Origin: Pseudonocardiales bacterium | Lineage (GTDB): Bacteria; Actinomycetota; Actinomycetes; Mycobacteriales; Pseudonocardiaceae | Assembly (NCBI GenBank): GCA_019241525.1 | Contig: JAFAWY010000118.1 | Coordinates: forward strand, 47 to 64,046 | Direction: 5' to 3' | Length of the DNA: 64,000 nt | Shown here: positions 1 through 64,000 of the stretch, piece after piece | Layout of the letters: each line of letters opens with the position of its first letter | How positions within the stretch are numbered: position 1 is the stretch's first letter | Program-made: the position numbers and the translations under genes | The notes under the pieces: model-generated | Databases searched by the model: none | Seen by the model: the letters and a program-made list of their open reading frames with translations, nothing else | What the model was told of the DNA's origin: nothing

Positions 1-95
1 CGGTGTCGCAACAGATCAGGGTGGCCCTGCGCCCGCTCGGCGGGCTCCAGGGCGCGGGGCTGGCCGCGACTCTGCCATTGGGTGCGTCCGGATGA
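1..95 (+). CDS. 3' end of an unidentified CDS entering from upstream of the window
   Basis: Frame 3 is open from the window edge (..QQIRVALRPLGGLQGAGLAATLPLGASG*). Its TGA at 93-95 overlaps the ATG at 92 (ATGA coupling). Confidence 0.4.
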   Translation, partial: VSQQIRVALRPLGGLQGAGLAATLPLGASG

Positions 96-820
96 GAAGA
101 AGCTTGACCAGCATCAGCGGCAGCGCAGCAACGACGGTCGCGCCCGAGTTCCTCGTCACGCCCGACCTTCTCGACGCGATCAGCCCCCCGGGCGACTCCG
201 GGGGCATGGTGCTCGGTTGCAGCAACGACAGTGAACCGCTGAGCGTGTCTGTGCTGCGGCCGCAGCCCACCCGGCTGGTCGTCGTTGGTGGCCTCTACCT
301 GGCGCGCCACATAGCGCTGCGGGCAATGGCCGCCGGCGCCTGGTTGGTGATCGCCACCGGGCGGCCCGCCGCCTGGCAGGTGCTGAGCCAGGCTGCCGGA
401 CATGGGCCCGGCGGGCGCCCCGTCCCGGTGGTGCAGGTGCGCCCACTGGTGCCGGCCGAGCTGCCGCGGGCCTCACAGGATGCTCCGCTGCTGGTCGTGC
501 ACGACGCAGGCGCGGTACCGCAGGAGCTGTTTCCCCCACGTTCGCCCTGGCAGACCACCCTGTACGTGCTGCCTTACCTGCACGCGCAAGCCAGCGACAT
601 CGCCATCAACGCCGACCTGGTGCTGCTCGCGCGACTCCTGGCCGAGCAGACCCAGCTCGCCGCTGAAATATGGCAACTGCCCGCATCGATGGCTGTCCAG
701 CTGGCAACGTTGCCGGACGACGGTGTGGTCGCGTTGGCTCCCAACCTATGGTTACCAATGCGCCTGGTCACCACCCCCGCAGAACACGACATCCTCGGCC
801 CCATCCGCAACGGCGACTAA
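92..820 (+). CDS. hypothetical protein (242 aa), no signal peptide or TM segment
   Basis: Long ORF, ATGA-coupled to the upstream CDS, with coding-like Ala/Leu/Val/Pro composition. Strand-like LVVVGG and LLVVHDAG stretches but no Walker A motif. Confidence 0.6.
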   Translation: MRRSLTSISGSAATTVAPEFLVTPDLLDAISPPGDSGGMVLGCSNDSEPLSVSVLRPQPTRLVVVGGLYLARHIALRAMAAGAWLVIATGRPAAWQVLSQAAGHGPGGRPVPVVQVRPLVPAELPRASQDAPLLVVHDAGAVPQELFPPRSPWQTTLYVLPYLHAQASDIAINADLVLLARLLAEQTQLAAEIWQLPASMAVQLATLPDDGVVALAPNLWLPMRLVTTPAEHDILGPIRNGD

Positions 821-824
821 CCCG

Positions 825-903
825 CCCGGTGTGTCGCGCTCTGGTACCCGGTGTGTCGCGCTCTGATGCCCGATGTGTCGCGGTCAGGTGCCCGGCGTGC
901 CAG
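825..903 (+). repeat. 22-bp tandem repeat array (about 3.5 units, CCCGGTGTGTCGCGCTCTG + 3 nt), family member 1
   Basis: Identical units at 825-843 and 847-865, a diverged unit at 869-887 and a partial unit at 891-903. The array begins 5 nt after the TAA of the 92..820 CDS. Confidence 0.9.
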
Positions 904-946
904 ATTCCGATCAGGCCTGTCCGTGCCGGTCCCGATGGCGCCGTTG

Positions 947-1618
947 TTATTGCGTCCCGTACTCGTCGCGCTTACGCGGCCATCCGTCGAAATGGGTGCC
1001 CCGGCCCTTCGGCGCGCGATCGAGCAATTGCCAGGTGGCGTTCAGCGCCTCGGTGCCACGGTCGTAGGTCGAGTAGGCGTGGTAGACGACGCCGTCTTCG
1101 AGCGCGAAGGCGCTCAGCGCCATCAGCTCCATCACGTCGAGCATGTTGCCCGGACGGCGCGGCGTGGAGACATGCATGATCTCGTAGAAGTCCCTGTCGA
1201 AGGCGTCTTCGCACGACACCCACTCAATCTCCCAGCCCATTCGCGCCTTGTAGGCGTTGAGCACCTCAAGCGGCGAGCGGGAGGCAAGGATGAAAGTCAC
1301 GTCGCGGTGCGCAAGATGGGAAACGGCGCCGACGAGGTTATCGGTCTCAAACGTACAACCGGCACAGCCCGCGGGTGTCTTGGGCCCGTGCATGAAATGG
1401 CGCACGAGTAGCTGCGAACGCCCGTCGAACAGCTCAGTGAGCGTCTTGATGCCGTCGTTGGTTTCGAAGCGGTACTCCTGTTCCACCGGCACCCACGGCA
1501 AGGCCTGCCGCTTGCGCGCCAGTTCCTCGTTGCGACGCGTGAGGTCCTTTTCCTCGATGCGTAGTTGGCGGTAAGCGGCGGCCCACTGCTCGCGCGTCCC
1601 GACCCGATGCGATGGCAT
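947..1618 (-). CDS. DUF899 thioredoxin-like family protein
   Basis: 223-aa ORF. The N-terminus (REQWAAAYRQLRIEEKDLTRRNEELARKRQALPWV) and the ..LLVRHFMHGP..GCAGC.. core are typical of DUF899. Confidence 0.85.
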   Translation of the reverse strand: MPSHRVGTREQWAAAYRQLRIEEKDLTRRNEELARKRQALPWVPVEQEYRFETNDGIKTLTELFDGRSQLLVRHFMHGPKTPAGCAGCTFETDNLVGAVSHLAHRDVTFILASRSPLEVLNAYKARMGWEIEWVSCEDAFDRDFYEIMHVSTPRRPGNMLDVMELMALSAFALEDGVVYHAYSTYDRGTEALNATWQLLDRAPKGRGTHFDGWPRKRDEYGTQ

Positions 1619-1977
1619 GGATGACCTCCTCTGGTTCCCTCGGTCACTCCAGGTACTGACTCACAGGTGGGTTAGAAATCATCTGTGAAGCGGCACGATT
1701 CGCCGCCGACAGCCCGCACGACTTTTCCGGGCACTCCACTCATGACCGCTGGCAACCGTGGACGCCTGCTTACTGAGGAAGTCGGACACCTCACACGAGG
1801 CGCGGGTGGCAGCCGACGAGTTTTCCTGCGCGGCGGGGTCTGTACTGCTAGATGCACGAGCTGCGGTTACTACGCCCGGAGAGGTCACGATGCCGAACGA
1901 CATTCTCAGTGCCACCGTCACCATCAGTGCGCAGCCCAGAGCGTGTGGGGGGAAGGTTTGGTGACGGAGTGGCCAGC

Positions 1978-2643
1978 GTGTTCGTGTTGATTCCCGGAGC
2001 CGGTGGAGCGGCGTGGTACTGGCACCGGGTGGTACCCGAATTGCAGGCACGTGGCGTTGAGGCGGTGGCTGTGGATCTGCCCGGCGCTGACCCGTCCGCT
2101 GGGCTGGCGGAGTACACAGACATAGTGGTTGCCGCGATCGGCAACCGGACGTCGGTGCTGGTGGCGCAGTCTCTGGGTGGCTTCACTGCACCGATGGTCT
2201 GTGCTCGCGCTGCGGTGGCGGCGCTGGTGCTGGTCAATGCCATGATCCCATTGCCCGGTGAGACGCCCGGCCAATGGTGGAATAGCACCGCAGCACCTCA
2301 GGCCCGCGCGGAAGCGGCCCAAGCGGCGGGGTACTCCGTCGAGTTCGACCCGCAGACCTACTTCTTGCACGATGTGCCCGCCGAGATCGCCGCCGCCGGC
2401 GCGGCGCACCAGCGACCCGAAGCCGATATCGTGTTCGGCCAGCCATGCCGCATTGAGCGCTGGCCGCAGGTGCCCACGCATGTCCTTGCTGGCGCTGGGG
2501 ATCGGTTCTTCCCCTTGAGCTTCCAACGCCGCGTGGCACGAGAGCGCCTGGGTAGTGATGCCGTCGAGATACCGGGCGGTCACCTGGTCGCGCTGTCGCG
2601 CCCCATCGATCTCGTCGACCAACTGATCAAGTACGTGAAGTAA
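1978..2643 (+). CDS. alpha/beta hydrolase (methylesterase/SABP2-like)
   Basis: VFVLIPGAGGAAWYWHRV N-terminus and nucleophile elbow AQSLGG. The track start at 1852 adds an implausible Arg/Ser-rich leader; GTG 1978 (or 1969) fits family N-termini. Confidence 0.8.
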   Translation: MFVLIPGAGGAAWYWHRVVPELQARGVEAVAVDLPGADPSAGLAEYTDIVVAAIGNRTSVLVAQSLGGFTAPMVCARAAVAALVLVNAMIPLPGETPGQWWNSTAAPQARAEAAQAAGYSVEFDPQTYFLHDVPAEIAAAGAAHQRPEADIVFGQPCRIERWPQVPTHVLAGAGDRFFPLSFQRRVARERLGSDAVEIPGGHLVALSRPIDLVDQLIKYVK

Positions 2644-2780
2644 GCACGACAGGCACACTCCGTACCATCCCGGAAGCGGGATTCCCCACCGAACGGGCTC
2701 GCAGCGGCCGCCCGAGGGCTATTTTCGCGGCTCCGGAGCTGCAACGGTTGATCTGAGACTGCGGCGTTGGCAGTGCCGGG

Positions 2781-3620
2781 TCAATGAGCGAGGCTGCGCA
2801 ACGCACGAGTCTGCTGCGCGCGGGCTGCTAGCTGGTCGTCGGCGGGATAGTCGACAGCCACCAGCGTGAGACCGTGCGGGGCAGCGACGGTTATCTCCGA
2901 GGTCCGGGTGGTGCTGTGCAGCAAGCTCGCGGGCCAGTCGGGCCTGCGCCGGCCCTCCCCCACCGCGAGCAACGCACCGACCAGGCTGCGCACCATGGAA
3001 TGGCAAAACGCGTCCGCTGCGACATGAGCCGCCAGCATATGTGGTTCGTCACGGATCCATTCCAGGCGTTCGAGTGCGCGTATCGTCGATGCGCCCGCGC
3101 GGTGACGGCAAAATGCGGCGAAATCGTGCTCGCCCAGCAACAGTGTGCTTGCCGTATTCATGGCCGTTTCGTCGAGAGGTCGGTAATGGGCGAGCGTGTC
3201 GTACCGGCGCAGCGGATCGACTCCCCACGGCGCATCACACACGCGGTAGCGGTAATGGCGCCGCAGCGCAGAAAAGCGTGCATCGAAGCTGCTTGGCACC
3301 CGCCGCACTGCGGGAACCCGCAGATCTGGTGCAAGCAGCCGCGCCAACCGGTGTACCAGCTGCTCGGGGGCTAGCGCATCGGGCGGCACGTCGAGGTGCG
3401 CGACCTGCCCGGTGGCGTGCACCCCCGCATCGGTCCGCCCGGCGACGGTCAGGGCGGCTGGCAACCGGGTCACGACGGACAGCGCCGCTTCCAGCTCGCC
3501 CTGCACGGTACGGCGTCCCGGCTGGCGAGCCCATCCGGAAAATCCCGTGCCGTCGTAGCGAATATCCAGGCGATAGCGCAGGAGCCCGCCATCCCCAGAC
3601 CGGGCGGCGGGCTCCTGCAC
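2781..3620 (-). CDS. truA: tRNA pseudouridine(38-40) synthase TruA
   Basis: [21 protein letters not shown] and [19 protein letters not shown] motifs. Lies immediately downstream of rplQ, as in mycobacteria. Confidence 0.95.
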
Positions 3621-3634
3621 TGCTGTACTCGGGG

Positions 3635-4183
3635 TCAGGATTCGGCCTCGGCCTCCGGCTTGCCTGCAGCCTCAGCCGGCGAGTCTGCCGGGGCATCGGC
3701 GTCCGGGGCAGTGGTCTGGTCGGCGCCGGTCGGCTCAGCCGGCGATGAGGCTTGGGCAGCCGGTGATTGCCCTGGCTGGCGGCCCTTCAGAGCACGCCGC
3801 TTGACCTCTTCGACTTCCGCCGCGGTGCGTTCAGTGACCAACGCGATGATCGCCATCGGCGCGTTGTCACCCTTGCGCGGCACGGTCTTGACAATCCGGG
3901 TGTAGCCACCGTCCCGGCCGGCGAACTGCGGGCCGATCTCCGCGACCAGCTTGTGCACCACGTCCTTGTCCCGGATCACCCGCATGATCTCCCGGCGGTT
4001 GTGCAAATCCGCCCGGCGAGCCTTGGTGATCAGCCGCTCGGCAAACGGGCGTAGCCGCTTCGCCTTCGCCTCGGTGGTGGTGATCCGGCCGTGGGTGAAC
4101 AGCGAGGTCGCCAGGTTGGCCAGCATCAGACGTTCATGGGCCGGCGACCCACCGAGCCGGGCACCCTTGGTCGGCGTGGGCAT
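3635..4183 (-). CDS. rplQ: 50S ribosomal protein L17 with Ala/Pro/Glu-rich C-terminal tail
   Basis: [46 protein letters not shown]. Confidence 0.97.
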
Positions 4184-4252
4184 TTTCGCTCCCTTCGGTC
4201 ACCCCGGGTGGAGGGATGTGAGCTAGCACGTCACATCCCTCCACCCAGGCAG

Positions 4253-5329
4253 CTATAGCTGCTCTGTCTCGGCGTAGTCGTGGCCGTCGTCAGGGCCGTA
4301 GTCGGTGTTGTTGTCGATGCCGTTGTCGCTGGACTCGCCACCCCACCCGTCGATGGAGTACTCGGCCGCCACCGATGACGGGTCAAACCCGGGCGGGCTG
4401 TCCTTGAGCTGCAGGCCCAGACCAGCCAGCTTCAGCTTCACCTCGTCGATCGACTTGGCACCGAAGTTACGGATGTCGAGCAGGTCGGCCTCGCTGCGGC
4501 TGACCAGCTCACCGACGGTGTGGATGCCCTCCCGCTTGAGGCAGTTGTAGGACCGCACGGTCAGATCCAGGTCCTCGATGGGCATGGCGAAGGCGGCGAT
4601 GGTGTCCGCCTCGGCCGGCGACGGGCCAATCTCGATGCCCTCGGCGTCCACATTGAGCTCGCGGGCCAGGCCGAACAGCTCGACCAGAGTGCGGCCCGCC
4701 GAAGCCAGCGCGTCCCGGGGGGTGATCGACGGCTTGGTCTCCACGTCCAAGATCAGCTTGTCGAAGTCGGTGCGCTGCTCGACCCGGGTGGCCTCGACCT
4801 TGTAGGTCACCTTCAGCACCGGCGAGTAAATGGAGTCCACCGGGATCCGGCCGATCTCGGCACCGGAGGCTTTGTTCTGCACTGCCGGTACGTAGCCGCG
4901 GCCACGTTCCACGACCAGCTCGATCTCCAGCTTGCCTTTGCCGTTCAACGTGGCGATGTGCAGATCGGGGTTGTACACGGTGACGCCGGCCGGCGGCACG
5001 ATGTCGCCCGCGGTGACGTCACCCGGGCCCTGCTTGCGTAGGTACATCGTCACCGGCTCGTCCTCCTCGGAGCCGACCACGAGCTCCTTGAGGTTGAGGA
5101 TGATGTCGGTGACATCTTCCTTGACCCCGGGGACGGTGGTGAACTCGTGGAGCACCCCGTCGATGCGGATGCTGGTGACCGCGGCCCCAGGAATGGACGA
5201 CAGCAGGGTACGGCGCAGGGAGTTACCCAGGGTGTAGCCGAATCCCGGCTCCAGTGGCTCGATAACGAACCGGGAACGGGTGAAATCGATCGGTTCCTCA
5301 GTGAGGTTCGGCCGCTGAGTGATCAACAT
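4253..5329 (-). CDS. rpoA: DNA-directed RNA polymerase subunit alpha
   Basis: [55 protein letters not shown] is near-identical to mycobacterial RpoA. ATG at 5329 is preceded by GAGGAGGA; the track start at 5368 adds 13 non-conserved residues. Confidence 0.97.
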
Positions 5330-5458
5330 TACTGAACAGTCCTCCTCTGGGTGCCCGCTATTTGACACCCATTCGGTTCTGCTCCCGAGTATGGAGACAT
5401 CTCGGGTCGCAGAGGGGTTGCCAAGCCCGATATGTGTCCATATCGGGCTTGCCGGGGG

Positions 5459-6064
5459 TTATCTGGAGTAGAGCTCGACGATCAGTTGTTCCTGGATGGG
5501 TACGTCGATCTGGCCCCGCTCGGGTAGGCGGTGCACCAGAACGCGCAACGTGGTGGGAACCACCTGGAGCCACGCCGGTATCGGGCGGTCTCCCAAGGTT
5601 TCCTTGGCCACCACGAACGGAAGCGTCGGCAACGACTTCGGTCTGATGTCGATGATGTCGAACTTCGCCACGCGGTAGCTGGGAACGTCGACCTTGACGC
5701 CGTTGACCAGGAAATGCCCGTGGGTCACCAGCTGGCGGGCCTGGCGCCGGGTGCGGGCCAGCCCAGCCCGGTAGATGACGTTGTCCAGGCGGGATTCCAG
5801 AATCTGCAGCAGCGTGTCACCAGTCTTGCCGGGACGCCGGTTGGCCTCCTCGTAGTAACGGTGGAACTGCTTTTCCATGACGCCGTAGGTGAAGCGAGCT
5901 TTCTGCTTTTCCTGCATCTGCAGCAGGTACTCGCTTTCCTTGATGCGGGCGCGGCCGTGCTGACCAGGTGGGTAAGGCCGGCGCTCGAAAGCCTGGTCGC
6001 CGCCGACCAGGTCGGTCTTGAGCCGGCGGGACTTGCGGGTGACGGGTCCGGTGTACCGAGCCAT
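5459..6064 (-). CDS. rpsD: 30S ribosomal protein S4
   Basis: MARYTGPVTRKSRRL..YLLQMQEKQKARFTYGV. Confidence 0.97.
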   Translation of the reverse strand: MARYTGPVTRKSRRLKTDLVGGDQAFERRPYPPGQHGRARIKESEYLLQMQEKQKARFTYGVMEKQFHRYYEEANRRPGKTGDTLLQILESRLDNVIYRAGLARTRRQARQLVTHGHFLVNGVKVDVPSYRVAKFDIIDIRPKSLPTLPFVVAKETLGDRPIPAWLQVVPTTLRVLVHRLPERGQIDVPIQEQLIVELYSR

Positions 6065-6087
6065 CGCTTCAGCTTCTCCCTTCCGCC

Positions 6088-6495
6088 TCAGACCCGGCGC
6101 CGCTTGGGCGGCCGGCAGCCGTTATGCGGCTGCGGGGTCACGTCCTGGATGGTGCCGACCTCAAGGCCGGCAGCCTGCAACGATCGGATTGCCGTCTCCC
6201 GGCCGGAACCCGGCCCCTTCACGAAGACATCGACCTTTTTCATGCCGTGCTCGGCGGCTTTGCGGGCAGCATTCTCGGCGGCCATCTGCGCGGCGAACGG
6301 GGTGGACTTGCGGGACCCCTTGAACCCCACGTGACCGGCGGAAGCCCACGCGATGACCGCACCGGTGGGGTCAGTAATCGAGACGATCGTGTTGTTGAAC
6401 GTCGACTTGATGTGCGCATGGCCATGCGCGACGTTCTTCTTTTCCTTGCGCCGTACCTTCTTGACGCCGGTACCTGCGCGTGCTCTGGGTGGCAT
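6088..6495 (-). CDS. rpsK: 30S ribosomal protein S11
   Basis: ..[46 protein letters not shown].. Confidence 0.97.
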
Positions 6496-6551
6496 GCGAT
6501 TGAACTCCTACAAAGGTCTTGGGCAGCTGTGTGACTGGGTTATTGCCGGTA

Positions 6552-6932
6552 CTACTTCTTCCCGGCCTTCTTCTTGCCGGCGACCGTCTTCTTCGGACCC
6601 TTGCGGGTGCGGGCGTTGGTCTTGGTCCGTTGACCGCGTACGGGCAGCCCGCGGCGCCACCGCAAGCCCTCGTAACAACCGATCTCGATCTTCCGGCGGA
6701 TGTCTGCCTGGACCTCGCGACGGAGGTCTCCCTCGACCTTGAGGTGCTCTTCGATGTAGTCCCGCAGCTTGACGAGGTCTTCGTCAGTGAGGTCTTTGGA
6801 ACGCAGATCGGGGCTGACCCCGGTGGCGTCGAGGATCTCGTGCGAACGGGTACGGCCGATACCGTAGATATAAGTCAGCGCGATCTCCATCCGCTTATCG
6901 CGGGGAAGATCGACGCCGGCGAGTCGTGCCAT
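6552..6932 (-). CDS. rpsM: 30S ribosomal protein S13
   Basis: [30 protein letters not shown]. Confidence 0.97.
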
Positions 6933-7119
6933 GCGAGGCGGGTCTCCTCATCTCGTGTTCACCAGGTCTGCTCCCCGTCCGCCCCGCATGGCGGTGGCAC
7001 CGCCTACGGGCCCCGGCCTGGCTTCCGGGGGTTGACCGATCCTCCAGTGAATCGGGTGGTGCGGGGAGGTCATCTTGCGTCAGTCGATTGGCTTGTCAAT
7101 CAGCAAGGCCGTGCTCGGC

Positions 7120-7233
7120 TCACCCCTGCCGCTGCTTGTGGCGCAGGTTCTCACAGATCACCATCACCACACCGTGGCGGCGAATCACCTTGCACTTGTC
7201 GCAAATCTTCTTGACGCTCGGCTTTACCTTCAC
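7120..7233 (-). CDS. rpmJ: 50S ribosomal protein L36 (37 aa, GTG start)
   Basis: Hand translation of the minus strand gives (M)[42 protein letters not shown] lies upstream. Sits between infA and rpsM. Absent from the ORF track because it is under 60 aa. Confidence 0.93.
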
Positions 7234-7291
7234 GTCATCTCTCCTGGTCACGGGGCCGGGCCTGCGCCCCGGGCCGTTAGTTGTGGGGTGC

Positions 7292-7513
7292 TTACTTGTA
7301 GCGGTAGACGATGCGGCCTCGAGACAGATCGTAGGGCGACAGCTCTACGACCACCCGGTCCTCGGGCAGGATGCGGATGTAGTGCTGCCGCATCTTGCCG
7401 CTGATATGCGCCAGAACTCGATGACCGTTTTCCAACTCGACGCGGAACATCGCGTTGGGAAGTGGTTCCACCACCCGGCCCTCGACCTCAATCGCCCCAT
7501 CTTTCTTGGCCAT
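7292..7513 (-). CDS. infA: translation initiation factor IF-1
   Basis: [73 protein letters not shown]. Confidence 0.98.
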
Positions 7514-7781
7514 GTCCTCCGCTCACTTCACCGCTGGCTAGCAGCTTTGCCGCGACACAGGCACACGCCAGCTCCATGACGTGCGGGAGGCGAGTGCGGG
7601 AACGCACTGCTAAGCAGGGAAGCCCACGCAGATACCTGCAGACACGCTGGGACCAGCGCGGTGCTCGCGCCGTCTACATAGTTTACGTCGCGGTCAGTCC
7701 GGGTTCCAAACCGGCCCCCGATGTCGCTGATCACCCCGACCGAGTACCCGCTACGTGCCTGGTTACCAAGGCACTTGTCCT

Positions 7782-8240
7782 TCAACCATGCCGCCGGAAC
7801 AACCAGTTCACCAGCAACATCGCCCCCCACGGTCCGGCGACCCAGACCCACCACGGGTAGATCCAGCTCAATGTGGTCAGCGACACGATCGCCCAAATCG
7901 CCAGGTTGATCGCGCTGGCGCTCGCCCACGCCAGCACAGCTCCCCGGCCAGCCCGATGACGGTGTCGGCACTGACGCGACCGTCCCTCGGTGCGCGCTGC
8001 CGGTCCCGGCCGAGCCTGGCTTTGCGGGAGGTCCGCGGTGAGCGCTGCTAACTCGGCATACGTCCGCGCCGCCCACGCCTGCCCAACCCGCTCGTCATAC
8101 TCGGTCAAAGTCAGCCGACCCTCGTCGTGGGCCGACCGCAACTGCTCGGCAACACGTTCGCGATCGCTGTCGGCTGCTCGCATCCGGTCGCGGGCGGGCT
8201 GGTCGTCCACGACGCCCATCGGGCCGGTCACCTCGTCCAT
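7782..8240 (-). CDS. DUF1707 domain protein with C-terminal membrane region
   Basis: MRAADSDRERVAEQLRSAHDEGRLTLTEYDERV motif followed by a Trp-rich hydrophobic tail. Confidence 0.8.
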   Translation of the reverse strand: MDEVTGPMGVVDDQPARDRMRAADSDRERVAEQLRSAHDEGRLTLTEYDERVGQAWAARTYAELAALTADLPQSQARPGPAARTEGRSRQCRHRHRAGRGAVLAWASASAINLAIWAIVSLTTLSWIYPWWVWVAGPWGAMLLVNWLFRRHG

Positions 8241-8310
8241 GGGACAGCTCCTTCGACCCCTCGCCCCCGAACTATAACACCGTTATCGACAGTGCCGGAG
8301 CCAGCACGAA

Positions 8311-8376
8311 CCGCAGTCTGGATGCAGACTGCTGTTTTGGCAGCCCGAAAAACAGCACTCTGCATCCGGACTGCGG
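8311..8376. repeat. REP-like nested palindrome, full copy A
   Basis: The arm CCGCAGTCTGGATGCAGACTGCTGTTTT pairs with AAAACAGCACTCTGCATCCGGACTGCGG. Each arm is itself a hairpin (GCAGTCTG-GATG-CAGACTGC). Confidence 0.9.
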
Positions 8377-8405
8377 ATAAGGGGGACGGACGGGGTTCGG
8401 GCTCG

Positions 8406-9560
8406 CTAGGCCTTGACGGGTTCTGGTTCGGCGATCGGGTTCGAGCCGTGAATGGGGCCCTCAGCATCGGACAGCCGGGTCTGCGTGGCGCCACCCCCCC
8501 AACGCAGGGAGATGATCTCCCCGGCAATAGAAACCGCGGTCTCCTCCGGGGTACGGGCACCCAGGTCCAGTCCGATCGGCGATGCGATCTTCGCCAGTTG
8601 CTCGTCGGTGACACCGGCTTCGCGTAGCCGCCGCGTCCGGTCGTTATGCGTCCTGCGCGAGCCCATGGCGCCCAGGTAAGCCAGGTCCAGCTTCAGCGCC
8701 TCGACGATCACCGGCACATCGAATTTGGGATCGTGGGTGAGCACCGTGACGACGGTGCGGGGGTCGATCCGCTGCGCCTCAGCCTCAGCCTTCAGGTACC
8801 GGTGTGGCCAGTTCACCACAACCTCGTGCGCGTCCGGGAAGCGGCTCTTGGTGGCGAACACCGGCCGGGCGTCGCACACCGTGACGTGGTAACCGAGGAA
8901 CACACCGATCCGGGCCATCGCGGCGGCGAAGTCGATCGCGCCGAACACCAGCATCCGGGGTGGCGGTTGCATCGCGTTGACGAACACATCCATGCCTTCA
9001 CCGCGGCGCTGGCCGTCCGGGCCGTAGTGCAAGGTGGCCGTGCGCCCAGCGGCCAACGCGCCCCGGACGTCCTCAAGGACGGCCTCGTCGGCTTGGGTAG
9101 AGCCGACAGTCCCGGTGTGCCGGTCCATCCACACCACCATGCGCAACCCCAACCGTTCGACATCGGGGTGCGCGACCACGGTGGCCACCGCAACCGGCTC
9201 CTTCTTGGTCACCGATGCGGCCACGTCGTCCAGCTCGGGGAAGGTGACCGGGTCCACCTTCTCGACGAACACGTCGATGATGCCGCCGCAGGTCAGGCCA
9301 ACGGCGAACGCGTCGTCGTCGGACACGCCGTAGCGCTGGAGCACGGGTGTGTTGTCCGCCAGCACCTGCTGGCCCAGTTCAAAGACCGCACCCTCGACGC
9401 AGCCCCCGGAGACGCTGCCGACGGCCCGCTCATCCGAGGTCACCAGCATGGAAGCGCCAGCCGGGCGTGGTGCCGAGCGGTAAGTGGACACCACCGTGCC
9501 TAGTGCAGTGGACTTACCTTCACGCCACTGCCCTACCAGTTCGTCCAGCACCTCGCGCAC
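8406..9560 (-). CDS. XdhC/CoxI family molybdoenzyme maturation protein
   Basis: ..ALGTVVSTYRSAPRPAGASMLV..GSVSGGCVEGAV.. N-domain plus a Rossmann-like C-domain (LVFGAIDFAAAMA). Confidence 0.85.
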   Translation of the reverse strand: MREVLDELVGQWREGKSTALGTVVSTYRSAPRPAGASMLVTSDERAVGSVSGGCVEGAVFELGQQVLADNTPVLQRYGVSDDDAFAVGLTCGGIIDVFVEKVDPVTFPELDDVAASVTKKEPVAVATVVAHPDVERLGLRMVVWMDRHTGTVGSTQADEAVLEDVRGALAAGRTATLHYGPDGQRRGEGMDVFVNAMQPPPRMLVFGAIDFAAAMARIGVFLGYHVTVCDARPVFATKSRFPDAHEVVVNWPHRYLKAEAEAQRIDPRTVVTVLTHDPKFDVPVIVEALKLDLAYLGAMGSRRTHNDRTRRLREAGVTDEQLAKIASPIGLDLGARTPEETAVSIAGEIISLRWGGGATQTRLSDAEGPIHGSNPIAEPEPVKA

Positions 9561-9697
9561 CGCGGACCCCTCCTCGTCGAGTATGGCCGAGCCATGCCGC
9601 CCCTGCTCAAGGGTATTCGGCCCGACCGGTCTTTGGGTTCTCTTACCGGCTTATATAAGAAAGACATCTCCATCGCTGAATCTGTTCCCCGCGACGA

Positions 9698-10249
9698 TCA
9701 CCGGCGATCGACGTCGATCCCGCTGGCCAGATCCGAACAGTCCACCACGATCAGGTCGGATCGGCCGGCCAGCCAATCGCGGGCACCCCGGTCACCGCGT
9801 GCGGAGGAGACGATGTCCGCCCAGTGCTGCCGGCCAAGCAGGACCGGGTGCCCGGGCCGGCCGTCGAACCCGGCCCGGGCCACTACCGTGGCGCTGGCCA
9901 GCGCGATCAGCCTGCGCACCACCGAAGCCTCCACATCAGGCAGATCGACCAGGTGCACCAGCGCGGCCTGCACCTGCGCGGGCGCGCTGTGGCCCAGCTC
10001 GTCCAGGCCGGTCCGCAACGAGGCGCCCATGCCCTCGGCCCAGTCGGCCGCCACCACGGTGCCCGCGGACTCGGGCACCAGGGGGAGCACCTCGTCGGCC
10101 TGCGCGCCGACAACGACCAGTACCGGATCGCACCCGCCCTGGCTCAGCACCGCGACCGCATGACGCAGCCAGGCCCCGCCATCGACCAGTGCCTTGGGCA
10201 TGCCGTAACGCCGACCGGCCCCGGCCGCCAGCAACAACCCGGCGATCAT
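9698..10249 (-). CDS. MobA/MocA-like nucleotidyltransferase (molybdenum cofactor cytidylyl/guanylyl-transferase family)
   Basis: MIAGLLLAAGAGRRYGMPKALV N-terminal signature; about 180 aa. Confidence 0.8.
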   Translation of the reverse strand: MIAGLLLAAGAGRRYGMPKALVDGGAWLRHAVAVLSQGGCDPVLVVVGAQADEVLPLVPESAGTVVAADWAEGMGASLRTGLDELGHSAPAQVQAALVHLVDLPDVEASVVRRLIALASATVVARAGFDGRPGHPVLLGRQHWADIVSSARGDRGARDWLAGRSDLIVVDCSDLASGIDVDRR

Positions 10250-10288
10250 GATGTCAATCCTGCCATGGTCACCGGTTGCCAGCCCGAG

Positions 10289-11134
10289 CTAGCGCAGCGG
10301 CTCGGTGGTGGAAACCTGTTCGACAATCTCGATCTCGTCGCCGACATGCACGGTGGCGCCGGGAGAGTCGGGAATGAGATTGATCGCGAACCAGCTCTTG
10401 CCGTCCCACCGGCGGTGCCGGGCCAGCGTGGCGAGCGGCTCTTTGCCTGTTTCCGCAGTTTCGGGATCCACCGTGGTGAGCGCGCAACGGCTACAGCCCT
10501 TCACGGCGCGGAACCGTGCCTCACCGATGCGCAGCACCCGCCAGCCGTCCTCCGCCCAGGGATTCGCGCCTGCGACAACCAGGTTGGGGCGGAATCGGGT
10601 CATGGACATCGGCTGTTCCGCGGTTCGGGGGCCCGCCAGGATGAGATCGTTCAACGCTGCCAGGGACTCCTCGGTGGCAAGCAGCACCGGGTAGCCATCC
10701 GCGAACGAGACTCGGTCTTCAGCACGGCTGTAGGCGGGGTCGGGCCGGCGCCGGGTGGGGTCGTCCAGGTAGACCAGCCGTACCGGTGCGCCGACCACCA
10801 TGCTGAACCAGGCGTGCGCCGTGGTCGCCGCGGAGCAAGCGGCCACCACGCTGGAGAAGACCTGCACCTCCCACAAGTTGGCACTCTGCGGGGTGTGCAC
10901 TCGCAGTGGATCGATACCGGGCGCGCTGACCAGCAGGCCGTCCGCGGTGAATTCCGGTGCCACGAGCACCAGCTGCGGGTGTTTTCGCGCCGTCACCACC
11001 CGTCCCCGGTCGTCGACCAGCATCCACCGCCGATCACCGGCCAGGCCCCATGGCTCAACGACCGCCTCGTCGGCAGGATGACCACGGCACGACTTGATCG
11101 GGTAGCGGGTGATCCCGGTCAATCTGATCGTCAC
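10289..11134 (-). CDS. MOSC domain-containing protein (N-terminal beta-barrel + MOSC)
   Basis: ITRYPIKSCRG..LAGDRRWMLVD.. and RFRPNLVV..; conserved Cys in KGCSRCALTTVD. Confidence 0.85.
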   Translation of the reverse strand: MTIRLTGITRYPIKSCRGHPADEAVVEPWGLAGDRRWMLVDDRGRVVTARKHPQLVLVAPEFTADGLLVSAPGIDPLRVHTPQSANLWEVQVFSSVVAACSAATTAHAWFSMVVGAPVRLVYLDDPTRRRPDPAYSRAEDRVSFADGYPVLLATEESLAALNDLILAGPRTAEQPMSMTRFRPNLVVAGANPWAEDGWRVLRIGEARFRAVKGCSRCALTTVDPETAETGKEPLATLARHRRWDGKSWFAINLIPDSPGATVHVGDEIEIVEQVSTTEPLR

Positions 11135-11298
11135 GAACTCCAGGCTCTCCGGTAGTGAGATCGGCAGGAAGTGCAGGACATGGAGGATGCGGAGGTCAAG
11201 GTCACGTTCATCACCGCCGATGCCTCAGGTGTCGCTTGCTTCCTATCCGGTGACGAGCAGACTGGGCAAACCCACCCCAGAGCGTTCGGGAGAACATC

Positions 11299-11706
11299 GT
11301 GAGTAATCGCCCTTCACCTGCGGCTGTGAAGACCTTCTCCATGGTGAATGGGCTAACCCTGCTCGGGGTGCTGCTGCAAGCAGTGTGGGCAGGTCTGTTC
11401 ATCGACCGCGCCGAGCGGGAGCCCTGGGTCACGGTGCATGAGATCGGTGGCTTCGTTGTCGTCGTGCTGTCTCTGGTAACCGCATTGCTGGCCATCGCCC
11501 TGTTGCGCCGGGCTGATCCGGCGCTGACCTTCGCCGCCGTCGGCCTGTTCGTGCTGCTCGTCATCCAGACCGGCCTGGGTGAGGGAATCTCCAAGGCGGG
11601 CTCGCAAGAGCTACTCGTCAGCCACGTGCCGCTGGCGATGCTGATCTTCGGCCTGGGCGTTTACCTGTCGGTCGCGGGCGCCCGGTTGCGCCGTGCCATG
11701 TCGTGA
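11299..11706 (+). CDS. hypothetical integral membrane protein (4 predicted helices)
   Basis: 135-aa ORF with a GTG start, four hydrophobic stretches and high GC3. Confidence 0.6.
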   Translation: MSNRPSPAAVKTFSMVNGLTLLGVLLQAVWAGLFIDRAEREPWVTVHEIGGFVVVVLSLVTALLAIALLRRADPALTFAAVGLFVLLVIQTGLGEGISKAGSQELLVSHVPLAMLIFGLGVYLSVAGARLRRAMS

Positions 11707-11734
11707 CATTCCGGTGAGACCGGTCCGGGTTGCG

Positions 11735-12067
11735 TCAGCGCAGGCTGACCCACCGTCCAGGGGTGCGCCGCAGAGCGCGAACGATCTGCGGGCCCGTCCG
11801 CAGCGTTGAGTGTCCACGCCGGCAACGAATGTCGTAGATCAACTCGCCGATGTGTGACTTGAGGAAGTCCAGCCGTGCCCGCGCCTGTGCCACATCCTCG
11901 GCGGCAGCCAGCTCCTGCTCGACCAGGCGCATCTGAATGGCCCAGCTGCTGGGCGTGATCAGGTGGCCATCAGCCGAGACGATGGTGAGCCGGCCGGTCC
12001 ACGGCCGGTGCGTCGCGTCGGCCACGACGTCGTCGCAGCGTGGGCAGGTCAGCTGCTTGCACACCAT
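11735..12067 (-). CDS. hypothetical protein with CxxC...C..H zinc-ribbon-like pattern
   Basis: MVCKQLTCPRCDDVV... ATG at 12067 with GAGG upstream. The longer track start at 12151 would collide with the divergent gene. Confidence 0.5.
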   Translation of the reverse strand: MVCKQLTCPRCDDVVADATHRPWTGRLTIVSADGHLITPSSWAIQMRLVEQELAAAEDVAQARARLDFLKSHIGELIYDIRCRRGHSTLRTGPQIVRALRRTPGRWVSLR

Positions 12068-12149
12068 CGCCTCGACGCCCCTAGCCGGAGATACCCGGCA
12101 TATCCAGACAATTGCGTCACTGTCACCAGCCGCGCGGCACGAATGGCGC

Positions 12150-12607
12150 ATGACCTCATGGCCTGACTTCGCTGCTAATCAGCCGGACTTCGCCCATCGC
12201 GTTCGCCGGTGCTTCGCGATCCGCAAGCACGCCACGCTTGCAACGTTGCGGCAAGACGGTTCACCTCGCATCAGCGGAACAGAAGTTGACTTCGCCGACC
12301 ATGGTCTTTACCTCGGCATGATGCCTGGTTCGCGCAAGGCGATGGATTTACGCCGTGATCCGCGGCTGGCGCTGCACTGCCCTACCGTGGATCCTCCACC
12401 GGACGATCCCGCATGCTGGGCTCGGTGACGCGAAGATCGCCGGTCGAGCAACCGAGCTGACGGCCGCTACAAGCGCCGATGAAAGCCCACCATTTTGTGA
12501 TCGACATTCTCGAAGTGGTCCACACCACCGTCGGTACACCCGCCGACCATCTCCTCATCGAATCCTGGCATCCGGATCGGGGATTACGCCGCCGAACACG
12601 GCGGTAA
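12150..12607 (+). pseudogene. pyridoxamine 5'-phosphate oxidase family protein, two +1 frameshifts
   Basis: The family sequence is split over three frames: frame 0 runs to ..LHCPTVDPPPDDPACWAR*(12428), frame 1 holds GDAKIAGRATELT, and frame 2 holds HHFVIDILEVVHTTVGTPADHLLIESWHPDRGL..*(12607). Confidence 0.6.
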
Positions 12608-12767
12608 ATGACCCACCTGCCGCGTTCACCGCAGCCTGCCCACGGGTATGTGGCAGGCAACCAATGCTGCTTCCCCGGAAAGGTCCCGAAGACCGAACAC
12701 CCATAGCCCGTTACCTCGGCCATCCCATTCCCGTTCTTACTAGCGGACAGCCCGAAGGGATGGTGGG

Positions 12768-14084
12768 ATGCGGCGCCTGCTCGCCTTGCCGGTCATGGCA
12801 CTGGCGAGCGTGCTGACGCTGGTTGGTTGCACAACCGGCACAGCACGTCCGGGCGCCCATCCGAAGCCCGGTGGGCATGTCACCAGCTCCACGGCCCACC
12901 CAAAGCCGGGGAAGCTCATCGCCGGCTCTGGCGTCACCCCTACTGACATCACGCTTGGCGCACTGATCAACTACGCCGGCCCGTTCGCCGACCGGGCCAT
13001 CGCGGTGCTACACGGCCAAGAGATCTGGATCAAGGAGACCAACGCCGCCGGCGGCGTCTGTCGCCGTAAGATCAAGTTAGCGGTCCGGGACGACCGGGGC
13101 GACGCCGGCCAAGCGAAGGCTCAGTACTCCAGCCTGGAGCCCACGGTGTTGGGCTTCATGCAGATCCAGGGATCCTCGACGGCCGCGGCCCTGAGCCAGA
13201 GCCTGATCGACAATGAAACGACCGCGGTGACGTTGTCCAATTCCTCGCAGCTGCTGGGCAACCCGTACCTCATCATTCCGGCCAGCACCTACGACGTGGA
13301 AATGATCAATGGTCTGGCGGCTTTGATGGCTCAAGGAAAGATCCGCGAAGGCGACACCATCGGCCACATCTGGCTCGATGGTGAATACGGCGCCAACGGC
13401 TTGCGCGGCGTGCAGTACTTCGCCCAACTCCACCACTTGACGCTGCGCGCAACCAAGGTGACCGCCGATACGAATATGCGCGACGTCGTGGCCGGTTTCG
13501 CCGCCGCACCCCCCGTCAAGGCGATCGCGCTGAACACCACCCCGGCGCAGACCGCTTCGGCCGCTGTGATCAACCAGGAGCTGCGCCTCGGTGTGCCGAT
13601 GATTGGCGACAGCGACGTGTTCACCCCTCAGTTGCTAGCCAGCCCAGCAGCCCCGGCACTGGGCAACCTCTCGGTGGTGAGCAGTTCGGTGCCGTTTTCC
13701 GCCGCGATACCCAAAGCAACGCATGTCGCCGGCGCCTACCAGCAAGCCAGCTACCCGGAGCTGCCCAGCAGTGGAGTGCCCTACGGCTATGCCATCGCCT
13801 CGCTGTGGGGTCAGCTCCTCAAGCGAGCCTGCACCAACGGCGATCTGACCCGGTCTGGGGTCCAAGAGGCGCTGCATCAGCTGAGCACGATCAGCACGGA
13901 CAATCTGATCGCCGACCTGAGCTTCGCCAAGCCCGGCTTCCCCGCGACCCGGCAGGCCTACGTCAGCGTTCCCGACCCGGCCGTGCCGGGCGGGATCCGC
14001 CAGGCGTCCCCGCTGTTCGAATCACCGGAGGCACACAGCTACGTGGCCCCCCGCCAGGGAGCCTCGAAACTGGGTACCGGCTGA
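12768..14084 (+). CDS. ABC transporter substrate-binding lipoprotein (type I PBP, branched-chain amino acid/LivJ-like)
   Basis: Signal peptide with lipobox LTLVGC; 438 aa; ..ALINYAGPFADRAIA..EIWIKETNAAGGV.. pattern. Confidence 0.75.
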   Translation: MRRLLALPVMALASVLTLVGCTTGTARPGAHPKPGGHVTSSTAHPKPGKLIAGSGVTPTDITLGALINYAGPFADRAIAVLHGQEIWIKETNAAGGVCRRKIKLAVRDDRGDAGQAKAQYSSLEPTVLGFMQIQGSSTAAALSQSLIDNETTAVTLSNSSQLLGNPYLIIPASTYDVEMINGLAALMAQGKIREGDTIGHIWLDGEYGANGLRGVQYFAQLHHLTLRATKVTADTNMRDVVAGFAAAPPVKAIALNTTPAQTASAAVINQELRLGVPMIGDSDVFTPQLLASPAAPALGNLSVVSSSVPFSAAIPKATHVAGAYQQASYPELPSSGVPYGYAIASLWGQLLKRACTNGDLTRSGVQEALHQLSTISTDNLIADLSFAKPGFPATRQAYVSVPDPAVPGGIRQASPLFESPEAHSYVAPRQGASKLGTG

Positions 14085-14086
14085 GA

Positions 14087-15358
14087 TCACACCGTCAGGC
14101 CACTGACACGCTTGCGGACTGCCCGCCCGAGCAACCCGCAAGCAAGTACCGCCGCACCGGTGAGCAACGTGGTCAGCGGCAGGGTCAGCGCAAGCAGGGC
14201 GCATCCGGCGAGCCCAACGGCTGCCAACGGTCGCCGCCACCGGCGGCCCGGGCTGGGCAGGGTGAATGAGGCGATGTTCGCGATGGCGTAGTAGGTCAGC
14301 ACCGCGAAGCTGGAAAAGCCGATGACTCCCCGCACATCGGCGATCGACACAACAGCGGTGACGGTGCAGCCCAACCCGATCTGTGCCCGGTGCGGCACCC
14401 GGTACCGCGGATGGATAGCGGCCAGGACGTGCGGCAGTTCATGGTCGCGGGCCATGGCCACGATGGTGCGGCCGACACCGGCCAGCAGGGACAGCAGCAC
14501 ACCAGCACACGCCACCGCACCGCCGATCTGCACCACGGGTGTCAGCCAGCTCAACGCGCCGGATCGGGTCACCGCGGCAAGCGGCGCGGCGGACTGGGCC
14601 AGCGTGGTAGGTCCTACCGCAGCCAAGGCGGCCGCGCCGACGAGGGCGTAAACCCCGACAGCGATACCCAAGGCCAGCGGGATGGCCAGCGGGATAGTTC
14701 GGTCGGGTTGGCGTACCTCCTCACCGAGAGTCGCGATCCGCGCGTAGCCGGCGAAGGCGAAGAACAGCAGCGCCGCGGCTTGGGTGATGCCCAGGAGGCC
14801 GCCGCTGCTCCAGCCGGAGAGGTTGGCCGGATCGGCGTGGCCACCACCTAGCGCAGCCACCACAACCGCGGCCAGGGCGGCCAGGGTTACGATCACCAGT
14901 AGTCGGGTCAGCCATGCGGTCTTGGTGATGCCGAGATAGTTCACCGCGGTGCAGATCACCACCGCGGCGACCGCAGGGGCGCTGGGATGCGCGGGCCAAC
15001 AATAAGCGCCGAAGGTTAGTGCCATCGCGGCACAGCTGGCTGTCTTGCCGATCACGAATCCCCAGCCCGCCAGGAAGCCCCACACCGGCCCCAACCGGTG
15101 GCGGCCGTAGCGGTAGGTGCCGCCGGATTCCGGGTACCGGGCCGCCAGCTGGGCTGAGGCAATGCCGTTGCAATACGCGACCACCGCGGCGATGGCCAGC
15201 CCGATCAGCAACCCGGAGCCGGCAGCTGCGGCGGCGGGAGCGAACGCAGCGAACACGCCGGCACCGAGCATCGAGCCCAGGCCGACCATCACCGCGTCGG
15301 CCAGGCTCAGCCGCCGGGCCAGCCCTGGCCCGGCGCGTTTGGCGCTGCCTAGGGTCAT
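14087..15358 (-). CDS. APC family amino acid permease
   Basis: LSLADAVMVGLGSMLGAGVFAAFA..YCNGIASAQLAARYPESGGTYRYG; about 12 TM segments. Confidence 0.9.
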   Translation of the reverse strand: MTLGSAKRAGPGLARRLSLADAVMVGLGSMLGAGVFAAFAPAAAAAGSGLLIGLAIAAVVAYCNGIASAQLAARYPESGGTYRYGRHRLGPVWGFLAGWGFVIGKTASCAAMALTFGAYCWPAHPSAPAVAAVVICTAVNYLGITKTAWLTRLLVIVTLAALAAVVVAALGGGHADPANLSGWSSGGLLGITQAAALLFFAFAGYARIATLGEEVRQPDRTIPLAIPLALGIAVGVYALVGAAALAAVGPTTLAQSAAPLAAVTRSGALSWLTPVVQIGGAVACAGVLLSLLAGVGRTIVAMARDHELPHVLAAIHPRYRVPHRAQIGLGCTVTAVVSIADVRGVIGFSSFAVLTYYAIANIASFTLPSPGRRWRRPLAAVGLAGCALLALTLPLTTLLTGAAVLACGLLGRAVRKRVSGLTV

Positions 15359-16415
15359 TCGGGGTCAGGCGGGTTCGACTGGTCTGTGGCGCACCGCATC
15401 CCGCACGGTGGTGAAGCGGAACATCTCGCGAAACTGACCAGCAGCATCACGACACCGGACAGGATCGCCAGCGGCGTCAGCTTGGTGGGCAGCGGCGCCA
15501 GCGCCAGTAGGACAATCGCCACCACCATCCGCTGCGCGGTAACGGTGTGCAGCACCCGCATCGTGAACCCGACATGCGCCAGCAGGTACAGCGCCACACC
15601 GCCATAGAGCGCCGCGAGCGCCAGTGGCTCGTCATGCCCGCCGTCGGCGACGTGCTGGAGCACCGTTTTCAGACCCAGCGCCAGCAGCACGATCCCGGCC
15701 ACCATCGGTAGATGCAGGAAGCTGTATGCGTCGCGGGCCAGCCCCGACCGCAGCGTTCCCGGCTCGGCGACCAGCGCTCGCTCCCCCATCGTGGCTGAGA
15801 CGTCGCAATAAACCCACCACAGCGTCGCACATACGGTCAGACCCAGCACCGATGCAGCGACCACGGACCAGGAAATCGGCAACCCGGTCATGCCAACCCC
15901 GATCGCCACGATGGACTCGCCGAGCGCCACGATGATCAGCCCATGCCGCTCGGCGAAATGCGCCGGTGCGCGCGCCGCCATCCCGCCGCCCCAGCAAGCA
16001 GCGTCCCTCCGTAGTCGGCGAGCAGGGCCAGTGCCCATAGCCCGGTCTGCAGCGCACCGGTGTAGCGGGAAGCAACCAGCAACAGTGCGGTGCCACCGAT
16101 GACCGACAGGATCCATCTGATCAATTGACGGCGCAAGCCGTGGTCTGTTCGGGACAAGACCCAGAACAGCACCAGGTGAAGTCCGCGGAACGCGAAGTAG
16201 CACAGCGCGACGACCATGGGCAGCCCCCATACCAGCAGACCGCGCGCGATGCCGTGCGCCGAGACGTCGTACGCCATCAGGGTGGTGATCTGGGTCAACC
16301 CGAACACGAATACCAGGTCGAAGAACAGCTCGATGGGGGCGACTCTGGCCTCGGTGGTGGCGGCCACCATTTGCGGCGCTCGCACAGCAAAAATCGTGAC
16401 ACGCGCGCTCACCAA
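15355..16415 (-). pseudogene. low temperature requirement protein A (LtrA) family membrane protein, frameshifted
   Basis: The N-terminal half is in one frame (15936..16415: APIELFFDLVFVFGLTQ...) and the C-terminal half in another (..APAHFAERHGLIIVALGESIV..WWVYCD..). The switch falls in the GC run near 15950-15985. Its TGA overlaps the permease ATG. Confidence 0.7.
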
Positions 16416-16432
16416 CCGGCCAGCCCGACAAA

Positions 16433-16470
16433 CCCCACAGTATGGATCCAGACTGCGGGTTTCTGTGGGG
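16433..16470. repeat. REP-like element, degenerate half copy B
   Basis: CAGTATGGATCCAGACTGCGG resembles the arm of copies A and C. It is enclosed by the stem CCCCACAG..CTGTGGGG. Confidence 0.6.
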
Positions 16471-16485
16471 CTTCGTCCGGCAAAG

Positions 16486-16528
16486 GAAACGGGGCCGGCC
16501 CCGGCGAGAGGGGATGCGGCCCCGTTTC
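16486..16528 (-). terminator. hairpin downstream of groEL (candidate intrinsic terminator)
   Basis: 12-bp GC-rich stem GAAACGGGGCCG..CGGCCCCGTTTC, 18 nt past the groEL stop. Only a short CTTTG tail follows on the minus strand. Confidence 0.5.
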
Positions 16529-16545
16529 GGGTGTAACGCGTCGGG

Positions 16546-18192
<1,647 letters not shown>

Positions 18193-18308
18193 TCATGGGC
18201 GCCGCGGGGTTTCCGCGGCAAGGACACAGTGCTCGGCCAGGCTCGGTGCCCGCGACGGACGTCCGGCGGTTGCCGGACTCACCGTCCCGACCTCGGTGTG
18301 TGTTGCAG

Positions 18309-18369
18309 TTGGCACTCGAAGGGCTTGAGTGCTAACCCGTGTTTAGCACTCGACCCCTCCGAGTGCAAG
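18309..18369. promoter_or_regulatory. two tandem CIRCE (HrcA) operators upstream of groEL
   Basis: TTGGCACTC-N9-GAGTGCTAA (18309-18335) and TTAGCACTC-N9-GAGTGCAAG (18343-18369), compared with the consensus TTAGCACTC-N9-GAGTGCTAA. Confidence 0.85.
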
Positions 18370-18492
18370 CCGCCACCCCTGGCCCGGCACTGCCCCAGCT
18401 GTCCATCCGCCGAGCCTGCCAGCTCGGCATGGAGACATACCGGGCTTACCGAGAATGGCTAGACCCCGATCTGTCTCCATGCCCGGGTCGGG

Positions 18493-19725
18493 ATGCAGGA
18501 TGGACGGGTGTCTGTGGGGCAGAAAGTTCGATCTGTTGAGGAGCATGCCCGGGCCGTTGCCGCGCTGCTGACCGCTACGCCGGTGATCCGGTTGCCACTG
18601 GTGGAGTGCATCGGCCTTGCCCTGGCAGAGCCGATCACCGCAGCTGTGCCGCTGCCACCGTTCGACAACTCCGGGATGGACGGCTACGCGGTGCGCTCGG
18701 CGGACATCGCGCACGCCGGCGACGAGCAGCCGGTGACGTTGCCGGTCACCGAGGACATCCCGGCCGGGCGTACCGACTCGCCGGTGTTGCAGCCGGGTAC
18801 CGCGCACCGGATCATGACCGGCGCGCCGATCCCGCTCGGTGCAGATGCGGTGGTGCCGGTCGAGCTGACCGACGGTGGCCGCCATCGAGTGCAGATCTAT
18901 GCATCTCGCTCGCCCGGCGACAGCGTGCGGCCGGCCGGTGGTGACGTGGCGGCCGGCGAGGAGGTGCTGCCAGCCGGCACAGTCCTGGGATCGGCGCAGG
19001 TGGGTGTGGCAGCAGCGGTGGGTTACGCCGAGCTGCCGGTGCACCGGCCGGTGCGGGTGCTGGTGCTGTCCACCGGTTCTGAGCTGGTCATGCCGGGCAC
19101 CCCGCTGCAGCACGGGCAGATCTACGAGTCGAACGGCACCATGCTCGCCGCGGCGGTGCGCGAGGCCGGTGGTCAGGCGCAGCTGATGCATTTCGTGCCC
19201 GACGATGTCGCCGCGCTGGAAGCCGCCTTGGCACCCCGGTTGGCCGGGATCGATCTGCTGGTGACCTCCGGCGGGGTCAGTGCGGGAGCCTACGAGGTGG
19301 TCAAGAGCGCAATGACCGGCCAAGGCGTGGATTTCGGCAAGGTGGCCATGAACCCCGGTGCACCCCAGGGTGTGGGGCGCTACCGCGGCGTGCCGGTCGC
19401 CGCGATGCCCGGTAACCCGGTCAGCGCATCGGTGTCGTTCGAGGTGTTCGTCCGGCCCCCGCTGCGGGCCGCGATGGGCCTGCCAGCAACCCGGCCCCGG
19501 GTGATGGCGCGGCTGACCGAGGCCCTGGAATCACCGGGAGACAAACGGCAGTTCCGGCGCGGCGCGTTCGATCCCGGGGCGGGGACCGTCACCCCGGTCG
19601 GTGGTCCCGGCTCGCACCTGCTCGCCGCGCTGGCCAGATCGAACTGCTTGATCGACATCCCGGAGAAGACCACCTCGCTGCAGGCCGGCGAGCACGTTGA
19701 GATCATGCGCGTCGGCAGCATGTGA
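18493..19725 (+). CDS. moeA: molybdopterin molybdenumtransferase MoeA
   Basis: ..PLPPFDNSGMDGYAVRSADI.. and ..TSGGVSAGAYEVVK.. motifs. The start is uncertain (ATG 18493, GTG 18508 or 18514). Confidence 0.92.
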   Translation: MQDGRVSVGQKVRSVEEHARAVAALLTATPVIRLPLVECIGLALAEPITAAVPLPPFDNSGMDGYAVRSADIAHAGDEQPVTLPVTEDIPAGRTDSPVLQPGTAHRIMTGAPIPLGADAVVPVELTDGGRHRVQIYASRSPGDSVRPAGGDVAAGEEVLPAGTVLGSAQVGVAAAVGYAELPVHRPVRVLVLSTGSELVMPGTPLQHGQIYESNGTMLAAAVREAGGQAQLMHFVPDDVAALEAALAPRLAGIDLLVTSGGVSAGAYEVVKSAMTGQGVDFGKVAMNPGAPQGVGRYRGVPVAAMPGNPVSASVSFEVFVRPPLRAAMGLPATRPRVMARLTEALESPGDKRQFRRGAFDPGAGTVTPVGGPGSHLLAALARSNCLIDIPEKTTSLQAGEHVEIMRVGSM

Positions 19726-20043
19726 CCTGTCGGGTGCGGCGCGTGGGTGGTCGTGGTGCTACCAACACCGACAACAGCCGGTGCCGCTCTATCGGGCGGC
19801 TCTGTCGTCGAATTTGGCGACAGTCATGGACGGCGACGGTAACTATATGTGAGAAATCCACGACACCCGGACAGACCTTGTGATAGCGGGTGACGGCAAG
19901 CACACTGAGGGTGAAGGACGGCTCAGTGAGCTACGGCAGTCCAGATCGCACCTATGGCGTGGGGTTCCTGCGTCGTCGGGGGGCGCAGGAGCGCCCTGGG
20001 AGATAACCGTTCGGAAAGCTGGGAAGCGGACGAGCGGTTGACG

Positions 20044-20087
20044 GGCACCGGGAACCCCCGCCCGGGGGGCGGCGGGTTCCCGGTGCC
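20044..20087. other. strong GC hairpin in the moeA-psd spacer
   Basis: Perfect 14-bp stem GGCACCGGGAACCC..GGGTTCCCGGTGCC with an inner CCGCC/GGCGG pairing. Confidence 0.8.
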
Positions 20088-20214
20088 TTCCCCCGGGCGT
20101 TGGTTCATCGGCGTAGCGGCGTACGGTGCAAGCGCGAACACCAAACCTGACCACCACGACCGTAACCACCACGACCCTAATCACGACGATTCAGTCGAGG
20201 ATCTTGGCGAACGC

Positions 20215-20940
20215 ATGGCGTCTCCCCGGCTTCCCGCGACATTGCGGCACCTGGTGGACCTCACCCGCGAGACGCTTCCCCCAATGCACTCTGCTGGCCG
20301 GCCATTCGTGGCCGCCGGGGCGGCCACCGCATTGCTGCTAGGCCGGTTGTCTCCGGCCGCTGGCGCGCTGGGTGCTGTGGCGACCGCCTGCTGCGCCGCA
20401 TTCTTCCGCGATCCACGCCGGGTGCCGCCACCTGACCTGGGGCTCGCGGTGGCGCCCGCAGACGGCACGGTGAGCAGCGTGGCGCTTGCCTCGCCGCCGG
20501 CGGAGCTGGGGCTGCCCAACCAGCCACGCCCGCGGGTCAGCGTGTTCCTGTCGGTCTTTGATGCACACGTGCAGCGGATCCCCGTAGATGGTGACGTGCG
20601 GCGAGTCATTTACCGCCCAGGCAAGTTCCTCACCGCCGACCTGGACAAGGCCAGCGACGACAACGAGCGCGCCTGCGTGCTGCTGCGCTCGGCAGACGGT
20701 CACGACCTGGTCGTGGTGCAGATCGCGGGGCTGGTGGCCCGGCGGATTGTCTGCTCGGTCCGGCCCGGGGACAGGGTGCAGGCAGGCGCCACCTACGGTT
20801 TGATCCGCTTCGGATCCCGGGTCGACCTCTACCTCCCGCCGGGTAGCTTGATCCTCGTCCATCCCGGGCAGCGCACCGTGGGCGGGGAAACCCCGCTGGC
20901 CCGCTTGCCCTCCGTCGAATCTCCCGTCCCGGAAAGCTAG
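20215..20940 (+). CDS. psd: phosphatidylserine decarboxylase proenzyme
   Basis: ..FFRDPRRVPP..ADGTV..VSVFLSVFDAHVQRIPVDG.. and a FGSRVD self-cleavage-type motif. ATG 20215 gives 241 aa; the track's 87-aa N-terminal extension is non-conserved. Confidence 0.92.
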   Translation: MASPRLPATLRHLVDLTRETLPPMHSAGRPFVAAGAATALLLGRLSPAAGALGAVATACCAAFFRDPRRVPPPDLGLAVAPADGTVSSVALASPPAELGLPNQPRPRVSVFLSVFDAHVQRIPVDGDVRRVIYRPGKFLTADLDKASDDNERACVLLRSADGHDLVVVQIAGLVARRIVCSVRPGDRVQAGATYGLIRFGSRVDLYLPPGSLILVHPGQRTVGGETPLARLPSVESPVPES

Positions 20941-20943
20941 CCC

Positions 20944-21900
20944 GTGCCCAACGCCGGCGCCGGGATCCGCCTGCTGCCCAACGCGATCACCGTGCTGGCG
21001 CTGTGCTCGGGCCTGTCTGCGCTGAAGTTCGCCCTGGACGGTAACTTCACCGGTGCGCTCGCCGCGATCGGGTTGGCGGCGTTGCTGGACGCGCTGGATG
21101 GCCGGCTGGCCCGGCTGCTTGATGCCACCTCCCGGATTGGTGCCGAGCTCGACTCGCTGGCCGACTCTGTCTCCTTCGGCGTGGCGCCGGCGGTGATCCT
21201 GTTCGTCTGGTCACTGCACGGCCTGCGCGTGGGCTGGCCGGTGGCGTTGGTGTTCACCGTCTGCGCGGTGCTGCGGTTGGCCCGGTTCAACACCTTGCTC
21301 GACGACACCGAGGCGCTGCCGTTCGCCAAGGAGTTCTTCGTCGGGATCCCTTCGCCGGCCGGTGCTCTGCTGGCGCTGTTGCCGCTGACGGTGTTCCTCC
21401 ACCTGGGCGCAGGATGGTGGTCGTCGCCGTGGGTGGTGGCAGGCTGGACGATTGCGGTGGCCTTGGCGATGGTCAGCCGGTTGCCCACCCTGTCGCTGAA
21501 GGCGGTGCAGGTCCCCCCACGGGCGGTGGCACCGCTGCTTGTGGTGATCGCTGGCCTAGCCGCCGCAGTGATCACGTTCCCGTACGCGTCGCTGGCCGCG
21601 GCGATGCTGCTGTACCTGGTGCACGTGCCGTACGCGAGCTACCGCTACCAGTGGCTGGCGCGGCATCCCTCGGCCTGGGACGTCCCACCCCGCCAGCGCC
21701 GGGTGATTCGCCGCACCGCGCGCAGCATGCGCCGCCTTGGATTGCGCCCACCACTGCGCCGGCGAGTAGCGGGGGCCGCGGCGGGAGCAGCAGCTCGAGC
21801 CGGTGCTGTGGTACGCCGCCGCCGCGGCCCGGAGGTCAACGGCCTGGTGAAGGGCGAAAGCGGCCGGCCTCGCCGCATCGGCCTGCGCCGCCACCCCTGA
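20944..21900 (+). CDS. pssA: CDP-diacylglycerol--serine O-phosphatidyltransferase
   Basis: CDP-alcohol phosphatidyltransferase motif LLDALDGRLARLLDATSRIGAELDSLADSVSFG. Follows psd, as in mycobacteria. Confidence 0.92.
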   Translation: MPNAGAGIRLLPNAITVLALCSGLSALKFALDGNFTGALAAIGLAALLDALDGRLARLLDATSRIGAELDSLADSVSFGVAPAVILFVWSLHGLRVGWPVALVFTVCAVLRLARFNTLLDDTEALPFAKEFFVGIPSPAGALLALLPLTVFLHLGAGWWSSPWVVAGWTIAVALAMVSRLPTLSLKAVQVPPRAVAPLLVVIAGLAAAVITFPYASLAAAMLLYLVHVPYASYRYQWLARHPSAWDVPPRQRRVIRRTARSMRRLGLRPPLRRRVAGAAAGAAARAGAVVRRRRGPEVNGLVKGESGRPRRIGLRRHP

Positions 21901-21962
21901 CCCGCGTGTCGCGCCCCGGTGCCGGGCGTGTCGCTCCCTCGTGCCCGCTGTGTCGCGCCAGC
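21901..21962 (+). repeat. 22-bp tandem repeat array, family member 2 (3 diverged units)
   Basis: CCCGCGTGTCGCGCC / CCGGGCGTGTCGCTCC / CCCGCTGTGTCGCGCC at 21-22 bp spacing, starting at the first base after the pssA TGA. Confidence 0.85.
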
Positions 21963-22160
21963 TGGTGCACCAAGAAATCGTGAAACCGCTCGCGAACGAG
22001 CCAGAGGCATACAAATACCCCGGAAACCGGGCGCGCGGAAGCGCGGTGTTTACATTGCGACCGTTTGGCAACGTGGCGGTTTTCTCGATGCAACGAAACG
22101 GAAATAGTCGCCCTCTGTACTGAGTACGGCACTCACGGAATCGCGAAGGGATAGGCAGGC

Positions 22161-23516
22161 ATGACCCTGCGCGTCAAAGTTGCGCCACAAGTCGGAGACG
22201 ACCTCGAAGGAATACACAGCCCAGTGGTGATTGTGGGCGGCGGGCAAGCCGGCCTGTCCATGAGCTACTGCCTCTCCCAACGGAACGTCGAACACATAGT
22301 ACTCGAACGCAACCGAATAGCGTATGAGTGGCGCGACCGGCGATGGGACTCATTTTGTCTGGTCACCCCGAATTGGCAATGCCAGCTGCCCGACTTTCCT
22401 TACCCCGGTGACGATCCTGACGGTTTCATGGTGCGCGATGAGGTCGTGCGTTATATCGAAGCCTACGCCCAATTCTTCAACCCGCCTATCATCGAAGGTG
22501 TTTCGGCCACCCGGCTGCGCCGCGATCGCAAGGGCCGGTACCTGGTCGGCACAAGCCGTGGTGAACTGATAGCCGACCAAGTGGTGATGGCCACCGGGCC
22601 CTACCAGGTGCCTTTGATCCCGCGGTTGACCGAGCGACTGCCCGACGAGCTGACCCAGTTGCACTCGTCGCAATACCGCAACCCCGACCAGCTGCCACCC
22701 GGCGCCGTCATGGTGGTCGGTACCGGCCAATCCGGTTGCCAGATCGCCGAGGACCTGCACCTGGCCGGCCGCCAGGTCCATCTCGCAGTCGGCAGCGCTC
22801 CCCGAGTCGCCCGGTTCTACCGCGGACGCGACGTCGTGGCGTGGCTGGACGCCGTGGGCTACTACCGCAAGGCGGTCAACGAGTTTGCCGATGCCGACAC
22901 GGTGCGATTTCGGGTCAACCACTACGTCACTGGCCGCGACGGCGGTCGTGACATCGATCTTCGCGCGTTCGCTCGCGAAGGCATGCGGCTGTACGGGCGG
23001 CTTACCGGAGCGACTGGCACCACGTTGCGGTTTGCCCAGGACCTTCGGCGAAACCTCGATCACGCCGACGCAGTCTCGGAAAGCATCAAGGATTCGATTG
23101 ACCGGTACATCGAGTCGCACGGCATCGACGCCCCGACCGAGCCGCGGTACACGCCGGTATGGGTACCCGACCACAAACGCACCGAGGTGGAGATCCGCAA
23201 CGCCGGGATCACTTCGGTGATCTGGAGCACCGGATTCGGCCGTGACGACCGGTGGATCGAAGTCCCGGTCTTCGACGGCCGCGGTTACCCCACGCACGAT
23301 CGGGGCGTCACTTCCAGCCCCGGCCTGTATTTCCTCGGGTTGCCGTGGCAGCACACCTGGGGATCGGGCCGGTTGTCCGGGGTGGCTGACGATGCCGCGT
23401 ATCTGGCCGAGCGCATCACCACTGGCCCCGACCACGTGTTCCGCTGGATCGCAGGCACGCCGAACAGCACCTTCCCCCGGGACGATGAGTGGGTCGCCCC
23501 CCGGACGGTGGCGTGA
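22161..23516 (+). CDS. flavin-dependent monooxygenase/oxidoreductase (Nit1C-cluster, MSMEG_0569-like)
   Basis: Two dinucleotide-binding motifs (VVIVGGGQAGLS; VMVVGTGQSGCQIAEDL); 451 aa; first gene of the cluster. Confidence 0.85.
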   Translation: MTLRVKVAPQVGDDLEGIHSPVVIVGGGQAGLSMSYCLSQRNVEHIVLERNRIAYEWRDRRWDSFCLVTPNWQCQLPDFPYPGDDPDGFMVRDEVVRYIEAYAQFFNPPIIEGVSATRLRRDRKGRYLVGTSRGELIADQVVMATGPYQVPLIPRLTERLPDELTQLHSSQYRNPDQLPPGAVMVVGTGQSGCQIAEDLHLAGRQVHLAVGSAPRVARFYRGRDVVAWLDAVGYYRKAVNEFADADTVRFRVNHYVTGRDGGRDIDLRAFAREGMRLYGRLTGATGTTLRFAQDLRRNLDHADAVSESIKDSIDRYIESHGIDAPTEPRYTPVWVPDHKRTEVEIRNAGITSVIWSTGFGRDDRWIEVPVFDGRGYPTHDRGVTSSPGLYFLGLPWQHTWGSGRLSGVADDAAYLAERITTGPDHVFRWIAGTPNSTFPRDDEWVAPRTVA

Positions 23517-23521
23517 GCGCC

Positions 23522-24343
23522 ATGCCCGAGATCTGCGACGCGCACCGGCATCTGGGAGTCATGCCCGCCTTCCCTTTCTACGGCGGCCCCCCGGTCAGAC
23601 CCGACACGACCGCCAGAGCCACCATTGCCGAGCTGATCTCAGATCTCGACGACGAAGGCACGGAACGAGCGCTGGTGCTGCCCAATTACGGCGTGCCAGA
23701 CCCAGATATCGCATTCTCGTTCAACGAACTGGTCGTCGAGGCGGCCCAGACCGATGACCGGATCCGCGCCGCACTGTGGGTATCGCCCAAGCCCGCCGAC
23801 GCCCAGCGGACCACGAAGGCGCTCGCGCTCGCCGGTGAAACCGGAGTCCGGGCCCTGAAGCTGAGCTTCCTACTCGGTGGCAAAGTCAGCGACCCGGAGT
23901 GCACCCCGCAACTCGATCGGATTTTTGACACGGCCCGGCAACACGATCTCGTGGTGCACGTCCACACGTCTCCCGGGGGCAGCTCGGACATCGACGAGAT
24001 CAGCAAGCTCGTCGAGACCTACGGCGACACCGTGGCGATCCACCTCGTGCATTTCGGCGGAGGGATCAGCGGGCATATCAAGCTGGCCGGTGGCCGATTC
24101 TTCGATTGGATAGCCGCTGGTAAACGTGTCTACACCGATCTGTCCTGGTCAGTGGGATTCACCCCGAAGTGGCTGACACATGAAATCGAACGGCGCGGAT
24201 TAGGTCATGACCGAGTCCTGTTCGCCAGTGATCAGCCTTGGGGAGACTTTGCCGGTGAGCTGGCGAAGCTGCGGGAAGCCACCGGCGACGGTGCGCTGAC
24301 CAATCGGGTGTTCCACGACACCTTCGAAAAACTGTACGGATAA
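23522..24343 (+). CDS. amidohydrolase-2 family metal-dependent hydrolase
   Basis: N-terminal CDAHRHLG (HxH) motif plus ..VHVHTS.. and ..LFASDQPW.. motifs. ATG 23522, or GTG 23513 overlapping the upstream TGA. Confidence 0.75.
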   Translation: MPEICDAHRHLGVMPAFPFYGGPPVRPDTTARATIAELISDLDDEGTERALVLPNYGVPDPDIAFSFNELVVEAAQTDDRIRAALWVSPKPADAQRTTKALALAGETGVRALKLSFLLGGKVSDPECTPQLDRIFDTARQHDLVVHVHTSPGGSSDIDEISKLVETYGDTVAIHLVHFGGGISGHIKLAGGRFFDWIAAGKRVYTDLSWSVGFTPKWLTHEIERRGLGHDRVLFASDQPWGDFAGELAKLREATGDGALTNRVFHDTFEKLYG

Positions 24344-24368
24344 GTTTCACTGATGAGGAGGACGTCAC

Positions 24369-24881
24369 ATGTCCGAGCTGACTGACATCGAGAAACAGAG
24401 TATGGAAGAGATTCCACACCCGTCGCTGCCGGAAGGGTCGACCATCTATGGCGGCACGAAAGTCTTCCCGGATTACCAGGCCGAAAACGGGGAAACCTAT
24501 TTCACCTTGGTGCACGGGATAGCACACGAATCCTCGGTCAGCTTCGTCGCGATCCTGCAGGCCACCCGCGCGCAGCGCAAGGGATTCGAATCGGCAATCT
24601 ACTTCTACGGCCCGGGTTCGCTGAACTGCCTGGCCACTCGCGGATTTCCGACGACAGGAAACTCCGCTTTCCCGGGCGAGCACAACATCAACGACTCCCT
24701 CAAGACGTTCATGAAGGAAGGCGGCAAGGTGTACTGCTGCCGGTTCGGGCTGTCCCTACACGGCGCCCGCGAAGAAGACCTCATCGAGGGCGTCATCCCG
24801 ACTCACCCGCTCGACGTGCAGGACGCCTTGATCCACTACGCGCGGAAGGGCGCGATCATCAACTCCACCTACATGTTCTAG
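24369..24881 (+). CDS. conserved Nit1C-cluster protein, DsrE/DsrF-like fold suspected (Sll0783/MSMEG_0572-type?)
   Basis: 170-aa ORF with GAGGAGGA SD. The C-terminal part (..GKVYCCRFGLSLHGAREEDLIEGV..) resembles DsrE-family proteins. The family assignment is tentative. Confidence 0.6.
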   Translation: MSELTDIEKQSMEEIPHPSLPEGSTIYGGTKVFPDYQAENGETYFTLVHGIAHESSVSFVAILQATRAQRKGFESAIYFYGPGSLNCLATRGFPTTGNSAFPGEHNINDSLKTFMKEGGKVYCCRFGLSLHGAREEDLIEGVIPTHPLDVQDALIHYARKGAIINSTYMF

Positions 24882-24882
24882 T

Positions 24883-24942
24883 GGCCACGTTCTCGAGCCA
24901 GACGTTCTCGAGCCAGACGTTCTCGAGGCAGACCCTCTAGGG
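24883..24942 (+). repeat. 15-bp tandem repeat (CCAGACGTTCTCGAG), 2 perfect + 2 degenerate units
   Basis: Perfect units at 24898-24912 and 24913-24927, with degenerate flanking units. Fills the spacer between two cluster genes. Confidence 0.9.
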
Positions 24943-24949
24943 AGCAGCC

Positions 24950-26017
24950 GTGCGCGTTGGCGCCGACACCTTCACGACACGCGTGGACATCGCCGTGCGC
25001 GGCGTGCAGATGGACGCGCCGGTACGCCGCCCGGACGGAGCCGGACCCAGCGATGACGGTCACGTACTGGTCGATGGTGCCAACGCCGCGCTGCCCCGGA
25101 ACTCGAACAGCCCTTACCAGCTACGCGACGGCCGGATCTTCCTCGGAGAGCTGGATACCGGGCTGTCATTGCAGCTGGTCAAGCGCCCGCAGTTCTACGA
25201 GCTGGTCACCGCCGACGGGGTGCCTTACGAGAAGATCGCCCGGTTGCACGGCGCCGACGTGCTGGCCACCACCGTGGTGCAGACCTGCATCCGGTACGCC
25301 GAAGACCAGCGCTGCCGATTTTGCACCATCGAGGAGTCCCTACGATCTGGCGCCACTATCGCCGCGAAGACCCCAGCCCAGCTCGCCGAGGTGGCGCAGG
25401 CGGCGGTTGCGTTGGATGGCGTCCGGCAGATGGTGATGACCACGGGCACCACGGCCGGTCCGGATCGCGGTGCTCGCAACCTGGTCCGCTGCGTGCGGGC
25501 GGTGCTCGCCGCGGTCCCCGGGTTGCCTATCCAGGTGCAGGTCGAACCGCCACGCGATCTGAGCGTGCTGACCGAGCTGCACGACGCAGGTGCCACCGCG
25601 ATCGGCATCCACGTCGAGTCACTCGACGACGAGGTACGCAGGCGGTGGATGCCCGGCAAGGGATCCGTCCCGATGGCCGAGTACGAGACGGCCTGGGATG
25701 AGGCGGTACGGGTGTTCGGCAGCAACCGGGTGTCCACCTACCTGCTGGTGGGGCTGGGCGAGGATCCCGACGAGTTGGTGGCCGGCGCCAGCCGGTTGAT
25801 CAACCGCGGGGTGTACCCGTTCGTGGTGCCGCTGCGCCCGATGGCCGGCACGCTGGCCCGCCGTGACGGTGTCGGTGCACCACCGATCGAGCTGGTCCGG
25901 TACGTCACCGAACGGGTCGCCGCCCTGCTCCGGGACGCCGGAATGATCGGCGCTGATCAGCAGGCCGGCTGCGCCGCGTGCGGGGCATGCGGTGTGCTCT
26001 CGGCAGCGGGAGCGTGA
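24950..26017 (+). CDS. radical SAM-type protein of the Nit1C cluster (MSMEG_0568-like)
   Basis: Cys triad C113-X8-C122-X2-C125 (QTCIRYAEDQRCRFC), a TIM-barrel-like length, and a C-terminal CAACGAC motif. GTG start after AGGGAG. Confidence 0.75.
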   Translation: MRVGADTFTTRVDIAVRGVQMDAPVRRPDGAGPSDDGHVLVDGANAALPRNSNSPYQLRDGRIFLGELDTGLSLQLVKRPQFYELVTADGVPYEKIARLHGADVLATTVVQTCIRYAEDQRCRFCTIEESLRSGATIAAKTPAQLAEVAQAAVALDGVRQMVMTTGTTAGPDRGARNLVRCVRAVLAAVPGLPIQVQVEPPRDLSVLTELHDAGATAIGIHVESLDDEVRRRWMPGKGSVPMAEYETAWDEAVRVFGSNRVSTYLLVGLGEDPDELVAGASRLINRGVYPFVVPLRPMAGTLARRDGVGAPPIELVRYVTERVAALLRDAGMIGADQQAGCAACGACGVLSAAGA

Positions 26018-26023
26018 GGGCCC

Positions 26024-27424
26024 GTGCTTGCCACCGTGACTTATCGCAGCAGTACCGGTCTTGGAGAGGTGCTGCTGGGCCGCGCCGCGCGCCAACCGGA
26101 GTTTCACGTCGAACCCGCCGCGGACCAGGCCGCCTATCACCAGCTACGTACCCGGGTATTCGTGCAGCAGCAGGGATTATTTTCCGGGTCCGACCGTGAC
26201 AGCCGTGACGACGACCCGCGCACCCTGGTCTTGGTCGCCCGGGATCACACCGGCTGCGTGCTCGGCGGTGTACGGCTCGGCCCGGTGGACGACGGCCCCG
26301 ACCTCGGGTGGTGGTTCGGCGGCCGGCTGGTGGTCGACCCGGACTGCCGGGTCCGCGGTGTGGGCGCGGCCCTGGTCCGGGCCGCCTGCGCGCACGCGGA
26401 AAGCGCCGGGGTGCTGCGTTTCGAAGCGACCGTGCAGGTACGCAACGAGGTGTTCTTCCGGCGACTTGGCTGGACCACGATCCGCCCGGTGACCGTGGTC
26501 GGCGCACCGCATGTGCTGATGCGCTGGCCGGTCGGCCGGATCGCCGCGCTCGTGGCCGCGACCAAGGCCGAGCTGGGTTCGCTGCTATCCGGCCTGGCAC
26601 CTGCTTGCCCGGGTTTTCTCGGTGACGATGGATCACCAGTACCCGGCAGCGACCTGGTCGCTGCCTGCGACGCGATCGTGCCATCCATGGTCGAAAGGGA
26701 CCCGGAATGGGCCGGCTGGTGCTCCGTGCTGGTCAACGTCAACGACCTGGCCGCGATGGGGGCAACGCCGGTCGGTCTGCTCGACGCGCTGGGAGCGCGC
26801 GACCGCTCGTTCGCCAGCCGGGTGTTGACCGGGCTGCGCAGGGCGAGCCAGGCCTACGACGTGCCAATCCTCGGTGGCCACACCCAGTTCGGCGTGCCCG
26901 CCACGCTGTCGGTGACCGCGCTGGGCCGCGCGGCGAATCCCGTCCCCGGCGGGGGTGGCCGCCCGGGCCATCGGCTGCGGCTGGCTGTGGATACCGCGGG
27001 CGGGTGGCGGCCGGGATATGCCGCGTGCCAATGGGATTCGACGTCACGCCGCCGGACACCAGAACTGCGAGCCATGCTGGGCTCGGTCGCCGCTGCCCGC
27101 CCGGCGGCGGCGAAGGACGTCTCGATGGCCGGGGTAGCCGGCACTGCGGGAATGCTGGCCGAGGCCAGCCGATGCCGGGCGGTGCTCGACGTCGCCGCGG
27201 TGCCCAGGCCGGCAACAGCCACCGTCGGCGACTGGTTTACCTGCTTCCCCGGGTTCGGGATGCTGACGGCTGACGAACCGGATCGCCCTCTGTTGCCGGC
27301 ATCTCCGGCGGTCAGCGCGGACTGTGGCGAGTTGGTCGCCGGTCACGGAGTGGCCCTACGCTGGCCGGACGGGGAGTTGACTGAGGTGATCACCGACGCG
27401 GTGACTGGTCTGGGTGCGGCATGA
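26024..27424 (+). CDS. GNAT N-acetyltransferase fused to AIR-synthase-related (PurM/ThiL/HypE-fold) domain
   Basis: N-terminal GNAT core (..GGRLVVDPDCRVRGVGAALVRAACAHAE..). The C-terminal part has ..LVNVNDLAAMGATPVGLLDALG..VPILGGHTQ.. typical of AIRS-like N-domains. Confidence 0.8.
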   Translation: MLATVTYRSSTGLGEVLLGRAARQPEFHVEPAADQAAYHQLRTRVFVQQQGLFSGSDRDSRDDDPRTLVLVARDHTGCVLGGVRLGPVDDGPDLGWWFGGRLVVDPDCRVRGVGAALVRAACAHAESAGVLRFEATVQVRNEVFFRRLGWTTIRPVTVVGAPHVLMRWPVGRIAALVAATKAELGSLLSGLAPACPGFLGDDGSPVPGSDLVAACDAIVPSMVERDPEWAGWCSVLVNVNDLAAMGATPVGLLDALGARDRSFASRVLTGLRRASQAYDVPILGGHTQFGVPATLSVTALGRAANPVPGGGGRPGHRLRLAVDTAGGWRPGYAACQWDSTSRRRTPELRAMLGSVAAARPAAAKDVSMAGVAGTAGMLAEASRCRAVLDVAAVPRPATATVGDWFTCFPGFGMLTADEPDRPLLPASPAVSADCGELVAGHGVALRWPDGELTEVITDAVTGLGAA

Positions 27425-28257
27425 GCCCGCTGCGGATGGCCGCTGCCGCGGCGAACTTCGACCGGGATCTCGAGGCCGACTTCGCCGAGATTGAGCGGCT
27501 TGTCGGTGCCGCGCGTGCCCAGGGGGTGCGCCTGCTCGCCTTACCCGAGGCCGCCTTGGGCGGGTACCTGGCGGACCTGGACGGTGCTGCCGGAACGCCA
27601 CCCGCGTTGACCCCGGACGGCCCGGAAATGCGCAGGCTGGCCACGCTGGCCGGCGACGTGGTTGTCGCGGTCGGCTACTGCGAAGACGGCGGTGGCCAGC
27701 TGTTCAACAGCGCAATCTGCGTGACCGGCGACGGGGTACTGGGGCACCATCGCAAGGTGCACCAGCCGCTGCGCGAGGACGCCAGTTACAGCGCTGGCGA
27801 CCGCTTCGCCGCCTTCGACACGCCCGTGGGCCGGCTCGGCATGATGATCTGCTACGACAAGGCCTTTCCAGAATCGGCACGGGCATTGGCGCTCGACGGG
27901 GCCGAGATCGTGCTGTGCCTGTCGGCCTGGCCGACCAGCCGCACGAATCCTGCGCCGCAGCTGGAGCAGGACCGGTGGAAGCGCCGGTTTGACCTGTTCG
28001 ACCAGGCTCGGGCGCTGGAGAATCAGATCGTGTGGCTGTCGGCCAACCAGTCTGGGCAGTTCGGGTCGCTGCGGTTCGTGGGTAGCGCCAAGGTCGTCGA
28101 CCCCGCGGGGGAGATCCTGGACGATACCGGGGTGTCTGCTGGTCTGGCGGTCGCTGAGCTGGATGTGCAGGAGGCTCTGGACAGGGCCCGCAGGTCGATG
28201 GCCCACTTGCGCGATCGCCGGCCGGAGGCGTACCGGCTTCCCGCCGCTGCGCGGTGA
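27421..28257 (+). CDS. carbon-nitrogen hydrolase (nitrilase superfamily), catalytic residues intact
   Basis: Glu in LLALPEAAL, Lys in HHRKVH, Cys in MMICYDKAFPE. ATGA overlap with the upstream gene. Confidence 0.88.
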   Translation: MSPLRMAAAAANFDRDLEADFAEIERLVGAARAQGVRLLALPEAALGGYLADLDGAAGTPPALTPDGPEMRRLATLAGDVVVAVGYCEDGGGQLFNSAICVTGDGVLGHHRKVHQPLREDASYSAGDRFAAFDTPVGRLGMMICYDKAFPESARALALDGAEIVLCLSAWPTSRTNPAPQLEQDRWKRRFDLFDQARALENQIVWLSANQSGQFGSLRFVGSAKVVDPAGEILDDTGVSAGLAVAELDVQEALDRARRSMAHLRDRRPEAYRLPAAAR

Positions 28258-29096
28258 GCGCGATCCGGATCGGTGCGGTCGCGGCGAAATTCGGCCGCGA
28301 CCTTGACTTCGACCTGCAGCGGATCGCCACGCTGATCGAACATGCCCGCCAATCCGGGGTGGCCCTGCTGGTGCTTCCGGACGCTGCGCTCGGCGGCTAC
28401 CTCGGCGACTTGCACCAGCCTGACCCAGCTGGGTTGCCGCCTGCCTTGGAACTCGACGACCCGCACGTCCTCAAGGTGGCGGGGCTGGCTGCGGAGATGG
28501 TGGTCTGTTTCGGTTTCTGCGAAACCGACGGGAACCGGCGCTTCAACACCGCGGTGTGCGTCCATGACGGCGCCCTGCTGGGCAGCCACCGCAAGGTGCA
28601 CCAGCCAGCCGGAGAGTCGATCGCCTACGCCGCGGGTGAGCGTTTCGGCGCGTTCGACACCCCCGTAGGGCGGCTCGGGATGTTGATCGATTACGACAAG
28701 ACCTTCCCCGAATCGGCCCGGACGTTGGCGCTGGATGGCGCTGAAGTGCTGGCCTGCTTGTCCGCCTGGCCGACCAGCGTCACCAATCGTGCGCCGCGGA
28801 TGGCGCAAGATCGTCAAGCCCGGCTGTTCGATCTCTATGACCAGGCCCGCGCCGCGGAGAACCAGGTCGTGCTGGTGTCGTCCAACCAGACTGGCGCGCA
28901 GGGTCAACTGCGCTTCCTGGGGCAGGCCAAGGTGGTTGGGCCCGGCGGGGACATCCTGGCCCGGACCTGGTCCAAAGCGGGCATCGCCACCGCGGAACTG
29001 GATGTAGCCGGGGAGATTGCCAAGGCGCGCCGGGTCCTGCGGCACCTCGACGAGCGCAAACCCGGCGTCTACCGGATCGGGCTGATACCCGGCTGA
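28254..29096 (+). CDS. carbon-nitrogen hydrolase paralog lacking catalytic Cys and Glu (pseudoenzyme candidate)
   Basis: Alignable with the preceding gene, but LVLPDAAL carries D43 (GAC 28380-28382) and MLIDYDKTFPE carries D146 (GAT 28689-28691). GTGA overlap upstream. Confidence 0.85.
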   Translation: MSAIRIGAVAAKFGRDLDFDLQRIATLIEHARQSGVALLVLPDAALGGYLGDLHQPDPAGLPPALELDDPHVLKVAGLAAEMVVCFGFCETDGNRRFNTAVCVHDGALLGSHRKVHQPAGESIAYAAGERFGAFDTPVGRLGMLIDYDKTFPESARTLALDGAEVLACLSAWPTSVTNRAPRMAQDRQARLFDLYDQARAAENQVVLVSSNQTGAQGQLRFLGQAKVVGPGGDILARTWSKAGIATAELDVAGEIAKARRVLRHLDERKPGVYRIGLIPG

Positions 29097-30184
29097 TGAG
29101 GATCGCGCTACTCACCTACTCCACAAGACCCCGGGGCAGCGTGGTGCACACCCTTGCGCTGGCTGAGGCGCTCGTCGAGGCCGGCCAGCAGGTGACGGTC
29201 TGGGCGCTGGGTCGCGCCGGGGATATCGCCTTCTTCCGACCCGTCCAGCCTGGGATGACAGTGCGCATCGTGCCGTTCCCGGAGATCACCGGCGAGGCGG
29301 TGGGCATGCGGATCCTGCGCTCCATCCGGGTGCTGGGCGACGCTTTCGACCCGAGTGGCTACGACGTGGTGCACGCGCAGGACTGCATCAGCGCCAATGC
29401 CGTGCCCCGCTGCATCCGCACCGTGCATCATCTCGACGAGTTCAGCACGCCGGAACTGGCCGCCTGCCACGAACGCGCCATCGTCAACCCCGTCGCCCAC
29501 GTCTGCGTGTCGGCCGCGGTCGCTGCGCAACTGCATGCCGGTTGGGGCATCACCGCCACGGTGATCCCCAATGGCGTCGATGCGGCGCGGTTCGCCTGCG
29601 CGGCCGGCCCGGGCGGCGCAGCCGCAAGGGCAGTGTGGGGGGCACGCCTGGGCCGTTACGTGCTGACCGTCGGGGGCATCGAACCGCGCAAAGGCTCGCT
29701 GACCCTGCTGGAGGCCTACGCGCTGTCGCGCCGGGACATGCCCGACCTGCAGCTGGCGATCGCCGGTGGCGAGACCCTGTTCGACTACCGGGACTACCGG
29801 GCCCGCTGGGAGCAGCGAGCCCAGGAACTCGCAGTCGAGCCCCTGGTGCTCGGGCCGGTGACGCACGCTGAGCTTCCCGCTCTGGTAGCCGCCGCAGGGG
29901 TCTTCGCGTTTCCCTCGACCAAGGAAGGATTCGGGCTAGCCGCGATGGAAGCGCTGGCCGCCGGTGTCCCGCTGGTCGTGTCAAACCTGCCGGTGTTCCG
30001 GGAGATCTTCACCGGCGCCGCCCGCTTCGCCGACGGTCCGGCACAGTTCGCAGCGGCATTGATGGCCGCGCTGGCCGAACCAGACGGCGCTGGCACGCGG
30101 CGAGCCGGCCGCGCACTTGTCTCCCGCTACACCTGGCCAACCACCGCCCAGCGCCACCTCGATCTCTACCGAACCCTCACCTAA
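29096..30184 (+). CDS. GT4-family glycosyltransferase (MSMEG_0565-like)
   Basis: MRIALLTYSTRPRGSVVHTLALAEAL.. and ..FPSTKEGFGLAAMEALAAGVPLVVS.. (E-x7-E region). TGATG junction with the upstream gene. Confidence 0.88.
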   Translation: MRIALLTYSTRPRGSVVHTLALAEALVEAGQQVTVWALGRAGDIAFFRPVQPGMTVRIVPFPEITGEAVGMRILRSIRVLGDAFDPSGYDVVHAQDCISANAVPRCIRTVHHLDEFSTPELAACHERAIVNPVAHVCVSAAVAAQLHAGWGITATVIPNGVDAARFACAAGPGGAAARAVWGARLGRYVLTVGGIEPRKGSLTLLEAYALSRRDMPDLQLAIAGGETLFDYRDYRARWEQRAQELAVEPLVLGPVTHAELPALVAAAGVFAFPSTKEGFGLAAMEALAAGVPLVVSNLPVFREIFTGAARFADGPAQFAAALMAALAEPDGAGTRRAGRALVSRYTWPTTAQRHLDLYRTLT

Positions 30185-30195
30185 CTCCTCCCCCA

Positions 30196-30258
30196 CCCGG
30201 CGTGTCGTGTCCTCGCGCCCGCCGTGTCGCGCCCTCCTGCCCGGTGTGTCGCGCGCCC
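30196..30258 (+). repeat. 22-bp tandem repeat array, family member 3 (3 units)
   Basis: CCCGGCGTGTCGTGTCCTC / CCCGCCGTGTCGCGCCCTC / CCCGGTGTGTCGCGCGCCC at exactly 22-bp spacing, 12 nt after the glycosyltransferase TAA. Confidence 0.9.
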
Positions 30259-30307
30259 ATGCGCTTCTGCAGATGCGGGCGTGCTCGAGAGACCACCGAT
30301 CACACAG

Positions 30308-31099
30308 TTACGGGCGTGTGGCGCTGAAGCAGAATTGGATGCAGGCGAAAGAGAACTCACCGCGCTGGTCGAGCTCGCGCTGCTCAGCCACCCAGGCGGC
30401 AACATCGGCGGCAGACAGGCCACATCGCCCAGCGACGAACTGCGAGACGAAGTGGAAAACCGTTGCGGCATAAGTGTCCGGATCAAGGTCTGCGGTGGTG
30501 AAGGCATAACCCACCATCTCGACGCCCTCGAAGCCGACCGATCGGAGTTGCGCGGCCAGCGTCCGGGGCAGGGCGGGATGAGTCAGGTGCTCGTCCCAGG
30601 CTTGCAGTACTCGCTGCATCCGGGCGGGCTCCGGTGAATGCCAGGACACGGTGCTCCAGTCGACATCCCAGACCACCACACGGCCGCCGGGCCGCACCAC
30701 GCGGTGTAGTTCGCCCAGCGCCGCCGCCACGTCCGGGACGAATTCGAGCACCTGCACGCACAGCGCGCGATCGAAAGCGGCATCATCCAACGGCAAGGCG
30801 GCTACGTCCGCCTGGTGCAACATCACGTTCGGGAAGGCCGCGCATCGACGTGCAGCGGTCGCAAGCATCTGCGGGCTGCGGTCTACTCCGACAATCGATC
30901 CGGTGGTACCCACCTGATCAACAAGCTCCGCGATGGCGAAACCTGGCCCGCAGCCCACGTCCAGGATCCGGTCCCCCGGACGGGCACCCAGCGCGTCGCG
31001 GACCAACGCACGCCGCCGCACCATGTCCCGGGTGCGGTACCGGAGGTCGAACTGCTCGGCGGCATCCTGATCGAAGACCAGCTGGCCCACTCCAGACAT
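30308..31099 (-). CDS. class I SAM-dependent methyltransferase
   Basis: Motif I ILDVGCGPGFAIAELV; 263 aa. Confidence 0.85.
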   Translation of the reverse strand: MSGVGQLVFDQDAAEQFDLRYRTRDMVRRRALVRDALGARPGDRILDVGCGPGFAIAELVDQVGTTGSIVGVDRSPQMLATAARRCAAFPNVMLHQADVAALPLDDAAFDRALCVQVLEFVPDVAAALGELHRVVRPGGRVVVWDVDWSTVSWHSPEPARMQRVLQAWDEHLTHPALPRTLAAQLRSVGFEGVEMVGYAFTTADLDPDTYAATVFHFVSQFVAGRCGLSAADVAAWVAEQRELDQRGEFSFACIQFCFSATRP

Positions 31100-31188
31100 C
31101 GTGCCCCCTCAGCGATACCGGCTGCCACAACCTCGTACCGATGTCTGAACCGCCACCGTGACCTCACCCCGCACTAGGCTCGGCGGTC

Positions 31189-33366
31189 GTGAGCGCGCCG
31201 CAGATCACGCTGACCGCCAGGCTCAGCACCTCTGCGGCAGACGCCCGGCGGGGCGTGGTGCGGCTGCACCCGGAGGTACTCGACGCGCTGGGCTTGCGAC
31301 CGTGGGACGCGGTGCGGCTCACCGGTGCCCGGACCACTGCAGCACTCGCCGCAGCCGGGCAGACCACTCCCGGTACGGCGCTGGTCGACGACCTGACGCT
31401 GTCCAACCTCGGGCTGACCGACGGGTCGGAAGTGGTGGTCGCGCCGGTGCAGGTGCCGGCCGCACGCTCGATCACCGTCGCCGGCTCCACCTTGGTCAGC
31501 CGCGTGGTGAGCCCGGAGACGCTGCGGCTGGCACTGGCCGGCAAGGTTGTCACCGCCGGGGATGCCGTGTCCTTGCTGCCCCAGGACGTGTCCCCGGGGT
31601 CGGATGCCAGCACCGCGCGTAGCCGGCTGGCCGCCGCGATCGGGGTCAGCTGGACCAGCGAACTGCTCACCGTGACCGCCACCGACCCAGCCGGACCGGT
31701 TGCGCCGCACCCGTCCACGGTGATCGGTTGGCGAGGCGGCCAGCGCTCCGCGGGGAGACCAGAGCAGCCACCGCACAGCGACCCAAAACCGGAACTACCC
31801 GTCCCGGCGGTCGCCGATCTGGTCGGGGCCCAGGACGCCGCCCGGCGGCTGGCCGAGTGGTTCGAGCTCACCTTCCACCGCCCCGAGCTGTTGCAAAGGT
31901 TGGGCGCCAGCACCCGTCTCGGGGTTGCGCTGCACGGCCCCGCAGGCGTCGGTAAGGCCACGGTGGTACGGGCGGTGGCCCGCGATGCCGGAGCGCATCT
32001 CGTGGAGCTGGCCGGCCCGAGCGCGGCTGCGCTGCAGCCCGGCGACGCCGCCCAACGGGTGCAGGAGGCCATCACCGCCGCCCGGCAGCGTCAACCGAGC
32101 GTGCTGCTGATCACCGACATCGAGGCGCTGCTGCCGGCCACCAACCCGCCGCCGCTGGCCACCGTCGTGCTCGACGTGCTGGCGCCGGCGCTGGACGATG
32201 TCGCGCTGGTCGTCACCACGGCGCACCCGGAGTCGGTCGATCCCCGGCTGCGCGCACCCGATCTGGTCGACCGCGAGCTGTCCATACCGCTACCCGATGG
32301 GCGCACCCGCACCGAACTGCTCCGGGTGCTGCTGATTGCAGTGCCGCTGGCGGCGGGCGTTGACCTGGCGGCGATAGGGGAGCGCACTCCGGGTTTCGTC
32401 GCGGCCGATCTCGTGGCGCTGCGCCGGGAGGCAGCGGTGCGGGCCGCGCTACGCCACGCTTCCGGCAACGAATCTGACCTGACGATCACCCAGCAGGATC
32501 TCATCGACGCGCTGGATACCGTGCGGCCGGTGTCGATGTCCACCTCGAACACCGTGCTCACCGGTGGACTGACCCTCGACGAGGTCGGTGACATGGTGCA
32601 GACCAAGCAGGCGCTGACCGAGGCGGTGCTGTGGCCGCTGCGCTACCCCGATTCGTTCACCCGTCTCGGCGTCGACCCGCCGCGCGGGGTGCTGCTCTAC
32701 GGACCACCCGGTTGCGGCAAGACCTTCCTGATCCGGGCGCTGGCCGGCTCGGGTGCGCTCAACGTGTTCTCGGTCAAGGGGGCCGAACTGCTGGACAAGT
32801 GGGTCGGGGAATCGGAACGGGCAGTGCGGGAATTGTTTCGACGAGCCCGCGACGCCGCACCTGCGCTGGTGTTCCTCGACGAGGTCGACGCGCTGGCTCC
32901 GCGTCGCGGTGGGTCCTCAGACGCTGGAGTCGCCGATCGGGTGGTAGCCGCCCTGCTCACCGAGCTGGACGGGGTGGAGCCGATGCGTGATGTGGTGGTC
33001 CTCGGCGCCACCAACCGTCCCGAGCTCATCGACCCGGCATTACTACGACCCGGCCGGCTGGAACGCCTGGTGTACGTACCACCGCCAGACGCCCAGGCCC
33101 GCGCCGCCATCCTGCGCGCTGCGGCCCGCAACACTCCCCTGGCCGCCGATGTTGATCTCGACGCACTCGCCGCTGACCTGGATGGTTATTCCGCGGCGGA
33201 TTGTTCGGCCCTGATCCGTGAGACCGCGTTGACTGCGATGCGGCAGTCCTTGGACGCCACCGAGGTGACGTCCGAGCAGCTGGCCACCGCCCGCCGCACC
33301 GTTCGCCCATCCCTGGACCCGATCCAGCTAGCCGAACTGGCCCATTACGCAGACACGCGCACCTAG
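31189..33366 (+). CDS. CDC48/p97-like double-AAA ATPase (Rv0435c/Msm0858 type)
   Basis: N-domain QITLTARLSTSAADARRGVVRLHPEVLDALGLRPWDAVRLTG; D1 GPAGVGKA; D2 GPPGCGKTFL with DEVDAL Walker B. Confidence 0.92.
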   Translation: MSAPQITLTARLSTSAADARRGVVRLHPEVLDALGLRPWDAVRLTGARTTAALAAAGQTTPGTALVDDLTLSNLGLTDGSEVVVAPVQVPAARSITVAGSTLVSRVVSPETLRLALAGKVVTAGDAVSLLPQDVSPGSDASTARSRLAAAIGVSWTSELLTVTATDPAGPVAPHPSTVIGWRGGQRSAGRPEQPPHSDPKPELPVPAVADLVGAQDAARRLAEWFELTFHRPELLQRLGASTRLGVALHGPAGVGKATVVRAVARDAGAHLVELAGPSAAALQPGDAAQRVQEAITAARQRQPSVLLITDIEALLPATNPPPLATVVLDVLAPALDDVALVVTTAHPESVDPRLRAPDLVDRELSIPLPDGRTRTELLRVLLIAVPLAAGVDLAAIGERTPGFVAADLVALRREAAVRAALRHASGNESDLTITQQDLIDALDTVRPVSMSTSNTVLTGGLTLDEVGDMVQTKQALTEAVLWPLRYPDSFTRLGVDPPRGVLLYGPPGCGKTFLIRALAGSGALNVFSVKGAELLDKWVGESERAVRELFRRARDAAPALVFLDEVDALAPRRGGSSDAGVADRVVAALLTELDGVEPMRDVVVLGATNRPELIDPALLRPGRLERLVYVPPPDAQARAAILRAAARNTPLAADVDLDALAADLDGYSAADCSALIRETALTAMRQSLDATEVTSEQLATARRTVRPSLDPIQLAELAHYADTRT

Positions 33367-33371
33367 CGCAA

Positions 33372-34421
33372 CTAGCCGGCGCGGGCCAGTTCCCGGTGGA
33401 AGGTGCGCTGGCAACGCTGCCACGGCTCGGAGCTGCCCAACGATGCCAGGTGCGGCAGGAGATCGGCGCTGAAGGCGATGCTCGCTTCCTGGGGCAACAG
33501 TGCGGGCAGGTTGTCAATGGCGATGATGTCGAGCGGTCGGAGCCCTTCGCGCAGCCGCCGGGTCGGCGCTGTCCAGCTCGTGGTGCGGTCATTGATGGGC
33601 AGCATGTTGCAGGCTGAGGTGACGTCGCACGTGACGTCGGAGATGGCGGTCAGCCGGCGGCCCGGGTCTTCGAGATCCGCTGAGGTGAGAAAAGGCGATT
33701 GCGGTTCGGTGACCAGCACCGCGTTAACCAGGACGTCGTGCCCGAGCAGGGCCGCCCGGTCCAGCGTTTCGGTGTCCTCGAGACCCCAGCAGGCCGGCGT
33801 GATGCCGGCGGTGGCCAATGCTGCCTGCGCGCCGCGCCCGCACCGCCCGAATGCGCCGATGATCAGCGCTTGGGGTGGCACTCCCCGGCGTGACCGCGCT
33901 AACGCCGCATCCAGTGCGTCCTTCGTCATCGGCTGTAACGGCGAGCTGAGTTGCCCCTGGTGATGCAGCGCCGCGAGCGCGGCACCGACGTAGCCGGCCC
34001 AGTACCCGAAGGCGGCAAGCCGATGCCCCCGACCGTCCACCAGGTACTCCAGATCGAACAGGGTGCCGCCGCCCGCGGTGAACCGGCGCAACAGCTGCCG
34101 GCCGCCACGCTGCCCCTTGTAGGCGTGGCCGAAGAACACATGGCGGTGGCGCAACGCCACCGGGGCGTCCGGTAACTCCTTCAAGCCAATGATGAACTCG
34201 TCGCCGGGCGCATCGACCCAGCTGCCCGGCTCGGCAATGCGGCATCCAACCGCGGCGTAATCGGAGATGGGGAACGCCCGCTGCGGAGAATCCTCGACCG
34301 TCACCGGGATCCCGTCTTCAATGAGCAGCCGAGCGTCCGCAGGCACGATCGGCGTGCGCCGTTCGGTGGCTCGCACCTCATGACGAATCCAGAGGCGGAG
34401 GGTTTCGGTCATCCCTGTCAT
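33372..34421 (-). CDS. saccharopine dehydrogenase (L-lysine-forming, LYS1-like) family protein
   Basis: LWIRHEVRATERRTPIVP..VEDSPQRAFP..IIGLKELPD..FGHAYKGQ..LFDLEYL..AAFGYWAGYVGAALA parallels yeast Lys1. Confidence 0.8.
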   Translation of the reverse strand: MTGMTETLRLWIRHEVRATERRTPIVPADARLLIEDGIPVTVEDSPQRAFPISDYAAVGCRIAEPGSWVDAPGDEFIIGLKELPDAPVALRHRHVFFGHAYKGQRGGRQLLRRFTAGGGTLFDLEYLVDGRGHRLAAFGYWAGYVGAALAALHHQGQLSSPLQPMTKDALDAALARSRRGVPPQALIIGAFGRCGRGAQAALATAGITPACWGLEDTETLDRAALLGHDVLVNAVLVTEPQSPFLTSADLEDPGRRLTAISDVTCDVTSACNMLPINDRTTSWTAPTRRLREGLRPLDIIAIDNLPALLPQEASIAFSADLLPHLASLGSSEPWQRCQRTFHRELARAG

Positions 34422-34434
34422 CGCTGTCTCGTTG

Positions 34435-35046
34435 TCAGTGACGGTAATCGTTCGTCACGATGACGATCATGCCGGGGCCGACGTGAGTAATACCCGGGGA
34501 ACGCGGTTCGGCGCGCATCCCGAACGCGGATGCGATTGCCTCCGCATCGGCCCGCTGATCGCTGTCCTTTGAAAAGTCCTCCTGGTAGTACACGGTCGTC
34601 GTCGGGATGATTCCCCAGGGATAATTGCCAACCTCGACCACCGTCCAACCGGCGGCGGTGAGATCGCGTGCGACCCGCGCGGCCAGACCACGAATGGTGC
34701 TGTTGTTGTAGACCCGCACCTCGCCGCGACTCACCGTCGTCCCGCTGGCTGGGCCACCTGCGGGGACCGCCTCGCCGGCCGCTGGTGGCCCAGGTGCTAC
34801 CGGCGCCGGCTGCGGGGATGGGATGACAACGGGACTGGTAGGCACCGGCGGCGGGAAAGGAATCATGGTGGGTCGTGGTGGCGGCGCCGCGATCGGTGGG
34901 GTGGCCGGGGACGGCACAGCCGGCTGCCTGTTATGAGCGAACACCAGGACCACACCGATCGTGGCGGCCATAACCGCCAGCGCGATCAGGGCTATCCCGG
35001 CGGTGCGCAGCCGGCGATCGGGGCCGCCGTTCTTTGGGGTACTCAT
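34435..35046 (-). CDS. LytR C-terminal domain protein with Pro-rich linker and N-terminal TM (Rv0431-like)
   Basis: ..VRVYNNSTIRGLAARVARDLTAAGWTVVEVGNY.. Confidence 0.8.
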   Translation of the reverse strand: MSTPKNGGPDRRLRTAGIALIALAVMAATIGVVLVFAHNRQPAVPSPATPPIAAPPPRPTMIPFPPPVPTSPVVIPSPQPAPVAPGPPAAGEAVPAGGPASGTTVSRGEVRVYNNSTIRGLAARVARDLTAAGWTVVEVGNYPWGIIPTTTVYYQEDFSKDSDQRADAEAIASAFGMRAEPRSPGITHVGPGMIVIVTNDYRH

Positions 35047-35049
35047 GAT

Positions 35050-35346
35050 CTACGTCGAGTCGACACCAAGCCGGCGGGCGGCTCGGGCGCGCTGCCGGCT
35101 CGACCGGAGCCGGCGCAACCGCTTGACCAGCATGGGATCCGCAGCAAGGGCCTCGGGTCGGTCGATCATGTTGTTGAGTGCCTGGTAGTAGCGGGTCGCG
35201 GAGATGCCGAACTGTTCCCGGATGGCCTGCTCCTTGGCCCCGGCATAGCGCCACCACTGCCGCTCGAAGGCCAACATCTCCTGTTCCCGGTCGCTCAAAC
35301 CCCCGGATTGGCCATCACTCGGATGTAGCGTTCCTGCGGCGTCCAT
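35050..35346 (-). CDS. DUF3263 domain protein (Rv0430-like)
   Basis: LSDREQEMLAFERQWWRYAGAKEQAIREQFGISATRYYQALNNMIDRPEALAADPMLVKRLRRLR. Confidence 0.85.
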   Translation of the reverse strand: MDAAGTLHPSDGQSGGLSDREQEMLAFERQWWRYAGAKEQAIREQFGISATRYYQALNNMIDRPEALAADPMLVKRLRRLRSSRQRARAARRLGVDST

Positions 35347-35494
35347 CGCGTTCCTCGTCCCGCACGATCACTGATGAATTACAGCGGTGTGATTCCGCGG
35401 TGCATTCAACCACGTAACAGCCCCAATACCGCGACGGCGCCCCCTGACTCCCCACCGCTCACCGCGGCGCCGGCCGAGATTACTGTTGGCCATC

Positions 35495-36061
35495 ATGGCT
35501 GTTCGCCCAATTCGCATCGTCGGCGATCCGGTACTACAGACCCCGACCAGGCTGGTCACGGACTTCGACGAAGAGTTGCATGTCCTGGTCCAGGACATGT
35601 TCGACACGATGGAGGCGGCCCGGGGAGTTGGACTGGCGGCCAACCAGATTGGTGTGGACCTGCGCGTGTTCGTCTACGACTGCACGGATGCACACGATGC
35701 CAGGTACCGGGGCGTGGTAGCTAACCCGGTGCTGGAAACCAGTGAGCGCCCCGAAACCATGCCTGATCCGGACGACGATTGGGAGGGCTGCCTGTCCGTG
35801 CCCGGTGAGGGATTCCCCACCGGCCGGGCCAGCTGGGCGAAAGTCACGGGGGTCGATGCCGACGGGGCACCGGTCACCGTGGAGGGCACCGGATTGCTCG
35901 CGCGCTGCCTCCAGCACGAGACCGATCACCTCGACGGCATCCTGTACCTCAACCGGCTGGTGGGCCGGCACGCCAGGGCAGCGAAAAAGATGCTCAAAGC
36001 ACAAGGCTGGGGCGTACCCGGACTGTCCTGGGACCCTGCCACGGATGCGCCAAAGAGCTGA
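35495..36061 (+). CDS. def: peptide deformylase
   Basis: [15 protein letters not shown].., [29 protein letters not shown] 35495 matches mycobacterial N-termini; the track start is a TTG 9 nt upstream. Confidence 0.96.
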
Positions 36062-36219
36062 GCCGACAGCGCCCCCAGCGTGCTGTCAACTCGACGCAAC
36101 TGACGTTTGCGGCGGTCCCAGGTCGCTAGCGTCAAGTTCACGGCGGGTCCCGGCTACGCCGGAACACCGAGGAATGCGGCAACGTTGTTACGGCAGCAAC
36201 GTTGTAATGCTGAAAGTCG

Positions 36220-37140
36220 GTGCTCGCGGTGGATCCCATGGATGCCTATTCCCGCACGGTCAGTTCGGTGGCGGCAGCCGTCACCCCGCATGTCGCCAGC
36301 CTGCGGATCGGCGCGGGTGCCGGGTCTGCGGTCGTCTTCACCGATGACGGGTTACTGCTGACCAACGCGCATGTCGTGGGAAATGCGCGCGACGGCGTCG
36401 CCGCATTCACCGACGGCACGGAAAGCCGCTTTGACGTGGTGGGCACCGACCCGCTGTCCGATCTCGCGGTACTTCGCACCCGCAGTGCAACACCGTCGGC
36501 GGCCGTGCTCGGTGACGCCGACGAACTGGTCGTCGGGCAGCTGGTGGTTGCCGTTGGCAACCCCCTGGGGCTGGCCGGATCAGTGACCGCAGGAGTCGTC
36601 AGCGGGTTGGGACGCTCCCTGCCGGTACGGTCGGGCCGTGCCATGCGGGTTATCGAAGACGTGATCCAGACCGACGCCGCGCTCAACCCTGGCAACTCCG
36701 GCGGCGCGCTGGCCGATGCAACCGCCAAGGTAGTGGGCATCAATACCGCCGTCGCCGGTTTCGGGCTCGGCATGGCGGTGCCGGTCAACGCGACCACCCG
36801 CCGGATCATCGGCGCGCTCCTGGCCGACGGCCGGGTGCGCCGCGGCTACCTCGGCCTGGTCGGGGTACCGGCACCACTGCCTGCGCCGGTTGCACAGCGC
36901 ACTGGCCAAGCCACCGGCCTGCGCCTGGTGGAGGTTATCCCGGGCAGCCCCGCCGCTCGGGCCGGCCTGCGGGCCGGTGATCTGGTGCTGAGCGCGGGAC
37001 GCCAACCGGTCACCGACGCTCAGGGCATCCAACGCCAGCTGTTCTCCGAGGCCATCGGCAAGAGGTTACCGATCACCGTGCTGCGCAACGGCGCGATGGT
37101 GGACGTCATCACCATGCCCACCGAGCTGGTCTCCACCTGA
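36220..37140 (+). CDS. S1C (HtrA-like) trypsin-fold serine protease with PDZ domain, no signal peptide
   Basis: Catalytic triad in TNAHVV (His), DLAVLR (Asp), GNSGGAL (Ser). C-terminal PDZ-like ..GLRLVEVIPGSPAARAGLRAGDLVL... Confidence 0.85.
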   Translation: MLAVDPMDAYSRTVSSVAAAVTPHVASLRIGAGAGSAVVFTDDGLLLTNAHVVGNARDGVAAFTDGTESRFDVVGTDPLSDLAVLRTRSATPSAAVLGDADELVVGQLVVAVGNPLGLAGSVTAGVVSGLGRSLPVRSGRAMRVIEDVIQTDAALNPGNSGGALADATAKVVGINTAVAGFGLGMAVPVNATTRRIIGALLADGRVRRGYLGLVGVPAPLPAPVAQRTGQATGLRLVEVIPGSPAARAGLRAGDLVLSAGRQPVTDAQGIQRQLFSEAIGKRLPITVLRNGAMVDVITMPTELVST

Positions 37141-37231
37141 GCAGCAGAGACACGCCGTAACCGGTTCGTCGCGCACAGCGACGGATGGTGTGCCACTATC
37201 GCTCCCAGTGTCCGGCCTGGAGGAGTCATCT

Positions 37232-37981
37232 GTGATCACATCCCCACCACGCGGACGGTATGACTGGCCGTGGCGGGGTGGGCCGTCGTTTGTCACCCCA
37301 GACGGCTCCCGGGTGTTGCTGCAGGGGCCCGCGGTGGATGTGTCCAGGCCGTGGTCGTGCGACTTCACCGCGCTGGTGCGCGGTACTCGGCGCAGCTTCA
37401 CCGTCGCCGAGGCCGGTGCCTACGACTGGCACAGCACCTACACCACCATCCCCGATCGGACGCTGCGCCAGCCCTACCGTGGCGGTGAGCTGATCACCGG
37501 CATCCGGGACAACCCCGCTCGCCCGGAACCTCCCGACTACCGGGCAGCCTGGCGCGGGCAATGGTTCGAGCTGCATACCCGGGCCTCCGGAGCTCCCGAC
37601 GGCGTCACGGCAATCTTCGACGCGTTCCGGCTGACCGACACGCCGCTGGGCATGCTGGTGGCGCCCCGCAGCGCTGGGCAGGTCCAGGCAGAGCCGGTAC
37701 GGGTGGCCAAGGAAGTGCCCAGGATCGGCTACCTGATGATCGAACGCCCCGGCACCACCCAGGTGACGGTGCCGGACTTCCGGGGTCTGCCAACCCGGCA
37801 CGGGGAACTGTGGCGCCAACCGCTGGGTCCCGGTGCGCAGGGTCGAGCTCGGCCGGACGCCCTGGTCTTGGCCACTCCCACTGCGGTGATCCGGCTGGTT
37901 CCCGGCCCAACCGACACTCCGGATGCAAACCAGGTACTAGCGTTTCTTCACGAGTTGAACGTCACCTGGGAGTCACCATGA
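37232..37981 (+). CDS. hypothetical protein (249 aa), first gene of the MauE-like operon
   Basis: GTG 37232 lies 7 nt after GGAGGAG. High GC3. The stop overlaps the next ATG (ATGA). I recognise no motif, signal peptide or TM segment. Confidence 0.6.
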   Translation: MITSPPRGRYDWPWRGGPSFVTPDGSRVLLQGPAVDVSRPWSCDFTALVRGTRRSFTVAEAGAYDWHSTYTTIPDRTLRQPYRGGELITGIRDNPARPEPPDYRAAWRGQWFELHTRASGAPDGVTAIFDAFRLTDTPLGMLVAPRSAGQVQAEPVRVAKEVPRIGYLMIERPGTTQVTVPDFRGLPTRHGELWRQPLGPGAQGRARPDALVLATPTAVIRLVPGPTDTPDANQVLAFLHELNVTWESP

Positions 37982-38469
37982 TGCTGCTTGGAGTTCCTGT
38001 CCTCGCAGCGGCATTCCTTCTTGTCGAAGCGGGGCTTGAGCATCTGCGCGAACCGAAATACCTGGCGCGCGCGGCGGGCACCGGCCTTGCCACAGCCCGG
38101 GCCATCGCGGTCGTGGAGCTGCTGATCGGAGCGCCCTCCGCGGCTGCGGTGATCTTCGGTTTCGCCGAGCTGCGCTGGGCGCTGGCCGCCCAGACGGCTA
38201 TCTACCTGGCCTTCGCCGCTCACCTGTGGTGGCGCCACCACCGCGGGGACCAGTCCGATTGCGGCTGCAACCGGATGGGCACCCAAGTCGGGCCCGGAGG
38301 GATCGCCCGCGCCGTGGTGCTGTCCGTCGCCACGCTGGTCGCGACGGCGCTCTATCCAGCGGCCGCATTACCCGGAGGTGGTGTCGCCGTGCTGCTAGTC
38401 GGCTGCGCGTTGGTGCTCGCGTTTCTGCTCTACACCCTGCCGGCCGCTGTTGACGGGCGAGTCGCATGA
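37978..38469 (+). CDS. MauE/DoxX-family redox-associated membrane protein
   Basis: 163 aa, about 4 TM segments, MMLLGVPVLAAAFLLVEAGLEHLREP.. N-terminus and a central ..HHRGDQSDCGCNR.. loop, as in MauE-type proteins. ATGA junctions on both sides. Confidence 0.7.
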   Translation: MMLLGVPVLAAAFLLVEAGLEHLREPKYLARAAGTGLATARAIAVVELLIGAPSAAAVIFGFAELRWALAAQTAIYLAFAAHLWWRHHRGDQSDCGCNRMGTQVGPGGIARAVVLSVATLVATALYPAAALPGGGVAVLLVGCALVLAFLLYTLPAAVDGRVA

Positions 38470-38972
38470 GCGTGCTGGCCGCCATGGTGACGCTGGCTTG
38501 GGGCTGCCTGGCAGTGCTGACCCTGGCGATGGCCGGCATGCTGCGGCAGCTGCGGGAACTGCAGACCGAGGTGGTCGCCCTTCGGGCCGACCAGGGGATG
38601 AAACCCTGGCGGGCCACCGTCGGTCGCCGGATGCCGCAGCTGGCTGGCACCGGGCCCGCGGTCTTGCTGGTCCTCGACCCCGGCTGCGGCCTGTGCGACG
38701 AGGTACACCAACCGTTCACTCGCCTACCCGTCGAGTACCCGGGCATCCGCTTCGAAGTGCTGTCCCCACGCGCTCTGCGGCGGCACTGGACCGAAGCGGC
38801 CAACATCCGGTCCCGGGTCGACGCCGCGCTCGTCGCAGAACTCGACCTGCCCTGGGCGCCGGCCTTGCTGCACGTGGCCGACGACGGGACGGTGCTGGCT
38901 ACGCAGCCGGTAGCGGCGGCCCAGCAGATTTCCCAGCACGTAGCCGGCCTGATGAACACGGCGATGGTCTAG
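38466..38972 (+). CDS. membrane-anchored thioredoxin-fold protein (MauD/TlpA-like), CGLC active site
   Basis: N-terminal TM helix, then ..AVLLVLDPGCGLCDEV.. (CxxC after a beta-strand). 168 aa. Confidence 0.7.
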   Translation: MSVLAAMVTLAWGCLAVLTLAMAGMLRQLRELQTEVVALRADQGMKPWRATVGRRMPQLAGTGPAVLLVLDPGCGLCDEVHQPFTRLPVEYPGIRFEVLSPRALRRHWTEAANIRSRVDAALVAELDLPWAPALLHVADDGTVLATQPVAAAQQISQHVAGLMNTAMV

Positions 38973-38983
38973 CAAGGAGTGCG

Positions 38984-39508
38984 ATGATCCCGCCCGACAT
39001 TCCCCGACTCGACCAGTCCGGTGATCACCTGCAGCGTCGTGCGGTGCAGTTCCGGGGCGTTCCGGAACTGCACCGGCGCGGATTTCTTGCCGTCATCGGT
39101 ACCGGCGCCATGACGTTGGGGCTGACGATGCTGGGATGGATCCCCCTGGCCCGGCCTGCCAGGGCCGAGCAGGGCACGCAATATCCCAACTGCGGTCGAT
39201 ACCACTACGGGCCGAACGGCCCAATCTGTATCGGTGCGCCGTACTCCGATTCGTACTGCGACAAAGACAAGTGGTTCAAGAACGGCTGCTACGGCAACTG
39301 GAACGAGGGTCTGGACTGCTACCAGCCGCGTATGATCTGCCGCGCCGGACCCGACGCGCGCGACGCCTGGCTGTGGAAGTCCAACGATGTGATGTACCGC
39401 TGTGCAGATGGCGAGGTGCACTACAGCGGGGCACCGAACATCGAGAAGCTGGTGTGCAGCGCGACGGTATCCGAGGAAGCGACGGCCTCAGCTCCCCTGC
39501 TGCGATGA
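38984..39508 (+). CDS. Tat-exported small Cys-rich protein (8 Cys in about 125-aa mature part), unknown family
   Basis: AAGGAG SD. Twin-arginine motif HRRGFLAVIGTGAMTLGL with ARA/EQG cleavage-type site. Mature part is rich in Cys, Tyr, Trp, Asn and Gly. Confidence 0.75.
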   Translation: MIPPDIPRLDQSGDHLQRRAVQFRGVPELHRRGFLAVIGTGAMTLGLTMLGWIPLARPARAEQGTQYPNCGRYHYGPNGPICIGAPYSDSYCDKDKWFKNGCYGNWNEGLDCYQPRMICRAGPDARDAWLWKSNDVMYRCADGEVHYSGAPNIEKLVCSATVSEEATASAPLLR

Positions 39509-39675
39509 CCCATCCTCTGCGGCGGGCCGTCTGGGGTCCGGTTCGGGTAACCACTGCGATCATGGTGCTGGCCGCCGCCGTGGCGCTGATGCCGGCCGGT
39601 AGCCGGCTAGGTTGGCTGCTGGCCTGGCTGTTGCTCGGGCTGGTCGCCGGCTACGCGCTGTCCGGCTCAGCGTGA
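39505..39675 (+). CDS. small hydrophobic membrane protein (56 aa)
   Basis: ATGA overlap with the upstream stop. MTHPLRRAVWGPVRVTTAIMVLAAAVALMPAGSRLGWLLAWLLLGLVAGYALSGSA: two hydrophobic helices. Confidence 0.55.
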   Translation: MTHPLRRAVWGPVRVTTAIMVLAAAVALMPAGSRLGWLLAWLLLGLVAGYALSGSA

Positions 39676-39750
39676 AGCACCAACTCGGCATCCCTGCTGA
39701 GCTCGCCGGTCTGGCGGGATTCGTCACGCACCTACTTCACCGTTGGTCTC

Positions 39751-40239
39751 TTGACCGGGGGTGTCGCCATCAGCGCCGTCGCGGTGACACTCGGCAGCCT
39801 GGTGCGCCCGGTGCTACCACCCGCTCTGCGGGTCGGGGTGATCGTCGCGATGGGGGTGTTCATTCTGGCCGGCGAGTGCGGCTTGCACCGCGTGCTGCTG
39901 CCGCACCGGCGAGCCCAGGTGCCCTCGACAGTGATCGCGGCCGGCGGCGACGCGGGCGCGCTGCGGTTCGGTTTCGAGATGGGCAGCGGCGTGCGCACCC
40001 ACATGCCCAGCAACCTGCCCTACCTGCCGCTGGCCGCAGTGTTGCTGTTCAGCAGCTGGCCGGTTGCGCTGGCCTGCGGCCTGGGTTTCGGCCTGGGCCG
40101 GGCAGCGATGGCGTTAGGCCGCCACTACAGCGGCGACGGCACCTGGTGGGACAGCCAGTGGCACCGTCATGAGCGGGTGGTGCGGCTGACCCTGACATTC
40201 ACCGCTACCGTGCTCACCGCCGCCATCATCCTGGCCTGA
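39751..40239 (+). CDS. hypothetical integral membrane protein (162 aa from TTG; true start unclear)
   Basis: Four or five hydrophobic segments and high GC3. The hydrophobic reading frame is already open upstream of the TTG. See findings. Confidence 0.55.
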   Translation: MTGGVAISAVAVTLGSLVRPVLPPALRVGVIVAMGVFILAGECGLHRVLLPHRRAQVPSTVIAAGGDAGALRFGFEMGSGVRTHMPSNLPYLPLAAVLLFSSWPVALACGLGFGLGRAAMALGRHYSGDGTWWDSQWHRHERVVRLTLTFTATVLTAAIILA

Positions 40240-40273
40240 TCCCCTCCGATCACCCGCGCCCGCCGCTGCTTAA

Positions 40274-40338
40274 CCGCAGTCTGGATGCAGACTGCGGTTT
40301 TTAAGGCTCCCCAAACAGCAGTCTGCATCCAGACTGCG
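40274..40338. repeat. REP-like nested palindrome, full copy C
   Basis: CCGCAGTCTGGATGCAGACTGCGGTTTTT..AAACAGCAGTCTGCATCCAGACTGCG. Same arms as copy A at 8311-8376. Confidence 0.9.
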
Positions 40339-40671
40339 CCTTCGCGAGCTGCGTACCCAAACCGCGGGGCGGGCCGTTGGGCCGTGCGTCGAAGTGAAAT
40401 CCGAACGAATCGGGTAAGCGGCGCAGGGAGGCCGGAAAGCGGCATCGAGCATCGCAGCAGGTCAGCCTGCTCACCTTTCGACACGCTGTTCGTACGCAGC
40501 ACAGTATCCGCCAAGCAGGACTATCGCGCCCGACGTGCGGGTACTGCAATTCCTCGCCGAGCTGGATCAGCAGTCCACTTATAAGCTCAATGTTCTTTTC
40601 GGGCAATGCCATAAGGCTGGCGCGCACTCTATGCACCACCAAGGCAAAGCTGTTGACTTGGGCTGCCCGCT

Positions 40672-42243
40672 CGTAGCTATTCACCACCTGTCGGGCCGGG
40701 AGTGAGTGTGGATCGGTGGTGGTATGGGTGCGGCGTGTCGGCTTGATCATCGTGTGGGTGTGCTGATCATGGTGGTTTGTGTCGGAGCTGCCACCGGTGC
40801 CTGCTGGGTCGTCGGTGGGGCAGCTGTGGGCGCTGGTCTGTGAGCTTCGGCGGGATAACGCCGCGCTGCGTGAGGTAGTTGAGGCGCAGAACGCCCGGAT
40901 TACGGCGCTGGAGCGGCAGTTGGGCAAGGATTCCTCCACGTCGAGTAAGCCACCCAGTTCGGATTCGCCGTATCGCAAACCAGTGCGGCGCTCTTCGCGA
41001 AAGTCCTCGGGGCGCCGGCCGGGTAAGCAGCCCGGGGATCCGGGGACGACGATGCCGCTGGTGGATGCTCCGAGTGAGATCATCACCGGTGATCCGGGTT
41101 GCTGCGGTGGTTGTGGAGCGGACCTGGCGGGGGCACCGGTGGTGGGGGTGCAACGCCGCCAGGTCGTCGAGGTGTCCCCGCCGCCTGCGCCGCGGGTGAC
41201 CGAGTACCGGATCGTGACCCGCGTCTGCGTGGCGTGTGGCGTCCGGGCCACCGTCATTCCACCTGGGTGTCCGCCTGCCCGGGCCCAGTACGGACCCACG
41301 GTGGCCGCCCGGGCCGCGGAGCTGGTCTGCGCGCACTATCTGCCGGTGGCCCGGGCGGCACGGTTGATGCACTCGATGGTCGGGGTGGCAGTGTCGGTGG
41401 GGTTTATGGCGTCGGTGCGCGGGCGGGCCGCCCGGATGCTGGAGCCCACCTTCTTGCCCCGGGTGCGCCAGCTGTTGCGCCAGGCGGGGGTGCTGCACGT
41501 CGATGAGACACCCGCCCGCGCCGCCGGCGGCTTGGGATACGTCCACGTCGCCGCCACCGAGTATCTGACCGCCCTGCACACCGGCGGACGCAGCAAAGCT
41601 GACATCGACGCCGGGGGTGTGCTGCCCGGCTATGGCGGCACCATCGTGCGCGACGGCTACGCCGGGTATACCCACCTCGTCGACGCCCACCACGCCTGGT
41701 GCGGCGCGCACCTGCTTCGTGATCTGCGCGCCATCCACGACGCCGACCCCCATGGCCAACTATGGGCCACCGCCATGGCCACCACGCTGACCGACGCCAC
41801 CACCGCCGCAGCGGCCGCCCGCGCCGCCGGACAGACCACTTTGGATCCCCAGATCCTGGCTACCATCTGCAACCACTACCGCGGCGCGGCCACGCTGGGC
41901 ATCAGCACCAACAGCGCCCGCGCCGACCCCCTTGCCCGCGACGCTCTGGCGTTAGCGCGGCGCTTCCGCGACCACGAAGACACCATCCTGCGCTTCGTGG
42001 CCAATCTCGGTGTGCCTTTCACCAATAACCAGGCTGAAAGGGATGTCCGGCCCGTCAAAATCCAGCAACGCACCTCCGGTGGCACCTGGCGCACCCTGAC
42101 CGGACTAGCCGACTTCGCCATCGTCCAGTCCTAACCTATCCACCGCCACCAAATGGGGACTCGACACCCTTGACGTCCTCACCCAACTCTTCACCGGCCA
42201 GCCCTGGTTACCACCAGCCCCAGAACCCTGCTGAATAGCTACG
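40672..42243 (+). mobile_element. IS66-family insertion sequence (single transposase ORF), 1572 bp
   Basis: 12-bp perfect terminal inverted repeats CGTAGCTATTCA (40672-40683) and TGAATAGCTACG (42232-42243), flanked by the direct repeat CCCGCT (40666-40671 and 42244-42249). Confidence 0.75.
40779..42234 (+). pseudogene. IS66-family transposase with C-terminal +1 frameshift
   Basis: Leucine-zipper-like N-terminus, CxxC..CxxC zinc-finger region, DDE region (..LHVDETP..) and PFTNNQAERDVRPVKIQQRTSGG signature. The frame stops at TAA 42132-42134; the conserved tail LSTATKWGLDTLDVLTQLFTGQPWLPPAPEPC* continues in the next frame from 42136. Confidence 0.8.
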
Positions 42244-42521
42244 CCCGCTCAACACCACCACCCCGGATACGGTAGGAAATAAGTACGATGTCAAACGTAA
42301 TTCTGAAACGTGCGCTGCCGATCAGCATTTTCACTATTCGGCAGGAAGTCGATGACCTGAGCCGACCTCCCGGCGGCACCCAGGCGGCGGGAATGTCAGC
42401 CGGTAGACCCAGGACCAGGTCGTCACTCCCTGCGGTCAAACGGATGCCGACCGTTTCCGCGCCTCCGGATGTTTTGCGGGAGTGTTGCATCCAGGGCTAA
42501 CGTCGGGCAGGTCAATCGAAC

Positions 42522-45089
<2,568 letters not shown>

Positions 45090-45102
45090 TCCATGCTGGG
45101 AG

Positions 45103-46092
45103 TTACCCGTCTGGTGCGGGCACCGTGATGTGAGCGGGCACGGGCACGCCGAACAGCAGGGCGACCACGTCACTGACAGCCTGCACGCCACCGGCCAGCG
45201 TGCCGCCCGGATCTACCTGGTACATCACCGCAATCAGGTAGCGCTCGCCGGGGCCCGCGAAGCCGATCGTGTTGGTGACCCAGTGCTTGCCGTATGCATC
45301 GGTTTCATACGACCAGCCGTCTTTGTTTCCTGGCCGCTGCTCCGACCCGGCGGCCCAGACACCCCACTGCTGGTTAGGGGCGACCCCGCGCATGGCACTT
45401 ACCAGGTAGGCCCGGTCGGCAGCGTCGAGCTGGGCGAAAGCATAGTTCAGCAGGGCAGCCAAATCATCGGCGGTGCATTTGACGAAGCCCCAGTAGGTCT
45501 TCGCGGTGAAGCCGGGTACGAAATGCAAGCGCGTCATGCCGTACTGGTTGCGGAACCGCGCCAGCATTTCCTCGCCGCCGAACCTGGCCCACAATCGATC
45601 CGATGCCGCATTATCTGAGGAATGCAGCATGGCGGCCATGTCCCGCCGGTCCGTCGGGGTGAGCGTGATCTGGTGAGCACGTTGCCGGCGTAGCAAATCG
45701 GTGGCCATCGCGAGCTTGATCGTCGAGGCCGTCCAACCCTCGTGCTGCGTCGGCCCGACGCGCCAGGCCTTCCCGGTCTGTCGATCGGTGAACACCACAC
45801 TCAGGTAACCCTGGCCGCTGACATGGCGGCTGATGTAATCCGCGGCCGCGGTGAAACGTTGTTGTTGCGGGCAGCTCCATCCCGAGTCAGCAGGGCACTG
45901 GGGTGGCGGTGACGGCTGCGCCGCCACCAGGGGCGAGGGTGGTGCCAGCTTCTGCATCGACGGCACTGCGACCTCGCTACCGCCGGTGCTGGCAGCCTGC
46001 TGGCTCAGTGCCTTTAGCGCCGCAGGTTCCGTGACGCCGGTGCGGGCACAGCCGACCATGCTCAACGCCGCGCACGCCAGAACCGGCGCCAT
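45103..46092 (-). CDS. class A beta-lactamase-fold serine hydrolase lipoprotein
   Basis: Lipobox SMVGC. SxxK (ASTIK), SDN (HSSDNA) and KxG (NKDGW) motifs in the canonical order. Confidence 0.75.
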   Translation of the reverse strand: MAPVLACAALSMVGCARTGVTEPAALKALSQQAASTGGSEVAVPSMQKLAPPSPLVAAQPSPPPQCPADSGWSCPQQQRFTAAADYISRHVSGQGYLSVVFTDRQTGKAWRVGPTQHEGWTASTIKLAMATDLLRRQRAHQITLTPTDRRDMAAMLHSSDNAASDRLWARFGGEEMLARFRNQYGMTRLHFVPGFTAKTYWGFVKCTADDLAALLNYAFAQLDAADRAYLVSAMRGVAPNQQWGVWAAGSEQRPGNKDGWSYETDAYGKHWVTNTIGFAGPGERYLIAVMYQVDPGGTLAGGVQAVSDVVALLFGVPVPAHITVPAPDG

Positions 46093-46182
46093 GAGGAGCC
46101 GGAGACTGCACCACGGGCCTGTATTGGGTCGCGTTTCGCTGATGGCGGGACGGTACTACCCGGCAAGACTTGCGGTGCAAGG

Positions 46183-46227
46183 CACGGCGACACGACACAC
46201 CGCGCACGAGGGCACGACACGCGGGGC
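46183..46227 (-). repeat. 22-bp repeat family member 4 (2 units, minus orientation)
   Basis: CGACAC cores at 46193 and 46215 (22-bp spacing). The reverse complement reads CCCCGCGTGTCGTGCC..CGGTGTGTCGTGTCGCC. Starts 15 nt downstream of the minus-strand stop at 46242-46244. Confidence 0.7.
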
Positions 46228-46241
46228 TGGGGAGTGGAGAT

Positions 46242-46424
46242 TCACCGCGTGATGAGATTCAGTAATACCGTCAGCAAGATAGAGGCAAGGACCGAAAACA
46301 GGATCATCATCAGGCAGCCGGCCGCGCCACCGAGTGGACGGATGCTCACGCGCCGTTCCCCATCCCCTAGCGCCCGTTCGACGTTGCTCAGTTTGCTGAA
46401 TTCGGCAGCGCGACTGGTAAGCAC
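46242..46424 (-). CDS. possible small membrane protein (60 aa)
   Basis: MLTSRAAEFSKLSNVERALGDGERRVSIRPLGGAAGCLMMILFSVLASILLTVLLNLITR: polar N-terminus plus one clear TM helix. Lower-GC patch. No homology known to me. Confidence 0.35.
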   Translation of the reverse strand: MLTSRAAEFSKLSNVERALGDGERRVSIRPLGGAAGCLMMILFSVLASILLTVLLNLITR

Positions 46425-46492
46425 ACGCTCCTCTACCGACCTTACCCAGCAGGAGATGCCGCCAAGCCTAAAAAGTGAGCTTGATATCTGTA

Positions 46493-48572
<2,080 letters not shown>

Positions 48573-48575
48573 CAC

Positions 48576-48662
48576 GCTCCCTGCGCCGGCATGACCCGGA
48601 TCAGGTTCGACGGTCGGGGTCGCCATGACCCCCTCTCAGCCCAGCGGCCTGGACTCCCGTGC
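48576..48662 (-). promoter_or_regulatory. TPP (THI-box) riboswitch controlling thiO-thiS-thiG
   Basis: The minus strand reads ..GGGCTGAGAGGGGGTC..GAACCTGATCCGGGTCATGCCGGCGCAGGGAGCGTG-ATG. Confidence 0.88.
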
Positions 48663-48754
48663 GGACCACCTCCCACCGTACCTCGCCATCGCACGGCGAT
48701 GCGGGCTTATCACCGGCACAAGCATCCAAAGGCTCCCCAGCGCAGCACCCAGTC

Positions 48755-49429
48755 ATGGCTAGGGTGGCGGAGGTGGATGCAGCGGCGGTCCGGGCCCGGT
48801 TGCAGGATGCGCGGCTCTACTTATGTACGGACGCGCGCACAGCGCGAGGTGATCTGGCGGAGTTCGCCGAGGCGGCGCTGGCCGGCGGAGTGGACATCAT
48901 CCAGCTGCGCGACAAGAGCTTAGAAGCGCGTCCTGAGCTTGCCGCTCTCGAGGTACTCGCCGACACCTGCCGGCGCCACGGTGCATTGCTGGCGGTCAAC
49001 GATCGCGCCGACGTGGCACTGGCCGCGGGCGCGCAGGTACTGCACCTCGGCCAGGACGACCTCCCGGTCAGCTGGGCGCGCCGGATAGTCGGCGACAAGG
49101 TCATGGTCGGCCGTTCGACGCATGAGCCGGCGCAAGCTGCCGCCGCCGCGTGCGAAGCTGGGGTGGACTATTTCTGCGCCGGCCCCTGCTGGCCCACCCC
49201 CACCAAGCCGGGCCGGCCCGCCGCTGGCCTGGAGCTGATCCGCAGCACCGCTGCCGCACAGCCAGCGCGGCCGTGGTTCGCCATCGGTGGCATCGAAAAT
49301 GTGCAACGGCTGGAAGACGTGCTGCACGCCGGCGCAGAGCGTGTCGTTGTGGTCCGTGCGATCACCGAGGCCACCGATGCTCAGGGGGTGGCCGCCGCAT
49401 TCGCACAGCGGCTGCGATCTTCGCGCTAG
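48755..49429 (+). CDS. thiE: thiamine-phosphate synthase ThiE
   Basis: ..[35 protein letters not shown].. and ..[11 protein letters not shown]... ATG 48755 gives 224 aa. Confidence 0.93.
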
Positions 49430-49502
49430 CGCTCGTCCGCATCAATGGTCCTCACGCTAGCGCTCGTCCGCATCAATGGTCCTCGCGCTAGCGCTCGTCC
49501 GC
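49424..49502. repeat. 31-bp tandem repeat (2 full units + 17 nt)
   Basis: CGCTAGCGCTCGTCCGCATCAATGGTCCTC(A/G) at 49424-49454 and 49455-49485, with a partial unit at 49486-49502. Units contain the stop codons of both convergent genes. Confidence 0.9.
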
Positions 49503-50390
49503 TGCCCCCCGACCGGTCACGAGGGTCAGCCCGTACGCCGTCAGCACTTCCTGGATCGGCTGGAAGTAGGACTCACCGCCGAGCAAGCAGCCGCCGGTGC
49601 CACCAGACAGCGTGCCCTGGGCCTGGCTGCCGCTGATGAACGAGCCCCCGGAGTCACCTGCCTCGGCGCACACATTGGTCTTGATGAGCCCACGGACGAC
49701 TTCACCATCGCCGTAGTTGACGGTCTCCCCGACGGTCTGCACGTAGCCGCAGTGGAAACCGGTGGTAGATCCGGACAGGCACACCCGGTCCCCCACCTTT
49801 GCCGGTGCACTGCCCGCCACGGTGACGTACCCGCTGTCGGCGTCGACATCGTGGGTCTGGTCCCAACTCGCTGATGCCACTTCGACCAACCCGTAGTCGT
49901 GGCCGGGGAACGACGACTTGGCGACCGGGCCGATGGGCTGGCCGTCCGGCCCCGACCAGGTACCACCGAGCTTTGTGCAGTGTCCAGCAGTGATCACGTA
50001 GCGGGTGCGACCGGAGATGGCATTGAAACCCACTGAACAGCGCCCGCCCTCGCTGGTCGTGATCGTGTCGCCGCCATGGAGATCAGCCAGCAGCCTCGGG
50101 CGCGTGCTGACGTGTTGGATCCGCACTGCACGCGCACCGGCGGCAAAAGCGCCTGCAGCGTTGTCGTCAGTGGCCGACACCACGACAGAGTGGGTGGCCG
50201 GATCGACGTACCAGCTCGTCACCGAATCGGGGACCTGATCCGATCGGGAATCCAACACCGCCATCACGGAATGCAACATCAAGAGGTCCGGCACTGCGGG
50301 TGCAGCGGACGCGGGCTGGGCGAGTAGTAAGCTCAGCGCACAGCCAAGAAGGGCAGCAAGGAGCGCACGGCGGCGGCTTCCGGGGAGCAC
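49488..50390 (-). CDS. secreted S1 (chymotrypsin-fold, streptogrisin/alpha-lytic type) serine protease
   Basis: Signal peptide ..LLLAQPASAAPA; His in TAGHC, Asp in DYGLV, Ser in GDSGGS. Confidence 0.85.
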   Translation of the reverse strand: MLPGSRRRALLAALLGCALSLLLAQPASAAPAVPDLLMLHSVMAVLDSRSDQVPDSVTSWYVDPATHSVVVSATDDNAAGAFAAGARAVRIQHVSTRPRLLADLHGGDTITTSEGGRCSVGFNAISGRTRYVITAGHCTKLGGTWSGPDGQPIGPVAKSSFPGHDYGLVEVASASWDQTHDVDADSGYVTVAGSAPAKVGDRVCLSGSTTGFHCGYVQTVGETVNYGDGEVVRGLIKTNVCAEAGDSGGSFISGSQAQGTLSGGTGGCLLGGESYFQPIQEVLTAYGLTLVTGRGAADER

Positions 50391-50547
50391 GAGTCGATTC
50401 CTCTCGTTCTAAAAGTGGATCCCCATCAGTCCCCGACGGCGACTCAACGCTACGGAACAGTTACGCTGCGGTGAAGACACCAATCGGTGGGATCGAGTAG
50501 CCCATACGGGCAGTACTTACCTCACTACGCGTAGTGCACGGACGCGG

Positions 50548-51186
50548 TCAAGACCGACGTACGGTACGCAGCCCCGGATGGTCCGCGGGCAGCGTCCGGA
50601 CCAGCACTGTCGCGCTCAGTGCGACGCAGGCGGCGACCAACGGCCAACTCAGCGCCACTCGGGCGATGCCGAGTGCAACGACCGCCCCCACCACCCACAG
50701 TGGCGTGAACACCGCAATCCGGATCAGGTACTGAGCCACCCACACCCAGGAAGCCCGGCTGTATGCGCGCAGCAGGCTCGGATCGTGCCGCCACGTAGCG
50801 CGCTGTCCCAGAGCCGCGCCCACGATCAGCCCGAGCAGTGGCCAGCGGATCAGCACGCTGACCGTCCAGACCAGCGCGCTAGCCACGTTGGACAGCAATT
50901 GAACGAGGAAGAAGTCGGCAGCGCGGCCGGTATAGAGCGCGACCAGCGCCGCCACTGAGACGCCGAGCAACCCCAATAGCGCGGCAAGCGGCCGATGACC
51001 GCGAAACCAGCGCAGTGCGGCCACTGCGACCCCGGTGACCAGGGCGGCTCCTGCTCCCCAGCCCAGCGAGTGACCCGACGCCAGCCAACCCACCACGAAG
51101 GCGACCGGAGGCGCGGTGGCGTCCAGCGCCGCCCGGCGCCCACCGAGCAGTGCGTTCAGCGACTCGGGAGTATCCGGGACCGGCAT
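50548..51186 (-). CDS. DUF3159 domain membrane protein
   Basis: ..LNALLGGRRAALDATAPPVAFVVGW.. N-terminus and 5-6 TM segments typical of DUF3159. Confidence 0.7.
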   Translation of the reverse strand: MPVPDTPESLNALLGGRRAALDATAPPVAFVVGWLASGHSLGWGAGAALVTGVAVAALRWFRGHRPLAALLGLLGVSVAALVALYTGRAADFFLVQLLSNVASALVWTVSVLIRWPLLGLIVGAALGQRATWRHDPSLLRAYSRASWVWVAQYLIRIAVFTPLWVVGAVVALGIARVALSWPLVAACVALSATVLVRTLPADHPGLRTVRRS

Positions 51187-51207
51187 ACCTCCAGAGTGCC
51201 TGATGGA

Positions 51208-51684
51208 CTACTGCGCTCCGGCGGTCGCGTTGGGGTGAACGGCGTCGCGGACCATGTGCAAAGCCGCAGTGAGGGTGTCCAGCTGCTCGGTAGTCAGGCA
51301 ACCGGTGAACCACCGCTCGATCGCGTCCACGGTATCCGGCACATCGGCGGCAAGCCGCTGCTCGCCGGCGTCGGTGAGCACGGCGAAACAACTGCGACGA
51401 TCTGCGGCGCACCGGGTGCGGGAAATGAGTCCGGCGCGTTCCAGCCTATCCACGATCCGGGTGATACCGCTGGTCGACAGGGCAGTTTGGGCGGCGAGGT
51501 CGGTCATGCGCAGCTGGCGCCCTGGCGAACGAGCCAGCCTGATGAGTGCGTCGAAATCGCTACCAGACAGGCCGTGCGCGGCATGCACCGCGTCGAGCCG
51601 CGCAATCAAACCCTGGTAGGCCTCGATGAACAGGCCCATCACCGTCAAGCGTGGGTCGTCGAACCGGTCAGGCGCCATGGCCAC
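51208..51684 (-). CDS. MarR family transcriptional regulator
   Basis: Winged HTH ..LRMTDLAAQTALSTSGITRIVDRLERAGLISRTRCAADRRS... Confidence 0.88.
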   Translation of the reverse strand: MAMAPDRFDDPRLTVMGLFIEAYQGLIARLDAVHAAHGLSGSDFDALIRLARSPGRQLRMTDLAAQTALSTSGITRIVDRLERAGLISRTRCAADRRSCFAVLTDAGEQRLAADVPDTVDAIERWFTGCLTTEQLDTLTAALHMVRDAVHPNATAGAQ

Positions 51685-51784
51685 GACTCTACCGATTACT
51701 TGACATGCGGAACATCCTCATGACAACTTGTTGAGCAGAAAGAATTCCGCGCAGCAAGTAATATGCAGGAAGAGGTGACAGGTC

Positions 51785-52198
51785 ATGAGCTCCCACACCA
51801 CTTCGGCTCCGGCTTCCCCACCCGGTGCTTGGCACCGAGCAGCGAATATCGTCCTATGGATCCTGCAAGCCGTCACCGCGCTTGCCATCCTGGGCGCTGG
51901 CGCCAGCACGGTCATCGGTGCCGCTCAGCCAATGGCCGTCTTCGATGCGATCGGTGCTGGCGACTGGTTCCGGTACCTGACCGGGACGCTTGAGATCGCC
52001 GGAGCGATCGGACTGCTCATCCCGCCACTGGTCGGCCTGGCCGCGCTGGCGTTGGCGGTGCTTTGGCTGGTCGCCATCGGGACGCACCTGTTCCTGATCG
52101 GTGGAAATCCCGCTGCGGCGGTGGCCTTCTTCATCCTCAGTGCGGGAATCTCGTGGGGTCGGCGCGACAGCATCCGGAAGCTGGTGCCCGTCCGGTAA
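51785..52198 (+). CDS. DoxX family membrane protein
   Basis: ..LWILQAVTALAILGAGASTVIG.. plus ..TLEIAGAIGLLIPP... Divergent from MarR. Confidence 0.8.
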   Translation: MSSHTTSAPASPPGAWHRAANIVLWILQAVTALAILGAGASTVIGAAQPMAVFDAIGAGDWFRYLTGTLEIAGAIGLLIPPLVGLAALALAVLWLVAIGTHLFLIGGNPAAAVAFFILSAGISWGRRDSIRKLVPVR

Positions 52199-52325
52199 AG
52201 ATCAACCCGGCAGGCAGGCCGCTGCTGGCAAGCATTCCCTGAGCAGGCGGAACCACAACCCGATTGGGCCCACCGAACGCTACGGTGGGGTAGGTACGCC
52301 TGCCCTACCCATTTTGAGGCCCGCC

Positions 52326-53261
52326 ATGACAGTGACGTCACAGACCTCGGACACCACCCGACTCCTCTACGCCCTCGAGCCGGTGGTCACCGAGAATCTT
52401 GATCGGCATCTGGCTGCTGCCAAGGAATGGATGCCACACGAGTACGTCCCGTGGAGTCTCGGCCGCGACTACGCCGATCTTGGCGGTGCGCCTTGGGATC
52501 CCGAGCAGTCCCGGCTGTCCCCGATTGCCCGTACCGCGCTGGAGGTCAACCTCCTCACCGAGGACAACCTGCCCAGCTACCACCGCGAGATCGGGCGCAC
52601 GTTCGGCCGCCACGGCGCCTGGGGTACCTGGGTGCACCGGTGGACCGCCGAGGAGGGCCGGCATGCGTACTGCATCCGTGACTACCTGCTGGTGACTCGC
52701 GGGGTGGATCCGGAGGAGCTGGAACGGGCCCGGATGCAGGTCATGCAGACTGGCTACGACACTCAGGAAGCGCCGCTGCTACGCGTCCTGGCCTACGTCT
52801 CTTTCCAGGAGCTTGCCACTCGCATCTCGCATCGCAACACCGGACGCCATGCCGGAGACCCGATCGCCGAACGGCTCCTGCTGCGGGTGTCCACCGACGA
52901 GAACCTGCACATGGTCTTCTACCGCAACCTGGTCAAGGCTGCGCTGGAAATCTGCCCGGGAGCCGCCCTGCGCGCGATCACCGACGAGGTGGTCGGGTTC
53001 GCCATGCCGGGCATCGTCATCCCCGGTTTCGCCCGGAAAGCCGCGCAGATCGCCAAGGCCGGCATTTATGACCTACGTATCCATCACGATGAAGTCATCT
53101 TGCCGCTGCTGCGCCACTGGGCGGTGTTCGATCTGGAGAACCTCGACGCTGAAGGTGAGAAGGCCCGCGCCGAGTTGGCCGAGTTCCTCGTCCAGCTCGA
53201 TCGCCAGGCCAGCCGGTTCGAGCAGCGACGCGCGCAGGCGCGCGCCCTGGAGCAACCCTGA
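52326..53261 (+). CDS. acyl-ACP desaturase (DesA-type di-iron)
   Basis: ..LLTEDNLPSYH.., ..WTAEEGRH.. and ..STDENLH.. iron-binding motifs. ATG 52326; the track extension is rejected. Confidence 0.9.
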   Translation: MTVTSQTSDTTRLLYALEPVVTENLDRHLAAAKEWMPHEYVPWSLGRDYADLGGAPWDPEQSRLSPIARTALEVNLLTEDNLPSYHREIGRTFGRHGAWGTWVHRWTAEEGRHAYCIRDYLLVTRGVDPEELERARMQVMQTGYDTQEAPLLRVLAYVSFQELATRISHRNTGRHAGDPIAERLLLRVSTDENLHMVFYRNLVKAALEICPGAALRAITDEVVGFAMPGIVIPGFARKAAQIAKAGIYDLRIHHDEVILPLLRHWAVFDLENLDAEGEKARAELAEFLVQLDRQASRFEQRRAQARALEQP

Positions 53262-53282
53262 CACAGCTCGGTAGTAGCAGCC

Positions 53283-54041
53283 CTAACTGCGGGTCGCACG
53301 ACGCCAGGCACGTTCCAGCTGCTCCTGCGCATCCAGTTCAGCGGCCTGGGCCGGCGTAGGAGCCGTCCCGCCCAGGTGCGCCGGCATCCACCAGGGATTG
53401 GGATCGTCCGGCACCGGATAGCGCGCGCGTGTGGCATCGAGCAAGCCGTTCATCACCTCGACGAGTTGGGCATCAGCGGCCGCGCCGCGGCCAGGCTGCA
53501 GCGGTGGACCAATGGTGATGCTGATCGGGATATGCCGGGCAGCAGAGATACTGGGCCGGCGGTCTTTTGTCCACACCCGCTGGCTGCCCCAGAGCGTCAC
53601 GGGAATCACCGGGACGCGCGCCATCAGTGCTATCCGATTTGCGCCGGACTTGAAGTCTTTGAGGCAGAAGCTCCGGCTGATCGTTGCTTCCGGGAAGATC
53701 CCCACCAGTTCCCCTGCACGAAGCGCCGCCACCGCGTTCCGGAAGGCGGAAGCTCCGGCGGCGCGATCAACCGGGATGTGGTGCATGGCGCGCATCAACG
53801 GTCCAGCCACCCGGTGCCGGAACACCTCTTGCTTGGCCATGAAACGCACCAACCGCCTGTGCTCTTGCCAGAACGGGATACCAGCCAGCGCGAAATCCAG
53901 AAAACCGGTGTGGTTGATCACCACCACCCCACCACCTGTCGCCGGGATGTGCTCCTGTCCCGCAATGTCGAAACGCAGGTCCAGTGCCCGGAACAGGGCC
54001 GTCACGACATGTGCCACGCAGCGGTAGACCCGATCAGCCAC
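53283..54041 (-). CDS. 1-acyl-sn-glycerol-3-phosphate (lysophospholipid) acyltransferase
   Basis: NHTGFLD (HxxxxD) and GIFPEAT motifs. Confidence 0.88.
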   Translation of the reverse strand: MADRVYRCVAHVVTALFRALDLRFDIAGQEHIPATGGGVVVINHTGFLDFALAGIPFWQEHRRLVRFMAKQEVFRHRVAGPLMRAMHHIPVDRAAGASAFRNAVAALRAGELVGIFPEATISRSFCLKDFKSGANRIALMARVPVIPVTLWGSQRVWTKDRRPSISAARHIPISITIGPPLQPGRGAAADAQLVEVMNGLLDATRARYPVPDDPNPWWMPAHLGGTAPTPAQAAELDAQEQLERAWRRATRS

Positions 54042-54121
54042 CGGCTCACGCTACCGGCCCAGGGCCCACCGTCAGCATCGATCGCATCGATATGAAGGCC
54101 GTGTCGGTGGTGATCTGGTGA

Positions 54122-54931
54122 CTAAGCGGCAGCAGGTTGCCCGGTCGCCGCCCTGAACAAGCCACAACCAAGGACAAAGGTCGCCGCCGCGGTGATCAGG
54201 TGCACGACATTGTCTGCTGATGCCCCGCTGGGGATGGACAGCACGGAGAACAACCCCAGCCAGCCCAACACGGTGGCGAGCAGGAACGTGGTGCCGATGG
54301 CAACGTTCATCCCCTCAGTGCCCGCCGGGGTGAGCGCGAATGCCGCCAGCAGCCAGAACACCCCCAGAGCGAGGTGCACGACGTTGTGGAACGGGTTCAC
54401 CATGAAGATGCCGAACAGTGCGTGATTGGTCATCTCAGTGACGTTGTTGAAACCTGTGACGAAAAATCCGAGGATTCCCCCCACGAGGTAGATGCTGCCC
54501 GCGACCAGCGAATATCTCTGCTCGGGTGTTGTCGGTGCGCTGCTGGCCCGCAACTTGATCCCGAACTTGTCCTCCGGAGTCACCCTGGACATATCCGGCA
54601 TATCCAGCCCTGCTGAGATGGTCCTGGTGTTAACAGCTGCTGTCGCCTGCTGCGCCTGGCGCACCTGGGACGTCCAGCTGGTCCAGATCAGCTGCGGCAC
54701 CGATCTGCGGTAGCTGCGCAGGTAACGGCGCCGTTCACCGGCATCTGTGGTCTCCGCAAGGCACGAGGTCATCTCTGCCCACCACGCCATGCCTTCCTCA
54801 CGGGGCAGCAAGCCGGGGACCCATCCCAGCGAGCTGGGGCCAGCGGCGGGACCTGCGGTAAGAGGCGCGCGGCGACGGCTGTCGAGCGCCGTGCTGCCGT
54901 CCCTGTCGACGACTGCTCGCTGGCCGCTCAT
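54122..54931 (-). CDS. DUF4383 membrane protein with about 130-aa N-terminal extension
   Basis: The C-terminal 140 aa (..YLVGGILGFFVTGF..NPFHNVVHLALGVFWL..) match DUF4383. The ATG overlaps the PadR stop (ATGA at 54928-54931). Confidence 0.65.
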   Translation of the reverse strand: MSGQRAVVDRDGSTALDSRRRAPLTAGPAAGPSSLGWVPGLLPREEGMAWWAEMTSCLAETTDAGERRRYLRSYRRSVPQLIWTSWTSQVRQAQQATAAVNTRTISAGLDMPDMSRVTPEDKFGIKLRASSAPTTPEQRYSLVAGSIYLVGGILGFFVTGFNNVTEMTNHALFGIFMVNPFHNVVHLALGVFWLLAAFALTPAGTEGMNVAIGTTFLLATVLGWLGLFSVLSIPSGASADNVVHLITAAATFVLGCGLFRAATGQPAAA

Positions 54932-55311
54932 GCCGGCCCTCCCTCGGTCGTGGTAACTGCTGATGGGCTGGGAGGCGCGAGCAATCGGCTCAGACCGCTG
55001 CGATCCCGACCGCGTTGCAGGGCGTGAACGGCGCGAGCCCGGCCTTCCGTGGTCAGACGGTAGTAACGGCGCGGCGGCCTACCCTCGTCACGCGCCGGTT
55101 CGGGGTCCTCCCATCGGTCGCTAACCCATCCGGCGGCGCGCAACCGTTGCAGGATTGGGTAGATAGTTCCCGGCTCAAGCCCGCTCGCGCGCACGATCTC
55201 CAACCCGTACAGCTCGGCGTCAGGCCGCTCTAGCAGCGCCCCCAGCACCGCAAGAACACCCACGGTCATCCGCAAACCCGCCATAATCTTAACTCTACAT
55301 AGCCGGTCCAC
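54928..55311 (-). CDS. PadR family transcriptional regulator
   Basis: ..LYGLEIVRASGLEPGTIYPILQRLRAAGWVSDRWE..RRYYRLTTEGR... Confidence 0.88.
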   Translation of the reverse strand: MDRLCRVKIMAGLRMTVGVLAVLGALLERPDAELYGLEIVRASGLEPGTIYPILQRLRAAGWVSDRWEDPEPARDEGRPPRRYYRLTTEGRARAVHALQRGRDRSGLSRLLAPPSPSAVTTTEGGPA

Positions 55312-55388
55312 CCACCCCCGATAGGAGATATCTAGGAGTAAAAGGGTCGTTTATCCCGACATCTCCATCTCGGGATCACTGCACCGGC

Positions 55389-55829
55389 TCAGCGCCGCTT
55401 CGTGGTGATGCGCGCAAGCAAGATGGCTGCGGAGAGCACGAACAGTGCTGCGGTCACGGCCAGCCAGTGGGGTAGGAACGGTTGATCCGGTAGCCCGGAG
55501 GCGGCGCGGAATTCCGTGGGTAAGCGCAGGATCAGCGGGGACCACACCAACAGCAGCAGTCCGGACACCACCACCGGTACCCGCAGGTAGTTCATCCACG
55601 GCACGCCGCCGACGGCGGCCCACGCGGGATGGCGGCGCAGCAGCAGAACCAGCAGCGCGTCCAAGCCGGCATATAGTGGGAACAGCACCAGGTCATGGCC
55701 GATGGCACTGCCGACAAACCAGGCACCGACGCCGACCGGATCGCCGGCCAGCAACCGGACCGCGGCGTAGCCGGCCACGATGAAGCTGGCCAGCAAGGCG
55801 ACTGTCTGGAGGGATTCGCGCCGGGTCAT
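55389..55829 (-). CDS. hypothetical membrane protein
   Basis: MTRRESLQTVALLASFIVAGYAAV..; 4 TM segments. The start is chosen to avoid overlap with the upstream gene. Confidence 0.55.
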   Translation of the reverse strand: MTRRESLQTVALLASFIVAGYAAVRLLAGDPVGVGAWFVGSAIGHDLVLFPLYAGLDALLVLLLRRHPAWAAVGGVPWMNYLRVPVVVSGLLLLVWSPLILRLPTEFRAASGLPDQPFLPHWLAVTAALFVLSAAILLARITTKRR

Positions 55830-55834
55830 GGGGC

Positions 55835-57127
55835 TCAGCCGACCGAGAAGGTCAGGCGGGTGACCCACTTGATGTTGTGAACCCCAGGCAGGGCCGGCAC
55901 CACGATCCGGGCTGGGAAGCCATGATCGAGGGATAAGTCAGCGCCGTTGACCTGCAGCGCGAGCAGCGCATCGGGGGTGCGCACCTGCCCAGGTGACAGG
56001 GTGGCCGTGCTGAAACCACCGCGCTGGAGTGATTCGACGAACAACCGGTCGGTGCGCGCCGCGCCGACGAGATCAGCCAGGTCGGCCAGGGGTACCCCGG
56101 TCCAGGTCTGGATGCCGGTCGACCAGCCCTCCACACAGGCGATCGGCAGCCGGGCGGTGTGCTGCGGCAGCGCAAGCAACTCCGCACGCGACAACGATCT
56201 CGACACCGCGCCGCGCAGCTGCAGCCGCCACGAGTCATCGACAGGGACGATGCCGGCCATCGCAGCGGTCTTGTTCACCTGGAAGTCATTGGGGCCCATG
56301 CCGAGCTCCCGGCCGCGCGGGGCGAGCAGGGCCGTCGACCGTGCCCTCCCACCGATGGTCTGACCCACGGTGAGCCCCAACAGAGCCAGCGAGCTGAGCG
56401 CCACCATGCCCAGCGCACCGCGCCGGGAAATGGTGGGTGGGGCCGGATCCGGTGACACCAGATGATCGGGATCGGGAGGTTCCGGGCGGGTGGCCGACAG
56501 CGGGGTCCGCAGCTCCCGGATCAAGCTCCGGGACCGTAACGCGGTGACCAGGCGGCCTACCCGGAATGCCACGTGCACCACGAACGCGGCGATGAATACC
56601 CAAGCCCCGTAGTAGTGCGCCTGGTAGAACACGACCGGCCAGGCGTAGTAGTACTGGATGTTCATCACGCCGGTGACCAGCTCGAAAACCGCACCACCAA
56701 CCAGCAACAGCAGCGACGCGCGGTCCAGCAGGTGGGTCAGCGAGCGCGCCGGCGGCCACTCGAACAGCTTGGGCAACACCGACCACAGCTTGGCCAGCAC
56801 GATCGGGATGAGCACCAAGCCCAGGGTGACGTGCACGCCCTGGGTCACCCAGTACAGCCACCACGGCCCAGCCGGCCACGTCGGCAGCCACGACCCGAGC
56901 AACCCCTTATCCGGTGTGGTGTCGTTGCCGCGCGCGAGGTTCGGATCGTAAGCGGCGTACGAGGCCAGGCCGGTGAGGAACATCAGCGTGATGCCTGGCA
57001 ACAACGCCACGCTCAGCACCGAGGTCAACCACGGGCCGCGCAACGGGCTACGCCAGAACCGCGCCCGGAACGGGCCCGGCGGGGGATTCTCAGCCACCCA
57101 ACGGACCCACCGACCCAGCACGGTCAC
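55835..57127 (-). CDS. molybdopterin-dependent oxidoreductase (sulfite-oxidase/MsrP fold) fused to N-terminal polytopic membrane domain
   Basis: ..LPIACVEGWSTGIQTWTGVPLADL.. and ..DHGFPARIVVPALPGVHNIKWVTRLTF. Confidence 0.8.
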   Translation of the reverse strand: MTVLGRWVRWVAENPPPGPFRARFWRSPLRGPWLTSVLSVALLPGITLMFLTGLASYAAYDPNLARGNDTTPDKGLLGSWLPTWPAGPWWLYWVTQGVHVTLGLVLIPIVLAKLWSVLPKLFEWPPARSLTHLLDRASLLLLVGGAVFELVTGVMNIQYYYAWPVVFYQAHYYGAWVFIAAFVVHVAFRVGRLVTALRSRSLIRELRTPLSATRPEPPDPDHLVSPDPAPPTISRRGALGMVALSSLALLGLTVGQTIGGRARSTALLAPRGRELGMGPNDFQVNKTAAMAGIVPVDDSWRLQLRGAVSRSLSRAELLALPQHTARLPIACVEGWSTGIQTWTGVPLADLADLVGAARTDRLFVESLQRGGFSTATLSPGQVRTPDALLALQVNGADLSLDHGFPARIVVPALPGVHNIKWVTRLTFSVG

Positions 57128-57136
57128 GCTCTCACG

Positions 57137-57847
57137 CTAGTCGCCGAGCAATCGGCAGTGGGCGTCCGGCGCGACCAAACCGGCCGTGACCGCGGCGGCA
57201 AACCGGCCACCGGGCACGCCCCGGGCCACCGCGACGGCGTCCTCCCAGGTGTCGACGTCCGATAACTCGGGCAACTGCACCACCTGGCATCCAGCGGTTT
57301 GCAGCGCAGCCAGTGTCCGCAGCCCGGTGTCCGAGCGCGACGTGGGGATGCCGGCGATCAGCTCGGCCAGCTCAGAGCGCTGTACGCCCAGCACCCACCA
57401 GCCACCATCGGAGGCCATTCCCAGCGCGGCATCAGCACCGTCGAGCAGGTCAAGGCAGTGGCTGAGCAGTCCCGCGTCGGCTTGCGGGGTGTCCATCCCG
57501 ATCTGCAACACCGGGCACGGCCCGGCGACCGCGGCGGCATCGACGTGGGCAGCGGCGATCCGCTGCCCCAGCGTCGTCCCACGCTGCGGCACGACCGTGG
57601 TGGCACGAAGCCGCGCGCTCAGTGCGTCGCCACCGACCGCCCGGGAAAGGTCACCGGTGAGCGCCACCACCGGCGTCACGTCCGGCACCGCGAGCACGGC
57701 ATCCAGGGTGTCCAGGAAGGCCGCCGCGGCAATCCGGGCCGCCTGGTCGGGAGTGGCGGGCGGGCACAGCCGGGTCTTGACTTCCCCCGGCACCGGCGCC
57801 TTGGCCAGGACCAGCAACACCGCACGAATCTCCCCCACCATCCCCAC
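57137..57847 (-). CDS. DUF2064 (TIGR04282-type glycosyltransferase-like) protein
   Basis: LVLAKAPVPGEVKTRLCPPATPDQAARIAAAAFLDTLDAV.. and ..IGMDTPQ..DGGWWVLG... Confidence 0.75.
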   Translation of the reverse strand: MGMVGEIRAVLLVLAKAPVPGEVKTRLCPPATPDQAARIAAAAFLDTLDAVLAVPDVTPVVALTGDLSRAVGGDALSARLRATTVVPQRGTTLGQRIAAAHVDAAAVAGPCPVLQIGMDTPQADAGLLSHCLDLLDGADAALGMASDGGWWVLGVQRSELAELIAGIPTSRSDTGLRTLAALQTAGCQVVQLPELSDVDTWEDAVAVARGVPGGRFAAAVTAGLVAPDAHCRLLGD

Positions 57848-57893
57848 ATCTTGTCTTACTTCCCGCTCCGGATGACCCGCCCTTTCAGCGTGC

Positions 57894-58445
57894 TCAATGC
57901 GGGCCGTAGGCGCGGAGGATGGCGTCGGTCAGGTCGGCGGGAGACAGTGCAAGATCCAGGGTGATGCCCAGTTCGTCCGGGGCTAACGGCTCCAAGGCGG
58001 CGTACTGGGAAGCCAGCAGCTGCGGGGACATGAAATGACCACGTCGCACGGCGAGACGCTTGGCAACCACCTCGTACGGTCCAGCCAGGTGCACCATGCG
58101 AACACCCGGACCCGCGCTGCGCAACACATCCCGGTAAGCACGCCGCAGCGCCGAGCAACTCACCACGGCAGATTCACCCCGGGCGGCCCGCTGGCCCAGC
58201 CAGGAGGCGATCGCCGCCAGCCAGGGCGCGCGCAACCGGTCATCGAGGGGGTATCCGGCAGCCATCCGGGCAATGCTGGCCGAAGGGTGGAAGTCATCAC
58301 CTTCGGCGAATGCCCATCCGGTACGGCTGGCGATCAGGGAGGCGACGGTGCTCTTCCCGCAACCGGTCACACCCATCACGACGAGCTGGATCGGGTGATC
58401 CCCCACTCGATCCTCCCGTGGAGGGAGGTGCTCGCACTTCACCAC
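57894..58445 (-). CDS. gluconokinase (GntK-type P-loop kinase)
   Basis: [36 protein letters not shown]-type pattern. The start may be internal. Confidence 0.8.
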
Positions 58446-58460
58446 TCCTATCGTGCCTTT

Positions 58461-59510
58461 ATGGCAACTGCGAGCGTGTCCTCAGAGAAGGCCCCTGCTG
58501 TCCGGCCTGCGCCCGACCGTAACCTCGCGCTGGATCTCCTGCGCGTGACCGAGGCTGCCGCGATGGCGGCGGGCCGGTGGGTCGGCCGGCGCGACAAGGA
58601 CGGCGCCGACGCCGCCGCGGTGGCGGCGATGCGGGCCATGATGGGTACCGTCACGATGGATGGCGTCGTCGTCATCGGTGAGGGTGAGAAGGACGACGCG
58701 CCCATGCTGTACAACGGCGAACGGGTCGGCGCCGGCACCGGGACGCCGTGCGATGTGGCCGTCGATCCGATCGATGGCACCACGCTGACATCCAAGGGCA
58801 TGGGCAACGCGGTGTCGGTGTTGGCGGTTGCACCGCGGGGCGCCATGTACGACCCGTCGGCTGTGTTCTACATGGACAAGCTGGTCGCCGCGTCCGACGC
58901 GGTTGGCGTGGTCGACATCCGGCAGTCCCCGGAGGACAACATCACCGCTCTGACCCGGGTGCGGGATTGCACGCCTGAGGACATCACGGTCTGCATGCTG
59001 GACCGGCCCCGACATGACGAGCTTGCTCAACGGGTGATCAAGACGGGGGCGCGGATCAAGTTCATCACCGATGGTGACGTCGCTGCCGCAGTGCAGGCGG
59101 CAACCATCGACTCGGGAGTCGACCTCATGCTGGGCATCGGCGGCACCCCGGAAGGCGTGATCACCGCCTGCGCGATCCAATGTCTCGGTGGCGTGCTGCA
59201 GGGGCGCCTGCATCCCCGTAGCGACGAGGAGAGACGGCGCGCTGACGAAGCGCAGCTCGATCTCGAAGCGGTGCTCACGGAAAACGATCTTGTCAAGGGC
59301 AACGACTCGTTCTTCGTGATGACCGGCATCACCGACGGTGAGTTACTGCATGGCGTGCGCTACGGGCGTAACCGGGCCATCACCGAGTCGCTGGTCATGC
59401 GTTCGCGAAGCGGCACCGTGCGGCAGGTTCGCAGCACCCACCATCTGGACCGGCTGGATCTCTACAGCATCGTGGACTACCGGCACGCGGGTGGCGGGAA
59501 GGGCTCTTAA
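58461..59510 (+). CDS. glpX: class II fructose-1,6-bisphosphatase GlpX
   Basis: ..[54 protein letters not shown]... ATG 58461. Confidence 0.95.
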
Positions 59511-59731
59511 CGCTTCTTGCGGCGGTGGGTGGTGTCCCCGCCTTCGACCGCCGGATGCCGCACGTGCCAGCCGCGCTCGTACGGGCACCGGAAACGTTGT
59601 AGCCGGCGACCAGATGCCGCAACCAGGCAGTTGGCCGCCGTCACCGTCAGGATGGCCCGGTGATCGCAGCACGGACACCGGGGTGCCATGCTGTACTGCA
59701 GACCAATCACCCCGGCAGCGTAACTCCTCAC
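59507..59731 (-). CDS. small zinc-ribbon-like protein (74 aa)
   Basis: GTG start overlaps the aldo/keto reductase TGA (GTGA). Very high GC3. RCPCCDH...FRCPYERG Cys pattern and a basic tail. Confidence 0.5.
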
Positions 59732-60759
59732 GGAGCGGAAGCGGTGCGGCCTATCACCTGCCTGCCGGCCTCGCCGTACACCCAGGATGCGGTGTCCGCA
59801 AGAAATGCCGTCGGGTAGCCCAGGTCGATGGCGGTGTCCCGATCCAGCCGGTCACGCAGCGCCGCCGGCAGCTCGACGGCTAGTGCGCCGAGGTTGTCGA
59901 CGAGCTGGTCAAGCCGGCGTGCCCCGACGATCGGATGCAACGCAGGAGCCCGGGTAAGGATCCAGGCAATGGCGACCTGGGCCGGGCTGGCGCCGAGTTC
60001 GGTGGCGACCTCGCTGACCAGGGTCGACACTGCGCGTTCCCGATCCCCGATCGTCTCGGCAGCGATCCGGGTCGGTCCGGCGGGCGGTGCGCCGGAGGTG
60101 AACTTGCCGGACAGCACACCACCGGCCAGCGGCCCCCAGGCGGCGACGCTGAGGCCGGACGCCGCGGCCATCGGTAGCAGTTCCCGCTCGATGTCGCGCA
60201 CCAGCAGGCTGTACGGCACCTGCAGCCCGACGAACGAGCTCCATCCCCGCAGCTCGGTGAGGGTGTTCGCGCGGGACACCACCCAGGCTGGTGCGTTGGA
60301 GATCCCGATGTAGAGGATCTTGCCGGCGCGGACCTGGTCGTCCAGCGCCTGCATGGTCTCCTCGATGGGGGTGTGCTGGTCCCAGAGGTGCACCCAGTAG
60401 ACGTCGATGTAATCGGTACGCAGCCGGCGCAGGCTGGTCTCCAGCGAGTGCCGCAGGTTCTTGCGGTGACTACCGGCGGCGTTGGGATCGGTCCCCTCGC
60501 GGGTGATGGTGTACTTGGTGGCCAGCACGAACCGGTCCCGGCGTCCAGCGAGAAGCTGGCCGAGGATTTCCTCGCTCGCACCGCCCCCGTAGTTCACCGC
60601 CGTGTCGATGACGTTGCCGCCGGCGTCGGCGTAGACGTCGAGCATCCGGGCGCACTCCTCCACCGGCGCACCGGCGCCATCGGGCTCGCCGAAGGTCATC
60701 GCGCCCAGGAACAGTTGCGCCACCCGCAACCCGCTGGTTCCTAGCGGCCGGTATCGCAT
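59728..60759 (-). CDS. aldo/keto reductase
   Basis: MRYRPLGTSGLRVAQLFLGAMTFG.. and ..IDVYWVHLWD.., ..GISNAPAW... Confidence 0.92.
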   Translation of the reverse strand: MRYRPLGTSGLRVAQLFLGAMTFGEPDGAGAPVEECARMLDVYADAGGNVIDTAVNYGGGASEEILGQLLAGRRDRFVLATKYTITREGTDPNAAGSHRKNLRHSLETSLRRLRTDYIDVYWVHLWDQHTPIEETMQALDDQVRAGKILYIGISNAPAWVVSRANTLTELRGWSSFVGLQVPYSLLVRDIERELLPMAAASGLSVAAWGPLAGGVLSGKFTSGAPPAGPTRIAAETIGDRERAVSTLVSEVATELGASPAQVAIAWILTRAPALHPIVGARRLDQLVDNLGALAVELPAALRDRLDRDTAIDLGYPTAFLADTASWVYGEAGRQVIGRTASAP

Positions 60760-60772
60760 CGCCGTCCTGACA

Positions 60773-61816
60773 TCAGCCGTTGCGGCTGGACGGCGGGCGC
60801 CGGTTGAGTTCGGCCAGCATCCGGTTGTACGCCGCCCGCGCCTGTTCGTCGTCGTCGACGTCCCTGCTGGCGCCGACAGTTTCGTGATCTGTACCGGATC
60901 CGATCGTGGCCAGTGACTGGCGGCGCGCCGATTCCAGCCAGTCGCCGAGCCGGGCCCGGGAGCCGGCGGCGCTCCACTGGGCGACGACGATGAGCATGAG
61001 GATCATCATCAGCCCGTCGCCGCCCACCCACATGATCCCGCCGGCCCAGTTCTGATCCTCCAGGAGGGTTGGTCCCCAGCCCGGACGCATCATCGCGGTG
61101 CTCGGCGCCAGCGGGTGTCCGGTCAGCATCAGCGCCACGCCTACCAGTGTGTCCGCTCCCATGGCCAGGGCGAGCAGGCCGAACCGGACGATATGTGGGA
61201 CAGGCCATGGGCTGGCCTCCCCGCCGACCAATGGCCAGAACAGCAGGTAACCGCTGACCAGGTACAGGACCTGCTCGAGCTGGTGCGCCCCGTGCTGGGT
61301 GGCCATCGCCTCGGGGAAATTCGTCAGGTGCGTGATCACCAGGACTGCCGTGTAGAAGCCGATCGTGAACAGGGGAAAGGTCAGCCATCGCACCAGCCGG
61401 CTACCCGGCGCTGCATCCCAGATCAAGCGAACCGGCTGGCCCCATATCAGTAACACCGGCACTACCATGATCAGCAGGAGATGTTGGATCATGTGGATCC
61501 ACAGCAGGGTATGCCCGTATATCTCGATGCTGCTGTGCATGGACACCAAGAGCACGGCCACGCCGATCAGCCATGATGCTGTCGCGTACAGCGGCCAGGG
61601 GAGCTTGTCCGCCCGTGCCCGGCGCGCCACCGCGGTGAGGTAGCCGACCACGGCGATCGCCGCCAGCACGTCGACGATCGGGGCCGACGTCCACATCGTC
61701 AGCGCGGTGTGCCAGGTCAGCGGTGGGATGTCCAGTGCTCCCCCCTCCAGCGATGCCCCTGCTACCGCGAGCCTAACGCGCCGCTCTGCCATCAATCCGG
61801 CATGGAGACATATCAC
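60773..61816 (-). CDS. cytochrome c oxidase assembly protein (Caa3_CtaG family) membrane protein
   Basis: ..PPLTWHTALTMWTSAP.. and ..WIHMIQHLLLIMVVPVLLIWGQP... The start is uncertain. Confidence 0.8.
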   Translation of the reverse strand: MICLHAGLMAERRVRLAVAGASLEGGALDIPPLTWHTALTMWTSAPIVDVLAAIAVVGYLTAVARRARADKLPWPLYATASWLIGVAVLLVSMHSSIEIYGHTLLWIHMIQHLLLIMVVPVLLIWGQPVRLIWDAAPGSRLVRWLTFPLFTIGFYTAVLVITHLTNFPEAMATQHGAHQLEQVLYLVSGYLLFWPLVGGEASPWPVPHIVRFGLLALAMGADTLVGVALMLTGHPLAPSTAMMRPGWGPTLLEDQNWAGGIMWVGGDGLMMILMLIVVAQWSAAGSRARLGDWLESARRQSLATIGSGTDHETVGASRDVDDDEQARAAYNRMLAELNRRPPSSRNG

Positions 61817-61865
61817 CGTGATGTCTCATGGCGTTTAGGGGATTCAGCGGTAACGACAGGCCAGA

Positions 61866-62624
61866 TCAGGCGGTACGCCGGTACTGAGCAGTGGGCCGCA
61901 GGTCAGGGGGTGAGGACGGGATGTCGGGGGCGCCGTCAGCGGCAGATTGAGCGCGACGCGAGCGACGCTGGCGCCAGCTGGGCATCCCAGGCACCGTGCC
62001 CCCGGCAGGTCCAGGTAGCCGGTCCAGCACCATCACCAAGCCAAGACCGAGCACCACGAGCCCGTGCCCGAGCAATCTCGGCACATCCACGCCGCCGACC
62101 ATCGCGTCCATCACCACCAGGACGGTGAGCACCGTGACGAACGTCGCCAGGGTGGGGACCATCCCAGAGGGCCGCGATGACCGATAGGCGATCCAGAGAA
62201 AGCCCACCCCGAGCGCCAGATTCCACGCGGCGCTCTCGTGCGCGAAGTGGGCTAGCGAGGCACCCTGCAGCATAACGCCACCATGGCCACTGTTGTGCGC
62301 ACCGATCATGTCCACCAGGGCCAGCTCGGCTTGCGCCAGACCAACCAGACCGAGCAACACCCGCGCTGCGGCGATCAACTGCGGGCGGCGGGATCGGGGT
62401 GCAGCCGCGAGGACCGCGGCCACGACGTCAGGCTCGTGGCTGGCCACCGTGGTGCGGGCGAGCCGGGTGACGCGAGCCGCGGCGTCGGCGAAGGCTTGGC
62501 AGGCAGGGCACGCAACCAGGTGCACGTCGACCACGTCACGTTCGGCCTCGCTGTCCTCGCCGTCGAGCCGCGCAGAGAGAGCCTCCCTACACTGTGTGCA
62601 GTTCACGTGACAATGGTCGTGCAC
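61866..62624 (-). CDS. zf-HC2 anti-sigma factor, membrane-spanning
   Basis: H-x3-C-x2-C pattern: HVNCTQCREALSARLDGE...HLVACPACQAF, followed by several TM segments. GTG 62624 or GTG 62606. Confidence 0.8.
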   Translation of the reverse strand: MHDHCHVNCTQCREALSARLDGEDSEAERDVVDVHLVACPACQAFADAAARVTRLARTTVASHEPDVVAAVLAAAPRSRRPQLIAAARVLLGLVGLAQAELALVDMIGAHNSGHGGVMLQGASLAHFAHESAAWNLALGVGFLWIAYRSSRPSGMVPTLATFVTVLTVLVVMDAMVGGVDVPRLLGHGLVVLGLGLVMVLDRLPGPAGGTVPGMPSWRQRRSRRAQSAADGAPDIPSSPPDLRPTAQYRRTA

Positions 62625-62667
62625 CGCAAAGCTGGGGTTCCCAGAAACTATTAGTTACCCTTCCCGC

Positions 62668-63249
62668 ATGGGTGACCCCCGAAATGATGATGCACCCACC
62701 ACCAAGCTCGCATTAGCGGCCGGTGCTGGTGACCGCGAGGCGCTGGCCACGTTTATCCGGTTTACCCAACGTGATGTGTACCGTTTCTTGAGCCATCTGT
62801 GTGCGCGTGACGAGGCAGAAGACCTCACTCAGGAGACCTATCTGCGCGCGCTGCGCGCGCTACCGAGCTTCGCCGGCCGTTCCTCGGCGCGCACCTGGCT
62901 GTTGGCTATCGCCCGGCGGGTTGCCGCTGATCAGATCCGCCGTAACTCGGCACGGCCACGCACCACTACCGTTGAGGACTGGGACGCCGTCGTGGCCGCC
63001 AGCCCGGCGCAGCGACGGTCCGGCTTCGATGAAGGCATCCTGCTCCGGGAATTGGTTGCGGCGTTAGAAGACGACCGCCGTGACGCTTTTGTGCTTACTC
63101 AGATCCTGGGCCTTGATTACACCGCTGCCGCCGAGGTGTGCGGTTGCCCGGTCGGCACCATCAGATCCCGGGTGGCCCGAGCGCGGGAAGATCTGGTACG
63201 CGCGATGAACGCGCCCGGAGCGCGCGGCCGTCGCACTGCCGGCCCCTAA
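62668..63249 (+). CDS. ECF (sigma-70 family, group 4) RNA polymerase sigma factor
   Basis: Region 2 ..AEDLTQETYLRALRALPSF..ARTWLLAIARRVAADQIRR.. and region 4 ..LDYTAAAEVCGCPVGTIRSRVARARE... Confidence 0.9.
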   Translation: MGDPRNDDAPTTKLALAAGAGDREALATFIRFTQRDVYRFLSHLCARDEAEDLTQETYLRALRALPSFAGRSSARTWLLAIARRVAADQIRRNSARPRTTTVEDWDAVVAASPAQRRSGFDEGILLRELVAALEDDRRDAFVLTQILGLDYTAAAEVCGCPVGTIRSRVARAREDLVRAMNAPGARGRRTAGP

Positions 63250-63511
63250 CAAACGGTCGATGGTAACCCATACCAAATAGGTATCCGAAACACTGCAGCC
63301 ACAAATGAAATACATTTTCACATGCCCCCGAGGAACAGAAACCCGTTGTTTACGAGAAATTCCAATTGACAGCTCCTTGTTCACCCCTGCGCAGATTGTT
63401 GGCGTTTCCGGTAACGCGCTCCGCGCCTAGTGCGACATTCATGGCATCCTATTCGGCGCGACGCGCCGGGTTGCAGTTCCCTCGAAGGAAGCTGCCTGCG
63501 GGGAGGATGTC

Positions 63512-64000
63512 ATGTGGAAAGCCCGGGTGTTACCGGCGTTGGCCGCTGCCGTATTGGCCACGGTAGGACTGGTGGCGACCGGCGGTTCAGCTTCCGCTGC
63601 ACCACTTGGCAGTACCGTAGCGGTACACGGTAGCGCCCAAGGCCTGACTATCACGCACGGGCAGGTACGCGGTGGAATTGTCACATTCCTGGTTGATACC
63701 ACGAATGAGCAGGGCAGCGATATTGCAATGTTCAGCCCCGCACCGGGTAAATCCGTCGATAACGTCCTCGCAGATCTCCGTGACGTATTCTCTGAGGACC
63801 CACACACAGCCGCGCAGGGCACGCGTGAGCTCGTCGACGACGCCCGGATATTCGGGCTCGCCGGAGTGGGTAAGGGCACTCCGGTCATGGTCACCGAACA
63901 GCTCGCGGCCGGCAACTACTACCTGTTCGACCTCAACCCGGTCTTCGCCGGTGCGGCGCCAACGTTGACGACATTGCAGGTCAGTGGACCGGGCGGAACC
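63512..64000 (+). CDS. secreted protein of unknown function, 3' end outside the window
   Basis: GGGAGGA SD, then MWKARVLPALAAAVLATVGLVATGGSASAAPLG signal peptide. The frame is open to the window edge, so it is absent from the track. Confidence 0.6.
   Translation, partial: MWKARVLPALAAAVLATVGLVATGGSASAAPLGSTVAVHGSAQGLTITHGQVRGGIVTFLVDTTNEQGSDIAMFSPAPGKSVDNVLADLRDVFSEDPHTAAQGTRELVDDARIFGLAGVGKGTPVMVTEQLAAGNYYLFDLNPVFAGAAPTLTTLQVSGPGGT

What the first reader, a model, noticed from the sequence alone, without database searches (positions are those of the whole stretch)
22161..30184. Complete Nit1C-type cluster (FMO, amidohydrolase, DsrE-like, radical SAM, GNAT-AIRS fusion, two nitrilases, GT4) whose chemistry is unresolved
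Eight co-directional genes have minimal spacers: a 5-nt gap or GTGA, 25 nt with SD, 68 nt filled by a repeat, 6 nt, ATGA, GTGA and TGATG. The gene set matches the nitrilase-associated 'Nit1C' cluster known from Pseudomonas (nitB-H), Synechocystis (sll0783-0787) and M. smegmatis (MSMEG_0565-0572). Those loci gave several TIGRFAM families their 'nitrogen starvation response' names. Published links are to nitrogen starvation and cyanide assimilation. To my knowledge the substrate and product of the pathway remain undefined. A radical SAM enzyme, an ATP-grasp-like AIRS domain, a GNAT, a nitrilase, a flavin monooxygenase and a glycosyltransferase together suggest assembly or breakdown of a small N-rich glycosylated metabolite.
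Basis: partly seen in the sequence, partly recalled or inferred. Interest (0 to 1): 0.65.

Follow-up and report, generated by a model that had tools for sequence, protein, structure and literature searches.

The report
Nitrogen-starvation gene cluster, gpr/Nit1C type
This is an intact copy of a gene cluster already known from Mycobacterium smegmatis (gpr) and common in actinobacteria, probably switched on by nitrogen starvation; its chemistry is still unknown, and one of its two "nitrilases" lacks the catalytic cysteine.

Summary

Six curated NCBIfam models pass their cut-offs on five proteins:
- FMO: TIGR04046
- DsrE-like protein: TIGR04044
- radical SAM: TIGR04043
- GNAT-AIRS fusion: TIGR04045 and TIGR04050
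- GT4: TIGR04047

It is not the canonical Nit1C cluster:
- The Nit6803-type nitrilase model fails (30 and 25 bits against 502.6).
- The small NitG/MSMEG_0570 gene is absent.
- A PF04909 enzyme, closest in predicted fold to decarboxylases and a lactonase-type hydrolase, is added.

The content matches the mycobacterial gpr cluster (MSMEG_0565-0572). Thirty-nine of the 80 nearest species loci have the identical gene order.

New details:
- CNH2 has Asp in place of the nucleophile Cys in all 62 orthologues, so it is a likely non-catalytic partner of the intact CNH1.
- The DsrE-like protein is far more conserved than the enzymes and has one universal Cys.
- The radical SAM enzyme has a Cx8CxxC motif and a C-terminal CxxCxxC.
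- A conserved GlnR-box-like site lies upstream.

No paper found resolves the chemistry. Verdict: a new member of a known kind, of moderate to low interest.

The parts
22047..22122 (+). Conserved upstream operator/promoter block. It holds TGTTTAC, then two GCAAC elements 22 bp apart (22068 and 22090), a GlnR-box-like GCAAC-n6-GAAAT at 22090-22105 (-71 from the FMO ATG), an ATAGTC -10-like element and CTGTACTGA.
   Evidence: This is the only alignable block in the upstream regions of 14 related loci. It is the only match in the 64-kb window to G[CT][AT]AC-n6-GAAA[CT]. The strict M. smegmatis GlnR consensus Gn2AC-n6-GnAAC is about 10-fold enriched upstream of the FMO gene across 66 loci. The consensus is taken from PMC3662644.
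22161..23516 (+). MSMEG_0569-family flavin-dependent oxidoreductase (small class-B/type II FMO-like), 451 aa, with two GxGxxG motifs at residues 26 and 187.
   Evidence: TIGR04046 scores 652 bits against a 498 cut-off, covering model positions 2-400 of 400. Pfam hits are Pyr_redox_3 and FMO-like. Nearest solved structures are the type II FMOs 4usr, 4usq and 4a9w. Motifs.
23522..24343 (+). PF04909 (Amidohydro_2) metal-dependent TIM-barrel enzyme, 273 aa. Alternative GTG starts lie at 23513 and 23489. It is not part of the M. smegmatis/M. hodleri or canonical clusters.
   Evidence: Pfam PF04909 scores 57 bits; there is no NCBIfam hit. Orthologues are 271-276 aa. H8, H10, H146, H148, H174, H177 and D237 are invariant in 36 sequences. 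The AF2 model (pLDDT 75) is closest to isoorotate decarboxylase, a probable 2-pyrone-4,6-dicarboxylate hydrolase (LigI-like) and LigW decarboxylase, with TM 0.61-0.67.
24369..24881 (+). MSMEG_0572/Sll0783 (NitB) family DsrE-fold protein, 170 aa, with the strongest SD of the operon (GAGGAGG). Cys124 is the only universally conserved Cys.
   Evidence: TIGR04044 scores 255 bits against a 110 cut-off. The AF2 model (pLDDT 79) matches DsrE Swol_2425, YchN, DsrEFH and TusBCD. Median identity over 41 full loci is 92%, against 67-77% for the other seven proteins. C124 aligns with the single Cys of the Klebsiella homologue and is kept in Rhodococcus and Mycobacterium.
24887..24933 (+). 15-bp tandem repeat (ACGTTCTCGAGCCAG x 3.1) filling the DsrE-rSAM spacer. 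It is specific to this lineage.
   Evidence: TRF result. The spacer is about 9 nt in most relatives, and some carry inserted hairpins instead. The window's repeat folds no better than shuffled sequence (z = +0.92). The L011 insert is a 21-bp stem (z = -4.25).
24950..26017 (+). MSMEG_0568-family radical SAM protein, 355 aa. It has a non-canonical Cx8CxxC motif (C113, C122, C125) and a C-terminal CxxCxxC (C341, C344, C347).
   Evidence: TIGR04043 scores 485 bits against a 304 cut-off, and the NF045502 'variant rSAM' model also hits. There is no CxxxCxxC motif. All six Cys are conserved in the actinobacterial orthologues wherever the alignment reaches them, and also in Klebsiella, Rhodococcus and Mycobacterium. 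The only solved relative is lipoyl synthase 2, weakly (E = 0.011).
26024..27424 (+). GNAT N-acyltransferase fused to an AIR-synthase-related (PurM-superfamily) ATP-utilising domain, 466 aa, MSMEG_0567 type.
   Evidence: TIGR04045 scores 98 against 68 (residues 30-167). TIGR04050 scores 474 against 312 (residues 173-463). TIGR04049 (sll0787 type) scores only 188 against 321. Nearest solved structures are ThiL, HypE and PurM. The RxxGxG, GDDG, NDLAAMGA and GGHT motifs were read by eye from the sequence and matched to textbook GNAT and PurM-superfamily motifs; no tool checked them.
27421..28257 (+). CNH1: a carbon-nitrogen hydrolase with an intact Glu43-Lys112-Cys144-Glu151 tetrad. It is the orthologue of the first CN-hydrolase (MSMEG_0571 position) of mycobacterial clusters. 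It is not a Nit6803/branch-1 nitrilase.
   Evidence: PF00795 scores 142 bits. TIGR04048 scores 30 bits against 502.6. The tetrad reads EKCE in 67 of 68 orthologues. Nearest solved structures are PH0642, the P. abyssi enzyme 3ivz and N-carbamoylputrescine amidohydrolase. M. hodleri position.
28254..29096 (+). CNH2: a paralogue of CNH1 with the nucleophile Cys replaced by Asp146 and catalytic Glu replaced by Asp43. Probably a non-catalytic partner subunit. It is the orthologue of the GT-adjacent CN-hydrolase (MSMEG_0566 position).
   Evidence: PF00795 scores 123 bits. The tetrad reads DKDE in 60 of 62 orthologues, with Asp at the Cys position in all 62. The same holds in Rhodococcus and M. hodleri. 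In 50%-identity representatives of the CNH2 clade the first two positions drift (G/H/D/A and K/Q/A) while Asp-Glu stays.
29096..30184 (+). MSMEG_0565-family GT4 glycosyltransferase, 362 aa, with an E-x7-E motif.
   Evidence: TIGR04047 scores 463 bits against a 260 cut-off, covering model positions 1-372 of 373. Weaker hits go to MshA, BshA and EpsE. Pfam hits are Glyco_transf_4 and Glycos_transf_1. The EGFGLAAME motif was read by eye from the sequence.

Best explanation
The locus is an intact operon of the MSMEG_0565-0572 ('gpr') type. This is the actinobacterial branch of the Nit1C cluster family. It sits in an uncultured Pseudonocardiaceae-like genome, between pssA and a CDC48-like AAA ATPase.

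How it most likely works:
1. A GlnR-type activator bound at the conserved box near -71 switches the operon on under nitrogen starvation. This is inferred from the motif and from M. smegmatis data.
2. The eight genes are made from one transcript, with translational coupling. This is inferred from the overlaps.
3. The very highly conserved DsrE-fold protein acts through its single universal cysteine (Cys124). It would serve as a stoichiometric hub or carrier that the enzymes dock on. This is inferred.
4. The flavin oxidoreductase, the variant radical SAM enzyme, the GNAT-AIRS fusion and the PF04909 enzyme prepare a small nitrogen-containing intermediate. This is inferred and the chemistry is unknown.
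5. A heteromer of active CNH1 and nucleophile-less CNH2 then cleaves a C-N bond (amide, carbamoyl or nitrile type) and releases ammonia. This is inferred.
6. The GT4 enzyme glycosylates a substrate or by-product. This is inferred.

The expected physiological output is the one measured for gpr in M. smegmatis: better use of scarce nitrogen, a more reduced NADPH pool and peroxide tolerance.

What is shown here is gene content, family membership, the state of the catalytic residues, conservation and synteny. The confidence given applies to the identity and to the nitrogen-starvation ammonia-release framework. Any specific substrate is below 0.3.
For: - Family membership lies above curated cut-offs for five of the eight proteins, six models in all.
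- Content matches a mycobacterial cluster one-to-one apart from two genes. M. hodleri L087 reads DsrE, CNH(EKCE), 0570, FMO, rSAM, GNAT-AIRS, CNH(DKDE), GT4.
- The M. smegmatis operon is GlnR-bound. It is induced more than 100-fold on nitrogen run-out, and 263-fold relative to a glnR mutant. Its deletion lowers NADPH/NADP and peroxide resistance, and raises the nitrogen needed for biofilms.
- The Synechocystis sll0783 mutant also has a lower NADPH/NADP ratio.
- A conserved GlnR-box-like site lies upstream, with 10-fold motif enrichment across loci.
- Overlapping or short junctions link all eight genes.
- The identical order occurs in 39 species loci, with no conserved neighbours outside the eight genes, so it behaves as a self-contained unit.
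- The DsrE fold is confirmed, the protein has 92% median identity, and it has one universal Cys.
- CNH1 keeps EKCE and CNH2 has DKDE.
- A related family of fused double CN-hydrolases pairs an EKCE domain with an EKGE domain. This fits an active plus inactive heteromer.
- Reduced modules FMO-DsrE-CNH1(-CNH2) exist. In Pseudonocardia they lie directly behind an amino-acid permease gene.
Against: - No expression, binding or enzymatic data exist for this organism.
- The window's box reads GAAAT rather than GnAAC, so it misses the strict consensus.
- Radical SAM, GNAT, AIRS and GT4 enzymes are more typical of biosynthesis than of scavenging.
- The NADPH and peroxide phenotypes are not explained by ammonia release alone.
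- The carrier role of the DsrE-like protein and the CNH1-CNH2 heteromer are inferences. No complex was modelled.
- The permease association occurs within one genus only, so it may reflect a single event.
- Genomes with reduced modules may also hold a full cluster. MAG RYN_112 has both (L004 and L012).
Confidence: 0.55

Rival explanations
1. The cluster is biosynthetic. It builds a glycosylated, redox-active (possibly sulfur-containing) small molecule or cofactor that protects nitrogen-starved cells. In this reading the parts would act as follows:
- The radical SAM enzyme, with the DsrE-like sulfur carrier, inserts sulfur.
- The GNAT and GT4 act as MshD and MshA do in mycothiol synthesis.
- The hydrolases trim precursors.
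- The flavoenzyme recycles or oxidises the product.
For: - The radical SAM enzyme's only solved relatives are lipoyl synthases, and LipA/LipS2 models give weak hits.
- It has a C-terminal CxxCxxC that could hold an auxiliary cluster.
- The DsrE/TusD sulfur-relay fold has a conserved Cys.
- GT4 gives secondary hits to MshA, BshA and SenB, and the FMO gives a weak hit to the YpdA bacillithiol-disulfide reductase model.
- The gpr deletion is peroxide-sensitive and redox-shifted.
- NCBI attaches an inferred (IEA) 'biosynthetic process' term to the family, and this is discussed in PMC7815647.
Against: - All these similarities are far below family cut-offs.
- Canonical Nit1C lacks the GT, so glycosylation cannot be the core function.
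- Reduced FMO-DsrE-CNH modules lack the radical SAM, GNAT-AIRS and GT genes.
- Making a new metabolite does not obviously raise NADPH.
- No product has ever been reported.
Confidence: 0.25
2. The cluster assimilates or detoxifies cyanide and nitriles, as the Pseudomonas nitBCDEFGH cluster does. CNH1 would play the NitC role on cyanohydrins or other nitriles.
For: - Homologous NitB, NitD, NitE/F and NitH families are present.
- Nit1C is genetically linked to growth on cyanide, and NitC hydrolyses 2-hydroxynitriles.
- Among CNH1's nearest solved relatives is a Pyrococcus enzyme (3ivz) whose depositors name it a nitrilase or beta-ureidopropionase.
Against: - TIGR04048 is not met: 30 bits against 502.6.
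- According to PMC7815647, only branch-1 members of the nitrilase superfamily hydrolyse nitriles. CNH1 is closer to PH0642 and N-carbamoylputrescine amidohydrolase.
- The M. smegmatis cluster responds to nitrogen starvation and GlnR rather than to cyanide in the studies read.
Confidence: 0.12
3. The adjacency is fortuitous, or the cluster is a decaying remnant without joint function.
For: None beyond two facts: CNH2 lacks catalytic residues, and the NitG/0570 gene is missing.
Against: - All eight ORFs are full length against their models.
- The same order occurs in 39 species.
- CNH2 is as conserved as CNH1, with medians of 73% and 75%.
- The junctions are coupled.
Confidence: 0.01

Closest known systems
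gpr cluster of Mycobacterium smegmatis (MSMEG_0565-0572; GlnR-dependent peroxide resistance), represented here by the M. hodleri locus L087
   Same: - The same families are present: DsrE-like, FMO, radical SAM, fused GNAT-AIRS and GT4.
- There is the same pair of non-Nit6803 CN-hydrolases, one EKCE and one DKDE, with the DKDE copy next to the GT.
- A GlnR-type box lies upstream.
   Different: - The window lacks the ~100-aa MSMEG_0570 gene and has an extra PF04909 enzyme.
- Order here is FMO-AH2-DsrE-rSAM-GNAT/AIRS-CNH1-CNH2-GT. Mycobacteria have DsrE-CNH1-0570-FMO-rSAM-GNAT/AIRS-CNH2-GT.
- Protein identities to M. hodleri are 53-84%.
Canonical Nit1C (nitBCDEFGH of Pseudomonas; sll0783-0787 of Synechocystis; Klebsiella plasmid pKCTC2242, L081)
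   Same: Homologues are present with these identities to the Klebsiella proteins: NitB 49%, NitD 44%, NitE 37%, NitF 35% and NitH 58%. Both show operon-like packing. Both are linked to nitrogen limitation in the literature.
   Different: - No Nit6803-family nitrilase: 25% identity, and TIGR04048 is not met.
- No NitG.
- GNAT and AIRS are fused.
- Added here are a second, nucleophile-less CN-hydrolase, a PF04909 enzyme and a GT4.
- Regulation is presumably by GlnR rather than the sigma-54 activator NitA.
DsrE/TusD/YchN sulfur-relay proteins
   Same: The fold matches with Foldseek probability 1.00 and TM 0.5-0.8 normalised to the target. A conserved Cys sits at the end of a beta-strand.
   Different: Sequence identity is only 12-17%. 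The Pfam DsrE score of 21.7 is just below the gathering threshold of 22.7. No partner DsrF/H or TusB/C is present. A sulfur-carrier function is untested.
Fused double CN-hydrolase proteins (~550-600 aa) found among the 50%-identity representatives
   Same: They pair an intact EKCE domain with a domain lacking the Cys nucleophile (EKGE). This is analogous to CNH1 plus CNH2.
   Different: - Identity is only 23-37%.
- The substitution is Gly, not Asp.
- They are fused rather than separate genes.
- Their genomic context is unknown.
- Whether they relate functionally to this cluster is untested.

Membership tests
MSMEG_0565-0572 / gpr-type cluster | MSMEG_0572/Sll0783-family DsrE-like protein (TIGR04044) | tested here: met
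   255.3 bits against a 109.85 cut-off, covering model positions 2-159 of 159.
MSMEG_0565-0572 / gpr-type cluster | MSMEG_0568-family radical SAM (TIGR04043) | tested here: met
   485.2 bits against a 303.7 cut-off.
MSMEG_0565-0572 / gpr-type cluster | Fused GNAT (TIGR04045) and MSMEG_0567 C-terminal AIRS-like domain (TIGR04050) | tested here: met
   97.7 against 68.45 and 473.8 against 312.2, in one 466-aa ORF.
MSMEG_0565-0572 / gpr-type cluster | MSMEG_0569-family flavin oxidoreductase (TIGR04046) | tested here: met
   652.1 bits against a 498.35 cut-off.
MSMEG_0565-0572 / gpr-type cluster | MSMEG_0565-family GT4 (TIGR04047) | tested here: met
   463.3 bits against a 259.85 cut-off.
MSMEG_0565-0572 / gpr-type cluster | Two generic CN-hydrolases (MSMEG_0571 and MSMEG_0566 positions) | tested here: met
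   Two PF00795 proteins. They are orthologous to the two CN-hydrolases of M. hodleri L087 at 53% (EKCE) and 63% (DKDE) identity. No curated model exists for them.
MSMEG_0565-0572 / gpr-type cluster | MSMEG_0570-family ~100-aa protein (TIGR04042) | tested here: not met
   No tblastn hit in the window with Klebsiella or actinobacterial members (best E 0.25-0.33). There is no room for it in the operon's spacers. It is present in 10 of the 80 related loci.
MSMEG_0565-0572 / gpr-type cluster | GlnR binding upstream and induction by nitrogen starvation | tested here: inconclusive
   A conserved GCAAC-n6-GAAAT box lies at 22090-22105, and the motif is enriched in relatives. Binding and expression cannot be tested with these tools.
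MSMEG_0565-0572 / gpr-type cluster | Peroxide-resistance and NADPH/NADP phenotype | not testable with these tools
   Known only for M. smegmatis.
Canonical Nit1C (nitBCDEFGH) | Nit6803-family (branch 1) nitrilase NitC, TIGR04048 | tested here: not met
   CNH1 scores 30.2 and CNH2 24.8 bits against a 502.6 cut-off. Identity to the Klebsiella NitC homologue is 25%.
Canonical Nit1C (nitBCDEFGH) | Separate GNAT (NitE) and sll0787-family AIRS-like (NitF, TIGR04049) genes | tested here: not met
   A single fused ORF. TIGR04049 scores 188.5 against a 321.3 cut-off.
Canonical Nit1C (nitBCDEFGH) | NitG small protein (TIGR04042) | tested here: not met
Canonical Nit1C (nitBCDEFGH) | NitB, NitD and NitH homologues | tested here: met
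   TIGR04044, TIGR04043 and TIGR04046 are above their cut-offs.
Canonical Nit1C (nitBCDEFGH) | Sigma-54-dependent activator NitA nearby | not tested
   None was seen among the flanking genes scanned. The whole window was not searched for it.
Radical SAM superfamily | Three-Cys motif for the SAM-binding [4Fe-4S] cluster (canonically CxxxCxxC) | tested here: inconclusive
   PF04055 scores 48 bits. There is no CxxxCxxC. Instead a conserved Cx8CxxC is present (Cx9CxxC in Klebsiella). This is consistent with the NCBIfam 'variant rSAM' model NF045502, 147 bits against 125. Cluster binding is untested.
Nitrilase superfamily, active enzyme | Glu-Lys-Cys catalytic triad | tested here: met
   Met for CNH1 (E43, K112, C144), with EKCE in 67 of 68 orthologues. 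Not met for CNH2 (D43, K114, D146), with Asp at the Cys position in 62 of 62 orthologues.

The most novel reading that the evidence does not exclude
The DsrE-fold protein is a covalent cysteine carrier. A one-carbon/nitrogen or sulfur unit would be built, modified and finally hydrolysed while bound to the protein, for example as a thiocarbamate, thiocyanate or persulfide on Cys124.

In this reading the HypE/ThiL-like AIRS domain, the variant radical SAM enzyme and the flavoenzyme act on the loaded carrier. An active/pseudo CN-hydrolase heterodimer (CNH1/CNH2) then releases ammonia. This would be a previously undescribed protein-tethered pathway that couples nitrogen salvage to the NADPH redox state. 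It would explain the shared phenotypes in mycobacteria, cyanobacteria and cyanide-using pseudomonads.
Probability: 0.15. Interest if true: 0.75.

Novelty: new member of a known kind. Interest (0 to 1): 0.35.

Why it matters
The Nit1C/gpr cluster family has been a known unknown since 2005. It is widespread, strongly induced by nitrogen starvation, and tied to cyanide use, NADPH balance, PHB accumulation and peroxide tolerance. Its substrate and product have never been found.

This window does not change that and is not unusual. The same eight-gene form is common in actinobacteria.

The comparative details found here do sharpen the experiments to do in a tractable relative or in M. smegmatis:
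- There is one real and one nucleophile-less CN-hydrolase.
- The DsrE-fold protein is hyper-conserved and has a single universal cysteine.
- The radical SAM enzyme has a variant cluster motif plus a second cysteine motif.
- Minimal FMO-DsrE-CNH modules exist.
- The small NitG/0570 protein is dispensable, and PF04909 is a frequent member.

Tried and rejected
- **NitG/MSMEG_0570 gene in the window.** tblastn with Klebsiella and actinobacterial members found nothing.
- **Known RNA elements.** An Rfam E-value scan of 20000-32000 gave no hit.
- **tRNA-linked island.** No tRNA occurs in the window.
- **Defence-system reading.** This was suggested by the PF20706 'GT4-conflict' hit. No PADLOC hit was found for any of the eight proteins.
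- **The 68-nt spacer repeat as a hairpin or attenuator.** It folds no better than shuffled sequence (z = +0.92), and it is not conserved.
- **The 22-bp repeat arrays bracketing the cluster as insertion scars.** A third array sits at 826-883, and among eight close relatives checked similar units flank the cluster in only one, L003. This is not supported.
- **Conserved accessory neighbours (transporters, regulators).** None recurs across genera.
- **Promoter and terminator consensus scans.** Counts were at chance level.
- **Sequence search of solved structures.** Nothing was found for the DsrE-like protein or the PF04909 protein, so folds were predicted instead.
- **Fetching the M. smegmatis locus itself.** M. 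hodleri served as the mycobacterial comparator.
- **The selenoprotein read-through idea for gpr** (PMC6039565). It was not pursued. Here the CNH1 stop overlaps the CNH2 start in another frame.

Full report
**Observation**

The window carries eight intact + strand ORFs between 22161 and 30184.
- FMO to gene 2: a GTGA overlap (GTG at 23513) or a 5-nt gap (ATG at 23522).
- Gene 2 to the DsrE-like gene: 25 nt with a GAGGAGG Shine-Dalgarno sequence.
- DsrE-like to radical SAM: 68 nt occupied by a 15-bp x 3.1 tandem repeat (24887-24933).
- Then a 6-nt gap, ATGA, GTGA and TGATG.

Orthologues of gene 2 are 271-276 aa, and an independent gene call picks the 273-aa form. The ATG at 23522 is therefore the likely start. 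The sequence is also found on two ENA metagenome contigs of 51 and 81 kb. The closest DsrE-like homologues, at 95-96% identity, are Pseudonocardiaceae and Pseudonocardiales MAGs.

**Family assignment**

Six curated NCBIfam models pass their cut-offs, on five proteins and with near full-length coverage:
- TIGR04046, flavin oxidoreductase: 652 against 498.
- TIGR04044, DsrE-like 'nitrogen starvation response protein': 255 against 110.
- TIGR04043, radical SAM: 485 against 304.
- TIGR04045 and TIGR04050, GNAT fused to the MSMEG_0567 AIRS-like domain: 98 against 68 and 474 against 312.
- TIGR04047, GT4: 463 against 260.

Three things do not fit a canonical Nit1C cluster as defined by Podar et al. 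2005. That definition is hypothetical/DsrE-like, nitrilase, radical SAM, GNAT, AIRS, ~100-aa hypothetical and FMO. The Klebsiella plasmid locus L081 is an example.
1. The defining Nit6803-family nitrilase model TIGR04048 scores only 30 and 25 bits against a 502.6 cut-off.
2. The small NitG/MSMEG_0570 protein has no tblastn match anywhere in the window (best E 0.25-0.33). The spacers leave no room for it.
3. The sll0787-type AIRS model is below its cut-off (188 against 321), because the protein is the fused MSMEG_0567 type.

Gene 2 has no NCBIfam hit and is a PF04909 (Amidohydro_2) protein.

**Comparison with relatives**

The DsrE-like protein has relatives in at least 555 of the scanned species genomes. 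The 80 best were fetched.
- 39 loci have the identical eight-gene order. Most others are cut by contig ends or carry small rearrangements.
- No gene family outside the eight recurs across genera. The cluster therefore moves as a self-contained unit.
- In the window and its closest relatives it lies between pssA and a CDC48-like AAA ATPase. The surrounding groEL-moeA-psd-pssA...AAA arrangement resembles, from my memory, the mycobacterial Rv0435c-Rv0440 region.
- The mycobacterial comparator, M. hodleri L087, reads DsrE-like, CN-hydrolase, 0570, FMO, radical SAM, GNAT-AIRS, CN-hydrolase, GT4. This matches the published annotations of MSMEG_0572 down to MSMEG_0565.
- A Rhodococcus megaplasmid has a third order.

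The window's cluster is thus the gpr type, minus the 0570 gene, plus a PF04909 enzyme, in a different order. Ten of the 80 actinobacterial loci carry a 0570 gene, in several directly upstream of the FMO alongside PF04909. The 0570 gene is therefore dispensable rather than replaced.

**The two 'nitrilases'**

- CNH1 and CNH2 are close paralogues (alignment).
- CNH1 keeps the Glu-Lys-Cys-Glu tetrad in 67 of 68 orthologues.
- CNH2 has Asp at the nucleophile position in all 62 orthologues, and Asp for the first Glu in 60. Rhodococcus and M. hodleri show the same.
- Among 50%-identity representatives of the CNH2 clade, the first Glu and the Lys drift (G/H/D/A and K/Q/A). This is typical of a site no longer used for catalysis.
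- CNH2 is nevertheless as conserved overall as CNH1, with medians of 73% and 75%.
- The same search found many ~550-600-aa proteins that fuse an EKCE domain to an EKGE domain. This independent pairing of an active with a nucleophile-less domain supports a CNH1-CNH2 heteromer by analogy.
- CNH1's nearest solved relatives are PH0642, the Pyrococcus abyssi enzyme 3ivz and N-carbamoylputrescine amidohydrolase. It is not a branch-1 nitrilase, the only branch said to hydrolyse nitriles in PMC7815647.

**Other proteins**

- **DsrE-like protein.** It has no detectable solved homologue by sequence. An AF2 model (pLDDT 79) matches DsrE, YchN, DsrEFH and TusBCD. It is much more conserved than its neighbours, at 92% median identity against 67-77%. 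Only Cys124 is shared with the Klebsiella, Rhodococcus and Mycobacterium proteins. It also has the strongest ribosome-binding site of the operon. The Synechocystis homologue is reported to be highly abundant in starved cells. Together these points suggest a stoichiometric hub or carrier.
- **Radical SAM protein.** It lacks CxxxCxxC. It has a conserved Cx8CxxC (Cx9CxxC in Klebsiella) and a conserved C-terminal CxxCxxC. Its only solved relative is lipoyl synthase 2, weakly.
- **AIRS-like domain.** It is closest to ThiL, HypE and PurM. From textbook knowledge this is the PurM superfamily, not ATP-grasp.
- **PF04909 protein.** It keeps the HxH/H/H/D metal ligands. Its model (pLDDT 75) is closest to isoorotate decarboxylase, a LigI-like hydrolase and LigW decarboxylase. 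A decarboxylase or lactonase role is at least as likely as amide hydrolysis.
- **Flavoenzyme.** It is nearest to small type II FMOs.

**Regulation and transcription**

- Upstream regions of 14 close relatives align only in one block. In the window this block is 22047-22122. It contains GCAAC elements 22 bp apart and a GCAAC-n6-GAAAT box at 22090-22105, 71 nt before the FMO start.
- The published M. smegmatis GlnR consensus is Gn2AC-n6-GnAACA.
- Several relatives match that consensus exactly. Kribbella loci carry GTTAC-n6-GAAAC.
- The strict motif is about 10-fold enriched in the 700 nt upstream of the FMO gene across 66 loci. The relaxed motif occurs only once in the 64-kb window.
- In M. smegmatis the operon is GlnR-bound and strongly induced by nitrogen starvation.
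- GlnR control here is therefore a reasonable inference, not a demonstration.
- Simple promoter and terminator scans were uninformative. No Rfam family, tRNA or defence-system model matches.

**Function**

No paper in the searchable library defines a substrate or product. Papers from 2021 and 2024 still call the cluster's function obscure, and NitB and NitG unknown.

Published phenotypes converge on two themes. The first is nitrogen limitation. The second is a lower NADPH/NADP ratio when the cluster (M. smegmatis) or its first gene (Synechocystis) is removed. Pseudomonas adds a link to cyanide assimilation.

My best reading is a GlnR-activated unit. The DsrE-fold protein would serve as a Cys-dependent hub. 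The oxidative, radical and ATP-dependent enzymes would prepare a small nitrogenous intermediate. The CNH1/CNH2 pair would release ammonia.

Reduced modules support a core made of these three functions. FMO-DsrE-CNH1-CNH2 occurs in seven loci, FMO-CNH1-DsrE in four and FMO-DsrE in two. In eight Pseudonocardia loci of these reduced types, an amino-acid permease gene lies directly upstream of the FMO. That is a single-genus association, however, and at least one genome holds both a full and a reduced copy.

The main rival is biosynthesis of a glycosylated, possibly sulfur-containing, redox-active metabolite. It rests on the following:
- LipA-like features of the radical SAM enzyme.
- The sulfur-relay fold.
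- Weak MshA, BshA and YpdA similarities.
- The peroxide phenotype.

I cannot exclude it. Direct cyanide or nitrile assimilation is less likely because the NitC-type nitrilase is missing.

**Verdict**

The cluster is the actinobacterial gpr-type relative of Nit1C, not a complete Nit1C, and it does not contain two nitrilases. It is a new member of a known and common kind. The unresolved chemistry is a long-standing open question, but this copy does not make it more testable than M. smegmatis already does. Interest is moderate to low (0.35). The pseudo-hydrolase pairing and the carrier-like DsrE protein are the most useful leads.

Noticed in passing
window 826-883, 21901-21958, 30197-30254: Three arrays lie on the + strand. 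Each holds three 22-bp tandem units with core CCGGYGTGTCGCGC, and each starts within about 15 nt of the stop codon of a + strand gene. Two of them bracket the cluster exactly. Among eight close relatives checked, similar units flank the cluster only in L003, so an insertion-scar reading is not supported. Their function is unknown.
   Followed up: partly
window 24882-24949; L003, L011, L014, L069, L077 DsrE-rSAM spacers: The spacer after the DsrE-like gene is about 9 nt in most relatives, but it is a hotspot for insertions. The window holds a 15-bp tandem repeat there. Several relatives hold long perfect hairpins instead (L011: 21-bp stem, -46.8 kcal/mol, z = -4.25). These might raise DsrE-like expression relative to the downstream enzymes.
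   Followed up: partly
proteins P0284-P0389 (representative search with window 28254-29096): There is a sizeable family of ~550-600-aa proteins made of two CN-hydrolase domains. The first has EKCE and the second EKGE (no nucleophile). This looks like a fused active/inactive pair. Their genomic context and function were not examined.
   Followed up: no
L009, L010, L022, L032, L035, L047, L052, L060 (Pseudonocardia spp.): Reduced modules (FMO-DsrE-CNH1-CNH2, or shorter) lack the radical SAM, GNAT-AIRS, PF04909 and GT4 genes. An amino-acid permease gene lies directly upstream. Some of these genomes hold more than one module.
   Followed up: partly
window 16546-21900 and 31189-33366: The cluster and a convergent methyltransferase gene (30308-31099, - strand) sit inside a housekeeping arrangement of groEL, moeA, psd, pssA ... 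CDC48-like AAA ATPase. From memory, this resembles the mycobacterial Rv0435c-Rv0440 region. That suggests insertion into a conserved neighbourhood.
   Followed up: partly
L053 (CAVPCF010000059.1): A MAG labelled 'Candidatus Melainabacteria' carries the full actinobacterial-type cluster, with a DsrE-like protein 92% identical to the window's. This is probably a binning or labelling error rather than a cyanobacteria-related host.
   Followed up: no
window 22001-26000: The first half of the cluster (FMO, PF04909, DsrE-like) has lower G+C (60-65%) than the second half and the flanks (about 70%). The cause was not examined.
   Followed up: no

Follow-up and report, generated by a model that had tools for sequence, protein, structure and literature searches.

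A conserved actinobacterial redox gene module combining a cysteine-rich Tat-signal protein with a putative UGA-encoded membrane selenoprotein

The window analysed here, a 64,000-nucleotide stretch of DNA, derives from an uncultured member of the Pseudonocardiaceae and contains a compact operon with its flanking elements. A sequence-only reading had placed this operon in the def-thiC interval and compared it with Mycobacterium tuberculosis, a framing that is inapplicable here; the organism is no mycobacterium. The features are as follows.

36220..37140, + strand: HtrA-like S1C serine protease with one PDZ domain (Pfam Trypsin_2, 4e-29; PDZ_2, 5.7e-11)
37232-37981, + strand: ORF1, GTG start, 249 aa
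37978-38469, + strand: ORF2 (MauE), 163 aa
38466-38972, + strand: ORF3 (thioredoxin fold), 168 aa
38984-39508, + strand: ORF4 (Cys-rich protein with Tat signal), 174 aa
39505-39675, + strand: ORF5, 56 aa
39751-40239, + strand: ORF6, nominal TTG start, 162 aa
39505..40239, + strand: ORF5, in-frame UGA and ORF6 read together, a polytopic membrane protein of about 244 aa and putative selenoprotein
39673..39675, + strand: in-frame TGA, candidate selenocysteine (Sec) codon at residue 57
39702..39718, + strand: SECIS-like hairpin CUCGCC-GGUCU-GGCGGG, inside the invariant block 39694-39719
40274..40302, + strand: terminator-like REP palindrome with a 12-bp stem and a GAUG loop, followed by U5
40673-42242: IS66 copy with an 8-bp target duplication (transposase of the IS66 family, 149.6 bits)

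Frames overlap in ATGA at positions 37978, 38466 and 39505, and Shine-Dalgarno (SD) sites are found at 37219-37225 (GGAGGAG) and 38974-38979 (AAGGAG). The six plus-strand ORFs of the sequence-only reading, with these overlaps and both SD sites, are borne out in their coordinates. Its assignment of ORF5 and ORF6 to two genes is not upheld, as the two share one frame that is split by the TGA at 39673-39675 alone.

The ORF1 product, beta-rich and cytoplasmic, belongs to a new family with no match in Pfam or NCBIfam. Its homologues form 123 clusters, every one of them named 'hypothetical', and their alignment contains 71 invariant columns. The AF2 model (pLDDT 81.7) has no significant fold match in the PDB, half-domain likeness to PsbP, EagT6 and Tsi3 being weak. 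A chaperone or maturation factor is a possible role for this protein.

ORF2 scores 32.5 bits against Pfam MauE (PF07291; cut-off 27), and its D94-C95-G96-C97 motif, located between the transmembrane (TM) segments TM3 and TM4, is invariant in 14 orthologues, in agreement with its earlier description as a MauE-type membrane protein with a D-C-G-C loop. MauE has been described as a general DsbB-like disulfide generator that is not specific to methylamine dehydrogenase (MADH); experiments in other species identified its CXC motif as the active site, and MauE needs this motif to replace DsbB in E. coli (Gonzalez et al., bioRxiv 10.64898/2026.03.05.709764). ORF2 itself is interpreted as a DsbB-like disulfide generator. 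It shares with those proteins the Pfam MauE family, a CGC in the TM3-TM4 loop and a gene position beside a thioredoxin-superfamily partner outside any mau cluster. However, they serve a general periplasmic pathway via DsbA or MauD, whereas ORF2 lies in what appears to be a dedicated module, and the charges of its loops and of its thioredoxin-like partner do not clearly put the active sites outside the cell.

The product of ORF3 has an N-terminal TM anchor and a thioredoxin fold with a CGLC (CxxC) site. C74, C77 and the cis-Pro-like motif P129-W130-x-P132-A133 are invariant, and nothing reaches threshold in Pfam or NCBIfam. The best PDB profile matches are DsbE (MPT53; 1lu4, E=4.5e-7) and DsbF (3ios, 0.038) of M. 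tuberculosis, which share with ORF3 the fold, the CxxC and the 'PW-x-PA…DG(T)' cis-Pro/beta-strand region. The earlier view of a membrane-anchored thioredoxin-fold protein holds, and by its sequence profile ORF3 is DsbE/MPT53-like and, in putative role, MauD-like. The E-value to MPT53 is modest, and MPT53 is soluble and secreted with a cleavable signal, whereas the N-terminal TM helix of ORF3 is uncharged and leads into an amphipathic segment rich in Arg.

The ORF4 precursor begins with a conserved 'DIPRxDQ', followed by the twin-arginine segment HRRGFL, an h-region and the cleavage site ARA|EQ (AxA). Its mature part is an all-beta domain of about 110 aa with 8 invariant Cys, even in number and 10-20 residues apart, and the motifs W-F, AW-x-W and RCADG. 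The Tat-type signal and 8 Cys reported earlier recur in alignment A1, where RRGFL and the 8 Cys are invariant and the AxA site is present, and in the wider family, with 6 or 8 Cys, RR-x-[FVL]-L is kept. The match to TIGR01409 reaches 12 bits (cut-off 16.7). No Pfam, PDB profile or fold match was found, MauA included, consistent with the earlier remark that the protein is not MauA-like. Close homologues fall into 87 clusters, all 'hypothetical'. Of the module genes, ORF4 evolves fastest, with 59-82% identity vs 86-96% for the HtrA-like protease.

Homologues of the ORF5-ORF6 product fall into 623 representative clusters, with no match in Pfam, NCBIfam or the PDB, and gene callers and RefSeq annotate the two parts separately as two hypothetical proteins. 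The frame is open from 39676, and the 25 codons upstream of the nominal TTG start of ORF6 are conserved at the protein level: the 75-nt 'spacer' shows 28 synonymous vs 24 amino-acid changes in frame, as against 10/41 and 9/39 in the other two frames, where stops are also present (frame +2 in L009 and L010). In the 15 loci of the window clade, the first 25 codons past the TGA include no ATG, GTG or TTG, and ORF5 is conserved undiminished up to it. The TGA itself is kept in all 15 of these first loci and in 95/95 metagenome matches retrieved with a pattern that permitted TGC and TGT as well; among 86 distinct junctions, 85 have TGA and one TGT. The only Cys homologue found, P0333, is fused and carries Cys (TGT) exactly at the TGA position. 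Elsewhere in this operon TGA is an ordinary stop, ending ORF1, ORF2 and ORF4. The motif around Sec57 is SGS-x-U-S-x-NSA, and LP(H/Q)xxRQVP, FGFEMG(S/T)GxRT and GFGxGR are conserved elsewhere in the protein. Past the TGA, the S-x-N-S-A codons keep their amino acids with free third positions across four orders, and all four bases occur at the third position of the GCN codon, its first two being constant; such variation is expected only if the region is translated. This pattern of codon conservation indicates that the UGA between ORF5 and ORF6 is translated.

The first loop G of the hairpin lies 32 nt past the UGA, and block 39694-39719 is invariant in 15 loci. The structure is predicted by RNAalifold and RNAfold alike. 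Over 86 sequences, a set whose invariance is partly imposed by the search pattern, pairing holds in 99.2% of cells, with the pair variants U-A/U-G (47/39) and C-G/U-G (61/25) and a compensatory change from C-G to U-A in 3/86. Synonymous sites are frozen within the hairpin and vary freely just past the UGA. The hairpin overlaps the conserved amino acids S-P-V-W-R, and its folding energy (z = -0.7) is unexceptional at this G+C content. It resembles a bacterial SECIS, with a GGUCU loop that we take to be fdhF-like.

Together, the constancy of the TGA, the coding signature, the fused Cys homologue and the SECIS-like hairpin indicate that ORF5 and ORF6 are very probably a single membrane selenoprotein of an unannotated family, currently hidden as two hypothetical proteins. 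From the translation of the UGA, the Cys codon in the fused homologue and the fdhF-type hairpin, we infer insertion of selenocysteine by SelB. No sel genes or tRNA-Sec lie within the 64-kb window; SelD, SelA and SelB have been reported from 5/5 genomes of Micromonospora and 4/5 of Pseudonocardia (PMC5029168 supplement). As in the FdhA/fdhF paradigm, a conserved in-frame UGA is followed by a hairpin just downstream within the coding sequence and a Cys homologue exists, here a single one; the Sec form predominates, as in FdhA and GrdA. Compared with listed selenoprotein families, however, ORF5/6 is a dissimilar, polytopic membrane protein from aerobic soil actinomycetes. Its Sec has no nearby Cys partner and thus forms no UxxC or CxxU motif; TxxU is likewise missing.

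The set of ORF1, thioredoxin-like, Tat Cys-rich and selenoprotein genes, usually with MauE added, recurs in Pseudonocardiaceae, Micromonospora, Actinopolymorpha and Nonomuraea in differing genomic neighbourhoods, and its order is permuted in Micromonospora arida, Actinopolymorpha sp. and Nonomuraea cavernae. ORF4 lies directly 5' of the UGA gene in 78/82 loci, ORF3 is linked to the module in 52/59, and, among 35 long loci, ORF1 accompanies it in 31 and MauE is adjacent in 24, about one third having no MauE in the immediate module. The locus is one copy of a widely conserved actinobacterial redox module, whose core consists of ORF1, the thioredoxin-like protein, ORF4 and the ORF5/6 protein, MauE not being constant. 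The survey that had been proposed, for linkage of ORF4 homologues with MauE and thioredoxin genes, yields conserved linkage of MauE, the CxxC thioredoxin-fold and the Tat Cys-rich genes across four actinobacterial orders. In some contexts the module adjoins integrase, RepSA and recombinase genes, and the L019 copy lies between tRNA genes.

The module shares with mauE-mauD-mauA of Paracoccus and Methylobacterium the succession of a MauE with CXC, a membrane-anchored CxxC thioredoxin-fold protein and a small Cys-rich subunit bearing a long twin-arginine signal. It differs from MADH clusters in having no MauB, MauG, MauF or amicyanin, and in its constant extra parts, the cytoplasmic ORF1 and the membrane selenoprotein. 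Neither sequence nor predicted fold relates ORF4 to MauA, and ORF3 stays below both the MauD and TlpA model thresholds. The absence of MauB, MauG and amicyanin first noticed at this locus extends to every module locus examined, across four orders. The module has no relation to methylamine dehydrogenase. A further parallel comes from decRiPPter candidate RiPP families of Streptomyces, in which mauE (in one family also mauD) lies beside a gene whose product has at least 8 Cys, with no other mau genes, an arrangement interpreted as dedicated disulfide modification (PMC7794033). The module has the same neighbourhood, also in actinomycetes; however, ORF4 is a folded domain of about 110 aa with a Tat signal rather than a short RiPP precursor, and a selenoprotein is noted for the module and none there.

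It is reasonably likely that the conserved module works as a thiol/selenol relay dedicated to the Cys-rich Tat protein, with the UGA-encoded selenoprotein as one of its parts. MauE, a quinone-linked generator with a CGC active site, and the thioredoxin-like protein would form a DsbB/DsbA-like pair, to which the membrane selenoprotein would add a selenol/selenenylsulfide relay step; jointly they would make or redox-cycle 3-4 disulfides of ORF4. ORF1 would act as cytoplasmic chaperone or maturation factor for the ORF4 precursor, possibly binding its conserved N-terminal region. ORF4 could also be a partner of the machinery and not its substrate. In the sequence-only reading the locus was a self-contained redox-maturation module for one exported protein; the linkage stands, oxidative maturation of ORF4 may be proposed, and MauE is not a constant part. 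The N-terminus of ORF3 has no positive charge in 52/52 homologues and ORF5 has an Arg-rich N-tail, so that the positive-inside rule may place both the thioredoxin domain and the Sec residue on the cytoplasmic side, a poor fit to a simple periplasmic DsbB/DsbA-type scheme.

This predicted placement, on the side where reducing power originates, also accords with a reducing rather than oxidising module, in which a CcdA/DsbD-like selenoprotein would pass electrons to the thioredoxin-like protein, and ORF4 would be an extracytoplasmic redox effector, for example in oxidative-damage repair or metal/metalloid handling, with MauE an optional neighbour. The selenoprotein and thioredoxin are indeed constant while MauE is missing from about one third of modules, and Sec typically occurs at catalytic redox sites (PMC1794560). 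Against this, DsbE/MPT53, the closest solved relative of ORF3, is known as an oxidase, the selenoprotein carries just one redox residue and is dissimilar to CcdA/DsbD, and MauE homologues are oxidases (bioRxiv 10.64898/2026.03.05.709764). Overall, a reducing module seems rather doubtful. ORF5 and ORF6 could instead be two proteins, the UGA being a true stop with re-initiation downstream (CUG here; AUG, GUG or UUG elsewhere), the hairpin and conserved post-stop sequence reflecting translational coupling, and P0333 a secondary fusion through a TGA-to-TGT mutation. This follows the separate genes of current annotation, and many distant homologues have ATG, GTG or TTG 5-6 codons past the TGA ('MLxSxxWR'), so that separate initiation is possible in those homologues. 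It is nevertheless unlikely, given the free third positions of S-x-N-S-A, the undiminished conservation of ORF5 to its stop codon, and CTG at the start position in 15/15 window-clade loci with no upstream SD.

The rapid evolution of ORF4, the variable contexts of the module, its integrase, RepSA and recombinase neighbours and the tRNA-flanked L019 copy would suit a secreted disulfide-rich toxin or bacteriocin, folded by MauE and the thioredoxin-like protein (compare BdbA/BdbB and sublancin), with the small membrane proteins conferring immunity. Such a function is judged quite improbable: the 'immunity' genes are one highly conserved Sec-containing protein whose motifs are kept across four orders, which suits a catalytic component more than one that confers immunity, the conserved cytoplasmic ORF1 is left unexplained, and the module has no transporter or lysis gene. 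Scarcely credible is a mau locus of the usual kind that has been split, its mauB, mauG and amicyanin genes lying in another part of the genome. The order of MauE, thioredoxin-like and small Tat Cys-rich genes resembles mauE-mauD-mauA, but ORF4 has neither sequence nor fold likeness to the MADH light chain, more than 100 module loci have unrelated flanks with neither MauB nor MauG nearby, and MauE is distributed independently of mau markers (bioRxiv 10.64898/2026.03.05.709764).

The HtrA-like protease, with no signal peptide or TM segment, has the highest identity among the module genes and lies 5' of ORF1 in 16 of the 31 loci with enough sequence, all of Pseudonocardiaceae type. It is absent from L019, L020 and the Micromonospora, Actinopolymorpha and Nonomuraea loci, and thus accompanies the module, on its upstream side, in one clade only. 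Downstream, a REP-like palindrome and an IS66 element had been described as following the operon directly; both identifications hold, but the IS66 copy starts 433 bp past the operon end and is missing from L001, a sibling contig otherwise identical. The palindrome is present in this IS-free allele too, and with a fold energy of -26.7 kcal/mol (z = -4.9) it is predicted to close the operon as a terminator-like element. Further copies of its 20-mer occur at 8313, 8355, 16437 and 40318, giving 5 loci in the window vs 0.02 expected.

The six plus-strand open reading frames that a sequence-only reading had listed for this operon are all present with the same coordinates and lengths, as are the ATGA overlaps at 37978, 38466 and 39505 and the Shine-Dalgarno sites GGAGGAG (37219-37225) and AAGGAG (38974-38979). 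The last two frames, which had been read as a separate 56-aa peptide and a 162-aa membrane protein, are instead one UGA-containing reading frame, and this is the most surprising content of the locus. The DNA does not come from a mycobacterium. An identical operon is found on contigs of the uncultured Pseudonocardiales MAG GCA_019247675.1, and the close homologues all come from Pseudonocardiaceae MAGs. The genes concerned are as follows.

36220-37140, HtrA-like protease gene, upstream of the operon
37232-37981, plus strand, ORF1, cytoplasmic protein (249 aa)
37978-38469, plus strand, ORF2, MauE-like membrane protein (163 aa)
38466-38972, plus strand, ORF3, membrane-anchored thioredoxin-like protein (168 aa)
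38984-39508, plus strand, ORF4, Tat-signal protein with eight Cys (174 aa)
39505-39675, plus strand, ORF5 (56 aa), ending in TGA at 39673-39675
39751-40239, plus strand, ORF6 (162 aa), in the frame of ORF5

The reading frame of ORF6 is open from 39676, immediately behind the TGA of ORF5. All 15 distinct loci of the first round conserve the 25 codons ahead of its nominal TTG start (STNSASLLSSPVWRDSSRTYFTVGL), even those with only 40-60% identity in their other proteins, and each of them has TGA. Substitutions in this "spacer" comprise 28 extra synonymous codon types versus 24 extra amino-acid types in the TGA frame, and 10/41 and 9/39 in the other two frames, which also contain stop codons. Third bases after the TGA vary freely (A7/G48/C20/T11 in a GCN codon, G54/A29/C3 in a TCN codon), which shows that translation covers these codons. 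Of 86 distinct 72-nt junctions, 85 carry TGA and one carries TGT, within the flanking motif …G(Y/F)xxSGSx before the UGA and SxNSAx(L/V/M)LxS(P/S)VWR behind it. A metagenome scan with a junction pattern that permitted TGA, TGC or TGT gave 95 matches, all with TGA. A GTG at 39672, sharing bases with the TGA of ORF5 in the string GTGA, would give an alternative frame with the translation "VKHQLGIPAELAGLAG…"; this frame was rejected, as its substitutions do not follow a coding pattern and it meets stops in two loci (L009 and L010).

Searched in full by HMMER with the post-TGA part, a set of 1.84 billion representative proteins yielded 623 representative clusters. One of these proteins, P0333 of locus L023, is a single 246-aa ORF with an ORF5-like N-terminus and a Cys (TGT) exactly at the TGA position (…GYAISGFV-C(TGT)-SLNSADLLSS…), and is the only Cys case among the best 150 of the 623 clusters. 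The TGA junction is also present in cultured Micromonospora arida, M. zamorensis, Actinopolymorpha spp. and Nonomuraea cavernae, as …AGYSISGSV-TGA-S(F/H)NSAML… and …AGYSTSGSV-TGA-SHNSAALL…, and is annotated as two hypothetical proteins in all of them. The fused ORF5-U-ORF6 protein has no relatives in Pfam, NCBIfam or the PDB, and a literature search for it found nothing. One ORF6 homologue bears the JGI label "sulfite exporter TauE/SafE", which Pfam did not reproduce, and hhalign gave no relationship between the ORF6 and MauE families (probability 0.4%). In one locus, L080, a second, degenerate junction with the UGA and hairpin lies about 1.7 kb from the intact one (2890-2961 and 4623-4694), and the broken reading frame around it suggests a partial duplication. 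ARAGORN calls a 91-nt "tRNA-Asn" within the ORF5 coding sequence of two loci (L005, 8644-8734; L006, 8568-8658), with its end shortly behind the UGA; as the remaining loci give no such call, it is almost certainly spurious.

Downstream of the UGA lies a predicted SECIS-like hairpin, CUCGCC-GGUCU-GGCGGG (window 39702-39718), with a 6-bp stem and a (G/A)GUCU loop located 32 nt past the UGA. The range used by bSECISearch for the hairpin and its loop G is about 16-37 nt past the UGA, and the loop resembles that of the E. coli fdhF SECIS. Synonymous sites in the hairpin region are frozen (TCG in 86/86, the next codon never ending in C or T), and over 86 sequences pairing holds in 99.2% of cells, with U-A/U-G at 47/39, C-G/U-G at 61/25 and one compensatory change from C-G to U-A, an invariance that is partly fixed by the search pattern in a hairpin that also overlaps conserved residues. 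The folding energy is unremarkable (z = -0.7), and Rfam returned nothing in 39600-39800 nor, at gathering score, across the locus. The G to A change in the loop of the Cys homologue P0333 was considered as SECIS decay and dropped, since the AGUCU loop also occurs in Actinopolymorpha, where TGA is retained. TGA is the ordinary stop of ORF1, ORF2 and ORF4 in the same operon, and decoding at 39673-39675 must therefore depend on local context.

The standard bioinformatic signs of a bacterial selenoprotein are a UGA within the frame, a homologue with Cys and a SECIS downstream (as used in PMC1794560). The Sec machinery SelD/SelA/SelB is reported (PMC5029168 supplement) for 5/5 genomes of Micromonospora and 4/5 of Pseudonocardia, and a 2016 census gives mostly one or two known selenoproteins per such genome (1-2 in Micromonospora, 1-5 in Pseudonocardia); neither tRNA-Sec nor sel genes occur within the window or the module loci. 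It is very probable that the UGA at 39673-39675 is translated through, and its decoding specifically as selenocysteine is likely. ORF5/6 is thus probably a membrane selenoprotein, not annotated until now, that is central to the module and seems to be widespread in actinobacteria. The 623 representative clusters at 50% identity point to an apparently large family, whose hosts are aerobic soil actinomycetes including cultured Micromonospora, Actinopolymorpha and Nonomuraea. Such a selenoprotein would give these actinomycetes a concrete reason to retain the Sec machinery, and many gene models would be corrected.

The sequence-only reading had proposed a survey of ORF4 homologues for co-occurrence with MauE and thioredoxin genes, and the linkage does recur in unrelated neighbourhoods.

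Genes linked to the UGA gene (ORF5-U-ORF6), counted over loci with enough sequence; loci were picked via ORF4, ORF6 or the junction pattern and are phylogenetically non-independent.
Gene; position relative to the UGA gene; loci
ORF4; directly upstream; 78/82
ORF3; upstream; 52/59
ORF1; upstream; 31/35
MauE; adjacent; 24/35
HtrA-like protease; upstream, Pseudonocardiaceae type only; 16/31

The module lies between def and thiC in several MAGs, adjoins NeuB and methyltransferase genes elsewhere, and is also found between a CDP-alcohol phosphatidyltransferase gene and CinA. Gene order differs amongst the cultured genera. In Micromonospora it is Trx, ORF5-U-ORF6, ORF1, ORF4, with MauE and an ECF sigma/anti-sigma pair upstream; Actinopolymorpha has MauE, Trx, ORF5-U-ORF6, ORF1, ORF4; and Nonomuraea has ORF1, Trx, ORF4, ORF5-U-ORF6, with MauE not adjacent. 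Four genes separate MauE from the rest of the module in M. arida (L025/L026, 5456-9163), encoding two secreted proteins (one of 141 aa that contains Cys, the other of 294 aa), the ECF sigma factor and its putative anti-sigma partner, an arrangement hinting that envelope stress regulates the module. Among the Pseudonocardiaceae-type copies the most divergent, L019, stands between tRNA-Pro and tRNA-Gly genes (6633-6709 and 9341-9413) beside a phage-type integrase, a serine recombinase and the RepSA replication gene, with ORF1 truncated to 53 aa, suggesting that it is carried on, or inserted beside, an integrative element.

The assignment of ORF2 to MauE was borne out by a match to PF07291 of 32.5 bits (gathering cut-off 27), in which residues 6-123 cover profile positions 8-126 of 128; its orthologues receive the same label. 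D94-C95-G96-C97, the D-C-G-C loop noticed earlier and the site of the CXC active-site motif, lies between TM3 and TM4, before the last TM helix, and is invariant in 14 orthologues, while CGC or C-x-C is retained in the MauE of Micromonospora, Actinopolymorpha and other homologues. Charge counts leave the orientation ambiguous, loops 1 and 3 being rich in K/R and the N-tail uncharged.

For ORF3, the proposed thioredoxin fold is supported by PDB profile matches and motifs and not by any curated family: Pfam and NCBIfam, whose models include thioredoxin-like, AhpC-TSA/Redoxin and MauD, gave no family at E<=1 besides an irrelevant match at 0.11. A profile of 14 orthologues matched best, among PDB entries, M. 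tuberculosis MPT53/DsbE (1lu4, E=4.5e-7), followed by DsbF, glutaredoxins and thioredoxins. C74-G-L-C77, at the start of helix 1, and P129-W-A-P132-A, in the cis-Pro loop before beta-3, are invariant and align with CPFC and PWQPA of MPT53, and the fold is assigned on these profile matches together with the aligned CxxC and PW-x-PA…DGT region. No K/R precedes the TM helix in any of 52/52 homologues, and the 20 residues after it hold 3.3 K/R, an Arg-rich "LRQLRELQ"-type segment always following the anchor in this set, which comprises the window copy (38466-38972) and those of related loci. On this pattern ORF3 may be oriented N-out/C-in in the membrane. Canonical MauD has an N-terminus similar to this uncharged, then Arg-rich, anchor.

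ORF4 carries the invariant H-R-R-G-F-L, a hydrophobic stretch and an ARA|EQ cleavage site, which agree with the Tat signal assigned to it earlier, although its TIGR01409 score of 12.0 bits (E=0.22) falls short of the cut-off, 16.7. The eight Cys counted in its mature part are all invariant in the alignment, as are Trp/Asp/Tyr positions in W-F, AW-x-W and RCADG, and the N-terminal segment ahead of the RR motif is conserved. The wider family keeps a pre-RR "Φ-x-x-(I/V)-P-x-x-D" motif, the RR motif (RR-x-[FVL]-L in most distant members) and an even number of Cys (6 or 8). One subfamily (L038, L079 and L089) is without the RR pair. In two of its loci, L038 and L079 (Ga0136625_1017104 and Ga0183260_10010268), the ORF4-like gene is fused in frame to an ORF5-like segment, the fused ORF consisting of the Cys-rich domain, RRRRRW, two TM helices, SGSP and then TGA; L089 has no such fusion. 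If genuine, the fusion would physically link the Cys-rich domain to the selenoprotein, which bears on membrane sidedness.

Scans of Pfam and NCBIfam gave no families for ORF1, ORF3, ORF4, ORF5, ORF6 or the fused protein with Cys at the UGA (ORF5-C-ORF6), and in PDB profile searches the ORF1, ORF4 and ORF6 families had no match below E=0.07. Three components, ORF1, ORF4 and the selenoprotein, are without characterised relatives. ORF1 is cytoplasmic and strongly conserved, 71 columns of its alignment being invariant; its confident model (pLDDT 81.7) shows weak half-domain likeness to PsbP, EagT6 and Tsi3-type sandwiches, with no significant structural neighbour in Foldseek against the PDB. The upstream protease is HtrA-like, with Trypsin_2 and PDZ Pfam matches and, for the His-Asp-Ser triad, visible TNAHVV, DLAVL and GNSGGAL motifs, and scores under the NCBIfam equivalog cut-offs. 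It has neither a signal nor a TM segment, and a missing export signal is unusual for an HtrA-type enzyme. Its identity among loci is 86-96%, compared with only 59-82% for ORF4 in the same loci, and these sequence comparisons put the protease under much stronger constraint than the accompanying module.

The earlier picture, in which MauE and Trx serve a Cys-rich Tat protein with no dehydrogenase present, describes a real arrangement and is partly supported, having missed the probable selenoprotein. MauE and ORF3 would act as a DsbB/DsbA-like pair, to which the selenoprotein would contribute a selenol/selenenylsulfide step; ORF4 would be the client of all three, and ORF1 may be a cytoplasmic chaperone or maturation factor for its precursor. 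So understood, the module connects the MauE disulfide pathway, itself newly recognised, with a client of its own, a Cys-rich protein with a Tat signal, and with selenium chemistry. It also raises a question long awkward for Tat biology and MADH maturation, namely where and by which route disulfide-rich Tat substrates gain their disulfides.

Several other explanations were weighed against this oxidative selenoprotein module. The UGA might be a true stop, with ORF6 made by re-initiation: in some distant homologues a start-type codon stands 5-6 codons past the TGA, while the window clade has no ATG, GTG or TTG between the TGA and codon 26, and the conserved, freely synonymous codons directly behind the TGA make this improbable. 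The module might, with low probability, belong to a reducing, CcdA-like pathway; MauE proteins from two other phyla substitute for DsbB in E. coli and require the CXC motif to do so (2026 preprint, 10.64898/2026.03.05.709764). A split mau locus is a further, very improbable candidate, given the MauE-like gene beside ORF3 and a Cys-rich Tat-type protein. MauE distribution is largely independent of mau clusters (10.64898/2026.03.05.709764), and MauB, MauG and amicyanin, reported earlier as missing here, are absent among the called genes and Pfam labels of every context examined. ORF4 had been judged unlike MauA, and searches likewise gave no similarity to the MADH light chain: it matches neither Pfam nor MauA, its PDB profile search gave nothing below E=0.1, and its AF2 model (pLDDT 61 overall, about 80 in the beta core) gave nothing below E=0.8 in Foldseek against the PDB. 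Lastly, a toxin-immunity pair was considered and is improbable.

Within the selenoprotein module, the side of the membrane on which the chemistry would take place sits awkwardly with this scheme. An N-tail rich in Arg precedes the two TM helices of every ORF5, and the charge pattern of ORF3, ORF5 and the MauE loops, under the positive-inside rule, would place the Trx domain, Sec and perhaps CGC towards the cytoplasm. In contrast, the MauE homologues tested experimentally act in the periplasm (10.64898/2026.03.05.709764). It is conceivable, though unlikely, that the whole machine sits at the cytoplasmic membrane face, where the CGC loop, tethered Trx and Sec would form a quinone-driven thiol/selenol oxidation relay that folds ORF4 before export while ORF1 holds the precursor. 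ORF1 would then grip the precursor by its conserved pre-RR motif, and the relay-folded ORF4 would thereby pass Tat quality control. If true, this would be natural bacterial cytoplasmic disulfide formation, linked to Tat export and reliant on a new selenoprotein of the membrane. The way in which MauE and MauD act for MauA, itself exported by Tat, might be explained by it too.

Behind the operon, 40274-40302 folds into a terminator-like 12-bp hairpin with U5 (-26.7 kcal/mol, z = -4.9 by direct folding) that was not called by the terminator scan. It coincides with one copy of a REP-like 20-nt palindrome, GCAGTCTGGATGCAGACTGC, which occurs five times (8313-8332, 8355-8374, 16437-16456, 40276-40295 and 40318-40337; 0.02 expected by chance), twice as inverted pairs about 42 nt apart. 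An IS66 element follows at 40673-42242, with an 8-bp target duplication (8-bp overlap relative to L001) and a 451-aa transposase (40779-42134; DDE_Tnp_IS66, PF03050, 149.6 bits). It interrupts a 203-aa minus-strand ORF of no known family that is intact in L001, an otherwise 100% identical sibling contig in which the element is missing, indicating that the insertion is recent and polymorphic in the population. Upstream of thiC (42628-44268), the region 42243-42627 contains no TPP riboswitch at the Rfam gathering score, with or without IS66; the only one in the window is located on the minus strand at 48561-48670, near thiO/thiS/thiG.
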